DNA of 64,000 bases from Pecten maximus. Lineage: Eukaryota. The stretch's first letter is position 1; every line of letters starts with the position of its first letter. The DNA lies in contig NC_047027.1 in the NCBI RefSeq assembly GCF_902652985.1, forward strand, positions 10,044,001 through 10,108,000. Direction: 5' to 3'. The translations under genes and the position numbers were made by a program. The notes beneath the pieces are model-generated. The model had not been told where the DNA came from. It ran no database searches and saw nothing but the letters and a program-made list of their open reading frames with translations. Shown here piece after piece: positions 1 to 64,000 of the stretch.

Positions 1-15
1 CTTCAGGTCCAGCCG
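1..15 (+). CDS. PKHD1L1: PKHD1L1-like exon, 3' end only (..SGPAG, IPT2)
   Basis: TCA GGT CCA GCC G|gtaagt; phase 1 fits the next exon. Confidence 0.7.
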
Positions 16-310
16 GTAAGTATTACGTCGAATATTATTTATTGAGTATAAAATAAACCTACGTTATTGATTTGTTGACATTTAATTGTTATTGGTTCGT
101 TCCAGACATGGTATGTAATTTTGAAAAATACCGATTAAAAGACAAATCATGTTAGTGTCATATCCCTGAAATCGTTTGTTTGTTAAGCGTTTTACGTCAT
201 TTGCCATGGGAGGTGAAATATTCTCGTGAATGTTATATTCCTCCCCGGACTCCTCTCGTTGGACTAGAGATCGGCCCAATGGAGCCACTATAATTGACTT
301 TAGTTAGTTA

Positions 311-1347
311 TTAGCTCACCTGCCCGAAGGGCAAGTGAGCTTATGCCGTGGTGCGGCGTCCGTCGTCCGTCCGTCTGTCCGGCCGTCCGGCGTCAACTTT
401 TTCATTTAAACAACTTCTTCTCAATAACCAAGAGGCCAAGGGACCTGATATTGGGCCTGTAGCATGCTGGGGTGAAGGGCTACAAAGTTTGTTGAAATAA
501 ATGACCTTGACCTTCATTCAAGGTCATATGGGTGAAATAGGTTAAAAAAACTTTAAAGGACTTCTGCTCAATAACCGAGAGACCCAGGGACTTGATATTG
601 GGCCTGTACAATGCTAGGGCAAAGGGCTACAAAGTTTGTTCAAATAAATGACCTTGACCTTCATTCAAGGTCATATGAGTCAAATAGGCTATAATCTTCA
701 AACGACTTCTTCTCAATAACCAAGAGGCCCAGGGACTTGATATTGAGCCTGTAGCATGCTCAGGTAAAGAGCTACAAAGTTTGTTCAAATAAATTACCTT
801 GACCTTCATTCAAGGTCATATGAGTCAAATAGGCTATAATCTTCAAACGACTTCTCAATAACCAAGAGGCCCAGGGACTTGATATTGAGCCTGTAGCATG
901 CTCAGGTAAAGGGGTACAAAGTTTGTTCAAATAAATTACCTTGACCTTCATTCAAGGTCACATGGCTCAAATAGGCTTTAAACTTCAAATGACTTCTTCT
1001 CAATAACCAAGAGGCCCAGGGACTTGATATTTGGCCTGTAGCATGCTCGGGTGAAGGGCTATTAATTTCAAATAAACGACCTTGACCTACATTCAACGTC
1101 ACAGGGGTGAAATCGACTTAAATCTGTAAACAATAATTTTGCAATAGCCAAGAGGCTGCAAGACCTGATATTAGGCCAATAGAATGCTGGAATGAAAGAC
1201 TAGAAAATGTATTAATACGAATAAAACTAGCTTACTATGATATTTGAATAAAGAGGTAATCAACATTGTATCTTTAAAAATGACCTCAATCAACTTCAAA
1301 GTTGCTGTAGAGCCAGGTGAGCGATACAGGCCCATTGGGCCTCTTGT
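311..1347 (+). mobile_element. Non-autonomous Helentron-type element (HINE/DINE-1/pearl-like) with ~146-bp internal tandem array
   Basis: 5' TTAGCTCACCTG with nearby inverted copy CAAGTGAGCT, (GTCC)n microsatellite, ~5-6 tandem units, 3' CAGGTGAGC, palindrome GGCCCATTGGGCC, then TCTTGT. Confidence 0.85.
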
Positions 1348-1555
1348 ATTACCCTCAGTTTCGCTTTCTGGAAAACATAACTCATTCTGACAATAGGAAT
1401 TTAATTTACTTTGTTGGAGAAAGCAGAAATGTATACTGTGTTCTATAAGTTTTATTTATGGTAACAACTTGTTTTTTCATATTTCAATATTATTAGGTCG
1501 AGTTATTTCCCCTTTCTGATCTGAGGTATCGATCGTGTACTATTTAATATTACAG

Positions 1556-1643
1556 GGACATTGTTGACTCTCAAAGGAAGAATGTTGACATCAAAATACG
1601 GTTTGAATGATATTTCGGCCGGAAACAATAACGAAATTTCGCG
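1556..1643 (+). CDS. PKHD1L1: PKHD1L1-like exon (GTLLTLKGRMLTSKYG)
   Basis: tacag|GG...CG|gtagg; resembles GTLITIQGRIFTDVYG of vertebrate PKHD1L1. Confidence 0.85.
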
Positions 1644-2235
1644 GTAGGTAACTTCGCATTTATTTTTATTTTTAATGGATTTGTTGTGTTAAATAACAGA
1701 ATTTTTGTTATTAATAGAAATGTATGTAGAATTTTTCTATGACATTTATAAAATATTTTAATTGTAGAGTAATGGTTGGTGGAGATATATGCGATTTGAT
1801 GACACCCGATGGTCAAACGTAAGTAAAGAAACGTACCATAGTTTACCCATCACGTTATAATGATAAGAGTGCATTAGTATTCAAAAGAAGTATTTACAAC
1901 TTTGAATTCTTTGTTTAATTTTTTAATTAAGAATTGGTTCGACATTGTGTCACTTCAACACCTTAAACGTCAAACAGGACGTTGTTTGTTAATATTATAC
2001 TTAATACTAATAGTGTTATACATCGTTAACTGTGACCTTACGATTGTCATGTAAACGAGTTGTTTTGGCCAATCATCAAATCGTTAAAAAAAGTCATATG
2101 TTGTCCATCTTGTAAACAATTTGTATTAATTATAATTTCACATACAACAGCAAACTTCAACTCAACCGTATATTGAAGATGACTTTCAGACGCAATCAAA
2201 TTTGACATCCTCAGTTAATGAACCTTATTTCTCAG

Positions 2236-2280
2236 AATTTACTGTTGGACGTGCTTGCAACTTGATGTACACGTCATTGG
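2236..2280 (+). CDS. PKHD1L1: PKHD1L1-like exon (45 nt, phase 2-2)
   Basis: ttctcag|A ATT TAC...GG|gttggt; expected position and phase, divergent peptide. Confidence 0.55.
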
Positions 2281-2596
2281 GTTGGTTTGTTTTGATATTG
2301 TTAACTTCCCAGCTGTGATCATTTTGTGGAGAGCTAGATGGAAAGGCAAAGCATGAAAATATAAATTTTAGCCAAGTTGGAAAAAATGTTAACTTGGCTG
2401 TTCATGTTATAGTATCTAGGGAAATTTGTACGCACAAGTTGACCCCTTCGAGATTTCCTTCTGGTCAAACTTTCGTGATTAATATAAGTTCCTATAACAC
2501 ATTTCACATTGGCTTTAAAATACAATTTACACTATCACTGGTAATTATCAATTGACACTGTGTTTATCCACGTACACATCCTCTTACGCATATGTA

Positions 2597-2870
2597 AAGT
2601 TAAAATCTCTTGATTCCTTAGATACAGAATCACCATAGAATTCATGACTTATGTAAAGTCAAAATCTCGTATTCCCCAGATACGGAATCAACACAGAATT
2701 CAAGTTAAAATATCTTTATTCCTCAGATACGGAATCACAATAGAATTCATGGCTGATGTTAAGTTAAAATTTCTTCATCCCTTAGATACGGAATCACCAC
2801 CGAATTCATTGCTTATGTTAAGTTAAAATATCTTTATTCCTTAGATACGGAATCACCACAGGGTCCATGA
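2597..2870 (+). repeat. ~59-bp minisatellite (5 copies) spanning an intron/exon junction
   Basis: AAGTTAAAAT..TTCCTTAGATACGGAATCACC repeated at ~2597, 2656, 2702, 2761, 2820. Confidence 0.9.
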
Positions 2871-2903
2871 TTTGCAGAATGAGTACATCCGGATCCAAAA
2901 TAG
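2845..2903 (+). CDS. PKHD1L1: PKHD1L1-like exon (YGITTGSMICRMSTSGSKIG)
   Basis: ccttag|A TAC...G|gtaagg; resembles YG..GSMVCKTTGTFIG. Confidence 0.8.
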
Positions 2904-3266
2904 GTAAGGGTTAGCCTTTACGTCTAGTATAGTAGGCAGAAAAGATATATTTGGAGATTATGTTTAAAATATTTTGTCTGAAGTAACATTGGAAACATTG
3001 CAATACGCGTGAAAGTATTGCCATCATATTTTTTATTATATGTTAAACTAAAATTAAGACACAGACAAATCTCAATGACCCCAGTAAGTTCCTAGGTGTG
3101 GTTCGCAGACATTCGTGTTCAGAATATGATCAGGTCTATACTGCTAGTAACAAATCTTGGAACCGTGCAGTAGCAAAGAAAGATAGAGTGTGCTATTTCT
3201 CACAGCATACAAGAACAACTATTAACTATATGACATAACGTTCAGTATCGGAGTTGCTTTTCTCGA

Positions 3267-4224
3267 TTTCACATGCTCAGAGGGCAGTAAAAAAAATACC
3301 TGCTATACCCAGCAACGCATCGGTCGTGGTACTTTTTTCTTGCAAAGTTCGTCTTCATTTGACCTGGCTATTTCGAGAACGTTGATCAACTTGCAAACAA
3401 TAATTAGATAAACTATTCACAATAATCTACTGCAACATAAAAAGACTTTAAGGATTGAAACTATTGTAGATTGAACTAATCGTACCATATTTAGGCTTTG
3501 CATTATGTCCTGCATAGAGGGACGCAATTGATGACCGATACATATCACACATGGTTTGGTTTCACTTCTTCTAAAGGAATAGATGCTTTATAAGTATTAG
3601 TCATTGTAGAACAAAAGGTCATACCAACAGAGGAAAGCAAATTATAGATATAGGAAAACGAAATATGACAATGGAGGGATAAGATAAAGTCTTTCATTCG
3701 TCTCAACAGGGCGATTTTAATACCTGCTGGCCACAATCATTCACTATTTGACCTCTCAAACAACAGTTGCTCAGCTGTACTGATTCAATACTCCTTAAAA
3801 TACCTTTCTTGCTGAAATGCCCAAATTAGTCCATCAAATTCATCTTGTTGTGAAATAGGACTATTTTAAAATATATATATATATATATAGTAATAATAAA
3901 AAACATTATTACTAGCGCTTTCACATGTTAAGCTTGTTTTCCCACCACGACCGATGCGTTCCTGGGTATAGCAGGTATTTTTTTACTGCCCTCTGAGCAT
4001 GTGAAATTATTACTATATATATATATATATAGTAATAATAATAAAAAACACAAACCAGAAATTCACACTAGCGCTTTCACATGCTTTAGTTTAAACATTA
4101 TTTTATTCAACAAGATACAATAACATTACATATACAGAAAATTACAAATGGTGTGGGAAAACAAGCTTAACATGTGAAAGCGCTAGTATGAATTTCTGGT
4201 TTGTGTTTTTTATTATTATTACTA
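3267..4224. repeat. Cluster of near-perfect inverted repeats
   Basis: 3267-3330 inverted to 3944-4007; 3911-3947 and 4030-4083 inverted to 4148-4224; (TA)n spacers. Confidence 0.85.
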
Positions 4225-4332
4225 TGTATATCCATCACAAGGACATTATATATTTTTAGTTATATATATATATAATCATTACCGATTTCACTACCTCCAA
4301 TTGTAAATAGTCCTGTGTATGTTATTTTGCAG

Positions 4333-4372
4333 GGAATATCAATGCCACTTATACATTGCTTCCTGCCGGCAG
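4333..4372 (+). CDS. PKHD1L1: PKHD1L1-like exon (GNINATYTLLPAGR)
   Basis: tttgcag|...AG|gtaagt, phase 1-2. Confidence 0.8.
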
Positions 4373-4771
4373 GTAAGTTTGCTGAACAGTATAAATATCA
4401 TTGAAAAACAAGCATTTGAATCATTTTTTTCCACATCACATGTAGGTACGCGTATGCCGAATAATGAATATACAATCAATAATAAAGCTTGATACATCAG
4501 TGATGCTAAGACTTAATGTATTGCAATTCAAAAGTGAAGAAAAAAAACAAAAATATAGAAAGAGAGGTGAACTTACCAATAATGCAGATCAATATTCAAA
4601 TGTTCTATATTGCCTTATTTTACAATTAAAAAGGACAATGATATATATAATTCATTAGCAAATATATATTAACAAATCGTGTATTTTTTTCTTTAAATTC
4701 ACACGCCTTCATAATCAGATAAATGTATTGCTTTGTGAGTAACATTTGTTGTGGTTTGTTAAACTTAACAG

Positions 4772-4842
4772 GTCAAAGGCAGATTTGAATCTTTACAAAG
4801 TTTCGAGAAATGGCCAGATATTCATGTTCCAGAGCTATGCAG
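4772..4842 (+). CDS. PKHD1L1: PKHD1L1-like exon (SKADLNLYKVSRNGQIFMFQSYA)
   Basis: MFQSYA corresponds to MFQTYA; phase 2-1. Confidence 0.88.
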
Positions 4843-5284
4843 GTTTGTTGTATTATTACACGCAAAACATAATTACAGTTTGCATCAACTGGAACATAAA
4901 AAATATGGCTTAAGATGTAAATGTATCACAAGAAGACTTTTGTGTCATTCTCAGTGTTGGCAAAGCGGCACACTAAAGCCGATATCGTACTGCTTTGAAA
5001 AGTACCAACTAGAGCTAAGTCGTGAATCAATTTCAAATGTATAAATGTATGTCACGGAATTTGTAGGGAATCATAACTAGGCCGTCGCAGTTGTGATGAT
5101 AATGCTAAATTATATCTACTATGCGACATTCGAGTTAAAATGACTGTTAGATGGACCTGATTTTGTTCATTTGTTTTGGATGGGCATTGTCTCCATCCTT
5201 TCGACAGTCCCCTCAATAGTCATAATTGTGTGGAGCCCGTGGTAAATAACCAAACAAATCATACCTGAATCTCTTTTTTTACAG

Positions 5285-5395
5285 AAATTCATTCCATCTC
5301 TCCATCATCCGGAAGTACAGAAGGGGGAACGATGATAACTATATCAGGGAAGTCTTTTGACGAGACCAGGTCTGGAGCTGTTGTCAAAGTCGGTG
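5285..5395 (+). CDS. PKHD1L1: PKHD1L1-like exon, IPT/TIG (ISPSSGSTEGGTMITISG)
   Basis: Canonical IPT start motif, AG/GT boundaries. Confidence 0.92.
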
Positions 5396-5991
5396 GTTCG
5401 TATGTCTAATTTTCACAACAACGTAACTGAATTATCACATCGAGCACTCAAATGAGGGTAATTAGGTATTTTCCATGGTGATCATTGTCGGTAAGACCTG
5501 ATGTATCACACTGCATTGTGAATGTAAACTTAAATGTTTACTTTCATAATTATCTTTTCTTTTCCTTTTGGTCGTGTTAGCCCCCCTCACACACCCCTCA
5601 AAAAGTAAGTTCGTTTGTGCTGAGCGTACTCGCTGCAGCCAGGCCCATGTGGATATATAACATTCGTAAAAATATACAACCAACAGAAGAATGAAATAAG
5701 CTGTAAAAATATAATTTGCTGCATTGTGCATTCTGGCTTCTTCGGTGTCTCATAAGGAGAAGGGGTAGACTCAGCAGTGGATTATGTTTATGCGAATTGG
5801 TTTTCATGTTTTTGTCGATCTACGTTAAGATGTTAAACCGATTTCAACGCCATTAATTCAACAGCAATCAATTCGGTTTGTTATACACTCATACAAGTCC
5901 TTGTTCAGACAAGACGATCGCAATCGGCCTTTGAGATGGTTTGGTTTGTTTAACGTCCTATTAACAGCCTTTGCTTTGGACTATATTTCAG

Positions 5992-6081
5992 GTACTGGCT
6001 GTGAAGTGATGCACATCAATGATACGACTATAATCTGTCGGACCGAAGGGAAACCGGACACAACATTAGACAATTACCCTG
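5992..6081 (+). CDS. PKHD1L1: PKHD1L1-like exon (TGCEVMHINDTTIICRT..YPG)
   Basis: IPT cysteine pattern; phase 1-1. Confidence 0.9.
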
Positions 6082-6743
6082 GTAATGTTTTATTAACACT
6101 TCTAGTATTTAACATGATATCTGATATTTCAATGAATGAGTTAATAGAACTGCATACGTAGTCAACATGCGTTTGCTATTACTATTAGTGTTATACAATA
6201 TAATTAGTTATATGATATGAATATTAATATATACGAACGTATCTTATGAATTTCGGGTACCTGTATCCTACAGGGGATTCCCTTGTTATTGTTTACGTTG
6301 TCGCAGTCGGGTTGTAAACGCCCTATGTTCGCATGTTAAGGCAAATTTTGTTCTACTTTAGCGACCCGGAGCCATCTGACTTTAATCGGTGGGATTAAAA
6401 TCTAGATACAGAAATATTCTGTGATTGTAACTATATACACCTTTGTAAATTGAACCACTGTATTTGTATATTAGTGTTCTGTTGCTTGCTTACGAACTCC
6501 TGGGCTTATATATTGTATTCGACATATTCCGTATAGCCCACACTTTATACAGTTTTTGAAAAAAAAAAAAAAACCTGCATATAAGCCGCCCGCAGAAGGC
6601 ATTTCAATGTTTTAAAACGTATAACACGCCGGCAATACGCATGCAATTACGGTTACAAAAAGCAAATTATTTAGGTTCAAGTCTTATTGGATCAATTGAT
6701 CGCGAGAATAGTTAAATAATGTGCGAAACACTCTTTAATTTAG

Positions 6744-7006
6744 GGAACAGAGGCATCGCTGTGGAATCGTGGAAAGAAACCTACAGGTCAACAATAACTT
6801 TGGATATGATGAATAGCCTCAACGAAAGCTCTCCAGATTACCAGCTGACCTATTCAGACACAGCACATGTTCCTGGAAACAGTGCTACTGACACTGTCAA
6901 CCGACTCAAAGGTTATTTCTTGCCCCCATTTGATGGAGAATACGCTTTCATTCTTACGTCATACCCGGAAGCCAAATTATTCTTCATGGACCAAGAAGAA
7001 AAAATG
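6744..7006 (+). CDS. PKHD1L1: PKHD1L1-like exon, PA14 domain
   Basis: GNRGIAVESW...RLKGYFLPPFDGEYAF PA14 motif. Confidence 0.92.
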
Positions 7007-7392
7007 GTAATTAAACTTTGGATAATATTTATGATTGTTGATAGATTGTAGAAAACTAGAGGTGAGGAGTCTCCATATTTAGTATTTGACGCAACTGTCC
7101 ATCCGCCCGTTAAGGTCTTGTTCGCACTTATTATCTGCAACTATTACTAAACACGTGTTTTTACACTGTAAAAACGCAATAATAAGCCGAGTTAGCTTTT
7201 ATCGCTCACTTGATTATTTCATGAATAATGGTAATACACTCTTTTAAGTCATGTTACAAATATATTCCCATTCTGATCCTAAAACAACTTTGACTTCCTG
7301 TATCGGAACATTTATCATAAGTGTTCAGTAAAATGTTGGCCAGTACTATAGACTGGTAATACTTAATAACCTATATAAGGATTAGGTGATAT

Positions 7393-7797
7393 CAATCTAA
7401 TTAAAATCTAGATGGTCATTCTCACTACGTTACATAAACATCTAACAATATCCCATAAGGGGTCACGTTCTGATGACCTCTGAGATGCGTGTTTCACTTT
7501 CAGGGCGAATTGGCATTTCGAAGCAAAACATTTCGTCACAGCATGCATCTGAAGCAAGCCATTTCGGCATAGTTTATAGCCATATGCTTTTTTGGACGAA
7601 ATGACTTGAAACAAATTCACAGATTATACAGGCTATGCATTCTAGTCATGCTAATTCGGTCATATAAAATTCACTTCCAAGATTCTGGAAGTAGTCATTT
7701 GATTGGCTAATCCAAAAGGTCAACCTGACGTGACCCCTTATGCCATGTTGTTAGATGTAACGAAGTGAGAATGACCATCTAGATTTTAATTAGATTG
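7393..7797. mobile_element. MITE with ~75-bp TIRs and 9-bp TSD (Mutator-like)
   Basis: CAATCTAATTAAAATCTAGATGGTCATTCTC...GAGAATGACCATCTAGATTTTAATTAGATTG; AGGTGATAT duplicated at 7384-7392 and 7798-7806. Confidence 0.9.
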
Positions 7798-8289
7798 AGG
7801 TGATATACCTGTACTGTGGAGGTTACCTGGGTTCATTGGAGAAAAAGTGCTGAGTCAGGGTCACTGAGGCGTAACCACAGCATGCAGACTGTGTGTGGTA
7901 ATTGCAATAGCTGAAGTCGACCTTGAAGGCTGATAATGTCAGAGGCTGATGCGCTAGGTAATGTAATTTTACTCGTGTTACCAAAATTATTATCGAGATA
8001 ATCATAGAGATTTTTTGAAGCCACTACATGTTAGCTGTGTGCTAATGTTCAGCCAAACTATGGTACGTGAAGAAGTAGTGTGCTATACGCACCACTGCGG
8101 GTGTCCTGGAGTGAAACAGGATGGAGTAAGCTGTGTGATCAGACACGGAAAACAGAGCCGTCAGTGATAAACACATGTCTATGTTATTCATGTAAACTTG
8201 GTAAGATGTTTAATTTTGTGTGATGGGTAATTGTTGTGTAATAATTTCCAAACATAATGTAACAAAATAGGAATTTTGTCTCCTTGCGA

Positions 8290-8500
8290 ACTGATGCCGA
8301 CATACTACTGCTACCTGACTGAAGAATACTTCCGATGACAGACCGTAGGCCACCCCTATCGGTCACATAATACTGAGAACGGACGAACCAACCGTCTCCA
8401 CTCCCATAAGGTTGATCACTTGAACACTAAACAGGATAGTAACTACGGTATTTCAAAACTTAAGTGTGCCTCTGTCATGATCAGGGAATCGAACCTAAGA
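8290..8500 (-). mobile_element. Degenerate tRNA-derived SINE copy
   Basis: Reverse complement has a B box (GGTTCGATTCC) and the core CAGTATTATGTGAC shared with other copies in the window. Confidence 0.55.
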
Positions 8501-8625
8501 ACTCCCTTAACGATATTAGCAAAATGTATGGATAAACGCGATTTAAACAATATTTGATATCACAACAAGGTTATTGGTTAGTTTAAATTATAATTCCGTG
8601 TGTTCCTACTTGTTTGTTGATATAG

Positions 8626-8693
8626 CAATCTAAAGCACACAGTCAGTATGGACGCTGTGAATCAAGACGAATTGTTCTTCATTCCAACCGAAG
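8626..8693 (+). CDS. PKHD1L1: PKHD1L1-like exon, PA14 (QSKAHSQYGRCESRRIVLHSNR)
   Basis: tatag|CAA...AG|gtcagt; phase 0-2 bridges the flanking exons. Confidence 0.75.
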
Positions 8694-8894
8694 GTCAGTG
8701 TTATTTTATAGCCATGTTATTTCTCCGACAAGGTAATTGAAACATTTGAAATATACTTCTTATTGTCCATATGGTCCGGCGAGTTAGAAACCACACTTCC
8801 ATTTCCGTGTGTACCACTATAAAGGAGTGCATGAGTGACCTTCTCTTATTAACAAACTTCAATAAATCATAAACGAAATCAATTTTCTGTGAGT

Positions 8895-9070
8895 GAGGTA
8901 GCACTATAAATCGGGAAATGTTCCGGCCTATCACAAGGAGACTTAACACGAACATACCGCAGCTTCCCAAGACACACACACGCATGTATGTCGCACGCAC
9001 GGGAGGCCGTCCTTAAATGACTTTACCTGTTAATAGGACGTTAAACAAAATAAACCAAACCAAACCAAAA
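8895..9070 (+). mobile_element. 5'-truncated SINE copy
   Basis: TTCCGGCCTATCACAAGGAGACTTAACACGAACATACCGCAGC...CTGTTAATAGGACGTTAAAC(AAACC)n, also at 33050, 36583 and 37215. Confidence 0.8.
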
Positions 9071-9499
9071 CAAATTGATGGACAAATTACTTACGATAAC
9101 CGCGTGGTCGAGGATATCTACGATAATCATTTTACCACAATTGAGGTTCAATATAAAATTGAAGTTGACTCCGGAGCATTCTTTAAAATAGTAAGTACAT
9201 GATTAATTTTCAAATAGTCAAAAACCCTGTTGGCGTCATCATTCTAAATTGTTGCGATTGAATCTCAAACAGATTTATTGATTTATTGAAAATTTAAAAA
9301 AAACCTTTTTAGACAATGTTGCTAGCATGTTATATAAAAATAAACGCGACGTTTCATTGGTATCAGAATGTTTGTGTTGATCGCTACGGAAACCAAGATA
9401 AATAACTCCTGCTCTATTGACTTTTTTAATTCCTAATACATTTTTAAAAGCAAGAGTGATTTAACGGAGAGAAAAATATCATTACATTATAGGTTATTC

Positions 9500-10733
9500 T
9501 GTCCAGGTGAGCTTATGTCATGGGCAGCGTCCGTCGTCCGTCCGTCAACATTTGCTTCAAATCGCTACTAGTCAAAAAGGCCTTATTGGATTTTGACCAA
9601 ATTTGGCCAGAAACATCATTTGCAGAAGGGGAACAAATTTTGCATAACTGGTGATTCTGACTCCCGAGGGGCCAAAGGGGCGGGGCCCAATAGGGGAAAT
9701 AGAGGTAATTCCTTTAAATCGCTACTAGTCATAAAGTTATGAATGGATTTGAACCCAATTTGGTCAGAGACATCCTTTGGCAAAGGGGAACAGATTTTGC
9801 ATAAATGGTGGCACTGACCCCAAAGGGGCCAAAGGGGCGGGGCCCAATAGGGGAAATTTAGGTAATTCCTTTAAATCCTTACTAGTCCTAAAGTTATGAA
9901 TGGATTTAAACCGAATTTGGCCAGGAACATCCTTGGCTGAAGGGGAACAGATTTTGCATAAATCGTGATTCTGACTCCCGAGGGGCCAAAGGGGCGGGGC
10001 CCAATAGGGGAAATAGAGGTAATTCCTTTAAATCGCTACTTGTCATAAAGTTTTGAATGGATTTGAACCGAATTTGGCCAGAAACATCCTTGGCAGAAGG
10101 GGAACAAATTTTGCATAAATGGTGACTCTGACCCCCGAGGGGCCAAAGGGGCGGGGCCCAATAGGGGAAATAGAGGTAATTCCTTTAAATCGCTACTAGT
10201 CATCAAGTTATGAATGGATTTGAACCCAATTTGGTCAGAAACATCCTTGGGGAAGGGGAACAGATTTTGCATAAATGGTGATTCTGACCCAAAGGGGGCA
10301 AAAGGGGCGGGGCCCAATAGCGGAAATAGAGGTAATTCCTTTAAATCGCTACTAGTCATAAAGTTATGAATGGATTTGAACCCAATTTGGTCAGAAACAT
10401 CCTTGGGGAAGGGGAACAGATTTTGCATAAATGGTGACTCAAACCCCAAAGGGAACAAATGGGCGGGGCCCAATAGGGGAAATAGAGATAATTCCTTTAA
10501 ATCGCTACTGGTCATAAAGTTATAAATGCACGTTCTAAAAACAATTCTTGAGGTCTTTCAGACCTTAGAGAGTCTGGACTTCATTAATCTTTAAAGCAGT
10601 TTGGAATCCCACACTATAACCATATATAGCATTGTTAGAGATTTACAAATAAAACAAATGGAATGTGAACATTATTTTGACATTTGGTCTAATCCATCCA
10701 GGTAAGTGATACAGGCCCCATGGGCCTCTTGTT
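9500..10733 (+). mobile_element. HINE-like element, family 2, with ~157-bp tandem array (~6 units)
   Basis: CAGGTGAGCTTATG..(GTCC)n; unit CCTTTAAATCGCTACT at ~9711, 9868, 10025, 10182, 10338, 10494; 3' CAGGTAAGTGATACAGGCCCCATGGGCCTCTTGTT. Confidence 0.85.
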
Positions 10734-11435
10734 TCTTTCCTCTTACTAATCTGAGTATATTGAGAAACATCCCTCCAGTTCTTTTAAAATAAGGGGAACC
10801 TATATATGAAATTTGAGATTAAGCGATAATGGCTGTCTGTCGGCCATGTTTATTTCACATTGGTCCCAAAATGCAATACTAGGGACCAAGAGAACCTACA
10901 TATGAACTTCGGGAAAGATCCCTTCAGTACCTAGTAAAATAGCGATAACAAACATCAATTGTCAAAATCCAAGATGGCTGCCTGTCGGCCATGTTGTTTT
11001 CCGACTGGTCCAAACATGAAATATGCATAATGAGGGATCAATGGGAACCTACATGTACATATTGAATTTGAGAAAGATCCCTTCAGTACTTTCTGAGAAA
11101 TAGCGATAACAAACTTCAATTGTCAAAATCCAAGATGACTGCCTGTCGGCCATGTTGTTTTCCGACTGGTCCAAACATGAAATATGCATAATGAGGGATC
11201 AATGGGAACTTACATGTACATATTGAATTTGAGAAAGATCCCTTCAGTACTTTCTGAGAAATAGCGATAACAAACTTCAATTGTCAAAATCCAAGATGAC
11301 TGCCTGTCGGCCGTGTTGTTTTCAGAATGGTTCCTAAATGCAATATTCATAACTAGTCACCAAGGGGAATCTACATATGAAATTTGAGAAATATCCCTCC
11401 AGTACCTTTTGAGAAATAGCAATAACAAACTTCAT
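10734..11435 (-). mobile_element. Fragment of HINE family 3 (same satellite as 42781-44520)
   Basis: GAGAAAGATCCCTTCAGTAC..GTCAAAATCCAAGATG units, ~4 copies. Confidence 0.8.
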
Positions 11436-12392
11436 TGGTGGATTACTTTCAAATTTGGTTTGAAGCATCATTTGGGGAGAGCAATCATATTTTATATAAA
11501 TGAGGCTGGTCTGACCCCTCGGGTCCGATGGGCGGACCCCAAAAAGGGACCTTTGGCGAATTCTTGCTTAAAAACCCTACTCCATCTTAACGATTTGGTG
11601 GATGACAACCAAATTTGGTGTCAAAACATCTTTGGGGGAGGGCGGTCATATCTTTTATCTTATGAGGCTGGTGTTACCTATGGGGCTAGAGGGGCGTGCC
11701 CCCCAAATGGGAACTTTTGCGAATATTTGCTATAAAATTTTGGGAGGGCAATTATATTTTACATAAATGAGGCTGATGTGACCCAAGAGGCCTAAGTGGC
11801 GGTCCCCAAAGGGGGAAATTTGGTGAATTGTTGCTTTAAAATCCTACCCCTTTTTAACCCTTGGGTGGATTACATCCGAATTTGGTTTGAACCATCATTA
11901 GGGGCAGGACAATGTTATTTTATATGAATTAGGCTAGTGTGACCACTGGGGACACAGGGGCGAGGTCCCAAAAGGGAAATTTAGCTAAAATTTTGCTTTA
12001 AAACGCTACTCCTGAATAGATTACAGCAAATTGTGTTTGAAACATCGTAAGGGGACAGTAATCATAATTTATATAAATGAGGCTGGTGGGGCCCCTGGGG
12101 ACAGAGGGGTGAGGCCAAAAAATGGGAACGTAGCCAAAATTTTGCTTAGAAATGCTTAACCTTAATGCCTTAATTGATTACAACCATATTTAGTTTTAAA
12201 TATCATCGGGGAAGGGCAATCCTAATCGATATAAATGAGGTTTGTCTGACCCATGGGACCAAAGGGACATGACCCAAAAATGGGAACGTGGCTGAAATTT
12301 TGCACAATTTATGGTAATGATGCTTGATTGACGGGTGTGTCCCTGTTGTAACTGTTTGTCAGATGACCGTTAAGGCCCATGGGCCTCTTGTT
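11436..12392 (+). mobile_element. 3' part of HINE family 4 with degenerate ~150-160-bp array
   Basis: Repeated ATAAATGAGGCTGGT..ACCCC; 3' end CAGATGACCGTTAAGGCCCATGGGCCTCTTGTT. Confidence 0.78.
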
Positions 12393-12620
12393 TTTCCAAT
12401 ACATAGATAGTATGGGAAAAGATAATGTCGTCTTTCCAACCATGACGTCCTAATACCTTGGTTCCCGTAGCGATCAACACCAACAATATGACACTTGAAA
12501 AAGATGACTGTGCAGTTGAAGCATTATGTCAATTTTATATATAATATTGATTTACTGGAATAATTGTCCTGCTATCATTCAAGGTCATATTCGGACGGAT
12601 TACAAGGATTGGTTTGGATT

Positions 12621-14752
12621 TTAGCTCGTCTCTTCGAAGAAGAGTGAGAGCTTATGTCGTCACTCCGGCGTCGGTGTTGGTTTTCCAAATGTTAAATTTT
12701 TGGTGCAAGTGTTGAAAGGCATAGTAATTTATGGTAATATGGTCCCTGTGGGGGTCAAACTATCCCCTGCCGGAGTTAAACTAAAAGAGTTTTTAGGAAA
12801 AAAACAGATTTTTGAAAATGTTTGGACTATTTTTGCGTTAAGTTTTTGGTGCAAGTGTTGAAAGGTATTAATAAATCACTTCATAATTGTACTAGGGTGC
12901 TGATAGTTGGCAATAGAGTCCCTCTGGGATTAGACTATCCCCTGCCACAGTTAAACTAAAAGATTTTTTTGGGAAAAAAACAGAATTTTCAAATTTTTGG
13001 ACTTAGAATATTTCTTTGTTAAGTTTTTGGTGCAAGTGTTAAGAGGTTTTAATACATCACTTTATAATTTTACTAGGTTGCTGATATTTGGCAATAGAGT
13101 CCCTATGGAGTAAGACAATCCCTTCCTGGAGTAAAACTTTCACAAACAATGGATTTTTAGCTCGTCTCTTCGAAGAAGAGTGAGAGCTTATGTTGTCACT
13201 CCGGCGTCGGCGTCGGTGTCGACGTCGGCGTCGGCGTTGGTTTTCCAAATGTTAAATTGTTGGTGCTAGTGTTGAAAGGCATAGTAATGTATGGTAATAT
13301 AGTCCCTGTGGGGGTCAAACTATCGCCTGCCGGAGTTAAACTAAATGATTTTTTGTAAAAAAATACAGATTTTTGAAAATTGTTGGACTTGGAAAAATTT
13401 TGCGTTAAGTTTTTGGTGCGAGTGTTGAAAGGTATTAATACATCACTTTATAATTGTACTAGGGTGCTGATAATTGGCAATAGAGTCCCTCTGGGGTTAG
13501 ACTATCCCCTGCCAGAGTTAAACTAAAAGATTTATTTTTTTTAAACTAGAATTTTCAAATTTTTGGACTTTGAATATTTCTGCGTTAAGTTTTTGGTGCG
13601 AGTGTTGAAAGGTATTTATACATCACTTTATTATTGTACTAGGGTGCTGATAATAGGCAATAGAGTCCCTCTGGGGTTAGACTATCCCCTGCCAGAGTTA
13701 AACTAAAAGATTTTTTTTGAAAAAAAACTAGAATTTTCAAATTTTTGGACTTAGAATATTTTTGCGTTAAGTTTTTGGTGCAAGTGTTGAAAGGTATTAA
13801 TACATCACTTTATAATTGTACTAGGGTGCTGATAGTTAGTAATAAACTCCCTCTTGGGTTAAACTATCCCCTGCTGGAGTTAAACTAAAGGTTTTTTGGG
13901 GAAATAATCAGAATTATCAAATTTTTGGACTTAGAATATTTCTGCGTTAAGTTTTTGGTGCAAGTGTTAAGAGGTTTTAATACATCACTATATAATTGTA
14001 CAAGGGTGCTGATATTTGGCAATAGAGTCCCTAGAGAGTAAGACAATCCCTTCCTGGAGTAAAAAGAAATTGAATTTTTTCTTTTTAAATCTGTGTTTTT
14101 TGTTTTTAAATCTTTGGACTTTGTGTTAAGTTTATATTGTGAGTGTTGAAAGGCATAGTAATACATGGTATTAGGTTCCCTGTGGGGGTTAAACAATCCC
14201 TTTCCTGAAATAAACTGCAATATTTTTTTGAGGAAAAAACACATTTTTTTAAAAAAAATTTCGTGCAAATGTTGAAAGCTTTTTAACACATCACTTTATG
14301 ATTGTACTAGGGTGCTGATATTTGGTGAAAGAGTCCCTATGGAGTTACACTATCCTTTCTTGGGGTGAAACTGAATATAAAACAATATGAAAACGTCACA
14401 ATAGACAATTTATACCGGTCCACATTTTTCAAGGGAGACAACTCTCATTAGGATAATATTTTGTCAAAAAAATGAAGAAATATGTCCAAAAGCAATTACA
14501 TTTGTATTTAATATATTCATTTAATCTACGACAGCATAGCTTGTCTCCCGGATGTTTGTCAATAAATAATTTATATATATATAAATTGTTATGGTTTTGA
14601 AAATTGCATGAATTCACAAAGCATAATCTGATCAAGTAAACAATATAAATATTATTAATGCAATTTGCGAAACCATTCAAATTAATATATTTTAATTATT
14701 TATTGACAAACATTTGCGAGACGAGCTATGCTGTTCTCCAACAGGTCTTGTT
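12621..14752 (+). mobile_element. HINE family 5 with duplicated 5' end and ~181-bp array
   Basis: TTAGCTCGTCTCTTCGAAGAAGAGTGAGAGCT at 12621 and 13157; (GGCGTC)n; 3' GAGACGAGCT, CTGTTCTCCAACAG hairpin, then TCTTGTT. Confidence 0.85.
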
Positions 14753-14933
14753 TTTCCTTTTGTTAAGAGACATATCATCTATGAAAAAGGTTCTCTGAAC
14801 CATTGTTCTTTACAAGCAAATAACGGTTGATGAGGGTACTGGTCTAGTATTAAATTGAAATATATGCCTGACTTTGGGAACGACTTGACATAATTCGGGT
14901 TTTTATAAAGATGTCCACATTCTGTTATCACAG

Positions 14934-15208
14934 CTACTACATGGAAGTGCTATTCAGACAAGGAAGTTCGTCGTCGGCCGTAAACGTTGCGGTTAAATAT
15001 TTTAACAGCATAGTCAACCACCATATGGCAGGAAATGTTAGACAGGAAAAACAGGAAATAGGAATCACATCTACTATTGAAAAGGAAAAGCAAAGCATAT
15101 CAATTAAAAATATCGGCAGTGGCAGTGCTATTTACGAGGAACAAGAAATAATCGTTACGGGCACGGAACCCGGGATATTTCGTCTTGGAATGTACTCTGT
15201 GTATACAG
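14934..15208 (+). CDS. PKHD1L1: PKHD1L1-like exon (YYMEVLFRQ...QEKQEI)
   Basis: End of PA14 plus E-x-Q repeats; phase 2-1. Confidence 0.9.
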
Positions 15209-15614
15209 GTAACTTAATTATTCACTATAAAATGCGGAATTGGTGTATCGCAACGTCCTACCAAATGCGTTCTAATTCAGATTTCGTCAATTCGTTCCCA
15301 CTCGTTCTTAATTGATTCAAAGTTCTTTATTTGCGGTTGTGAAATGAACCTACAAATATTCTACTCTTCGACGCTTAGATACATTGTAACATTGGGACCC
15401 TTGACATCGCCGGCCCCATAAAATGTACTGGAAAATAAAGGTCATATACCTCGGGAAAGAGTCAACATGATAAAACATACATAAAAGACTTAAAACAAAA
15501 TAGTTCTTTTATCCCCTGAGTAATAAATCAGGACTTCCAAGAGTCTAATTCCTTCAAAATTGCTATTTATAATGAACCTCCGATAAAAACAGCGTCGCCT
15601 CTACTTAATATACA

Positions 15615-15935
15615 GTCACCTTAATCCCCAGTAGATAATCTTGTCACCTTCATCCCCAGTAGATAATCATGTCACCTTCATTCACAGTAGATAATCATGT
15701 CACCTTCATTCACAGTAGATAATCTTGTCACCTTCATCCCCAGTAGATAATCATGTCACCTTCATTCACAGTAGATACTCCTGCCACCTTCATTCACAGT
15801 AGATACTCCTGCCACCTTCATTCACTGTAGATACTCCTGTCACCTTCATTCACAGTAGATAATCCTGCCACCTTCATTCACAGTAGATAATCCTGCCACC
15901 TTCATTCACAGTAGATAATCAAGCCACCTTCATCC
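15615..15935. repeat. 28-bp minisatellite, ~12 copies
   Basis: G(T/C)CACCTTCATTCACAGTAGATAATC.. at 28-bp period from 15615 to 15923. Confidence 0.95.
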
Positions 15936-16149
15936 CAAGATCAGGATGTTGCTTTTTATAATGAACCTCTGATAAAAACATGTCGCCTGTACATACTATA
16001 TTAGGCTGTATGCAGACATCTTAATTCCATGTAGATAATCCTCGCACCTTAATTCCTATATATTTTGGTTCTCTCCCATTCTGCTTTTATTTCTTAGAAA
16101 TCGGGTTTGAATTCAAATACATATTTATATTATTAGTCCTGCACTTTCC

Positions 16150-16272
16150 CAATCTAACTAAAACGTAGATGGTCATTCTCCCGACGTTACATGAACATCT
16201 CACAACATCCCATAAGGGGTGACGTTCTGATGACCTTTGAGATGTGTGTATTTCACTTTCAGGACGAATTGT
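16150..16272. mobile_element. Solo end of the 7393-7797 MITE family
   Basis: CAATCTAACTAAAACGTAGATGGTCATTCTC..CCCATAAGGGG..TTTCACTTTCAGG matches the 7393 left end. Confidence 0.8.
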
Positions 16273-16562
16273 CAAATTGTCGATGTCATCGAAGCCAAAA
16301 ATTTTACTTTCCTTGTTTTACTTTGTGTAAAATAGTTTAAGGAACATAATATCACAATTACAACACTTTACATTTTATATCTCGAACCCGTCGACTTTGA
16401 ATGCGTGAAATTGATGAAGTTCGTAAGCCTATCAGACTGACTGCGTGATTAGTAACTGATATTTCTTACATCTCTTGTATTAAACACTTTAGTAGAATTA
16501 TACTGAAACATAAAACTGTTAACTTTTGCTGAAAGATGAATGAAATATAATTATTGTTCCAG

Positions 16563-16709
16563 AACTTATTTCTGTCGGTGCAACTGCTAAACAAATGGAA
16601 GACGTTTTGCAAGCCCTTCCTGTATTTGATACATCGGAAACTATATCTGTCAACAGGACCTTACATGGCGACGGATTTAAGTACATTGTCACATTCATGT
16701 CTGAGAGAG
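16563..16709 (+). CDS. PKHD1L1: PKHD1L1-like exon (..YIVTFMSERG)
   Basis: Resembles YMVTFISTRG; AG/GT boundaries. Confidence 0.9.
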
Positions 16710-16939
16710 GTAAAGTATACAATGTATATGTTTTTGTCTTATCGACGGAAGGATTTGTATTTTAATATCTCCTCTCTCACTTTTTAAGTCTATATCATTG
16801 GATTTTGTTCACCTGAATAATAGATTTCTGAAAGGGGTAACTACTTTGTTAATTTCAGAATTGCACAGTTCTTGAATCAGCTTTCGAATGATCACTATTG
16901 AACTAACTTAATATTGTCTTTTCACTGTTTTTTCATGGG

Positions 16940-17245
16940 TAATTTCTGTACTAAATTTTATGTCAGAAGATCACTTCTTAGTTTGAGACTGGTCATTTTG
17001 AACTAATTTATTACTGTCAGGAGATCTTTTCACATTATTTGATTAATCAGTGTTATACTACTTTAATGATGTCAGAAGACATCTTCCCAGTGTCCAGTGA
17101 CTGGTCTCGTGTATATTAATTTAATGATTCAAAAAGAACTCTTCTCAGTGTTTGACTCGTTACATACGAACTAATTCAATAATGTCAGAGGATCTCTTAA
17201 TGGGTTTTGACAATTAGTTGCAATGACGTCTGGAAAAACTTCTCT
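16940..17245. repeat. Old degenerate ~55-bp tandem repeat
   Basis: ACTAATTT..TGTCAGA(A/G)GATC..TTC..GTTTGACT motif recurring ~5-6 times. Confidence 0.55.
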
Positions 17246-17689
17246 TAAAAGTGTATATTTCAATATTTGAATCATTTGCGAGTCTCACAGTTTTATGAAG
17301 TAAGCTTTTGACAGGACGCTAAAGGATATAAGACCATCTAATATATTTTGAAGGCCTTTTCAAATTTTTACTTGGTTTGGTACCAGTGTTTATGTAATAA
17401 CCACTAAGAATTATCCATTCACTGTATTATTAGACAGACGTACACTTTTACGATCCGTGGCAATCCTATTTTTAATAAGTCATTTTCTTAAAACCTTTAA
17501 TTTAAAAAAAAAATAATAAATCTGTTTTTGGTGATGAAAACCAAAAATAATGGCATTCGCGTTATTGTTCAAGTTCGAATATCCAGTTATTACCATGTAT
17601 ATGTATATTAAAGTAAAAATCAGACTTAATGATTTTAAAGCTTTTCTTTATTTTTTCTGAAAATAATATCAGTTGGTATACTGTTGAAG

Positions 17690-17844
17690 GAAACTTCCCT
17701 GTGTTGGAGTTTAAGAAACTCTTGGGTGCTGTTTCTGCCGATATTAACACAGTACGTGACGGTAAATCGAGCGGGGAAAAATTACCACTGATGATGGCTG
17801 GTGTCCCTGCGCCACTTATTGACGCAAATGCGTCACGGGAACAG
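17690..17844 (+). CDS. PKHD1L1: PKHD1L1-like exon (GNFPVLEF..ASREQ)
   Basis: Phase 1-0, open frame. Confidence 0.85.
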
Positions 17845-18379
17845 GTAATAACTTGCATTGTTTGTTTTGGTACCATGTACTTAGTATACCTGATCAAAAA
17901 TGAAGATACCATATTATCATATACTTACTAGATACTGTTATACGGATAAATTCACGTGACCAATATTAAACCGGCGGTTAAAAAATGTATGTCACAGCTT
18001 TCTGAATTCCTCGTGAGTGTTCGGTAAGATGACTGACGAGTTTGATTAATAACTCAGTAGGCGACCACTTCATTTGTAAACATCAATCAAACCCACAAAG
18101 GGGGACGTGTTTTTTTTCGGTACCTTTTTAGACACATGGTCCCAATGCAATTAAGTTTCACACTGTGCTACCTCCTTCAACTATGGACATTTTCTTCATG
18201 TAAACTTAAGTCGACTGTGACTTCACACGACGCTGCATGATTTCAGCATATTTTTTCAAGAAAGCATATATCCGGGATTCCCTTGCACAATACGTTATGG
18301 TAAATCATTACAAATCGAACATTGGAAAAATACATATCAGATACACATTTCTATTGAAAGCGATTGTACAGCCTGATTA

Positions 18380-18690
18380 TCGCGATTGGATGAAGTCGAT
18401 AGGGGTAGGGTCAGTGTTATGATAAGTCATGGGTATTCGCAACATCATGTAGCCAAGCAATATGGTGTGCACGAGACATTATCACGTTTAGCTTGGCGTC
18501 TCAGAGTCACAGGAAATTTGGATGCCCGTCACAGGAGCGGTCGCCCGCGCATAACATCGCGACGTCAAGATAAATGCCTCCGCCCTTCGCAGATCTGTAA
18601 CCAATTTCAGACGGCGACGGAGACGACACGTCAATTCGTTAGCACCGTGGTCGCCCTGTATGTTCAAGATCGGTTAATAATCGGTTACGG
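18380..18690 (+). pseudogene. Tc1-like transposase relic (N-terminal HTH/paired region)
   Basis: GYSQHHVAKQYGV..TLSRL..R.TG....RSGRPRITSRRQD is the typical Tc1 HTH plus GRPR motif; no start codon and no DDE domain. Confidence 0.75.
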
Positions 18691-18980
18691 GAGTTCCAAT
18701 TATGGCTATCACGTTTCGGTTTCTTTTGGCCCATTGGAGATGCGTGTTTTTCACGTCAGCGTTCCGTATAACGTCGCTCAACTCACGCATGCGTTTATTC
18801 AAGAGAGTAGATTATTACCCCTTAAAGAGCAAAAAAAAAAATCTGATCCCGTGCCACTATTGATAACCCATGACACTCCCTGTCAAGAATATAACTGCCT
18901 TCTTCTTTGTTATAAAATTGCCCCTTTGCAACGATGGGATTCATTTTTCCTTCGCGTTTTTTAAAGTTGTGTTATTTCAG

Positions 18981-19205
18981 ATTTCAGAGGCACTAGGGAA
19001 ATTGTTCACGGCTCGATGTCCTAAATATTGGACTTCTCCTGAACAGAAATTCGTCCATCATGATTTCGAGGATTTATCTTCTGTGCCACAATACATGAGA
19101 GCTTTCCGAACAAACCAGTACCAGGCATTTTGCGGAAACTGGGTGTTAAGAAATCCGGGAATGCTCCATGACAATGGGAACATAACTCTTGATGTGTATC
19201 CTGTG
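18981..19205 (+). CDS. PKHD1L1: PKHD1L1-like exon (..AFCGNWVLRNP..)
   Basis: Resembles AYCGRYSLKNP. Confidence 0.9.
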
Positions 19206-19497
19206 GTAAATAGATAATTCATTGTTGCATATGTTACGTATATCGTATGGACTAACAAATGATATATTAAACTTGAAACAAGCTGTATAACCCTGCATTT
19301 GTATTGATTTTACATATTAAACAAGTATATCTTCCAATTCATGCTGCTTTCTTCGCCAAGGCAAAGTAAGCAACATTCATAAATAGCAGAGAAGACATCG
19401 TGAGATACGGCTAAAACTGAACCGCAGTGATATCGTGGATTTTACTCTTTGTCTTTTGGCGATATTTAAATGAATTATGTTGTTTTTTATTGAACAG

Positions 19498-19616
19498 TTC
19501 TGTATGGCATATAAAGGCACCATCAATTACATCTTTATGAAGTTTACAAGCGATTACAACGAAACATATCAGTTCAACGATATAAAAAACGTACTCAAAA
19601 TATCTGAAATTCACAA
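19498..19616 (+). CDS. PKHD1L1: PKHD1L1-like exon (FCMAYKG..)
   Basis: Resembles LCLAYKG; phase 0-2. Confidence 0.88.
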
Positions 19617-19949
19617 GTATGTATATATAAGATTGAGTTAATTTATTTGTTTGATATTAATCATGACCAATACATAAAATATACTGAGCATGACTATTTT
19701 CTTGTAAGCCACTTGGTCATATGTTTGACAAGACATTAGAGTTTATTTATGAATTATATTAGATTTATGTCCTAACAATAAAATGTCAGTGTTACGACCC
19801 TTCACTTTCCTTCATGCACCAGCAAACCAACAATAAGGAGATTTAATGAGTTTATGGGGAAAAAAAACAACTGCCCCCTCCCGCAAAAAATATGTGAATG
19901 TTGACTATGTCACTGTTGAAACATTTCTTATAATTTATCTTAATCATAG

Positions 19950-20104
19950 ATGGAACTATGGCTGCTATGATTTACATCACGTCATAACGGAGATTTTACC
20001 TGACGCAACAAGTATCATTGTGCAACAAATGGGAATACGGCATTCGGGAAATGTTCTAGTCGATAACGTTTATTTCGGAGGAGCTGTTACAAGGCAGGAT
20101 ACAG
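19950..20104 (+). CDS. PKHD1L1: PKHD1L1-like exon (WNYGCYDL..VDNVYFG)
   Basis: Resembles WTYTCIDL..VDVVYIG. Confidence 0.9.
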
Positions 20105-20452
20105 GTGATGAGTGTTGGGCTGTTGCAAAAAACTAGCATGCATTGATAGAGCGACTAGTCTTTTTTGAAATGTTATCAGTATTAATTTATCTTGTAATAA
20201 ATATTCCTCAAATAAATACTTATTTGTATTACTCATTCGGTTTATGGTCGGATTATTCTACATTTCGTACGAAACTGTTTGAACGTTTTCATTTCAAACT
20301 GATGAAATACATTTAAGTGAATGGTTGACATTTGTCTTTAAATCATTTCTATTCAATTAACATTATTTAAATGATCACCATAGTAACCTACGTTGTCGTT
20401 AGTGTGCAGTCTTTATTTCCAGGTTGTCTTTAAATAAATGTTTCTTTTGTAG

Positions 20453-20604
20453 GCGATGCATATCTTCGTCGTCTCACTTCCGCTCCAAATGGGTACAAAA
20501 TCACCGGCGTTGATGTGACTAAGGACGAGGATAACATCAACATAGTTCTCTCCACAGTCCCCGGAGGTCATGGGTTTCCTTTATTTACAGTCGACGATAC
20601 TCAG
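20453..20604 (+). CDS. PKHD1L1: PKHD1L1-like exon (DAYLRRLTSAPNG..GFPLFTV)
   Basis: Open frame, phase 1-0, good splice sites. Confidence 0.85.
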
Positions 20605-20684
20605 GTAACCTCTTACAAACTAAATCAATGCAATTGCTGAGTCTCACTGTATGATTTGATCAAAAATACATATTTGCATTTACA

Positions 20685-21230
20685 GGTTATCTGACGCGAA
20701 GGGTCTCCCGTCATATTGCTCCGTCCGTCGTCGTGCGCCTTGGGTCGTTAGACTTTCTCTTTCAAAATGCTACTCCTCTTTAACCCAAAAAAACATCATG
20801 AGGGGAGAGCAACCTGTATTATATAAATGGAGCTTGCCCGCTCCCAGGAACAGAGGACGGGTCCCAAAAAGAGGAACATTCCTGAAATTTTGCTTTAAAA
20901 TCCTACTTCGTCTTAACCCCCGATGGCTTACAACCATATAGGTCTGAAGCATCATTGTAAACGGAAATCATATTTTAAATAAATGTATGATGAACCCTTT
21001 GGCCTGGGTGGTGGTGGAGCCTTTAAAGGGGAATTTGACTGATTTTTTGCCGAAAAAACCTACTCCTTAACTCTTCGGTGGAATACAACCAAATTTGGTT
21101 TGACCCCTAGAGACAGAGGGGAAGGGTCTAAAAAGAGGAACTTTGCTGAAAGTTTGCTTTAATATTCTACTCCTCCTCAAACCTTGGATAGATTACAACC
21201 AAATTTGTTCGGAATTATCATTGGATGCGT
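20685..21230 (+). mobile_element. Degenerate 5' part of HINE family 4
   Basis: TCCGTCCGTCGTCG microsatellite followed by TACAACCAAATTTGG/CTACTCC units like those at 11436-12392. Confidence 0.65.
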
Positions 21231-21797
21231 TTTTACTACTTATTATGAAACATCCCCTACATAGCTGAATTATAACACTTATTATTACATTAAACATATT
21301 TGACATGCAGGTAACAGTACCATAATAAATAACGTCACTCAAAACCGATTTTAAAACCCACAATAGTAGGACAATTTCCCATTAGTAACACTACAATATA
21401 TATATTTGTTATTGTTAAACGATTATATTATTTTTATTAATTTCTATTTGGTACGGTTAATATTGTCTAACGTCCGATCACCAGCCAAAGTAAAAACAAA
21501 TACAAATATGAACACATACCGTTAATACCAAGCGTGTCAAAAGCAATTATCTACTATAAATATGACATTTAATTTCAGTTTAAGCTACAGTTGTAATACT
21601 TTCGATGATTTCCATTTCAATCATCTGGCCCATAATCGAGTTCTTAGATATAATCCGTCTTCAATCCGAAATTTGATTCGTACGGCTATTGCTGTCTACC
21701 ATACTAGCCTATCTTAGTTGAACCAATGAGGCCTCAATTTTCGTTCCTTGAACACGTTTAACACTGTAATGAAAACATTTTATTCATTTCTCAACAG

Positions 21798-21897
21798 GTA
21801 CCACCTGACACCAACATATCAGTGATCAGAACAGTGGCAGCGTCACCTCCTCTGGGTGGAACATTTTATTTGACTCTGAGAAACAAGACGTCCACAT
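21798..21897 (+). CDS. PKHD1L1: PKHD1L1-like exon (..AASPPLGGTF..)
   Basis: Resembles AASPPLSGSF. Confidence 0.9.
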
Positions 21898-21929
21898 GTA
21901 CGTATATGTATTAATTATGTGGGTTGACC

Positions 21930-22073
21930 TCATAGTGACTGCGTATACGGTAGTATGCCCACAGATGGCAATGGACATATAATATTGTAACGAATATTTT
22001 CTATTGCTAGCGCACCATAGGATATGCCCGTTGCCAACTGCGGGCATACTACCGTATACGCGGTCAAAATGAG
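21930..22073. repeat. Long imperfect palindrome (hairpin-type element end)
   Basis: GACTGCGTATACGGTAGTATGCCC..GGCAA paired with TTGCC..GGGCATACTACCGTATACGCGGTC. Confidence 0.8.
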
Positions 22074-23513
22074 ATACAGTCCTTACATTTAATCAAACAC
22101 ATCGCTTAAATACCGTACAAATTCATGGTATGTTGCAACTTTGGTAACAACGGCTGCCGTGGCTGCTAAGATAATAAAGGTCCAATAAATCTTCGTAAGA
22201 CACCAGTATTTTTAACAAAATTAGAAGAAAAAGTCAATATTGTTTTGTTTAATAACTTTTAATTTTTAATGAATTGATATATTCGCAATCCACAATTTCC
22301 GTCTAGGATTAACTATGGTTATTTTGTCAAGCATAGCTTGTATTGACAGAGATTTAGTGGTGACGTGGTTAAATGTTCTACAAGTCGTATGCTTCAGCCA
22401 TTAGTGGTGAAGTGAAATATGCAATATTCAGTTTAGTTTTTGACAAAATACTCATCTAACGTTACACTTTTCTTAAGAGATAATCGGGTAACAGGAGAAA
22501 ACGATAAAAGTGCCTTGATCAGTCCTTGTACGTGTAATGATACAGACTGACTTGTGAATCATCCGTAAATATTTCATTATATCTAAATATTAAAATACTA
22601 CACAAGCATAAGTAAACTAGTAAATTGAAATGCAATCAATACACTAATTCTCTTATGACAGTTTAATATTCCACCCAAACAAATTAAGTGTTTATCATGT
22701 TTTAAAAGCTTGTAAGATTTTGACACCATTATACAATACCAGAGTGAAGTTATTCATAATTGATACATTTTTAGAAACATCCAGTCAATCAGCATGTTTT
22801 ACCAGGTTCGTTCATGTGCGGCCAAGTGTTTTTGTCAAGAATCATGTGACACTGTTTGGTCAATCAGTGTAAAAAATATGATTTTATAATAAAGTGATTC
22901 GTCAATAATAATAATAAGTTATCGATATCTTTTCACATAAAATCAATAATATCACAATTATTTTAAGATAGCATTACAGTAAACTGTAAATCATACAATT
23001 ATTACTTATTATTCGACAATTAACTGTTTATAGTGGGTGATGTATGCTTAATTGAAACGCCTCTCAAAATGCATGTTGACGAACAATTTTGACGTCTTTT
23101 TTTATACATGCACAAGAGCTATTAAAAGCCGTTAACTCCGCCCATTAGCGCTGGAACAATTATAAACTATAATAAATTTTAAATATAAATCATATTACGT
23201 ATCATTTAATGAAACACTTTATTTGTCTTGGTATTTATTAAAAAGATATTTTGATATTAGTATTGAAATCAGAAAAAGCGTTTTTAGACACATGGTTTTC
23301 GAAAAAAAAGTTCAGCCAACGTTATTTACATTCATTCGTGACGAACAGAATCCCGTTCTATACTGAATCTACTGAGAAAAAAGACCAGACCCGTTAACAC
23401 TTAACTAATCGATTTAGAGAGTAATGCAATGATCTAAATAGCAAATATAAGTATGAATTAGTTATATTACATATTTTTGTAAGATACATCTACATCATTG
23501 ATATTGGTTTTAG

Positions 23514-23671
23514 CCATTCCGGTTGGAGCTGGACGCAGTAAAATGACAGCGACCGTTATGGGATTCCCAGATATTGGTCTCGTTCTGGCCACGTCACTTA
23601 GTCACAGCGTGTATAGCATGCGTTGGAGATTCGTATTTGATACATTTCCAGGAAATCTAGAACAAATGCAG
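23514..23671 (+). CDS. PKHD1L1: PKHD1L1-like exon (IPVGAG..PGNLEQMQ)
   Basis: Phase 1-0, open frame. Confidence 0.85.
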
Positions 23672-23889
23672 GTAGGTACAACCGCTTCGGTGCATTTGTA
23701 TGCCTTCAACGGCACCTAATGATTGCCCAGATCACGTCGACCATTGGTGTATTCACAGAAAAGTACACTTTCAGGTATTTAACCTCCTTTTAAATTGCAT
23801 GATTCGTAAGAAGTGATTTTCATTTCATCATATATTTTCTTTTCTTCTAAAAAAGACTTTTCCCTTCCTTATCGCCCCTGACAATGTTT

Positions 23890-24120
23890 TGGCCTTTAGT
23901 TGAACGTTCGCTCCTCTGAGAAAGGTGTTGGGTTCTGTCCCCTGGCCAAAACGTAGCATACTTGATGAATATATGTGCTAGCAACTAGTCCAACATAACG
24001 CTTAGCATTTCGGGTGTGGAACGAAAGCATATTTGCTCGTTGTCAGTATATTTTGACCGTTTGGGTTGTCCTGGCGGACGTCGGCAGCATAACTCAAGAG
24101 TAGGTAGTACTATTACTTCT
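23890..24120 (+). mobile_element. Degenerate SINE copy
   Basis: Core TTGTCAGTAT..TGAC..GGGTTGTCCTGGCGG shared with 57555-57950 and 30195. Confidence 0.55.
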
Positions 24121-24725
24121 GTATCCGCTACGACCTATCGCAAAGAATAAACCATTGATAAACCATAGCTTTCATAACACCACTTCCCAACGCAAACAGT
24201 GATGTCGTGGTTGAATGATAATAGCTCTTGATATGACGATAAACACAACAGAACCGAACTTCAGTTGAATGTTTGCCCTTGCGACAACGTTTGTGAGTTC
24301 TCTCCACTGACATACATTTCAGGGGACTTTAAATGCTCATGCATAACGGAAAACATTCGAGAGTTGGACGACTGGTTGTCCCGATGATTTATGGAAATTG
24401 CTTGTTCTACCATGGTACCTAATGTTGAATACACTTAAAGGGACACGGCTAACTGTCATCAGTTGCAATATGAACCGTGATGTGGACTACATTGATATGC
24501 CTGTAATATGATATTTTATATCACTTAAGAATCATTTAAGGATATCATACTTTCGTACCAATCACGTATCCATTATCCTTAAACACGATATGGAAATAAG
24601 TAAAATTATCACAGGAAATGTAACACACTTTTCATAGATAGATCGTAAAAATGGGGGTTTTGGTATAAGGAACGCATGTAATTACAGCCGAAATTACGAA
24701 TTTTCATTGCTTTGCTGATTTTCAG

Positions 24726-24848
24726 ATAAATTCGAGTTCTGTGTCAGGTGTCAAGGTCAAGTCCTACAGCAAAACAATAACCGATGGACAATACACTATA
24801 GACCCTCTGTATGGCGAGATGTTGCAGACAACACACGAAAAACCACAG
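24726..24848 (+). CDS. PKHD1L1: PKHD1L1-like exon (..GEMLQTTHEKPQ)
   Basis: Resembles GDLLRTPSQQPQ. Confidence 0.9.
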
Positions 24849-24956
24849 GTAAAGTTCACAAGGAAACGCGAGCCTATCGTACTTCAGGCAATACGTAATG
24901 TTTTCTTAAAACATATATCGGTGATTAATATCAGAACAATCCTGAGGAAATATTTG

Positions 24957-25678
24957 TTAGCTTACCTGAGAAAAAGTCTCAAGCGACCTATTTTTACCGC
25001 CTTTTGTTTGCGTCGTATGGCGTCCGTCCGTAAGCAATTTGCATTTTCGACTACTTGTATGGCCATGAACAACTAAGGGCCTAAGAGACGGCCAGAAAGT
25101 GTGAAATTGTCTGATAGAAATGTCTTAAGGTCCTGTGCCAAAATTGTGATTGAGGTAGTAAAATTTACTATAGTTTATTTAGGGAAATCACATTTTGGAG
25201 CATAATTTGTTCAAATTGCCATTGGAAATATTACAATATCGGTTAGAATCATCAGTATAAGATAGCTGTTAAATAGTACGTGTATATTGGCACTTTCTGA
25301 GTTATTACGGGCTGGATCAAAAAAGTTCAAATTAACTGAAATTAAAAAACACCAAAATAAGGTGGAATCAAACACCCTCATATATGGAACGGTCTTAAGA
25401 CGTTTCACCAACTTTATCAATTCATGACCCTTGGGTCTGACGTTTGACCTTTGAGATTGGGTTTACTTTACAATTGTTTATATAAAGAAATCAAATTCTT
25501 GACTATTATTTGTTTGATTTCTATTGGAATCCAATCTCATGTTGATAACATTATTAGCATGGAGTGGCAGTTTGCTTGTATGCACATGTTGGCACTGACC
25601 GACCCCTTAAGCTGAAATTAACTGAACTATTGCAAAGCTCAGATAACTCAGATAACTAACGTCCATGGACTTCTTGTT
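24957..25678 (+). mobile_element. Degenerate HINE-like element
   Basis: TTAGCTTACCTGAG 5' end, GGCGTCCGTCCGT, 3' CAGATAACTAACGTCCATGGACTTCTTGTT. Confidence 0.6.
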
Positions 25679-26129
25679 AAATGACAAAATTCAATGACCG
25701 TTAGCTGTACTTGTAATCCCTAGTTACTGGATGCTAATATATTTGTCGGAAAGAGGTTTTTGCAGCTTAATGATCCAGCTAAAGGTCATAATGAGCTAAG
25801 AACATAACACTGGATATTTGCAGAACTGAACACATTAGCTTAGAAAATTATTTTCAGTTATAATCTGCACGCTGGGAATTTATTAACGGCACAAGGGAAT
25901 GGCAGTTTTGGAAAACAGAATCAATTTGACATGTTCCTAATAGCAGGCATTAGCGTCAGACACGATGCGCAAATGTTTGTTTTTTAGATCGATATTTACG
26001 TTCTATGCTCAAAGAAGTAAATATTCATTGGTAACATTTGGAAAACCTGGAGATGACGAAAGCATTAAAAATCTGTTTGATAACCTGGTAGCTAAGACTG
26101 AAATAATATTGTGGTCTTGTTGGTTTTAG

Positions 26130-26235
26130 GTCACGGTTATGATAAACGATGTCCCTTCAAAATGCACTGGGAACTGTACATACGAGTGGTTGTCTAGCAG
26201 TACACCCGTCGTTTTCAATGCATCACGTTCGCAAG
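26130..26235 (+). CDS. PKHD1L1: PKHD1L1-like exon (VTVMINDVPSKCTGNCTYEW)
   Basis: Resembles VEVYVNGIPAKCSGDCGFTW. Confidence 0.92.
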
Positions 26236-27430
26236 GTAAAAAAGGAGGATTCAAATATAGCCATTTTGTTAATAGATGTTTTATATTTGGTCATACGAAG
26301 AAAATCTAATGTAAGTAATTGAATATTAACTACAGAATCCCGTATTTGATGAAAGTAGGACTTGTAGCAATTGGCTCCGTTTCTTTCAAACGTCAAAGAT
26401 AATGTTTTGGTCCTTTGCGAAACTTTATGGACTTTCCGATTATCTGCTAGACGATATGGTATTTTATCATTTTTGGCAAACAATGTAAAGGATATTCATT
26501 TTTTTCAATTATATTTCGTCCATGTGATATTTTTCATCACATAAAATAGGACTATTATTCATCAAGAAACAAGGACTATTTTACTTTTTGTTGCAGTTTG
26601 CTTATTTTTTGCACTATGGTGCTCAAAGCATTGCGAAAGTAAAGATCATGTTCTGTTACATAGTGACATCTGCCCACAATATATACACATATTAGATATT
26701 TTTTAATTGCTTTTGTAAAGCAATTTTAAAACACATTTCAGGTCATATAACAAGTCTCGGATTACTAATTTTGATATCATTTTTTCTGTATCTGTGCGTC
26801 ATCAGACCATAAACAAATATTTCCGAATCTTCATCAACCATTCATCCAGTTTCTATGACCATTAACAGAAATACATCGATGCTAACAGTTAACCAAACTG
26901 GTAAATGACATTGTCTACCGCCATTCGTTGTGATGTCAATCTCGGACCATTGTGTGAAAATACAGGCATTTGGATAATGGACCTAGTTTATGGCCTTTAA
27001 GTCATTAACAAATTACAAAAAATCTTTGTAGATGAAATGATTCGAAGGCTGTTTAGATTGACTAAAATTAAAACATTTATTCTTCACTATGGGGGTATTG
27101 TTTTAATTATTTTTATTATCATTTTTGTTAACTTAAAAAAGAAAAGAAAAAAAGCTCTCTGTAGAAAGATACCTTAAGTTACCAGTAGAGCCCATTGACC
27201 TATTGTACCTAGGTCTACCTTGTTGCGTTTATTCAGTGTATCGGGATTTTCAATCTACCAACAATTTCCGTAAATTTGCTCATTTTTTTTATCGAATAGG
27301 ATAATGTGTTCAATGCTGATTTTAATTATTTAGAATATCAATCGATAACTCCGAATGAATAGTAGATGACATCTTGCTCAAATGCTGTGTTGTGTTACCG
27401 TTGTAATATGTATTTCCGACATGATTACAG

Positions 27431-27700
27431 AACCCCCCTATAGAGAGGTACACATATTTGGCAGCGGATTCAGTGATATACCGGGCTACAACAATATAAC
27501 AATAGGAGGAGTTGTGTGTAATGTTACAAAGGCAACAAAAGAATTGATCGTGTGCGACATTGACCACGTGACTAGTGGTGAACACACAATTGTTGTGGAT
27601 GTACAAGGCAGCGGACTAGCAACGTACCTTACCGACAATGTCCTGCTGTCCTTTGATTTAAAAATTGACAGCATCAACCCTATTACAAGTGGACTCGGGG
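27431..27700 (+). CDS. PKHD1L1: PKHD1L1-like exon, IPT/TIG
   Basis: IFGSGFS..ITIGGVVCNV..IVCDI. Confidence 0.92.
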
Positions 27701-27910
27701 GTAAGTGAGATTTAGTTTCCTTCTAACGTCATTTTACAGTGTATATCGTTATTGCTTCATTGTGGACAAAAGCCAGAAAAAACGAACATAAGAGTTCATA
27801 CGAAAGCAAAATATGACATAAATGACAATTTTATTTGAGACTAGATTACGAGCAGGTGTTCCTAAGTTTGTTCCCTTGGGTTAATTCTGGAGTTTCTATG
27901 TAAATCAAGA

Positions 27911-28338
27911 CATAGAGGATATCTAACAATGTCTTCAGTAATACCAAATATATTTCACGAGTGGGGCTAATATTTTGATATTTTTCACTCGCGCTGCGCA
28001 CGAGTGAAAAATATCAAAATGTTAGTCACACGAGTGAAATATATTTGGTATTACTGAAGACACTGTTAGATATTCTGTTTATTACATTTTTTATTAACGA
28101 AAAACCTACCCCGTATGCTAACAAGGCCTACAGCGATAATTTGTAAACAAAAAAAGTAGTTTCCCCTGTCCAGGTGCTGACATATATGTCGGGCTTTCTG
28201 ATTGGTCAATTATTTTGGTATTTTCTAATCATTAATTTGATTGGTCAAATCAGCAAAAGTGATATTTTCACTAGTGAAAAATATCACTTTTATAGAATGA
28301 ATAATTTTTGATATTTCACTGGTAAAAATGTAATAAAT
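27911..28338 (+). mobile_element. Non-autonomous element with long 5' hairpin and a second inverted-repeat pair (Crypton-like architecture)
   Basis: ~75-bp-arm palindrome 27919-28074, then TTTATTACATTTTT...AAAAATGTAATAAA; a decayed second copy at ~59461-59785. Confidence 0.65.
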
Positions 28339-28676
28339 ATGTGTATGGTACTTTGCCCTTGGTAAGTCAATTTTGAGTTGGCTTGTGGTTTCGTTATGTC
28401 AAAATAATTTGTTTTTAAGCCGAACATCAAGTAGGGAGAGAGAGAAAGAGAGTATCATGTTTCAATTGACTTTAAAGACGGAAGTCATCAGTGAGAACAA
28501 ATTCTTTAGAAATGATATTCCCGATATCAGAAAGCAAGTTCATTCATTTGTTAAGACCTATTTGCAGGGCGGTGAATTAGTTTCATGACCATGGTACTTT
28601 AATCAAATCGTTTAACGACTTAATAGACACTATAGAAGTAACTATAATCGAAATTATTTTTTATCATCAATTCAAG

Positions 28677-28801
28677 GTTTCGTGAATCTGACAATTACCG
28701 GAAATGGATTCAATGAGTATTCGTCAGTTACAGTTGGAGCAAAAGCCTGCAACAAACTTTCAGTGACATCAACCAATATCGTATGCTTAGTTCCATCCAC
28801 G
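28677..28801 (+). CDS. PKHD1L1: PKHD1L1-like exon, IPT/TIG (LTITGNGFNEYSSVTVG)
   Basis: IPT motif, phase 1-0. Confidence 0.92.
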
Positions 28802-29172
28802 GTATGGGAACTTTATTGAGAATTGATTCAACTCATTTTTGTGACATGCAAAATTTCATCTCCACAAAGCAAATTGGAGGATTTGGAAATATATTAGAAT
28901 GTGTGGTCTTTTGTTTTTGTTTGTATGTTTTTGGTTTTTTTTTTTGGAACATGAAATATTAAGCTGACGTGCATTTGCATCTTTTAATCTCCGTAAAATA
29001 ATACTGAGACATTATTTAGAAAAACATGTAAATACAAAACATACAATATTCTAATATACGATAACTAAGAAATCAAATGTTCACATTAACGTGTGTAAGA
29101 CACACGTAATTGTTGGTAATCCAAACCGTTGAAAACACAGATATATCTTTTCTCTCATCTTCTGTATTTTAG

Positions 29173-29308
29173 AACACCTCCGGGAGTCTATCCGTTACAG
29201 TAGAGCAAACGGGAGAACTAAATGATACAGCCGACACAAAGTTTACGTATAATGAATCGCTGACACCTCAAGTGGCTGAAATATCACCGATTTCAACGGG
29301 AGTGTCAG
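29173..29308 (+). CDS. PKHD1L1: PKHD1L1-like exon (..FTYNESLTPQVAEISP)
   Basis: IPT linker FTY..TP.V..ISP. Confidence 0.9.
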
Positions 29309-29660
29309 GTCTCGTTTCTGTTTTCGTCAGATCAATGATAAGTTTAAAATGTTTCATGTTAGCTAAATAGGAAATCTAACTCTTGTTTCCAAAATCCTTC
29401 TAATGTCGCAATACTTCCCGGTAAGTGTATTTAAGGCAGGTCGGACGTTTTGGTTTTGTATTGATCATTTTTTTTTTATCTGGAGTCCATATATCACATG
29501 ATAAATCGTAATTTTGTAGAAAAATTAAAATATGAATATACTTTTCATCTGGACACAATATATGATTTTTTTTAATCGGCTTTCATTTGTCGAATATTGT
29601 AAATTTATAAAGAAAAAGATACTTAAATGCGATTATGGGTATTCTCATTTTTAATTACAG

Positions 29661-29850
29661 ACGGAGATACACTTGTTATAAGTGGTCATGGATTCCAAAC
29701 AGAGAGCAACGTGACCTTATTTATTGGTGAAATCAAAACTAACATCACCTTTTATAACGACACCTACCTCATGGCGGAGTTACCTCCCTGTTCCCCAGGA
29801 ACGCATCATGTGAAAGTGATAGCCGGAGACCATGGAGCAGCTGTTAACTT
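29661..29850 (+). CDS. PKHD1L1: PKHD1L1-like exon, IPT/TIG
   Basis: LVISGHGF..PGTHHVKV. Confidence 0.92.
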
Positions 29851-30194
29851 GTAAGATAATGTTTAGGGATATATTGTATGAAATGCTACAAAGTTTGGCT
29901 GTGATACCATTGATTATTTACATTTTAGGTTCGTTTAGTGATATTAAAGGTTTTTTCACCGTCAGCCTTCGGTGGATATTGGTTCTGCAAACATTGGCAA
30001 TATCTATTAAAACGATAAAACAAAATAGTTCGTAAACAAATATACATGTATACAACAAAAATAACAGAAACTTCCAATACAAAATAACTTTTATATCGAA
30101 TGCCCATTCTTGACATTGTTACACCTAAACCTTTGCATAATTGAAGTTGTGTTTTCCTAATTTTCAATAATAAATAGAAAAAAAAACGAAATTC

Positions 30195-30530
30195 GTTGGC
30201 CTGTTGTCAGTATAATGTGACGAGGTTGATAAACTGCTTGGCTGTATAATTCAGTGATCATGAGGTAGCGCTATGAAATTTGCATCAGTTCAGCGCCACC
30301 ACAAGGGTACAAGCGGGAACATACTGGGTTCTTTCAAAATACACATGGCATCGCCATTTGGTTTCGTTTATTTTGTTTTACGTCATATTAACAGCTAAGG
30401 TCATTTATGGACGGCCTCATGTGCGTGCGACATGCATGCTTGTGGTGAGTGCAATCGCCATATGCATACGTCTCGTGTACATGTATGGGGGTGCGCGTCC
30501 TTACATGCTTGTAGCTTGTAGTGTTTGTTG
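30195..30530. mobile_element. Two SINE fragments (+ strand core 30195-30340; - strand tail 30356-30530)
   Basis: TTGTCAGTATAATGTGACGAGG core; TTTACGTCATATTAACAGCTAAGGTCATTTA is the reverse of the SINE tail. Confidence 0.65.
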
Positions 30531-30533
30531 ATA

Positions 30534-31432
30534 CTGTAAATTTCTTATATTTCGCGTGTGATTTATTTTCGCGTTAATTCGCGAGGAGAGTCAAACGCGA
30601 ATTCAAATTCCTCGCGAATATTTGTATAAGAATGACAAGAATACTATGTGGCGTCCATTTTTAATCTACCGTAGTCTTCAGTTTGTGAGCAAACATCGCT
30701 GTTCAAATAATGATAGAATGATTATATACGTAAATTAGAGTGTTTTGATATCACAAAACACCAAAATTTCACACACACAAAAATATAATAGGTTCGGTCA
30801 CGAGGATCCCGGATGGTCACCCGGAATACGTCGTAATTTATTACCCACGCTATTATAAGTTATGTAAGGTTACATGTATACATAGCACTTCAAATCGCTT
30901 GATTCTCGAAAAGATATTTACAATAACAAAGTTGAAATCAAAGAAATTATTTATTAAATTCAAACATTTAGAGCAAATAATCCCCTGGAGTAGAAATCAT
31001 TCGCAAAAGAGAACTGTTCATCGGTATCACTGTATACACACGTACGTTCATTACAATGTACGTTAACTCACAACCTATTGTAGTTCCGTCATCTTCCAGG
31101 CATTCTTAATGAGCCGTGGGTTTTGTTCAATGTCTCACACTGCCTTTGTAAGCCATTTAGCATGTATACAGGTACGGTAAATACAATTCAGTATGGCCAG
31201 ACACCGACATCACATGATTGAATCACATGACTTTTCTTGTACTGTCACATGACACTCATAAACAAAATGGCTATACCAACATGGGAAATCGCCGATCTGT
31301 TAGACAATCTAACGTCATTCGGGAATTTTAAGTCATTATGAGATCTGAATTCGCGAAATTATTTATTCGCGAATAAGTCAAATTTAGTGAGTTCGCGAAA
31401 TTAAGTACTCGCGAAATATAAGTGATTTACAG
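30534..31432. mobile_element. MITE with TA TSD (Tc1/mariner-type ends)
   Basis: TA|CTGTAAATTTCTTATATTTCGCG...CGCGAAATATAAGTGATTTACAG|TA with repeated TTCGCG subterminal motifs. Confidence 0.85.
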
Positions 31433-31706
31433 TACACAAGGGTAAAAATATGTATCTTTTATAAAAAATAAACGTGTACATTAATGTATTATAGTATAAT
31501 CACTACAAAGCTGTTTGGTTTAATGCTTGTCCAAGTTTGATATCTGATATTTGACAAACAATGGTAATAATAAGGATATATATAGAATGCAGTCAACTGT
31601 ATTTTTAAGCTTTTTTTCTGTAATATGGCTTGATTGAGTATGACGTGGTAGCACGTTAGGAAGTGTGAAAGACATTGATATATATATATATATATATATA
31701 TTACAG

Positions 31707-31945
31707 AACAAACGAGCTACCTTCGATCACATGCAACTTGGAACTGAACAGTGTTGAGCCACGTAGTGGTTCCCTGTTCGGCGGCACCAGTCTCACTCTT
31801 GAAGGACGAGGATTCACATCTGACACCAAGGTCAATGTCGGAACTAACGACTGTGACGTCACAAGAGCAAATGATAGTCTAGTTATTTGCAAGATTGCAA
31901 GAACACGAACAATATATAGAGTTAACAATCATGGTCTCCATCCAA
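31707..31945 (+). CDS. PKHD1L1: PKHD1L1-like exon, IPT/TIG (PRSGSLFGGT)
   Basis: Resembles PQRGSLFGGT. Confidence 0.93.
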
Positions 31946-32367
31946 GTAAGTTGTAACAATAGACTATTGCGCAGTGAATTAAATATGTCATATTTACAGT
32001 CGATATTTACCGTTTCCATTTATCTGGTCTTTTGGGATCTGTGACTATATCTAAGCAATGTATAAAAGATTAAGAGATTAAGATGGGTTTTTCATTTGCA
32101 ATGCTTTCAGATTACTACTTACTTCCCGGTCAAATAAAGTAATTCATAATTACTACTCAACAGAATGAAGGTTTACCGTGTAATTGTCAGTCATATGTTC
32201 AATGAGTACAGAGGAAATAATAGTCGCTTTCATATACTCGATTCAAGGACATGGAGACAAAACCACTACAGAATTGAACAATTCTTAAAGAAGTTATTTA
32301 TAAGTTTTGTTTAATTTATTATCTTGAATGGATGAATATGAATATTCCTTACTTTCCCACACAACAG

Positions 32368-32556
32368 CATTCGGGAAGTACTACTCTTGGAGTCCCCAGC
32401 ATGTGAAGATCCTGGTGGGTGACGTGGTTCGCTGGGACTGGGATTTCCCCATCTTCATCACGACAATGAAACCAAGGGTCGAGGAAACGTACAACATGAC
32501 GACAAAATTCGGAATGCCTGGAGGGTTCTCCAGTGGAGATTATGGTACTTCAACAG
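32368..32556 (+). CDS. PKHD1L1: PKHD1L1-like exon, cupredoxin-like insert (YSWSP..VGDVVRWDW)
   Basis: Resembles YAWSP..VGDTVAWHW. Confidence 0.92.
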
Positions 32557-33049
32557 GTATACATTTATTTATTTTATCTAAGTATAACTACGTAGGCATG
32601 CTCATTTCTGATTGCAATCTGGGTCAGAGTCCTTTCATTGATAAGTCATATAATTATCTGGCGTGGCCCTAGGTTGTAAGAATTGTACCTCCGTTACATG
32701 ATTCGTATGGGCATGCAACTTAACAGGTTAAATTATCCATATTCTCCCTATTTAACATTCCTCTTCATAATCTTTCCCTTGACACTGGAACAATCCTGGC
32801 CTTAAGGTGAGCGTTCGCCCCTGGTTGTTTCGGGCTTGTTCATTGGCCATAGTTCATCTATCATAAGGAGACAAATACCGCCACACACCCCTGCAGCACA
32901 TGAACATTACACAGAAGCATCTCGCACGAAGACCAATCCGTCTTTAAATATATAAAAAAAAAACTATTTTTACCGGGCATTGAGTGGCAATCGCTGCAGG
33001 TAAACTATTTAAATGTTGTCTTATAAATTAGCTGCGTCTACATAATGCA

Positions 33050-33218
33050 ATTGGCAAATGTTCCGGCCTATCACAAGGAGACTTAACACGAACATACCGC
33101 AGCCCCCAAAACACATATATGCACTCGCCACACGCCTCCATGTCGCACTCACGGGAAACCGTCTGTAAATGATCTTAGCTGTTAATAGGACGTTTAACAA
33201 AATAAACAAAACGAAACC
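33050..33218 (+). mobile_element. 5'-truncated SINE copy
   Basis: Same ~165-bp sequence as the 8895 and 36583 copies. Confidence 0.8.
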
Positions 33219-33264
33219 AGTCGTTGTTAGTATTAGGGTTTATAAGTTTTAACCGGAATTGCAG

Positions 33265-33456
33265 GATCATATATACACGAGTTCAATAAAGCTGGCATGT
33301 TCTACTACTGGAGTGGTATAGTTGACGACTACAGTACCACGTGGTTCTACGGATCTGTCGAGGTTGAAGAACGGACGTCCTTTCTGGCTGATGTCATAGT
33401 CACACAGGGCGGATTTGAGGCAAACCACATCTTACGCAACACGATGTCAACGTCTG
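33265..33456 (+). CDS. PKHD1L1: PKHD1L1-like exon (GSYIHEFNKAGMFYYWSG)
   Basis: Resembles GSFSYQFTSPGIHYYSSG. Confidence 0.92.
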
Positions 33457-33828
33457 GTATGTATACAATATTTCTAAGGTGCTTGTGATTATATAACATG
33501 AACGACAGCTAGAGTCTGTTTTTGTAGTAGTGAAATTATCTGAAATCGGTTAATTTACTTGTTTCGTTGGGTTCGACACATTTGACGCAGAATTAATGTT
33601 TTCCTTAATATCTCTGATTCATTCAGACCAGATGCATAAGTTAATAATATTTGCGACTAATGTGCATATGTCAGTATTGATTTCATTTTAGTTATTCGAA
33701 TTGAAACTGGATGCCATATTTTTTACACTAGGAGCGCGCAATGATATCTGATCTCGAAAAGTTCCCGCACAACCGTCAACGTTAGAAAACACCAATGTAT
33801 TTCTTACTACAGCTTATCTATATTTCAG

Positions 33829-35307
33829 ATACCACTGGCTGTCTTGATGTAACGTTTCACAGAGAAAACTGTTCCGATTTACTACCAGTCGATTCCTCAA
33901 ACAACACAAAATTCCAATTCGCTTTTTGGACATGCGCTTCACCAATCGTGAATAAAATAAGCCGACAAAACGGTACTACTAATGATGCTATACTTATATC
34001 AGGAAACGGTTTTTCTGACAGAGGTTCTCAGAACAATATTACATTTGGAGACTATATATGCACGGTGTCCAATAGTTCGTTGACCACCGCTAGTTGTAAC
34101 ATAGATCCCAAGAACAGACCACGAATCGGACGTCCGCAATATGTTGATGTTTTGGTGAGCAATTCTGGTTATGCTCACATAAAGATCGATAAAGAAAATT
34201 TAAAAACGTTTGCATTGTTTCCTGTAATTACTCAAATTTCCCCAAAGCACGGCTCTCTGGGAGGTAATACGCGGCTAACAATTGTCGGAACTGGTTTTGA
34301 AGGTCATCACAGGATAATGACTGAAGTGACCGTGGGTGGTTATCCCTGTGACGTTATATCTAGTGCATACACGGAAATAATTTGCCTCACACAGATGTCC
34401 GTTGTCGGTCGTAAACAGGACATATCCATAGCTATCCCAGTCACCGAAAGCATGCGGATCCCGGCGGAATGTGCAACAACATGTCAGTTTGAGTACGATG
34501 ATCAGCTGACCCCGAAAGTAACCGATGTCAGTCCCGACTCAATAACAGGTGAAAATACAACCACCATCACAGTTTCCGGAACAGGCTTCGGTGATGACAT
34601 TAGCAGTGTATCTGTGCTAATGAAGTCTTCGGAAATATACAAGTGTCAGGTTAAAAGTGTCTCGGATTCAAAAATTGCATGTTTGATAAACAATTTACCA
34701 TTAGGTTCAAACGAAGTCATCGTCGACATAACCCCTAAAGGGAAAGCGCTTCATATCAACGGGAGTCATAGCGTTAACAGTATACCAACCATATTAGATA
34801 TATTACCTGTCAAAGGGAGTATATACGGCGGAACTGACGTCACTCTCACCGGAAACGGCTTTGGTTCAAACGTAACTATTGAAATAGACGGATCGCCATG
34901 TACAGTGAAAAATATAACAGTGAGTTTCGTAGTCTTTACAACTAAAGTTCATTCCGCTGGCACTGGAGTGATGAGCATCAGGTCGGATGGAGTCCATTTT
35001 CCCCTGCAAACCTTTACTTTTTCACGGGAGGTTTCTCCTACAGTTATTGCTGTACATCCTCTGTCAGGAACGGCCGGAGAAAATATAACCATCATTGGTG
35101 AAAATCTTGGCGCAAACAAGACAAGCGTTTTTATTGGAGACGAGAATTGCATAGTTACATCTGTCATTGACACGGAGATAAACTGCACTGTCGGGGTTCA
35201 CCGCGCGGGGACATATGCTTTATACGTAAACGTATATGGTGCTGGGTATTCTAACAAAACTGTTTTTACATTTAACATGTCAGTGAACGCCATTGAACCG
35301 AAATCAG
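33829..35307 (+). CDS. PKHD1L1: PKHD1L1-like large exon, ~5 IPT/TIG domains
   Basis: 1479-nt open exon within ORF 33795-35372 with repeated P..G...GGT.LTI.G.GF motifs. Confidence 0.96.
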
Positions 35308-35529
35308 GTAAGATTCTTGTTACGTTGTTACCTTTCTCGCTCCGAGATATTTTCATTGGTAAATTCAACTAATTTATAGAAGACAGCGACAAATGTTAGA
35401 TTTTTCTCACAAAAAAAAGTATTTCATATGGAATAATGATATAAATGTATAAAAAATAATTGAACTTATAAGTATACAAATGTATATGGTGTAATCTGAG
35501 CATAAAATTGCTTTTATTTGACTTTTTAG

Positions 35530-35679
35530 GTAGTTTAGCTGGGGAACAGACGGTTACTATAATTGGTACCGGATTTGATGATAACATGACGGTGAATATA
35601 TGTGGAAACATCTGTAACAAGTCCGAGGGGCAGACGTCGAACTCAACGTCATTAATATGCGACACTCCACCGTCATCAG
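35530..35679 (+). CDS. PKHD1L1: PKHD1L1-like exon, IPT/TIG
   Basis: GSLAGEQTVTIIGTGF..ICDTP. Confidence 0.92.
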
Positions 35680-36136
35680 GTTATAATGCTACATTTCATC
35701 AAAGTCTATCGATGAATAGCATTATCTATACATGACATGTTCTAAAATATAATACAGTTATTCTAGACACTTCTTTATGCATAACAACAAATAATTGATG
35801 ACGTCATAATAAAGAAATAACACTGCAAGATTATGTTTGAAGAGAAAACCATATAATCCAGTCGGAATTAGCCTTGCTTACATAGAACTATTTCAAGTCT
35901 ACAGTTTCCATCTAATCTCAATAATATGTGTTTTATCATAAACAGAATCTTGCACTCATGGATATGCAATATGAGTTTCATCTTAATCGTTCAGTACACA
36001 TATATAAGTCATTCGGCTGAAGGTTTCTGCCATTGGTTACATAACCATTGTATGCTTCATATCAAGCTTGTGTTTGTCAAAAACAACAAAAAAGAACAAA
36101 CATCAACTAATTAGGTCTCGATCTTTTATTTTAAAG

Positions 36137-36308
36137 TGTCTTCGTTTGAAAAGTGCGACGTGAAGGTAACGGTCGATACTATCACTAAGGTACTGAAGGC
36201 AGGTTATACCTACGATCCTGATCTTACTCCAGTCATTGATGACGTCACACCAAAGCGCGGAGGTACCCAAGGTGGAACACGACTAACAATCTCGGGATCG
36301 AACTTCGG
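36137..36308 (+). CDS. PKHD1L1: PKHD1L1-like exon (..TPKRGGTQGGTRLTISGSNF)
   Basis: Resembles SPKRGSTAGGTRLTVVGSGF. Confidence 0.93.
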
Positions 36309-36582
36309 GTAATATTGATCGGATTTTGATTTAACAACCTTTACGTTTGTTTGTTTGGGACTGTACCTCCCACAATTCCAGTATGAATATACCACTGATG
36401 TTTTTAATATATATTGCTATGACATTGAATTCTTTAGCACACATCTAAATCCTATCGATTCAATCTGTTCCTATCATGTCATTTAAGGATATGGCTACAG
36501 TGCAGTGTTAAAAGTGGAAATTTCATTGCAATGTCTTAATTCAGACATGTCAAAACAGTGCCCATACTCCAACCACCTCAAT

Positions 36583-36759
36583 ATAAATCGGCAAAAGTTC
36601 CGGCCTATCACAAGGAGACTTAACACGAACATACCGCAGCCTCCCAAAACACACATACGCACTCAACACACGCATGCATGTCGCACGCACGGGAGGCCGT
36701 CCTTAAATTACCTTAGCTGTTAATAGGACGTTAAACAAAATAAACCAAACCAAACCAAA
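36583..36759 (+). mobile_element. 5'-truncated SINE copy with 13-bp TSD
   Basis: CAACCACCTCAAT at 36570-36582 and 36760-36772; (AAACC)n tail. Confidence 0.88.
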
Positions 36760-36911
36760 CAACCACCTCAATTCAATACTGAGCCATAGTCAGGTGTGTA
36801 TTAGGCCACAAATTTAGTCGCCTTCTACTAGTAAATCTATATTGAAATGTAATACTAAACTGAAATGAGGACAATGTGTAGAAAACCAAAAATTCTATGT
36901 TATTTTGACAG

Positions 36912-37083
36912 ATCAACCCCTACGTCAGAGCCGGGATGTGTGTCGTCAGTAACAATCGCTGGAACATTGTGTAACATCACATCTTGGACAGAATCATCGG
37001 TCGTTTGTTTGACAGAAGCTCATTTTAAGTCGGAAAGAGCAACTGTCAGATTGGAAACAGGATGTAATGGAAAGGCAGATGAG
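36912..37083 (+). CDS. PKHD1L1: PKHD1L1-like exon, last IPT/TIG
   Basis: VTIAGTLCNI..VVCLTEAH. Confidence 0.9.
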
Positions 37084-37214
37084 GTATAAGTACGAATTAG
37101 TCACTAAGTTTAAGGGAAGCTTTTGAAATACGTTAAAACAAAAAGCAATACACATGCAAAGACCAAATGAAAGATATTTGTTAACTTGCATCAAATAAAA
37201 ACGTGACCACAGCA

Positions 37215-37406
37215 CACTATAAATCGGCAAAGGTTTCGGCCTATCACAAGGAGACATAACACGAACATACCGCAGCCTCCCAAAACACACATACGCACCT
37301 ACCACACGTATGCATGTCGCACGCACGGGAGACCGTCCTAAAATGACCTTAGCTGTTAATAGGACGTTAAACAAAATAAACCAAACCAAACCAACCAAAC
37401 CAAACC
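37215..37406 (+). mobile_element. 5'-truncated SINE copy
   Basis: Same family; (CCAAA)n tail. Confidence 0.82.
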
Positions 37407-37572
37407 ATTCGCTCTCCAAATCAACATTTGTCTTTATGATTTTCATTTCCCCGGCTTCATTCAGAATTTCAAACAATCTTCACTGGTGATTCTAGAACGA
37501 TGCAATGACTTTCGTTGTAATTAAATTAAAAAATATATATCCTAATAGTAGCATTGTTTCAATATTGTTTAG

Positions 37573-37736
37573 AGAAATGCTAGTTTCCATTTTGTTGATG
37601 TGTGGTCATCCGTATTTACATGGGGAGGGGCGGCGTCTGGTCTGCCTACCGCTGGAGACATCGTAGTCATCCAAAAAGGACAAACCATCTTATTCGACAC
37701 TGACACACCCGATCCTCAAAATGCTGTTAATACAAG
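37573..37736 (+). CDS. PKHD1L1: PKHD1L1-like exon, start of G8-1; carries an apparent +1 frameshift
   Basis: VDVWSSVFTWGG..KGQTILFDTDTP, then ILKMLLIQG only in the +1 frame; 164 nt where 163 is needed. Confidence 0.9.
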
Positions 37737-37856
37737 GTAAGATATAATAATATTGAAATAATTATTGTTAATTAATATGCGATGGTTTTGAATATGACTC
37801 TCATTTCAAAACGTATAGGGTTCCGTACATCTAATATGCAATCTCAATATATACAG

Positions 37857-37936
37857 GAGGAGAGCTGGTTTTTGACGAAAAAGATGTGGAACTGAAAGCC
37901 GAAAACATACTGATTACATATGGTGGTCTCCTACAG
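37857..37936 (+). CDS. PKHD1L1: PKHD1L1-like exon, G8-1 (GGELVFDEKDVELKAENILI)
   Basis: Very close to GGTLIFDEADIELQAENILI. Confidence 0.95.
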
Positions 37937-38341
37937 GTGCGAAACATCTACTAGTCAAAATTGTAATAATCCATTTTATAATAAAAACAATCAGTGAATA
38001 TTATTTCAGATCTACACTTTTATCTATTTAATTTTGTTTTAGTCACAGACTCTTTCTCTCTCTAGATGAAATGCGTTTACTTTTTTAAAAATTAAACTTA
38101 TTTTAAATAAATATCTTATTTGGGAAAGGAGATTATAGAAGAAAATGTTAGCTTTTAATGCTTTGTAAAGGTACTCAACCAAGTCTAAATGAGAAATTTC
38201 AGTGTAACAGCACTGTAAAAGTGTCCGCTATTGGCCAAATCATCAACTGATGCATTCATACGACCTTGGCCATTGCGAGGAGGTAGAACAATGCACAGCT
38301 TGTACATTGTACACAAAATTACGTAACATTTATCATTTAAG

Positions 38342-38471
38342 GTTGGTACTGAAGATGAACCATTCCAACACAAGGCGATAATTACTTTATATGGTCATCA
38401 TCGCTCTAAGGAATTACCGATATATGGGACAAAGTCACTGGCGGTTCGAGAGGGGACACTGGACCTGCACG
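38342..38471 (+). CDS. PKHD1L1: PKHD1L1-like exon, G8-1 (PFQHKAIITLYGH..LDLHG)
   Basis: Strongly conserved G8 motif. Confidence 0.95.
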
Positions 38472-39421
38472 GTAATATCATCGGCTATATTAAGTTGTTA
38501 CTAATATTATTAATTTTACAGATGGCATTGTGTAACCAAGTGTGCGCAATGCCCAGACAAATGTTCTGTTGCAATAACAGTAACAAAGAAACAAGTTAGA
38601 ACATAATGTCTTCATGAGTTTTTGTTTGCTTCATTCCGAGGCCATAACTATAACCTTTTATCACTTTCTAGAAGTCGTTATTTTGAATGGCTGATATGTA
38701 ATGATCTCGCTAAAAAATTGGTACTTTAAAATGAATTTAAGATAATGTGTTGTATTTCAGTAAATACATTCTGTTCGGAAATATATATATACAGGTAGTC
38801 TTTTAATCTAAAAAAATGAACTCACGTGCAACTTTGTTTGATGAATAAAACAAGGAACGGGAAATGATAGACAGTATATTCTTTCACATACTACCGCGTG
38901 TATGCATTGTCACGCGAAAGAAACCAGAATATTTTTTTTCTTGAAAACATGTACGAAATTCTCGCGAGATATACTTACCTACAAATTTGTTTTATTGGAC
39001 ACAACAAGGTTTTGATCTTATTAAGTTGGGCTCGTCAATTGACCTCATTGGTTTCCTGAATAACGATATTTTTGCATGGTATTTTTTACGAAGCCACACA
39101 TGTTTTTTTAATTCCGAAAATATGTTCTTTACATCAAAATTTCTTGAATCGCTATATCACCAGATTAAGTATATAGGAAAAACGCAACCTTTAGGATCGG
39201 TATACTCTCTGAAGTTTTGGTTCCATTTACGTAACGAGTCAAAACACGAAAAACGATTTGGTCTCTTCATAACATTATGATAAATCAAATTTATTACTTT
39301 TTTAATTTGTGTCGTAGGTTAATTAACCATATCCCTTTGGATGATTTTAGTGCTAACGTATATTTATTCGAATATTAGAACGATTTCTACTTTTACTTAC
39401 GTAACCGATTTATGTACACAG

Positions 39422-39790
39422 GAATACACAAAAATATCACATGGACAAAATTGGCACAGTCCGTCAATACCGGGGACCAGAAAATAATTGTTCAACACGA
39501 GGTCACGTGGCAGGCAGGTGACCAGATTATAATATCAACCACAGGGGGTGTTAATTCTCAGTCTGAGACCGAGGAAATGACTATAGCATCGGTTGCTGCA
39601 GATAACAAAACCATCATGCTCACCGGCCCATTAACTTACTCACACCTTGGACGTTCAGAAGTGATTGCTGGTTTGGAAATTGATTTCAGCGCCGAAGTTG
39701 GCTTGCTTACTCACAATGTGGTTGTTCAAGGGCGCAGCGCTCCACAGTGGATAGAAAAGGCCGAAGCATGCCCAGATGGTTTTGATCCAG
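39422..39790 (+). CDS. PKHD1L1: PKHD1L1-like exon (WTKLAQ..AEVGLLTHN..CPDGFDP)
   Basis: Conserved post-G8 region. Confidence 0.95.
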
Positions 39791-40297
39791 GTATGTTTAT
39801 TGCGAAAATGAGTTAAGACTATCTATCTTATTATTTTATGTTGATAGTGTACTATTAATGCCATGTCCTCTTACGTGTCTATTGTACACTGTTTTCATGT
39901 CACTGAATGTCCGAAAGTCTGCCGGAGAACTCAAAAGATGTCGTTACATTATATGCTACATTTTCAATTGGAAGGACAAGGGGCACTTTCTCAGAATGTT
40001 TTGCATCTTCTTTTAAAGAATGAAATGTTTGTTTGACCTCAGTATCGTGCTATCACAAGACACGAATATATCGAAGCCTCCCAAAACACACAATACACCG
40101 CACGCACTTTAAACGACACTAAACCAAACCAATGTTATCCAAAATATACCTGTTTAATTCATACTGAAGTTACTATACACCCTTTTATATTTGATGCAAA
40201 ACCGCAACAAACAATACCAATTCATCCATACTTACCTTAACTGATCGATATGTTATCAAGTATTATCAGTTTATGAGTTTATTTTTCAATCATTTAG

Positions 40298-41772
40298 GTT
40301 ACCAAGCTATCCAGACGTGCGCCCAGGGTAGGTTTGGAAAAGAAATGGGGAGTGACGAATTCGGGGCTCAAGTAGTAATTCACACAACAGATCCGACAAA
40401 GCCTTTAACGACAAGCCGCATTGAATTTGTGGAGTTTTCCCATGTGGGTCAGGCCTTCCGTCTAGGTCGGCATCCTATCAACTTCCATGTGGCTGGTGAC
40501 ATGACAAAGTCGTATGTTCGTGGATGTGGCATACATGACACGTTTAATCGCGCCATCAACATTCGGGATACACATAACATACTTATAGAACGGAATGTTC
40601 TCTACGATGTTAATGGTGCCGCGATATTCTTGGAGGAGGGGACAGAGACCGGAAACATATTCCAGTACAACCTTGGCGTATTTGTGAGAGGAAGTTCCCA
40701 ACTCATGAATGACGATATATCACCAGCAACATTTTCGATCACTAATCCAAATAACACATTGCGACATAACACTGCTGCCGGTGGGACACATTTTGGATAC
40801 TGGATCAAATTGGAAAATCAAGTTAATTCTTTTGTAACTGGGAACCATAGACCACAATATACTTCTCTTGCTGAATTCAACAACAATTCTGCGCATTCTA
40901 TGGGATGGTATGGCTTGTGGATTTATCCAATATATACACCGCGTGTCAATGGGTACTACTCGACTCGAAAGATTGCAGCGATAAATAATATGCATGTATG
41001 GAATTGTCGCAAAGGAATCGAGGTGAACGAAATGGGAGCTGTCCAAATCCAGGGATTGTTCGCTGTAAATAACACGGACGCTGGGTATGAGGGTAAAATA
41101 ATTACAGAAGGAAATCAGTACACAGATGATAGCCCTTTGATTGAAGATTCGGTAATAGCTGGTTATGTATCAGGTATTATGTCACATGGATGTACCAACG
41201 GAGGAGTTGTGTCCCCTTACAAGTTTGGATTTATGATCCGTAATGTTACTTTTGTTAACTTTAACCGAACTGACTGCTTCGCATTGAGAATTACCAGAAT
41301 TCCCGAGCGATGCACTTCTCTCTGTGGCGGATTCATGTACAGGACACAGAACCTGACTTTTATCAACGCTGATAATCGCGTGAACAACGACTGGATTTGG
41401 GAATCGGTGTATGAGGACATGGATGGGTCTCTGTGTGGATCTACGTCCTGTAAGGTGGTACCCTGTACCGGGACGTTACCATCAAACTGTACCTCGTTCT
41501 CAAACACGTCAAACGTCCCGTTATGTTCTTGTCCAGGGCATGTCAGGCTGGTCCGATTCGCCGTATCGTCATATTCCTATGCCTCCTCAAACTGGCCTAT
41601 CATCCTCACCAACCAGTACGGATCAACAAGACACCACTATCGTTACAGTGCTATTGATCCCTCCGGAGGCTTGATGACGAATTTAGTGCCTGGTGAATCG
41701 TATTTATGGGACTTTGGCAGTGCAAGAGTTCTGACTAATTTCAGTTACTGGGGTTATTTCTACAGAATGCAG
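40298..41772 (+). CDS. PKHD1L1: PKHD1L1-like large exon, PbH1 beta-helix (TMEM2/CEMIP-like) region
   Basis: GQAFRLGRHPINFH, NPNNTLRHN..AGGTHFGYW; 1475 nt open. Confidence 0.97.
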
Positions 41773-42041
41773 GTGATTAACATATATATAATCAAGTATA
41801 TTTTGTTAATGTGCATCGCATCAACAGTTAAAAGTTTAAATAGAAATCCAGTACAAAAACTTAGATTATATATTATTCAGTCTTTCTAGGGCACTTCTGT
41901 ATTCATTGAACTAATATTTGTTGCGTTAACTTCCCTGGGATTTAGTCCATAATTTCAATAGTAAATCATAATGCCTAAATTTTGCTGATGCTGCTTTTTA
42001 GAAGCAAATTGAGTTCTAATAAATTTATTTATTCACCATAG

Positions 42042-42207
42042 TATGGCGATTACGTCATCATAAGCCAGGCCTTGACTGGGGAACCAGACCAGTTTCAGAT
42101 AGAGAGTTCCCAACTGATCTCCGCAACAAATGAAACTTTAGATCCAGAAATACACTACCATGGAGACTGGCAGTACAACGAGACATCCGGTCTGATCACG
42201 TACTTAA
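42042..42207 (+). CDS. PKHD1L1: PKHD1L1-like exon (DYVIISQ..PDQF..GDW)
   Basis: Resembles DYVIISHNFTQNPDMF..GDW. Confidence 0.92.
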
Positions 42208-42403
42208 GTAAGTGTTTGTTTACTGTATTTCATTGATAATATCGTGTTTTTGTATGTATCTAAAGCCGTAGTTTGTTTAATCAAACTGCTATTTTATACA
42301 TTTGATCTTGTTACATGGAACATTTAACCAAAGTAATTATTGTTACCAATTATTTGATTTGATAATAACATAGATCTAGTTTTATTATTTTATCCTTTTC
42401 CAG

Positions 42404-42634
42404 TATCCTACAGACGACGAGACCGCATGTATGACAACGGTATAGAGGACATATATATTAATCTGCGAATAATAAAGTGCTTCTTCAAGGATTGTATCAC
42501 TCCAACTACACCCGTACCAACGACCGTCCAGACGACCCCTACTCCAACTACTCCCTGTGTTTACTGGTCCTCTCCTACATCATGGCCAGACAACACACTT
42601 CCGGTTGAAGGGGATGACGTCACCATTGTAAAAG
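42404..42634 (+). CDS. PKHD1L1: PKHD1L1-like exon, T/P-rich linker and start of G8-2
   Basis: CFFKDC..WS...SW...LPVEGDDVTI. Confidence 0.92.
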
Positions 42635-42780
42635 GTTGTTATGGATGTCTTCAAAAACCCATAACTCTAAACCGCTTGTGAATTAAAAAGAAAAATTCTG
42701 TATCAAATATGGATTAATTTCCTAATATATCATGAAAATAGTTCTCCCATTCTTTAAATGACCGCCAGGTAAAAATAACG

Positions 42781-44520
42781 AACAAGAGATCCCAGAGGGA
42801 TCTTGGCGCCCATCATTGAATGATCTTCATAGGTTCCATGTCAGATTGATCTTTTCTCTACTTTTCCCTTCATTTTTCATTCTTCATTCTTCAGAGATTT
42901 AACGATAATGGCTGTTTGTTTGCCAGGTTGTTTTCAGGACAGACTGGTCCAAAAATGCAATACAAGGGACCAAGGGGAACCTACTTATGAAATTTGAGAA
43001 AGATCCATTCAGTACTTTGAGAAATAGAGATAACAAACTTCAATTGTCAAAATCCAAGATGGCGGTCTGTCGGCCATATTGTTTTCCAATTGATCTCAAA
43101 ATGCGATAAGCATAATGAGGCACCAAGGGGAACCTCCATATGAAATTTGAGAAAGATCCCTTCAGTACTTTCTCAAAAATAGCGATAACAAACTTCAATT
43201 GTGAAAATCCAAGATGGTTGCCTGTCGGCCATGTTATTTTCAGATTGGTCTCAAAATGCAATATGCATAACTAGGCACCAAGGGAAACTTACATATGAAA
43301 TTTGAGAAAGATCCCTTAAATACTTTCTCAGAATTAGCGATAACAAACTTCAATTGTCAAAATCCAAGATGGCTGCCTGTCGGCCATATTGTTTTCCGAT
43401 TGGTCTCAAAATGCAATATGCATAACTAGGCACCAAGGGGAGCCTACATATGAAATTTGAGAAAGATCCTTTCAGCACTTTCTCAGAAATAGCGATAACA
43501 AACTTCAATTATCAAAATCCAAGATGGCTGCCTGTCGGCCATGTTGAATTCCGATTGGTCTCAAAATGCAATATGCATAACTAGGCACCAAGGGGAACCT
43601 ACATGTGAAATTTGAGAAAGATCCCTTCAGTACTTTCTCAGAAAGAGCGATAACAAACTTCAATTATCAAAATCCAAGATGGCTGCCTGTCGGCCATGTT
43701 GTTTTCCGATTGGTCTCAAAATGCAATATGCATAACTAGGCACCAAGGGGAACCTACATGTGAAATTTGAGAAAGATCCCTTCAGCACTTTCTCAGAAAT
43801 AGCGATAACAAACTTCAATTGTCAAAATCCAAGATGGCTGCCTGTCGGCCATGTTGTTTTCCGATTGGTCTCAAAACGCAATATGCATAACTAGACACCA
43901 AGGGGAGCTTACATATGAAATTTGAGAAAGATCCCTTCAGTACTTTCTCAGAAATAGCGATAACAAACTTCAATTATCAAAATCCAAGATGGCTGCCTGT
44001 CGGCCATGTTGTTTTCCGATTGGTCTCAAAATGCAATATGCATAACTAGGCACCAAGGGGAACCTACATGTGAAATTTGAGAAAGATCCCTTCAGCACTT
44101 TCTCAGAAATAGCGATAACAAACTTCAATTGTCAAAATCCAAGATGGCTGCCTGTCGGCCATGTTGTTTTCCGATTGGTCTCAAAACGCAATATGCATAA
44201 CTAGACACCAAGGGGAGCTTACATATGAAATTTGAGAAAGATCCCTTCAGTACTTTCTCAGAAATAGCGATAACAAACTTCAATTGTCAAAATCCAAGAT
44301 GGCTGCCTGTCGGCCATGTTGTTTTCCGATTGGTCTCAAAATGCAATATGCATAACTAGGCACCAAGGGGAACCCACATATGAAATTTGAGAAAGATCCC
44401 TCCAGTACTTTCTGAGGATTAGCGATAACAAGAATTGTTTACGGACGGAGGGACGGACGGACGACGGACCACGGACGCAGGGCGATTTGAATAGCCCACC
44501 ATCTGATGATGGTGGGCTAA
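42781..44520 (-). mobile_element. Intact HINE family 3 element with ~10 x 155-bp satellite units
   Basis: On the - strand: 5' TTAGCCCACCATCATCAGATGGTGGGCTA hairpin, (GTCC)n, homogeneous array, 3' GATGGGCGCCAAGATCCCTCTGGGATCTCTTGTT. Confidence 0.9.
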
Positions 44521-44851
44521 AAATAGATTATGGCGTTTGCTAATGTTTCCTTTGCTATGTGACACTATCCTGCACCATCGGAAAACGTTGAAAATTGAGC
44601 CTCTATCCTACGATTCTGGTTTATCTAAGCAGTTTGGTTAAAAAGGACCGTGAAACAGAATATATCTGTTTATAAAAGTAAAGTATTAAGATGACTATGA
44701 AATAATAGGCATAGTTAATTACATATCTTTATATGATAATCCATTACATATGGAATATCTAGTTGTTATAAGTTGATTATAACCAATGCTTTGGTATTTT
44801 AAGTATTTGATGTGTAGATTACCAAAGTTATATTGCGTTTGCTTTCTAAAG

Positions 44852-45124
44852 GTGTATGTATGATAGCCGATACAATGATACCAAGGCTGAATAAACTCGT
44901 TATCTTTGGCGAGCTGGAGTTTGACCATGGTCCTGTAAATGGTTCCTACCGAAACTTTACTGTCAGCGTAATGGACATTATAATCATCGGAGGGCATCTC
45001 CGGATTGGATCACCGAATGTCACTTTCCTGGGTAACATTGATATCACACTTCGTCGTTCTGGAGATCACAGCACCAGCGAGCATCTCCCAAACACAGACA
45101 TACCCGTTAACTCAAAGTCAATAG
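44852..45124 (+). CDS. PKHD1L1: PKHD1L1-like exon, G8-2
   Basis: LVIFGELEF..IIGGHLRIG..F.GNIDITLR. Confidence 0.93.
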
Positions 45125-45382
45125 GTAATTATATACGTTCATTTTAAGTATGACATTAATAAAGATAGTGATATAATTCATTTTTTATCGGTTTGAAACA
45201 CCATTAATCGACATTTGAAACATTTGAATATAATATGTATATTATTAGATCAATGCTCGTACATCAAGAGGTCTTGTTAATGTCTTTGTCATTTCTTTCA
45301 GACAGTTTTTTTATGTATGCATATATTTTCTACACATGGTAGCGTTCTTTATGTGTTCACCTGGACTCATTTCTACTTGAAG

Positions 45383-45631
45383 CTGTATACGGAGGGCTAG
45401 AAGTACATGGTAAAGATGTTGGAGTTCCATGGACGAAATTACGTACAACAGGGAACCCCGGGGACACCTCAATCACTCTAGCTGATGACGTGACCTGGGA
45501 GGTCGGGGAGGAAATTGTCGTCGCCCCGACCAGTTACGACATCTGGGAAACAGAGACATTCCGAATCACTGGAGTTTCTGACGATGGGGTGACTCTGGCA
45601 CTAAACGATTCTCTACGGTTTAGGCATATCG
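45383..45631 (+). CDS. PKHD1L1: PKHD1L1-like exon (GGLEVHG..WEVGEEIVVAPTSY)
   Basis: Resembles WQEGEEIVITTTSY. Confidence 0.94.
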
Positions 45632-45898
45632 GTTCGTGTCCACATACTATTTCACAATAAAAACAAATTGATTTGCTATTTTTAGTACTTTACTAACAAC
45701 CCTATTTCTCGATAGTTTTTTTTACACTTAACTGGCCGGCTGGGTTATGACACCTCATTCTGTAAGTTATAAAGACAATTTGCGGCACCTGCAGAAACAA
45801 AACAATATCTCAGGGCAACATAAGGTAACCTATTGATGCACGACAAAACATAGAATGCATTACGAAGGTGCTTAAATCGTTTTTTTGTGACCTTTCAG

Positions 45899-46066
45899 CT
45901 TACAGCGAAACAATAAATGGACGGACAGTAAACATGGCCGCGGAAGTTGGTCTTCTCACAAGGAATATCCGGGTATTTGGTGAAAATGTCGAGTCCTACT
46001 CCACAGAACGCCATGAAGGACGGATTGTTGTAGGGGCGACCATGGCTAGAGACGTGTTATACAAAG
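45899..46066 (+). CDS. PKHD1L1: PKHD1L1-like exon (AAEVGLLTRNIRVFGE)
   Basis: Conserved motif. Confidence 0.94.
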
Positions 46067-46749
46067 GTGATTGGTTAAACCTACATCGATACTTCATGTT
46101 ATCATTTAACTACAGTCATATGGATATGACAATGACTGGCAAAGTTAAATGAAATTTAATGACGAAAAATATGTCGTACCAAATAGGAGTTTAGTTTGTC
46201 GTCTCCGTGATCAGACAAAATTCGCAATTGACAAAAAAGAATTTACTATTGCTGCATTAAGGTAGCTACAGGTAGCTACATGTTCGCTGTGTGATTTGGT
46301 TTTAAGATATTTTATTTGCAAATATACAAATAGGATCAAAAACAAGTTTAGAAAGTTACAGTCCGTCTTCTCCCGTAAAACAAATTATGAAATAAAGGCA
46401 ATGATGATGAAAATATAGATCGTATTATGCAGTGAATGTTCCCCGCATATTTGTGATAAATGTATGTTATATCGTTTACAGTTGACTAAAGAATACGATT
46501 AACCTATAGTTTCATGTTATGCAGCCATAACATCTGAATACACCCATCATAAAGAGCTTCTGGGTTTATTTTAGGACACATCTTTCCCCCTTAAACGTAT
46601 AAAATCGGTAAAAGCAGATGCATTGTATGTGTTCACTTTGGACTAATATACATTTAATTATCACAATGTATTAAGATAGATCTCACTGATATATCTCCTC
46701 CACGTGTGATCTACTTTATATCATCATAAACATTAAACTTTCACTTCAG

Positions 46750-46944
46750 GTTTTGCCCGCTTTAGTAATGTCGCGTTTGTGTATACTGGACTGACGTATC
46801 GGAATGCGGAGAGAGTAACTGACAAGACACCGTCATCTGTTACAAAGTGTACATTCCACCAGGTCTTTTCTCGGGCGATTGGAGTATACGGGACTATAGG
46901 TGTCTCCCTGAACGACAACGTTATCCACCACTCTGTATCACCAG
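46750..46944 (+). CDS. PKHD1L1: PKHD1L1-like exon, PbH1 region 2 (ARFSNV..AIGVYGT)
   Basis: Resembles ARISNV..AIGVFGT. Confidence 0.92.
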
Positions 46945-47886
46945 GTAAGATCCGTTGTTAAAATTAAACCACCCAGGTTGTTATATTTTATGAGTATCCC
47001 TATTTTCCTAAATGGCATTTGCCCCAATATTATCACGTCGTTTAAAATGTTTTCAGTGTTTTTGTTTTTGTTCATCGAGCAATATTATGGTTCTCTTGTT
47101 TCACGAGCAGGAGGCCGCCCTTAAATGACCTTAGCTTATCGAAAGGACGTTAAACAATTCTAACTAAACCAAACGAAATTTTTCCACGATAATATTACCG
47201 GCTTGCAATTACCTTATATGCACAACTATATACAGAGCAGCATTAGCTCTTAGCCATAGAAATGTACTTATGTCAGAGGAGTAACAATCCACAAGATATT
47301 TCCAGTTTACAGTATATTAACGTGAGAGTATGATGCTTTAACAAGTAAAAGTTAGGTTCAATTATACTTCAATTTTCTCTCACGAGCCTTTGTTCAAATA
47401 AACCCATGAAGTTATGTTTATATCTTGCTCTTGTTTAATCGACTTTTAGTTTATATTATGGTTTCATTTAAATTGTGTTGTTTGTCTGGATAATTGGGTA
47501 ACCAAACCCACTTTTAATAGCTGCGTGCTATATTTTGACCCTTTTCACGGGAATTTTCATTTTTCTAACTTCACTTTACATTCAATATTCGGCATTTTAC
47601 CAGGTTACAAATGTAATGTGACATATACTTGTTTGTGTTGTGAACATTCTTACTTGTAACAACTATAGCCATGTGTGTTACATGTTAGCTACTAAAGTTG
47701 TTGAACTTTCGTATAATAATTATCCAACCATATAATAATTTACTATGAAAATAGAACAATAGAATTATACGAGAATAATAAACATTATTCAATAAGCCAC
47801 GGTACCTATAATTATACATAACCTTGTTTTAAACATTAATTGAAAACAAAATGGATCTTAATATCTGTATCTAAATTAAATTCCAG

Positions 47887-48537
47887 CTATCGAAACACAA
47901 TCCCGGAAATCAACTATTTCACGTAACCTCATCATATTAGTCTATGGCGGTATCAGTACCTATCATGGAGCCATACTTGCCGTCCAGTCAACGGACCTGT
48001 CACTTGTGGAGAATACAGTCAGCGGTGCTGATAGAGTAGCGTATCACGTTCCTGGTGTCGAATGTGGTCGAACGTCTGCTTCATTTGGAAACGAAGCCCA
48101 TAGTTCATCGATAGGTTTGGATTTTTCGTCTCAAGGCAGTGTTCAAGGCACATGTTATGCAATATCGAATTTCTTCATCTGGAAATGCAGCAATATAGGA
48201 ATATATTATAACAGCCGACAGTCTGTAGATATTAGTGGGGTTGTTTTGGCGGAAAATACCCTTGGAATATACACAGAGGTTTATGGACCAAACCCTGTTG
48301 ATCATTTATACTCACCAAAGTTCTGTACCATCAATAACAGCCTGATAATCGGAACAACACCGTCATATAGCTGTACCACAGACCAGGCCAAATCTACTGG
48401 ATTAAGTAATCAGATTACTGAAGGGCACGTTGGCATGACGTTTACTTCCTTCATGCAAGATAATAACGGGTACACTCTAAACAGTCTAGCTGCACTTAAT
48501 TCCTACCCTGCAATCATGGGAGTGACGAATATTCAGG
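47887..48537 (+). CDS. PKHD1L1: PKHD1L1-like exon, PbH1 region 2
   Basis: Open 651 nt in frame with ORF 48006; NEAHS, IWKC..GIY, SLIIG. Confidence 0.93.
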
Positions 48538-49277
48538 GTAAGTACGGCGTCAGGTTTTTTTCAACACATACCTTAACTATAATATTCGTTAAATTGCTGA
48601 AAACCACAATGAATATATCAACTAATGTATTGTTAATGATTTAAGCATATACAAACCATACACATTTTCAGAAAAAGAAATGATACAATATATGGCATTG
48701 CAGTAGAGAATCATGTACGCTTTAACTGTATGGACACTTTGGAGAAAGCGGGCTGAATACCGGCGTGTTCCAATCAAGTATTACGGGCTATATAAAACTT
48801 TGAATAATTCTTTATGATGCTCTGAATAGCGTATTTCTATATCTGTCACATCTGTCTGTCTCTCCCTTCGTTTGTTGTCGCCCAAATGAGACTGAGTTAC
48901 TGCGATAACGGCGCAACAACAGCCAAATGCAACACCGAGATGTAAGATGTAAATTCTCGTTAAAAATATCCTTAAAATGTACGAATATCAATGTAATTAC
49001 TCAATGTAAAGATCACTGTTGAAATTAGACTTTGATATTCTAATTTTACAAACGTATTAGCCTACACAATGCAATTTTATATAGACGCTGGTGGACATGC
49101 ATCTGACATACTTTGGGATTGTTCATACATCAGTGTGGTAAGATTGTTGTTGTGGAGTTACTGTTTTTTGCGTTACTTTTGATCCTGCGAGTGTACTAAA
49201 TAACAAAATACTAATATAGCATGGTTTATCAATTTTCTTTCATATGCTAACTTTAATATCTGTGTTTTCTTTATCAG

Positions 49278-49440
49278 ACGTAACGTTTGCGCATTTTAAG
49301 ACGGTTTGTGGTACAAAGGACATTATGCTGACAACAAACAGATGGAACGATGATGGACAACACCCTGTGGAAACCAATAGAATCACCAAGTTCGACTCGG
49401 ATAACGATTCGTACTTCTTTATCCATCGACCAAACATTGA
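49278..49440 (+). CDS. PKHD1L1: PKHD1L1-like exon (VTFAHF..QHP..FIHRP)
   Basis: Conserved motifs; phase 1-2. Confidence 0.93.
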
Positions 49441-49989
49441 GTACGTTTACATAGAGTATATATGCGCGTGTCAAATTGAAAATTATATCAGTTCAATGTG
49501 AATATGATATAAATGTATTTCTATATCTAGCTAGCGAGTGTAACCTGCTGCGTGCAAAGTAAAGATTTATGCAATGACACTACTGACTAAAAACATTGTT
49601 CTTGATATATATATTTATGATATGAAAAAAAGGAACAAGATATTTCAGTAATTTCATTGTTGATTTGAAATCAATTTTTTTAATGTATTTAATCTTTATA
49701 CGAGAGACGCCCGCGGACCTGTAAGATTGCTGGGTGTGGATCTTAACCTTTTCAAAGATATAACCTAGAAACGAAGTCAAGACTCAATATGATTGTGTTT
49801 AAAGAAACCTATAGTTCCATGGGTTGGTGAAAAATCCCTTAGCTAATTTTACAACAGGATTGTGTTAATCTCTTGATTCTATATATTGACATTGGGTGGG
49901 GATCCGACCGGTTTTCAAGACATTAAAGACAGTCTTCAAGGGTAGGGAAAGACCCCACATTCTACTTTTACAACATGAATGTGTTAATA

Positions 49990-50440
49990 CTTTGAGGCCA
50001 AGCAATATTGCTAAATGGACCCCTTTTGCCCCCGTCCCCCAATTCCATACCGGGTCATTCCCATCATTTATATAAATCTGAATCCCAGCCTCCTGGGGAT
50101 GCTACCACTTAAATATCATACATAGCTTAGGTCGGGGAAAACGTTGTTAATATCAATATTGCTAAATGGACCCATTTTGGCCTCGCCCCACAGGCACCCG
50201 GGGTTCAGTCCCATTATTTGTTTAAAAGCTAATTCCAGCTACCAATGGATGTTATCACTGGACTATCAATGTCATACATTGCTTAGGTTCATAGAAGTCG
50301 TTTATATCAATGCTGCCAAATGGACCCCTTTTGGCACTGCCCTCAGGCCCCTGCGGGGTAAGCTCCATCGTTTTTATCAATATCTGGTCATGATTCCTTC
50401 AACATTTAGTTAATTTCTGATCAGTGGTTCTTCGGACCAG
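49990..50440 (-). repeat. Degenerate ~153-bp tandem units, probably an old HINE array
   Basis: GCTAAATGGACCCC/ATTTTG motif at ~50010, 50161 and 50315. Confidence 0.55.
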
Positions 50441-50817
50441 GTGATATTATAAGGTGGCACGGTATAAATAAGTGTAGATATCCATTACAAGAAAACTTTT
50501 AAATAACGGACCATGAAATGGTCGAATTTGAGGTCAAGTAATCGCGAGTGCAGACATTTCAAGCAAAATAGTAATTATACTGAAGAACAGAAAAGAGTAA
50601 AACCTTTCTGAATGTAGAAACTCAGTTTCAACAACCAGGAATATCACCATTCGGCTTACGATCTATCGACCAAAGCATCTATGTACGGGACGATTCAATA
50701 AGTCTTTGTTTTTTCTTGCGATATCAGGCTGGTGTGAAACACCACCAAAACGTGTTTATTTAAATAAAATATATAATAATATATGAAATGTGTAACAAAA
50801 ACATTTATCTCGAATAG

Positions 50818-51050
50818 CAAAATAAACCCAAGTGACTGTGTTGACATGGATTGTGATGGACTGAAGAAAGCCCTTATTAAGGACGTAGACGGATCTTTCC
50901 TGGGAGAGAAGGGAGCTGTTCTATCACAGTCGGAGTGGGAGTGGGATGGCGATCCGAGAAGGGGTCTCGGAGACTATAGGATACCGCGAGAGATGCTGAC
51001 CACTCTGTCTGGAGAACGTATTAACGTTAGTACCATCGCACCACACAAAG
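50818..51050 (+). CDS. PKHD1L1: PKHD1L1-like exon (KINPSDCVDMDCD..GDYRIP..APHKG)
   Basis: Hallmark fibrocystin-L motif. Confidence 0.96.
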
Positions 51051-51211
51051 GTATGAAACTGTTAAACTTATCAGTTGTTGATATGACGTTAAGCAGTATA
51101 AACGTGTACTTATTGCTGATAAAAGTAAAATCCCAACATGATCCAGATACAGGATCAAAATCAAATTGAAAATATACTCGTTGTATATCTGCATGTTCCT
51201 TTTCACGAAAG

Positions 51212-51457
51212 GTATAATACGAAACGACAAGTGTCAGTACCGGACTGCCTGGCAGGCCTACGAGTGTCACGAACTGGACTATGAGATGCTTATAATAGAG
51301 AGTTTGGACGCGGACACGGAGACCCGGCGTCTGTCACCTGTCGCTTTATTAGGGGACGGTTATGTCGACCTCATTAATGGACCCCAGGACCACAGCAGTT
51401 GTAGTCAAGGTTTCTGCCGAAAACGTCTGTCTACGTTCATGTCCATAGTAGCTACAG
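51212..51457 (+). CDS. PKHD1L1: PKHD1L1-like exon (ESLDADTETRRLSPVA..GPQDH)
   Basis: Hallmark fibrocystin-L motif. Confidence 0.96.
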
Positions 51458-51742
51458 GTAAGTTTTTTGATTCGCCTACCCATTTTGCATTGTTAAGGAA
51501 TTATTTCATCAAGCAATAAAAAGTACTCACCTGTTTTCTGTATAACGTTAACAACGTGTTGCGCGAAGTGTTCCACCCAAGAACCAGTTCCGACATAACA
51601 AAAAAACGTGAAATATTAGCCTCGTGAAAATATTGCTACACTCTGTTTTGAATATGGTGATTAATCCGGATCGTAACTGGAGTTGTTGTTTCTTTCTTTA
51701 TATATTAAATGTGTAGTGATTATGAAAATTATTCTTTTACAG

Positions 51743-52273
51743 GAAAAAACTACTCGCTATACTTCTCGACTACAAGCCCACAGACGCTAAGGCTCTTTCT
51801 GTTGAACTCCGATGATAGCCAAAGCGTTATTATAGGTATATGGTACTCCGAGTCAAACCGCCGAGATGTGTACGTGCGGGATGATCTAGTGTTAGCAAAG
51901 AATGCAAGGATGGTGAATGGAAAGTATATAGTTGATCGGCCAACACGACTCGGGGAATTCAATCCTGAAAAAAATGACGTCACAGGGGCTAATTTCTTTG
52001 ACCGAGACACTAACATTCTGTATGTGTTAGTCAAAGGAAGCAGTCCGGTTAAAATAGTAACAAATCCTTCTTTAGTTGTGTCATTTCAAATACCTGCATT
52101 GACACCAGAGGAATTTTATGGTGAGGCATTGGTCCAAAATCTAGCCTTGTTCTTCGATGTGCCGCCGGAGAAGGTCAGAGTGGTCAACGTTGTCAGGGAG
52201 ACCGGAAGGAGGAGAAGAGACGTTGATGGGAACATCAATATCGTGATAGAAATTGCTGATCCGCCAACTACAG
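51743..52273 (+). CDS. PKHD1L1: PKHD1L1-like exon with RRRR furin site
   Basis: PQTLRLFLLN..NLALF..RRRRD..IEIADPP. Confidence 0.95.
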
Positions 52274-52384
52274 GTAATTAACGTTTTCATTGTGTTATTT
52301 TAACCTCAAAGTTTTTTTGTATCCATCAGCTGCATATAAATATAAAATCTTGTTCAATCAATGAAATTGTACTTTTTATTGAAG

Positions 52385-52677
52385 GTGGAAATGCTACTGT
52401 TAACGAAACATTGACAACAGATGCATTGCTGAACAGGTCGGCAGTGTTCATAAACACAGTTCAGGGAGGAGGAAATATAAGTAAAGCACTGAATCTCAGT
52501 ATTAGTGGCATTGCTGTGTCTGAACCTCATATTGACAATGGGTTGAATTCACCACGTGCTGACACTTCCGGTAAAATCACTGTTCCAAAGAGCATGAATA
52601 TATCCGTACATCTTGATCCGTCGTATGAAACTGCGCTCTTTCATATACAACCTTGCTTGCGCGTGTTCGATATAGAG
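52385..52677 (+). CDS. PKHD1L1: PKHD1L1-like exon (..QPCLRVFD)
   Basis: Phase 1-0; corresponds to the QPSVKATD region. Confidence 0.88.
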
Positions 52678-52964
52678 GTAAGTTATTAGTTTGTAAATTA
52701 TGTATACATCTTTCCAAATCGAAGCATAACTTGGTTCAGTTCATGACATCTGAAGTGAAATCGAAGTAGGTAATGCATGTATATTGGCATTTGAGGCAGA
52801 AGGCAGAAAAGCCCAACATAGAGTTACCGTTCTTGGTAATTGTGCAATCTGAAACGTTTTATGTTATCTATCCTATTTGTACAATTTAATAACATTGTAT
52901 ATCATGTTTGCTTCGCGTGCAAACAACTTCATTGTATATCATAATATATATGTTATCTCTCTAG

Positions 52965-53333
52965 GATGAACCAATGGAAAAACTAGGAAGTGTTGGAGAT
53001 CCTTGGCGTATCGCAGCTTACCTAATATCAGGAGCTGACCGGTCTGTCAAGTTACAAGGAACAACATCGGTTGATGTAGTCGGGGGATGGGCCAACTTCT
53101 CGGATCTCGCGTTATCACATTACGGAGAAGACTTCACCATTCATTTTAATAAGACTTACCCTGATAATGCAATCGATTTGAGAGTTCTGTCTGATAGTTT
53201 CACTATAAAGAGAATCAGTATCGGACTAAACATCATATCAACCAATATTACGCTTGTAAACAATGCAACAACATCGAGGATCGAACTGCTTGACAACACC
53301 ACACAAAATCGAATCAGCAATATTACGTGGAGG
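52965..53333 (+). CDS. PKHD1L1: PKHD1L1-like exon (LQGTTSV..GWANFSDL)
   Basis: Resembles LSGNTTI..WANYTDL. Confidence 0.9.
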
Positions 53334-53587
53334 GTAAGTAATTGTTAACATTAAAATGGTGATATATCTAACTAGTTTTTAAGCATACGCAATGTCTGGT
53401 AATCAACACACTTTAGGTTTATTTGAAAGCTATACTGTAATTATCAACTATTGTAAATGTCTGTATTGAAAGCAATGGTTTATGCAAGAATATAGTAATC
53501 TTTGGACACTGCGGATTTGTGATAGTATCCGCTAAGTGTGTTGATTAAAACTGATGTTGAATACAGAATTATTTTGATAAATTGTAG

Positions 53588-53987
53588 GGTCATACGTGGA
53601 CTGTAATGGTTGACCTCGATAATAGCGCGGACAACAGCGGAAATATGACCGGGTCTAAGCAAGCGACATTCAATCAATCAACTGGAGACGCCATCTTTAA
53701 TGACCTGGTGTTCGACCAGATTGGTGTTTATATCCTGAAATTCCATGTAAAGTCCTCACCAGAGGAGTATGACCTGTATGGAGAGTTTCGGGTCCAAGTA
53801 CTAAGTGAGGTCCAAGTACATCTACATAACAGCAATAATGCTACCTCGACAAATATATCTCTGACTTTTAATGAAAGTTATGCAGATGTTGTTGGAAAAA
53901 GAGACGAACACTTCGGAGCCATGGTCGTCAACAGACTCGCCAGAAAATATAACGATGTATATTTTGATCGAATAACAGTGATACCAG
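53588..53987 (+). CDS. PKHD1L1: Exon: second Ig-like module plus N-terminal half of SEA-like domain
   Basis: Open 400 nt, phase 0-1; G.A.F.DL..Y.L.F pattern, then ISLTFNESY...ITVIPG. Confidence 0.85.
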
Positions 53988-54449
53988 GTATATGAACTTC
54001 ATTTGAAATGTTAACTAATGTAACAGTATTGTGTGAATGATACAACTGCATTATCTTCTCTTCCATGTTTTTCTTCATATAAACAGTGTATGGTAATCAA
54101 CCTGCGTGATTTGTCAGACGAATACTTTTAGGATTACGTTTTTTTTTTGTCTTTTTCAAACGCGTTCTTTGACAATGTCTTACTCTAGTCAATATGATTG
54201 AATGGTCTTTTCCTGTGTAAAAGGCCGAGTACAGCCAAGTCGAAGAAGTAAACCATTGTCCATTGATAATTCATATGAATGTCGCGTGAATAATATATAA
54301 ACGTTATATCATTGTCATATGTACATCACTGTTGATATGTTATAAGAATACATATGAACTGTGCTAAATTTATTTATTATGGTTATATCAAAAAATAAAA
54401 TACACAGCAAAGAATAAATTTATATCATGTTTACCAAGTTAACTATACA

Positions 54450-55066
54450 CCATTCTACCATGTTTGCTTTGCAACGCCAGTTTTGATTGGTTTAAAACCA
54501 TGTATTATTTTCCAATAATACACGCTCGTGCCAATAATACACGCTCGTGAGTCACGGCTGTTACAACTTTATATATCTAATATTCACTTATTTCTTGTAA
54601 AGTTACAATAGCCGAGTGGGTTAGTCTTCCATTAAATTTTTATCACGACGCAAGTTCGAATCCTACGGAGGCCCCCTTTTTTTCTTTTTTTTTCTTTATC
54701 CCTTTTTTTTAAATTTTCATAATCAATGCCATATTATAAATGCTCTTGATCGTAGTACTGTAGTGCCTGTAAAGAAATGTATATTTCATCAACAAATAAT
54801 GCAATACTCAAGAAATAAATTACAAGGTTTTCCCGGGGTTTCTTTGCTGTTTTTCTATTAGAAAGAGGTCGATCTCAGAAACAAACAGTACATGGTAGAA
54901 TAGAAATAATCAACTTTGACTCGTGTATTGTTGCAGGATATACAACGAGGACGAGGATATTTTGCAATTAAATTAATAACGAAGGCTGTTAATTTAATTG
55001 CAAAATATCCTCGTCCTCGTTGTATATCCTGCAACAATACACGAGTCATCGTTAATTATTTCTTAA
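54450..55066 (-). mobile_element. Long-hairpin non-autonomous element (Crypton-like architecture) with internal tRNA-like segment
   Basis: Near-perfect palindrome 54904-55062 with CGAAGGC loop; ATTCTACCATG (54453) paired with CATGGTAGAAT (54891) as a second inverted pair. Confidence 0.7.
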
Positions 55067-55188
55067 GTACAATATAAATAGTGAGGAAAACTAATCCATA
55101 GAGCGTTATTTTGTTATATATCATATTAATCTTATTCGTTTCATTTACATATCTAAAAGTAACAATCATCCAATATGGCTTTTTACAG

Positions 55189-55341
55189 GAAGTATCGTGG
55201 TATTGGTAGAGATCACTCAATATTCTGAGGATACAAATACAACTCTACAGGTTATGGCTATTTTCCTGGAAAGTCAAATCTTCATCTTTAATAGGGTTAT
55301 ACTGAAACCACCAACGCTAAGGGGTAATAGCCAGAAACTTC
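55189..55341 (+). CDS. PKHD1L1: Exon: C-terminal half of SEA-like domain (GSIVVLVEI..)
   Basis: tttacag|GA AGT ATC GTG GTA..C|gtaagt, phase 1-1. Confidence 0.8.
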
Positions 55342-55620
55342 GTAAGTATCAGCACACCTATTAGATAGTTATACATTTCCACATTTCACACTTTAATATT
55401 ACCTCTTTTTTATTCAAAATACCGTATTATGTTTGTAATTCGATAAAAAATCAACAAGAAAGCATATGTTAACATATCACCATGCCTCCTCCATGCGTTG
55501 TGTTTATTACATTTGTGTTTGTTACAATTGATATTGACATTGATGATACGCGTATATGATATACATTGTAATGAATACTACGATACTAGCATTGACACTT
55601 TTATGTATATGTTATACTAG

Positions 55621-55657
55621 AATCTAAAGACAACTTCATCTACGCCAAACACTAAAG
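55621..55657 (+). CDS. Candidate 37-nt cassette exon (frame ambiguous)
   Basis: actag|...AAG|gtaagc; in-frame TAA if joined after 55341, T/S-rich NLKTTSSTPNTK in another frame. Confidence 0.45.
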
Positions 55658-57554
55658 GTAAGCTCATTCTTTCACCCTTTAAATACCCTCACTCTACATA
55701 GATAAGCGGCAGGTAAATTGCATATCTATGTTAAAAAGGTATCTGAACCAGTAAACGTCGAGGGAAAGTAATCAAAAATGAAAGTTTTTGTTTTTTGTAT
55801 ATATCCCTACTTGAAAATTATTCAACAAGATATCTAATGCATCTAATGCTGTAAATAAACCTTTTCCTAAAATACATCACGATAGACCGGGAATACCAAG
55901 CGAGACTGAAAACATCGGATTTTATCCGAAGAATGTGATATAGGCCATATCATGAGTTTGATAAAAAAGAAATTAAATCCTGGGATCACCACAAATTACT
56001 CTCGATTTCTGTAAATTAAACGCAAACATTTCATTTCCGAAGCTAAAATTACATAAACGGATACTCATAATGATTATACGTAGCAAAAGATGGACATTAC
56101 AATTGATACAAATTAAACAATTGTAAATGGTAGTTTTATAATTTACTTTACATATTGTTATACATATACTTTCTACCACTTCATTTAAAATGGAAACAAT
56201 TCAATAACATATTAATTTATAGATTTATTATACATCTATCGGATATATCCCATTTTATAATATATACATAACGCACAATCCAGACACTCACACCACGGGT
56301 TAAGATGGGAGCTTAGGCAAGTTTTAATTAGGACATAGTGACCACCGGACAGAGGAGCTAAAACAGTTACAAGAGACTAATAAAACAACTGGACCTACAT
56401 TTACTTTGATTATATAATATAAAGATATAAAGTTACTTTTATATTCAAATAGGTTTCATAACAAACGGACATTTAATAATGTATGCTATGTTACTGAATT
56501 AATAGAATATTAAGAGTTTTATATTTATATTTTTTATTTCTATATTTTTTTTTATTTTACTAGTTTCAATATATTTATTTAAACAAATTCTCAATAAATG
56601 TGCATACATACAACATGTACTTTAAATTACAACTAGCAAGAAATAGTTTTACTTGCCAGCTACTATTAATGGTGAAATAATACCATAGGAAACAAGGTGT
56701 CCTCTCTCTTCTATAGTAGAATATGAAGTGCAAAGAAAGCAAGAAAAGATAGTGTCTTAGGAAGAAATTAACATGTTAGAGATTCCTCTAACCGTAGGTC
56801 TCTGTCCGTGTCACATGTCATCACATGAATAATTAAAAATAGAATGCACTTGTATACATGAGTCACTACACATCATTTAGGGTAGCACAGGCCGATGTGT
56901 CATGAATCATACTTACATAGCATACAATATGGCTCGCACAAGTACTACACTATTTAGTTTACAATTCAAATATATATATATCCCTTTCACACAAATTGGT
57001 TAGCAACACTTAACAAATAGGCACATAACAGCTATCAATATAATCTAGAAGATGAACACCTATACACAACAAATAAATGGTTGGGTTACGAAAATCTTTA
57101 CATTCACAATATTTCCCAACCTGAAGAAAATGTAAAAAAAAAAAAAAAAAAAAAATATTATCTTAATACGAACACGTGATATACATACTGTGATCGGTTT
57201 AGGCTCGAACACGGCACTTTTTACTATACAGTTTTCACAAAAAAAGTATATTTCTCATGTTGGTATATCCTGATCTGAAGAAGATTGTTTCTGAATGCAA
57301 GTCACGATCATAACGTTCCTATTTTAAGCAAATAATTTCAACTGAATGTTACCTAACTGTATTTAAGTGGAATTTTACAATATAGACTGGTAAACGCCAG
57401 CTCTCTCTAGTGGGAAAACCACGGATTGTAAAATGTACAACCTCCCTAAACCCCTTTTATTTGTAGCTTTTGATTCTAGCCTATTTCTATCAGGTTTGGT
57501 GAAAAACAATAATTACAATAAGTACATAGGCATTATAAACCACTTCGTGGATTT

Positions 57555-57950
57555 GTTTGGTTTGGTTTAATATTGTTTAATCTCATAGTAATAGCTTAGG
57601 TCATGTAAGGATGGTCTCCTCTGTATGCAAGATGCTTGCGTGAGGTGTATGGGTGTGCATTTAAGAAAGTTGTAGTATGTTTGTTTTTGTCTCCATGTGC
57701 TTCTGCGGGACTGATGGCGACTTTATCGTGCTACCTTGCTGAAGCATGCTGTCAAGGACGACCGCCAGGACACCCTACCTCGTCACATTATACTGACAAC
57801 GGGCGAACCATTCGGCCCTTGTTCATAAGGTTGAGAGCAAATACCGATTTTATAGACATATCTCGACCAGGGAACAAAACCCCAAACCTTCCTCACAGGG
57901 GCCAACGATCAACAAAAATGGCAAAAGTTAGGCAATGTCAACGGAAATTA
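57555..57950 (-). mobile_element. Near full-length SINE copy
   Basis: Reverse complement shows head, core TTGTCAGTATAATGTGACGAGG and tail CCTTACATGACCTAAGC..(AAACC)n. Confidence 0.7.
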
Positions 57951-58776
57951 ACTGATTGTACTGATTGTAATGGGGGACCACTACAGATGTCCCCCAAACA
58001 CCCCCAGTCATACCAATGTGTTCGGTATCACTCAAACCTATCTTTACCAGTTTTCACTTAAATCTGAAAATTTCCTTATTACGACTAATCAGAGGCCTCC
58101 ATTTCGTTACCGTGGAAACCAAACTTCCCGAAAATGCTACCACGTTATTTGGCATCCCTAAAAGCCGCGATGTACCATATTTTACCGAAATTGGAGACTT
58201 AAATCCAAAGTCGGAAATTTACTTCGTTTAGGGAACATGAAAATAACCCTTTCAAAATATATGTCACAGTGCCACAATTATATAGTCCGACAGTCGATTG
58301 ACGCACGACGACTGGCAAAAACTACACTCTGTATATAACGTGAAAGAAAAACTTTCCTTGATTGATATTATCAGAAACAGAATGGATCAATTGCTGTTTG
58401 CATGTTTAAAAATTACACATTTCCTGACTTTATTCGGGTAAATGAATACATAACATTTTTTTACGATTTCTGTCATAAGTATCAGTGCGGTTGGAATAAA
58501 CGTTAGTGTGCAACGCTGCACCAATATTCTATTGCGAAGAAATATATAACTTTTAGTAAAAATAAAAAATAAAAAATACAATATAAATAAATCATGACAA
58601 TAGAATAGACGAAAACATAATACATGTACAGAGCACATCTGACATCGTATGACTATAGTAGGAACTACCTTTAACACACTGACAGGACACCCAATCAGTA
58701 TATAACAGAGACAACACACACGAACGAGACAAAGAAAATAGCCGCACTCCGATCTATAGAGTAACGTATGCAAGGG

Positions 58777-60298
58777 TACGATGGCCGACAAGAGCCTGGC
58801 AAAATGAAATGAAAAAACTGTAACACTTTTTTCAATGGTACAGTTTTTTCATATCTTTTTGTACCATAGAAAAGTGTACCATGGTACAAAAAGATGTGAA
58901 AATTCAAATCATTTTGTACTTTATGTGTTACAGAAAGATTATAAACTACTTAGGAAAAAACACAGCTTACATTCACATGTTTATGTACCAATAGCCGGTA
59001 TCAGCCGGCAAATGATGTGAAAGGTTTTGTACCGCGTTACACTTTTTTTATTTTTTTTTGTACCATTTTTTGGTACAAAAAGATATGAAAAAAGTGTACC
59101 AAGAAAAAAAAGTTACAGTTTTTTTCATATTTTTTTGTACCATCCGTGGTACAAAAGATGTGAAAAAACTGTACCATCAGAACATCGGAATGTCGTTATC
59201 CAACACCATGATCAGGGCTGACCCCGAATAGCAAAGGTTTGATAACACCGTCACAACAAGCCGCAAAGTTTATTAATCACTTCTGAGGACACAAATCGAG
59301 TCGAAACTTTGGTGTAAGTATTGGGGTGTACCTTAGGGGCTAAAAATTATTGAATTAAACCTGTATAATGTCGTCATTTCTATTTTAGATATAAACAATT
59401 GAACGATTGAAAAAACATTACAGCATTTCTCTAATAGTCTTACAAAATATATATATTCCTCGATGTCTTCAGTAAAACCAACTATATTTTACGAGTGGGG
59501 CTAATATTTCGATATTTGCGCATTCGTGAAAAATATCAAAATATTAGTCACATGTGTGTGAAACACATTTGGTATTATTGAAGATGCTATTAGATATGCT
59601 GTTTATTACATTTTCATAACAAAATATACCGGATCATCTTTTAACTTTTTCCATTGTCGTTTGTATGCAGGGTTTTGATTAAATATCACTTTTATAGAAT
59701 GATTACTTTTCGATGTTTCACTGCTAAAAGCGTAATAACGAAACCCATCGGTGTCTTTTACTCGAGAAGTTTTTATTACGTAATAAAATTGATGGTCCCA
59801 TTTCCCCAAAACGGACCCCATCGGTGTCTTTAGTTTCTTTTACTCGAGAAGTTGAGGCAGATTGGATACATTGACAATGTAAGTACAAATAATTCGTCAC
59901 TGGAAAAATTATTAAAGACGTTTTTAAAATGAAAAGTAAGTTAAAAAAGACAACTGATCATTTTGCAAGCCCAACATCAATATACATGACGATTGGATCA
60001 TCCAGTAGCCAGACATTCCGGATACTAATTGGCAGGCTATGTGATGACAGCTTTATCTGGGAGTCATTTGTCAAACTCAGTAACCCTTATGTCTGGCCGT
60101 TTCATATGTTTCTGTACCATGGCTGTTTTCGGCCGCTTTTTGGTACAAAAAGATAAAAAAGCAACTGACTCATTTCAACTCCGCTTTCACATCTTTCTGT
60201 ACCATACAATAGTACAAAAAGATGTGAAAAAAATGTACCATGAAAAAAAGTGTTACAGTTTTTCAATTTATTTTGCCAGGCTCTTGTCGGCCATCGTA
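58777..60298. mobile_element. Non-autonomous DNA transposon with TAC...GTA termini and 6-bp TSD (IS3EU-like)
   Basis: TIR TACGATGGCCGACAAGAGCCTGGCAAAAT; CAAGGG duplicated at 58771-58776 and 60299-60304; many GGTACAAAAAGAT subterminal repeats. Confidence 0.85.
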
Positions 60299-62072
60299 CA
60301 AGGGGGAATACGCGTTTTATCAACAAATTACCAAATGCGACTGAAATGTTCCTAGTGAAAGTTAAAATATAAACCTTCCAATAGATATAAATAGTTAGCT
60401 AGTTTTGCATCGTAACCAGTAATATTCACACATTAATTTAAATTTGTCCACACTAAACTGTCTGACAGAAAAGAAAAAAAAAACATAAAAACAAACAAAA
60501 AACCCAACCAAACGACAAGACAGTAGGTTACATATTAAAACAACTAATAAATATTATTATTGTCGCGCCTTTATATGAAATTGTGTTGTGTTTGATACAC
60601 CATACAATAATACAAAGTAATTGTTTATTTGTCCAAACATACATATTACATCATTTGTCATATTTGAGACCCGAATGTACAGAGCTCGACTTCTTCTACC
60701 AACGATATCCATATTTCGTGAATATTTTTTATTACATTTTGATTTTCCTGAACTATACGAATAAGCTAAGGTTGAACTATGCACGGCTAACATGACTATT
60801 GCACGGCCACGTTCGAACTCTTGAGCACTCGTGACGTTTCGGAATTTAGTCCTACCCTTTCAAGCGTCTAGGTTACTCAGATGTGAACACTGTCAGATTC
60901 TGTTATGGCGACTTATAGTCCTACAGGAAAGTCAAGATTTTAGTGACTCTAAGCGTATGTACTAGCCTTCGGCCTCGTGCAATAGAACATCGTCGATCAA
61001 GCTAGGATTGCACATACATCCGTGATATATTTGGTTAATATAAAGCTGCGGGGAAAAGGTGCGAGTTAAAAAAATGTAAACATAATGTTTTGGTCGTGAT
61101 AACAGCATTACGCTAAATTCGGTTGTGCGAATTTCATATTTTTATATGTTTATATGTTTTCTTCGGAGCGCCGATTCACTTTATTACTAATGTTAAATGT
61201 ATGTTACCATAAAAAAATCCTTAAAATAGGTAACAGTATATTATTAATTATGGGTAATTGCTTTAATAATTATGAACACAATTCGACAAAAAGTGTATGA
61301 TTTTATTTATTTACAGGGTTTAGAATATTTTAATCATAGTCTAATACATGTATATCTCTTAATGTATGTCTCCCATGTAGTAAAATGCTTCTATTTCACA
61401 ACTGGTGCATTTCGATAGAAATGTTGTACATGAATTACTTAAAATGAATATGTATAAACTACTTGAAGGGACAATGGAAAACGAATTGATCCGCCTTTCT
61501 TAACAACTCTTTCTGCGCTCTTTTTGCTTGTTGAGATGCCCCGTTGACGCACATTTCTATATTAATTTCAATTTTAGCAAGTAAGTTAAAACTTGATAAA
61601 AAGTATCAAATGAGTTTCGTCTTGAAAAGGTAAGCATGGTACCACATTGATGATTCTTCTTTCTGCACCAGGTAAGTGAATGATGATTATGAAATACAAT
61701 GTGTATTGCATGAAACATGCAAGCTTGTTAGTAGCTTATTCTTGCTTTGTAATCCATGTTCCGATTTATGACATACATGGATAAAGGTTCAACAGTACTA
61801 GCTTTAATGGGAAAATGTTATATAAACATGTTGATACATTTTCAAATCGATTATATCAAACAAGCTTTACAGATTTTGCCTCGCAATCATTAGCCCTCGT
61901 TTTCGCTATCTCATCAGACAAATAAGACGTTTTTTAACAGAAATCAGATGTAGGGTTCAAATAGAGGACCATTTCGACAAAAATACTCAATTGAGGGTTA
62001 CGATCATGCAAACATGCATTAGGTTCAATTTTTGCTGTACTTGAATTTGTCTTGCATGATTTCTCTTAATAG

Positions 62073-62291
62073 TGAGCTCGACAGAACAACTCACAACAAC
62101 ATCCAGCAAACAAACAAGTGCTAATGAGAGCTATACAGGAACCGAAACAACGCCTTCGCCTTCCGCAAACAGCCAACTCTCCTTTTCCATGATCATTGCC
62201 ATAGTTATTACTCCAGTGGCCGTTATGTTCGGAGTCATATTCATTGTTATTATCTGCAAATGCAAGAGAATACGGCAAGACGAAAGATCAG
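62073..62291 (+). CDS. PKHD1L1: Exon: S/T-rich stalk, transmembrane helix and CKCKR juxtamembrane segment
   Basis: MIIAIVITPVAVMFGVIFIVII hydrophobic stretch followed by a basic stop-transfer signal; phase 1-1, compatible with the donor at 55341. Confidence 0.75.
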
Positions 62292-62453
62292 GTAAGTTGA
62301 TCTTTCCCTGGAAAATATGTATGTAACGACATAAATATACTCACGGATAATTGAAGGGATGGGGAATGCTCATGTTTAAAATCAAGATATGTAGTTGTGG
62401 AAAAATAAATTAGCCTACCAACAATGCCATTATAACGTTTTATATTTCCTCAG

Positions 62454-62785
62454 AATACCTGACGAAAACTTCGACAGTAAGTTCTGATGACTTTACCAGG
62501 AGTAAGGGCGAAAATATCCGAAACGAGTATGCTTTCCAGTCTGCTGTTGGGATGACTTTTAAGCCACACCACATTCCGCGTATACAAACCAACACAGAAA
62601 ACAGGTCATTTACTCCATCGTTTGAGATTGAACATCAACTACCATCGTCGGCAATGGGAAGTTTTCGGTCGTCTCGGGCCGACAATTGGAGAAGGCCGTT
62701 TACGGAATATGTCGATGACAAAACATCTTCATTCAGTGACGAAATGCTCTCGTCATTACAATATTATACTGGAAAAAGAAATTAA
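62454..62785 (+). CDS. PKHD1L1: Terminal coding exon: cytoplasmic tail
   Basis: tcctcag|AA TAC..., open frame continuing into ORF 62552-62785, TAA at 62783; AT-rich 3'UTR with AATAAA (e.g. 63371) follows. Confidence 0.75.
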
Positions 62786-63814
62786 AATACACACCGCCCT
62801 CGTTCAGAAAAAAAAAACTTTCCGAGAAAGTCTTCATCAAACTGGAACAATAAACACGACTTCGTGTTTTAATTACACTATGAATGTTTTGGACAGATTG
62901 ACATAATAGTAATATGATGTTTGTAAACTAATTAAAAAAAGCTTCATTCAGCGCACCATCAAATGATTCAGATGATTTGCAACTGAGTTTTGATAAAAAT
63001 CAACCTATATGAACTTATGAACAAAACAAGATATATAAGAAAAAAGAATCTATTATTTTCCAATGCATTTAAATGACACGTTTTAGATTTTAGAAAACAT
63101 ATGTATATAAAAGATCAAAGATACGTCTGAATATATTAAGTTTAGCAAAATAAATGTAGAAATATGTTGACTATGTAAACTACATGTGTATATAAGTTAT
63201 TGAACAAATTGGTACAAGTATTACCAATGATTCCCTCTTTATATCAATCAGCTACACTATAAACAGAGAACTTGAAAGTAGTATGTAGAGAACAGGACTT
63301 TATTCCATTATTGACTGGACAGTTTAGTTATATTCTAGTAAATCATTTGTATAACATACAATAAAATGCCAATAAATCACTGATTATTTTAGAGAGTATC
63401 CTTCATATTTAACATAGAAGTTACTTTTGTTTATGTCATTAAAGATTGCATCACTACATTGTGCATTATTACAATTGAATTTTAGTATTTCAAGTTTACT
63501 TCATTTTAACCTACATGTTTAAAACAGGATTTTTTATTTTGATGTGATACTTACTTAACTTAAAGTTATAATGCAAGCTACAGGTTTGTAGTAAGTTTTA
63601 TCTCTTTAGATTATTATTTTAGATTTAAATAGATATAACATTTGTGTTAACTGATATTTCTTAATTTACAACATTTTCTGTCAAATTTCATTAGAAGCAG
63701 AATCCACATTTTCATTGCAATCACACTATAAGTGTTTTGAAATAAAATCAAATTTGTATTCATATATTAAGTGTATATATATTATTGTTAATAAAACATG
63801 ATTAAATAAAAAAG

Positions 63815-63996
63815 ATGGATTAAGTTATCACTAGCCCTCCACCTCTGGGTTGCGAGTTCGAAACCTACGTGGCGCAGTTGTCATGTACTGAGAGTAGGCC
63901 GGTGGTTTTTCTCCGGGTACTCCGGCTTTCCTCCACCTCCAAATCCTGGCACGTCCTTAAATGACCCTGGCTGTTATAGGATCTTAAACAAACAAA
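63815..63996 (+). mobile_element. tRNA-derived SINE (Meta/V-type central domain)
   Basis: B box GTTCGAAACC (63856), core GGTTTTTCTCCGGGTACTCCGGCTTTCCTCCACC, tail CCTTAAATGACCCTGGCTGTTATAGG shared with the other SINE family. Confidence 0.8.
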
Positions 63997-64000
63997 AGAT

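Follow-up and report, generated by a model that had tools for sequence, protein, structure and literature searches.

The scallop gene analyzed here encodes fibrocystin-L (PKHD1L1-like), a giant cell-surface protein that is predicted to cross the membrane once and whose relatives are PKHD1L1 and fibrocystin. Near the membrane it carries two predicted SEA domains, and we consider it likely that this arrangement, which combines a likely furin cut in the first domain with a likely self-cut at G|SIVV in the second, is ancestral. The window, that is, the whole stretch of 64,000 nucleotides of Pecten maximus DNA that was analyzed, contains most or all of the gene: tblastn of Argopecten fibrocystin-L (P0010, 4452 aa) was collinear across it from P0010 residue 232 on, as was tblastn of P0002, an Argopecten orthologue. 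Pfam, run on P0002, identified two G8 and two CEMIP β-helix domains, and the scallop gene shows the succession characteristic of the fibrocystin-L family, in which an Rx[KR]R-bearing SEA domain precedes an Ig-like domain. Its C-terminal order is SEA1–Ig1–Ig2–SEA2–stalk–TM–tail, the SEA folds being predicted (Table 1), and the C-terminal membrane anchor is in frame in RNA contigs and out of frame in the reference. SEA1 boundaries in the scallop gene were carried over by alignment from a homologue, and exon 53588-53986 is matched by the NCBI model P0001 with 100% identity.

Table 1. Positions, in the window, of the fibrocystin-L gene and of the features encoded at its C-terminal end.
Feature	Position	Strand	Remarks
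Fibrocystin-L gene, matched part	4770..62785	+	5' end may lie further upstream
SEA1, divergent SEA domain with convertase loop	52066..52527	+	Exons 51743-52273 and 52385-52677
RRRR furin/proprotein-convertase site, β2-β3 loop of SEA1	52207..52218	+	Sequence
Ig1, Ig-like domain, also in vertebrates	52585..53210	+	GWANFSDL at 53085-53108
Ig2, second Ig-like domain, homologous to Ig1	53211..53809	+	GDAIFNDL at 53684-53707
Ig2 exons	52965-53333 and 53588-53987	+	Junction 53333-53588 seen in RNA contigs
SEA2, predicted N-terminal half (β1-α1-β2)	53843..53987	+	Last base is first base of motif Gly codon
Phase-1 GT-AG intron splitting Gly codon of G|SIVV	53988..55188	+	
SEA2, predicted C-terminal half (β3-α2-β4)	55189..55341	+	Putative nucleophile Ser at 55191-55193
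Extra base in reference allele (+1 frameshift, ~55333)	55332..55334	+	Stop at 55653-55655
Ser/Thr-rich stalk exon, 37 nt	55621..55657	+	RNA: joined to previous exon in X1 and X2
Stalk and TM exon	62073..62291	+	TM helix ~62189-62257; translation, RNA joints, P0001
Cytoplasmic tail exon to stop codon	62454..62785	+	RNA joint 62287->62450 in 4/4 runs; P0001

The convertase site RRRR, singled out in the preliminary description, is present, and R-x-[RK]-R recurs in SEA1 of nearly all homologue rows; a furin cut at this site is highly probable. Structures were predicted with AlphaFold (AF2) for two homologues, P0009, which shares 64% identity with P0001 in an alignment of 594 residues, and the distant P0114. 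In P0009, SEA1 is modeled as β214-221, α230-241, β248-255, a loop, β270-277, α295-310 and β325-329, and the convertase loop corresponds to a low-confidence loop (residues 257-261). The residues that follow, 352-466 (Ig1) and 466-580 (Ig2), match Ig-fold chains. The preliminary description had proposed a second copy of a G.A.F.DL module beginning with exon 53588; the copy itself is borne out by hhalign, which relates Ig1 to Ig2 at 98.5% (E 2e-15, 105 columns), but it starts at about 53211, in the preceding exon. The same comparison of SEA1 with SEA2 was not significant (0.3%), leaving the idea that SEA2 arose by duplication of SEA1 without support.

The models indicate that SEA2 very probably adopts a SEA fold. 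In P0009, this region was predicted as β593-604, α613-627, β632-639, a turn at E640-G641, β642-651 starting from S642, and α653-669, with a pLDDT of 91-96 per block; P0114 has the same predicted topology with a turn of three residues. The motif Gly-Ser is thereby placed in a tight β2-β3 turn, which is predicted to comprise two residues in P0009, and the earlier proposal of a segment bearing a MUC1-type motif thus gains a predicted ferredoxin-like fold, modeled on homologues, with the motif in the expected loop. In the VIA wide search, P0114 matched the MUC16 SEA domain at Z 8.4 (rmsd 3.0 over 88 aligned positions) and at Z 8.0, mouse SEA 1ivz at 7.5, Gpr126 at 7.5, TMPRSS SEA at 7.2 and TMPRSS6 at 7.1. 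Five of the top six rows are SEA domains (Z 7.2-8.4), as are the six best among the rows that cover this domain (Z 7.1-8.4), and other ferredoxin-like folds come next at Z 6.9 or less, the Z-scores lying in the range classed as common. The SEA2 region of P0009 aligned with TROP-2 at Z 8.3 (rmsd 2.7, 92 aligned). MUC1 and the C-terminal SEA domain of dystroglycan were absent among the best 50 structure matches of P0114, which is uninformative, since such cleaved domains were probably deposited as two chains. The ESM Atlas returned a SEA cluster at 0.86, to be read as a lead only.

The Pfam SEA profile PF01390 matched none of the seven exons, not P0001 and, with E values up to 1 admitted, none of 24 homologues; the Pfam check suggested in the preliminary description came out negative. 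SEA1, a published SEA domain, likewise lacks a PF01390 match. Querying PDB sequences with profile A3 gave nothing relevant (best E 0.0028, a bacterial protein), Foldseek with a small model gave zero matches at E up to 0.001, and antibody chains dominated the matches of a second structure comparison (pdb_via).

The intron placed by the preliminary description within the Gly codon of GSIVV is indeed there. Exon 53588-53987 ends in phase 1 with ITVIP and the first base of the Gly codon, and exon 55189-55341 opens with GA, completing the Gly, and continues with SIVVLVEI; the ends are canonical GT and AG. The corresponding RNA joint, 53984->55186 (GT..AG, cut +3), was observed in runs X1 and X4; runs X1-X4 come from a single study. 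Contigs differing at only two positions from exon 55189-55341 were found in X1 (record 2) and X2 (record 6), and each reaches only 20 nt into the end of the preceding exon, below the 31 letters that the bridging rule of the RNA mapping demands. Contigs of the tandem paralogue span the same junction with longer sides (35 letters in X1, 255 in X5, 119 in X3). The RNA contigs thus favor the 53987-55189 junction, and weakly support it as real for this gene. A further RNA joint, 53271->53643 in X2-X4, was considered as exon skipping and rejected, its ends being non-canonical and the 86%-identical tandem paralogue being the simplest explanation.

Profile scores and a chance control agree with this joining. 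On the family profile, the spliced halves scored 68.4 bits, whereas the NCBI join reached 47.0 and reading through the intron 45.8. The N-terminal half gave 45.2 bits with a SEA2 profile from which the protein of this gene had been left out, and exon 55189-55341 alone gave 12.7 bits on the C-half profile, the weakest of ten paralogues (others 22-62). When 40 open codons and an acceptor within 8.7 kb downstream were required, a single phase-1 acceptor that yields G|S[IV][IVK] was present at each of the ten paralogue loci, compared with 0/10 loci when the reverse strand was scanned and 0.5% in 1000 shuffles; K joined the pattern after one paralogue had been seen, and S[IV][IV] alone fits 9/10. 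The Gly-splitting intron is placed identically in the paralogues and, it appears, in many further genomes. Of 50 short ORFs ending near the motif, 49 have its Gly in place and 48 then enter unrelated sequence, which suggests that the intron is shared.

Among 81 modules with both halves, the motif Gly (74) and Ser (75) are the most conserved residues, GS or GC occurs in 73 and the strict motif G|S[VI][VI][VI] in 44, the window gene having GSIVV. In an alignment of 58 rows, G641 and S642 are two of only three near-invariant columns. This conservation was found although the search profile A1 extended no further than the Gly, or stopped right in front of it, and included no C-half sequence covering the motif. 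We regard self-cleavage of SEA2 at Gly-Ser as probable, by analogy with cleaved SEA domains. SEA2 could instead be a genuine SEA fold acting as an uncut spacer, with Gly-Ser kept for its tight β-turn and only the furin cut in SEA1 being constitutive, as it is in vertebrates. Such a spacer would agree with the degeneration of the motif in several lineages (37/81 modules miss the strict pattern, and the motif is gone from octopus, from Owenia and from the second P0007 copy) and with best fold matches that include the SEA domains of MUC16 and of Gpr126, the zebrafish form of which lacks a furin site. Moreover, strain is needed for cleavage, and the motif alone is no proof of strain (PMC10556640). 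However, the Ser is conserved above any core hydrophobic residue (75/81 versus 69/81 for the best, a Phe), it is replaced in the orthologue P0003 by Cys, an alternative nucleophile, and the two-residue turn of the model has a geometry that would strain the bond. We consider an uncut spacer rather unlikely.

The reference sequence departs from its paralogue shortly after the motif. Exon 55189-55341 measures 153 nt in the reference versus 152 nt in the tandem paralogue, and the X1 and X2 contigs have nine letters at the site where the window has ten; the extra base is either an assembly error or the mark of a null or secreted allele. No frame-mending micro-exon was seen on reading 55342-55620, and RNA contigs join the exons directly; the 37-nt stalk exon is joined to the TM exon in X2 contigs. 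If the allele were truly frameshifted, it would be null or would yield a secreted ectodomain without TM, and a receptor with two SEA domains would arise only from other alleles or paralogues. The reference join does run out of frame into a stop ahead of the TM exon, NCBI model P0001 omits exon 55189-55341, and the C-terminal exons of four of nine paralogues are also frame-broken, which could indicate a decaying family. Yet the in-frame contigs differ at just 2 positions in 146 nt, one of them continues through the TM and tail exons, and the reference string resembles a merge of both in-frame forms found in RNA; frame breaks in five of ten copies are equally consistent with residual indel error. 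A true frameshift appears unlikely to us. Two features had escaped the preliminary description: this frameshift just past the motif, and the location of the furin site within a SEA domain, which makes the number of SEA domains two.

The preliminary description treated the Ig2-SEA2 module as added by this gene. An addition to a vertebrate-like protein at the level of scallops or mollusks would fit the lack of SEA2 in 95 vertebrate proteins (in a survey confined to fibrocystin-L) and in three tunicate proteins, as well as the position of the gene in a pectinid-only paralogue clade (SH-aLRT 100). However, the module is found not only in all ten scallop paralogues and, as the suggested lophotrochozoan survey confirmed, in other mollusks, a nemertean and an annelid, but also in echinoderms, hemichordates and amphioxus, with the same position and motif and with an intron that the short ORFs suggest to be shared. 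By protein, it was present in 12/14 from amphioxus (the other two being truncated), 1/1 from a hemichordate, 1/1 from an echinoderm and 5/5 from bivalves. This spread refutes an addition at the scallop or mollusk level, which we consider extremely improbable. Since invertebrates of both the protostome and the deuterostome lines have the module, and the vertebrates and tunicates sampled lack it, loss is more likely than gain, and it is highly probable that SEA2 was ancestral in bilaterians and was lost in tunicates and vertebrates. In a quick tree without a named non-bilaterian root, backbone support was below 95 and tunicates and vertebrates were not grouped. The Ig1 profile, by comparison, matched 95/95 vertebrate proteins.

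Vertebrate PKHD1L1 and PKHD1 share with the scallop protein the TIG repeats, two G8/β-helix (TMEM2-like) regions and a SEA domain whose β2-β3 loop carries Rx[KR]R, followed by one Ig-like domain, and published work already places the furin site of vertebrate fibrocystins inside a SEA domain. Unlike the vertebrate proteins, those of the scallop and other invertebrates go on with Ig2 and SEA2 and have a long cytoplasmic tail; the stretch between the last residue matched by SEA1 and the TM measures ~370 residues in these proteins versus ~145-175 in most vertebrates. PCDH15 EC-MAD12, CDH23 MAD28 and SorCS2, which likewise have an Ig-like domain followed by a ferredoxin-like one, head the Foldseek list for P0009, in multi-domain alignments with an rmsd of 14-24 Å that show arrangement only. 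Dystroglycan provides a further membrane-proximal tandem of Ig and SEA domains. MAD12 has been equated with SEA (PMC11527881).

As in MUC1, IMPG2 SEA-2 and GPR110/GPR116, SEA2 places G|S[IV][IV][VA] in the β2-β3 hairpin of a membrane-near ferredoxin-like fold, which here is predicted; in contrast to MUC1-type SEA domains, it lacks a PF01390 match, and its self-cleavage is predicted from sequence and models. The glycosylated disordered region lies outside SEA in MUC1, and in the scallop a Ser/Thr stalk, hundreds of residues long in some paralogues, separates SEA2 from the membrane. A pair of SEA domains is likewise present in IMPG2, the second of which (SEA-2) is cleaved at GSIVV (PMC10877459), and autoproteolysis and furin cleavage of SEA domains occur in the same β2-β3 loop (PMC6954182). 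The convertase site of SEA1 is in that loop, as in Notch HD and the GPR126 SEA; unlike these, the scallop protein has a furin-type and a self-cleaving-type SEA in series on one chain, GPR126 pairing its furin SEA with a GAIN domain instead.

The two cleavages foreseen in the preliminary description, at RRRR in SEA1 and at G|SIVV in SEA2, are both retained as predictions. Neither of the findings that it named as refuting, no predicted ferredoxin-like SEA fold or a 53987-55189 junction lacking RNA support, was obtained. By analogy with MUC1, IMPG2 and GPR110/116, folding of SEA2 would strain the Gly-Ser bond, the Ser hydroxyl would attack it, and the chain would be cut early in the secretory pathway, its halves being held together by a shared β-sheet. 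Furin would then cut SEA1 in the Golgi, and the mature protein would consist of three non-covalently held pieces: a head of roughly 4000 residues, a middle piece of 373 residues (SEA1C-Ig1-Ig2-SEA2N), and a membrane piece with SEA2C, the Ser/Thr stalk, TM and tail. In human fibrocystin, the furin fragments are disulfide-tethered; the scallop gene has a single Cys between the predicted cleavage sites and none in SEA2, so SEA2 would have no disulfide tether. Cys is present in both SEA2 halves in 7/81 modules. We speculate that pull or shear on the head would separate SEA2, leaving a mucin-like stump; force-triggered release of the ectodomain, which the preliminary description had raised as suiting ciliated, mucus-covered epithelia, is a tentative proposal. 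More tentative still, and somewhat doubtful, is the reading in which ancestral animal fibrocystin-L was a receptor split twice, by a furin-cut SEA fuse followed by a self-cut one, which released the head under load without a sheddase and left a mucin-like stump, the self-cut fuse being lost toward tunicates and vertebrates and vertebrates relying on ADAM shedding or a GPI anchor.

These results bear on how fibrocystin (ARPKD) and PKHD1L1 (deafness DFNB124) shed their ectodomains and on the role of the furin cut. If the reading with two fuses is true, the invertebrate proteins offer a direct model of force-driven fibrocystin ectodomain release. A likely ancestral second SEA domain that bears a self-cleavage motif hints at controlled membrane-proximal release as an old design of the family, one form of which vertebrates replaced. 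We did not find a second SEA domain in fibrocystin-L described in the literature covered, and its novelty is provisional, Pei and Grishin (2017) being the likeliest place outside that coverage. The domain has been hidden from annotation because Pfam misses it, an intron splits its motif and the NCBI model omits the exon. The Ig2-SEA2 unit comprises only ~220 residues, which makes the idea cheap to test.

The fibrocystin-L gene of P. maximus encodes, after the SEA domain with the RRRR site (SEA1) and two Ig-like domains (Ig1 and Ig2), a predicted second SEA domain (SEA2), which is a real feature of the protein and is probably ancestral, not added. Among 159 candidates (234-2000 residues), the exon at 53588-53986 had a sole match, the 771-aa NCBI model P0001 (fibrocystin-L-like [Pecten maximus]), with 100% identity. 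The window from 4770 to 53989 is collinear with a 4452-residue Argopecten fibrocystin-L, and the gene therefore occupies nearly the whole window; 4770 marks the start of the alignment, and the gene may begin further upstream. The conserved RRRR convertase site, the second G.A.F.DL module and the intron-split glycine codon of GSIVV proposed in the preliminary description are all present (Table), and the two Ig-like domains are mutually homologous. The motif-splitting intron also contains a MITE-like inverted repeat (54889-55076; 88-nt arms, 90% complementary, 12-nt spacer), where high RNA depth comes from repeat-derived contigs. Elsewhere, an intronic open frame of 195 codons (18377-18961) looks like the N-terminal portion of a Tc1/mariner transposase, and a tandem repeat array at ~9300-10600 is visible as repeated minus-strand translations.

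Table. Positions of C-terminal exons, motifs and frame breaks; L-numbers are merged paralogue loci on the same contig, with positions within the locus
Feature	Position	Strand	Basis or remark
Exon	51743-52273	+	AG/GT ends
RRRR	52207-52218	+	sequence
Exon	52385-52677	+	AG/GT ends
Exon	52965-53333	+	AG/GT ends
G.A.F.DL motifs, two copies	53085 and 53684	+	sequence
Exon	53588-53987	+	AG/GT ends
Phase-1 intron splitting Gly of GSIVV	53988-55188	+	sequence
Exon (GSIVV)	55189-55341	+	AG/GT ends
Frame break, window gene	55332-55334	+	reference
Exon	55621-55657	+	AG/GT ends
Exon (TM)	62073-62291	+	AG/GT ends
Exon (tail)	62454-62785	+	AG/GT ends; last of the terminal exons
Frame break, L024	about 2106		reference
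Frame break, L020	about 6400-6650		reference
Frame break, L022	about 3200-3300		reference
Frame break, L010	about 1350-1670		reference

The Mizuhopecten homologue P0009 (64% identity to P0001 over 594 aligned residues), modelled with 58 rows, is predicted to have a βαββαβ SEA1 with a poly-Arg loop between β2 and β3, followed by Ig-like domains at residues 352-466 and 466-580. Its predicted SEA2 (β593-604, α613-627, β632-639, β642-651, α653-669, short strands to 686; pLDDT >90) places G641 in a two-residue turn and S642 at the beginning of β3, and the same topology is predicted for P0114, a distant 217-residue homologue. When the P0114 domain was compared with 48,161 chains, the best six rows were all SEA domains, namely MUC16 (Z 8.4 and 8.0), 1ivz (Z 7.5), Gpr126 (Z 7.5), TMPRSS (Z 7.2) and TMPRSS6 (Z 7.1), with unrelated ferredoxin-like folds from Z 6.9 downward; these values are modest, and the evidence lies in the consistent rank of SEA domains. 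The SEA assignment of the preliminary description therefore stands as a fold predicted on P0009 and P0114 but not as a Pfam match, SEA (PF01390) having none in the window exons, P0001 or the homologues; an Atlas match to SEA at 0.86 is a lead only. Judging from these modelled homologues, SEA2 of the window gene looks like a divergent SEA domain of MUC1 type that is not a member of PF01390.

In human fibrocystin and PKHD1L1, an SEA domain with Rx[KR]R is followed by one Ig-like domain, according to the accessible parts of several reports (bioRxiv 10.64898/2026.10.19.758525; PMC13424714; PMC13566292; PMC13755561; PMC11527881); those of PMC10225672 and PMC10579373 contained nothing further on this domain. 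The vertebrate proteins surveyed share SEA1 and Ig1 with the scallop protein but lack its Ig2-SEA2. As far as the accessible literature goes, no second SEA has been reported in fibrocystin-L, and the MUC1-like SEA2 appears to be new, whereas the furin-site SEA and Ig were already known; a mention of SEA2 may already exist in Pei and Grishin 2017, in its supplement or in that of the bioRxiv preprint.

Among the best 120 of 564 matches to an amphioxus protein, SEA1 was present in all 120, and Ig2 and SEA2 occurred together in 12 of 14 amphioxus proteins (the other two being truncated) and in every hemichordate (1/1), echinoderm (1/1) and bivalve (5/5) protein. Within the same 120, profiles detected the pair in none of 95 vertebrate proteins (4 truncated), 3 tunicate proteins (1 truncated) or 1 nameless protein; no vertebrate or tunicate protein scored above 4.5 bits for SEA2, and in the complete ones the anchor directly follows Ig1, leaving no room for Ig2-SEA2. 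Because the module occurs in protostomes and early-branching deuterostomes, its loss is the simplest reading on the accepted animal tree, and the earlier proposal that this gene "adds" the module is not supported. In a gene tree (49 rows, quick method; weak backbone, no named outgroup), vertebrates and tunicates form separate clades among SEA2-bearing rows, so that one loss and two losses, in tunicates and in vertebrates, cannot be told apart. Sharks, rays and coelacanth within these 120 keep a strong TM and a tail of about 30-70 residues; amphibians, teleosts and mammals have a weak hydrophobic C-terminal stretch, which agrees with the GPI anchor reported in the accessible part of PMC13566292.

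A profile of nine paralogue exons, holding no sequence C-terminal to the motif, matched 212 proteins (E up to 0.001) in a set of 1.84 billion. Among 150 of these 212, 30 were looked up by name (14 lacked an informative one), and the named sources were bivalves, a gastropod, an octopus, the nemertean Lineus, the annelid Owenia, the brittle star Amphiura, the hemichordate Glandiceps and amphioxus. The SEA2 profile gave 144 matches, and exclusion of 63 with one half only left 81 modules. Near-duplicates are among them, as are three gene models without the motif exon or without its start. The two most conserved residues of the 81 modules are Gly (74/81) and Ser (75/81), and 44 of the 81 carry the strict motif. 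Short ORFs reaching the motif had Gly in 49 of 50 and then diverged in 48; read from sequence as exon-plus-intron calls, they suggest that the intron position is old. Large SEA2-less proteins that look bacterial from their N-termini (P0026, P0034, P0042, P0050, P0077, P0079, P0084, P0119, P0126, P0154) also contain the G.A.F.DL Ig module, in 3-13 repeats.

Transcript evidence came from assembled contigs of six different runs among 24 listed (four runs of one study over 49000-63500; four runs of three studies over 55090-55720). The motif-splitting joint (53984 to 55186) was seen in runs X1 and X4 with a short side of 20 letters. Over the GSIVV exon, three contig types were found: (a) X1 record 2 and X2 record 6, with 2 differences from the window in 146 bases, which contain 20 nt from the end of the upstream exon and then join 55621, X2 record 6 extending across the TM and tail exons; (b) X1 record 1 (55186-55333), a separate transcript type that differs at 14 of 148 nt, runs on into an exon absent from the window and stems either from a divergent haplotype or from a copy missing in the assembly; and (c) records in X1, X2, X5 and X6 matching the tandem paralogue at L009, those in X1 and X5 extending well into the upstream exon. 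The 53987-55189 junction, which the preliminary description had left to RNA-seq, is thus present, but it is well bridged only for the tandem paralogue, the 20 nt of the window gene falling below the tool's 31-letter rule.

The GSIVV exon has 153 nt in the window versus 152 nt in the tandem paralogue, and type (a) contigs show 9 letters against 10 in the window. The reference frame after this exon meets a stop at 55653-55655, ahead of the TM, and P0001 omits this exon and the next; an assembly error is a more probable cause than a genuine null allele. Of the nine paralogues, four also have frame breaks in their C-terminal exons (5 of 10 copies with the window gene), owing either to indels in the assembly or to decaying family members. 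Because the 49437-50818 junction has two forms among RNA contigs (one with three letters replaced) and P0001 starts only downstream of it, the upstream reference frame may also be broken. At the TM-exon acceptor (62070-62073), RNA contigs have three more letters than the window with the frame intact, which suggests an allelic NAGNAG-type acceptor.

SEA self-cleavage proceeds by an N-to-O acyl shift. According to the parts of the literature available to us, furin and autoproteolysis both cut SEA domains in the β2-β3 loop, the halves staying joined until force separates them (PMC6954182); hairpin strain drives cleavage, which Ser mutants merely slow (PMC10556640); and the second SEA of IMPG2 is fully cut, at GSIVV (PMC10877459). 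By analogy, the scallop protein would cut itself at SEA2 upon folding and furin would cut SEA1, giving three pieces, and the middle one has 373 residues, 18 sequons and a single Cys. Since the Ser/Thr stalk lies on the membrane side of SEA2, ectodomain release would leave a mucin-like stump. Force-triggered release and a role on ciliated or mucous epithelia, as earlier proposed, are speculative.

At least 10 loci on this contig, including that of the window gene, match exon 53588-53986, and all nine matches of an SEA1 search fall at these loci. A phase-1 acceptor is present at 10 of 10 loci (GSIV, GSIV, GSIK, GSII, GSII, GSII, GSIV, GSII, GSVI, GSVV); each locus has a single instance of the pattern, to which K was added after one paralogue had been seen, whereas the reverse strand has none and 0.5% of 1000 shuffles contain it. 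With a C-half profile whose training set includes at least one of them (P0012), the nine paralogue exons all reach 22-62 bits, and the window gene has the most divergent SEA2 C-half of the ten copies. According to the gene tree, part of this expansion is pectinid-specific. The tandem copy lies 76 kb upstream, with 86% identity over the searched exon, and the paralogues (L001-L027) include two inverted or clustered pairs. In the Mizuhopecten orthologue P0003 (1547-1551), GCIVF has Cys instead of the putative nucleophile Ser, a natural variant in which self-cleavage might be thiol-based. Argopecten P0007 (4581-4792) has a second Ig2-SEA2 past a Thr-rich spacer with a degenerate motif (GNVIV), and Ig1-Ig2-SEA2 is repeated in P0103 (505-828).
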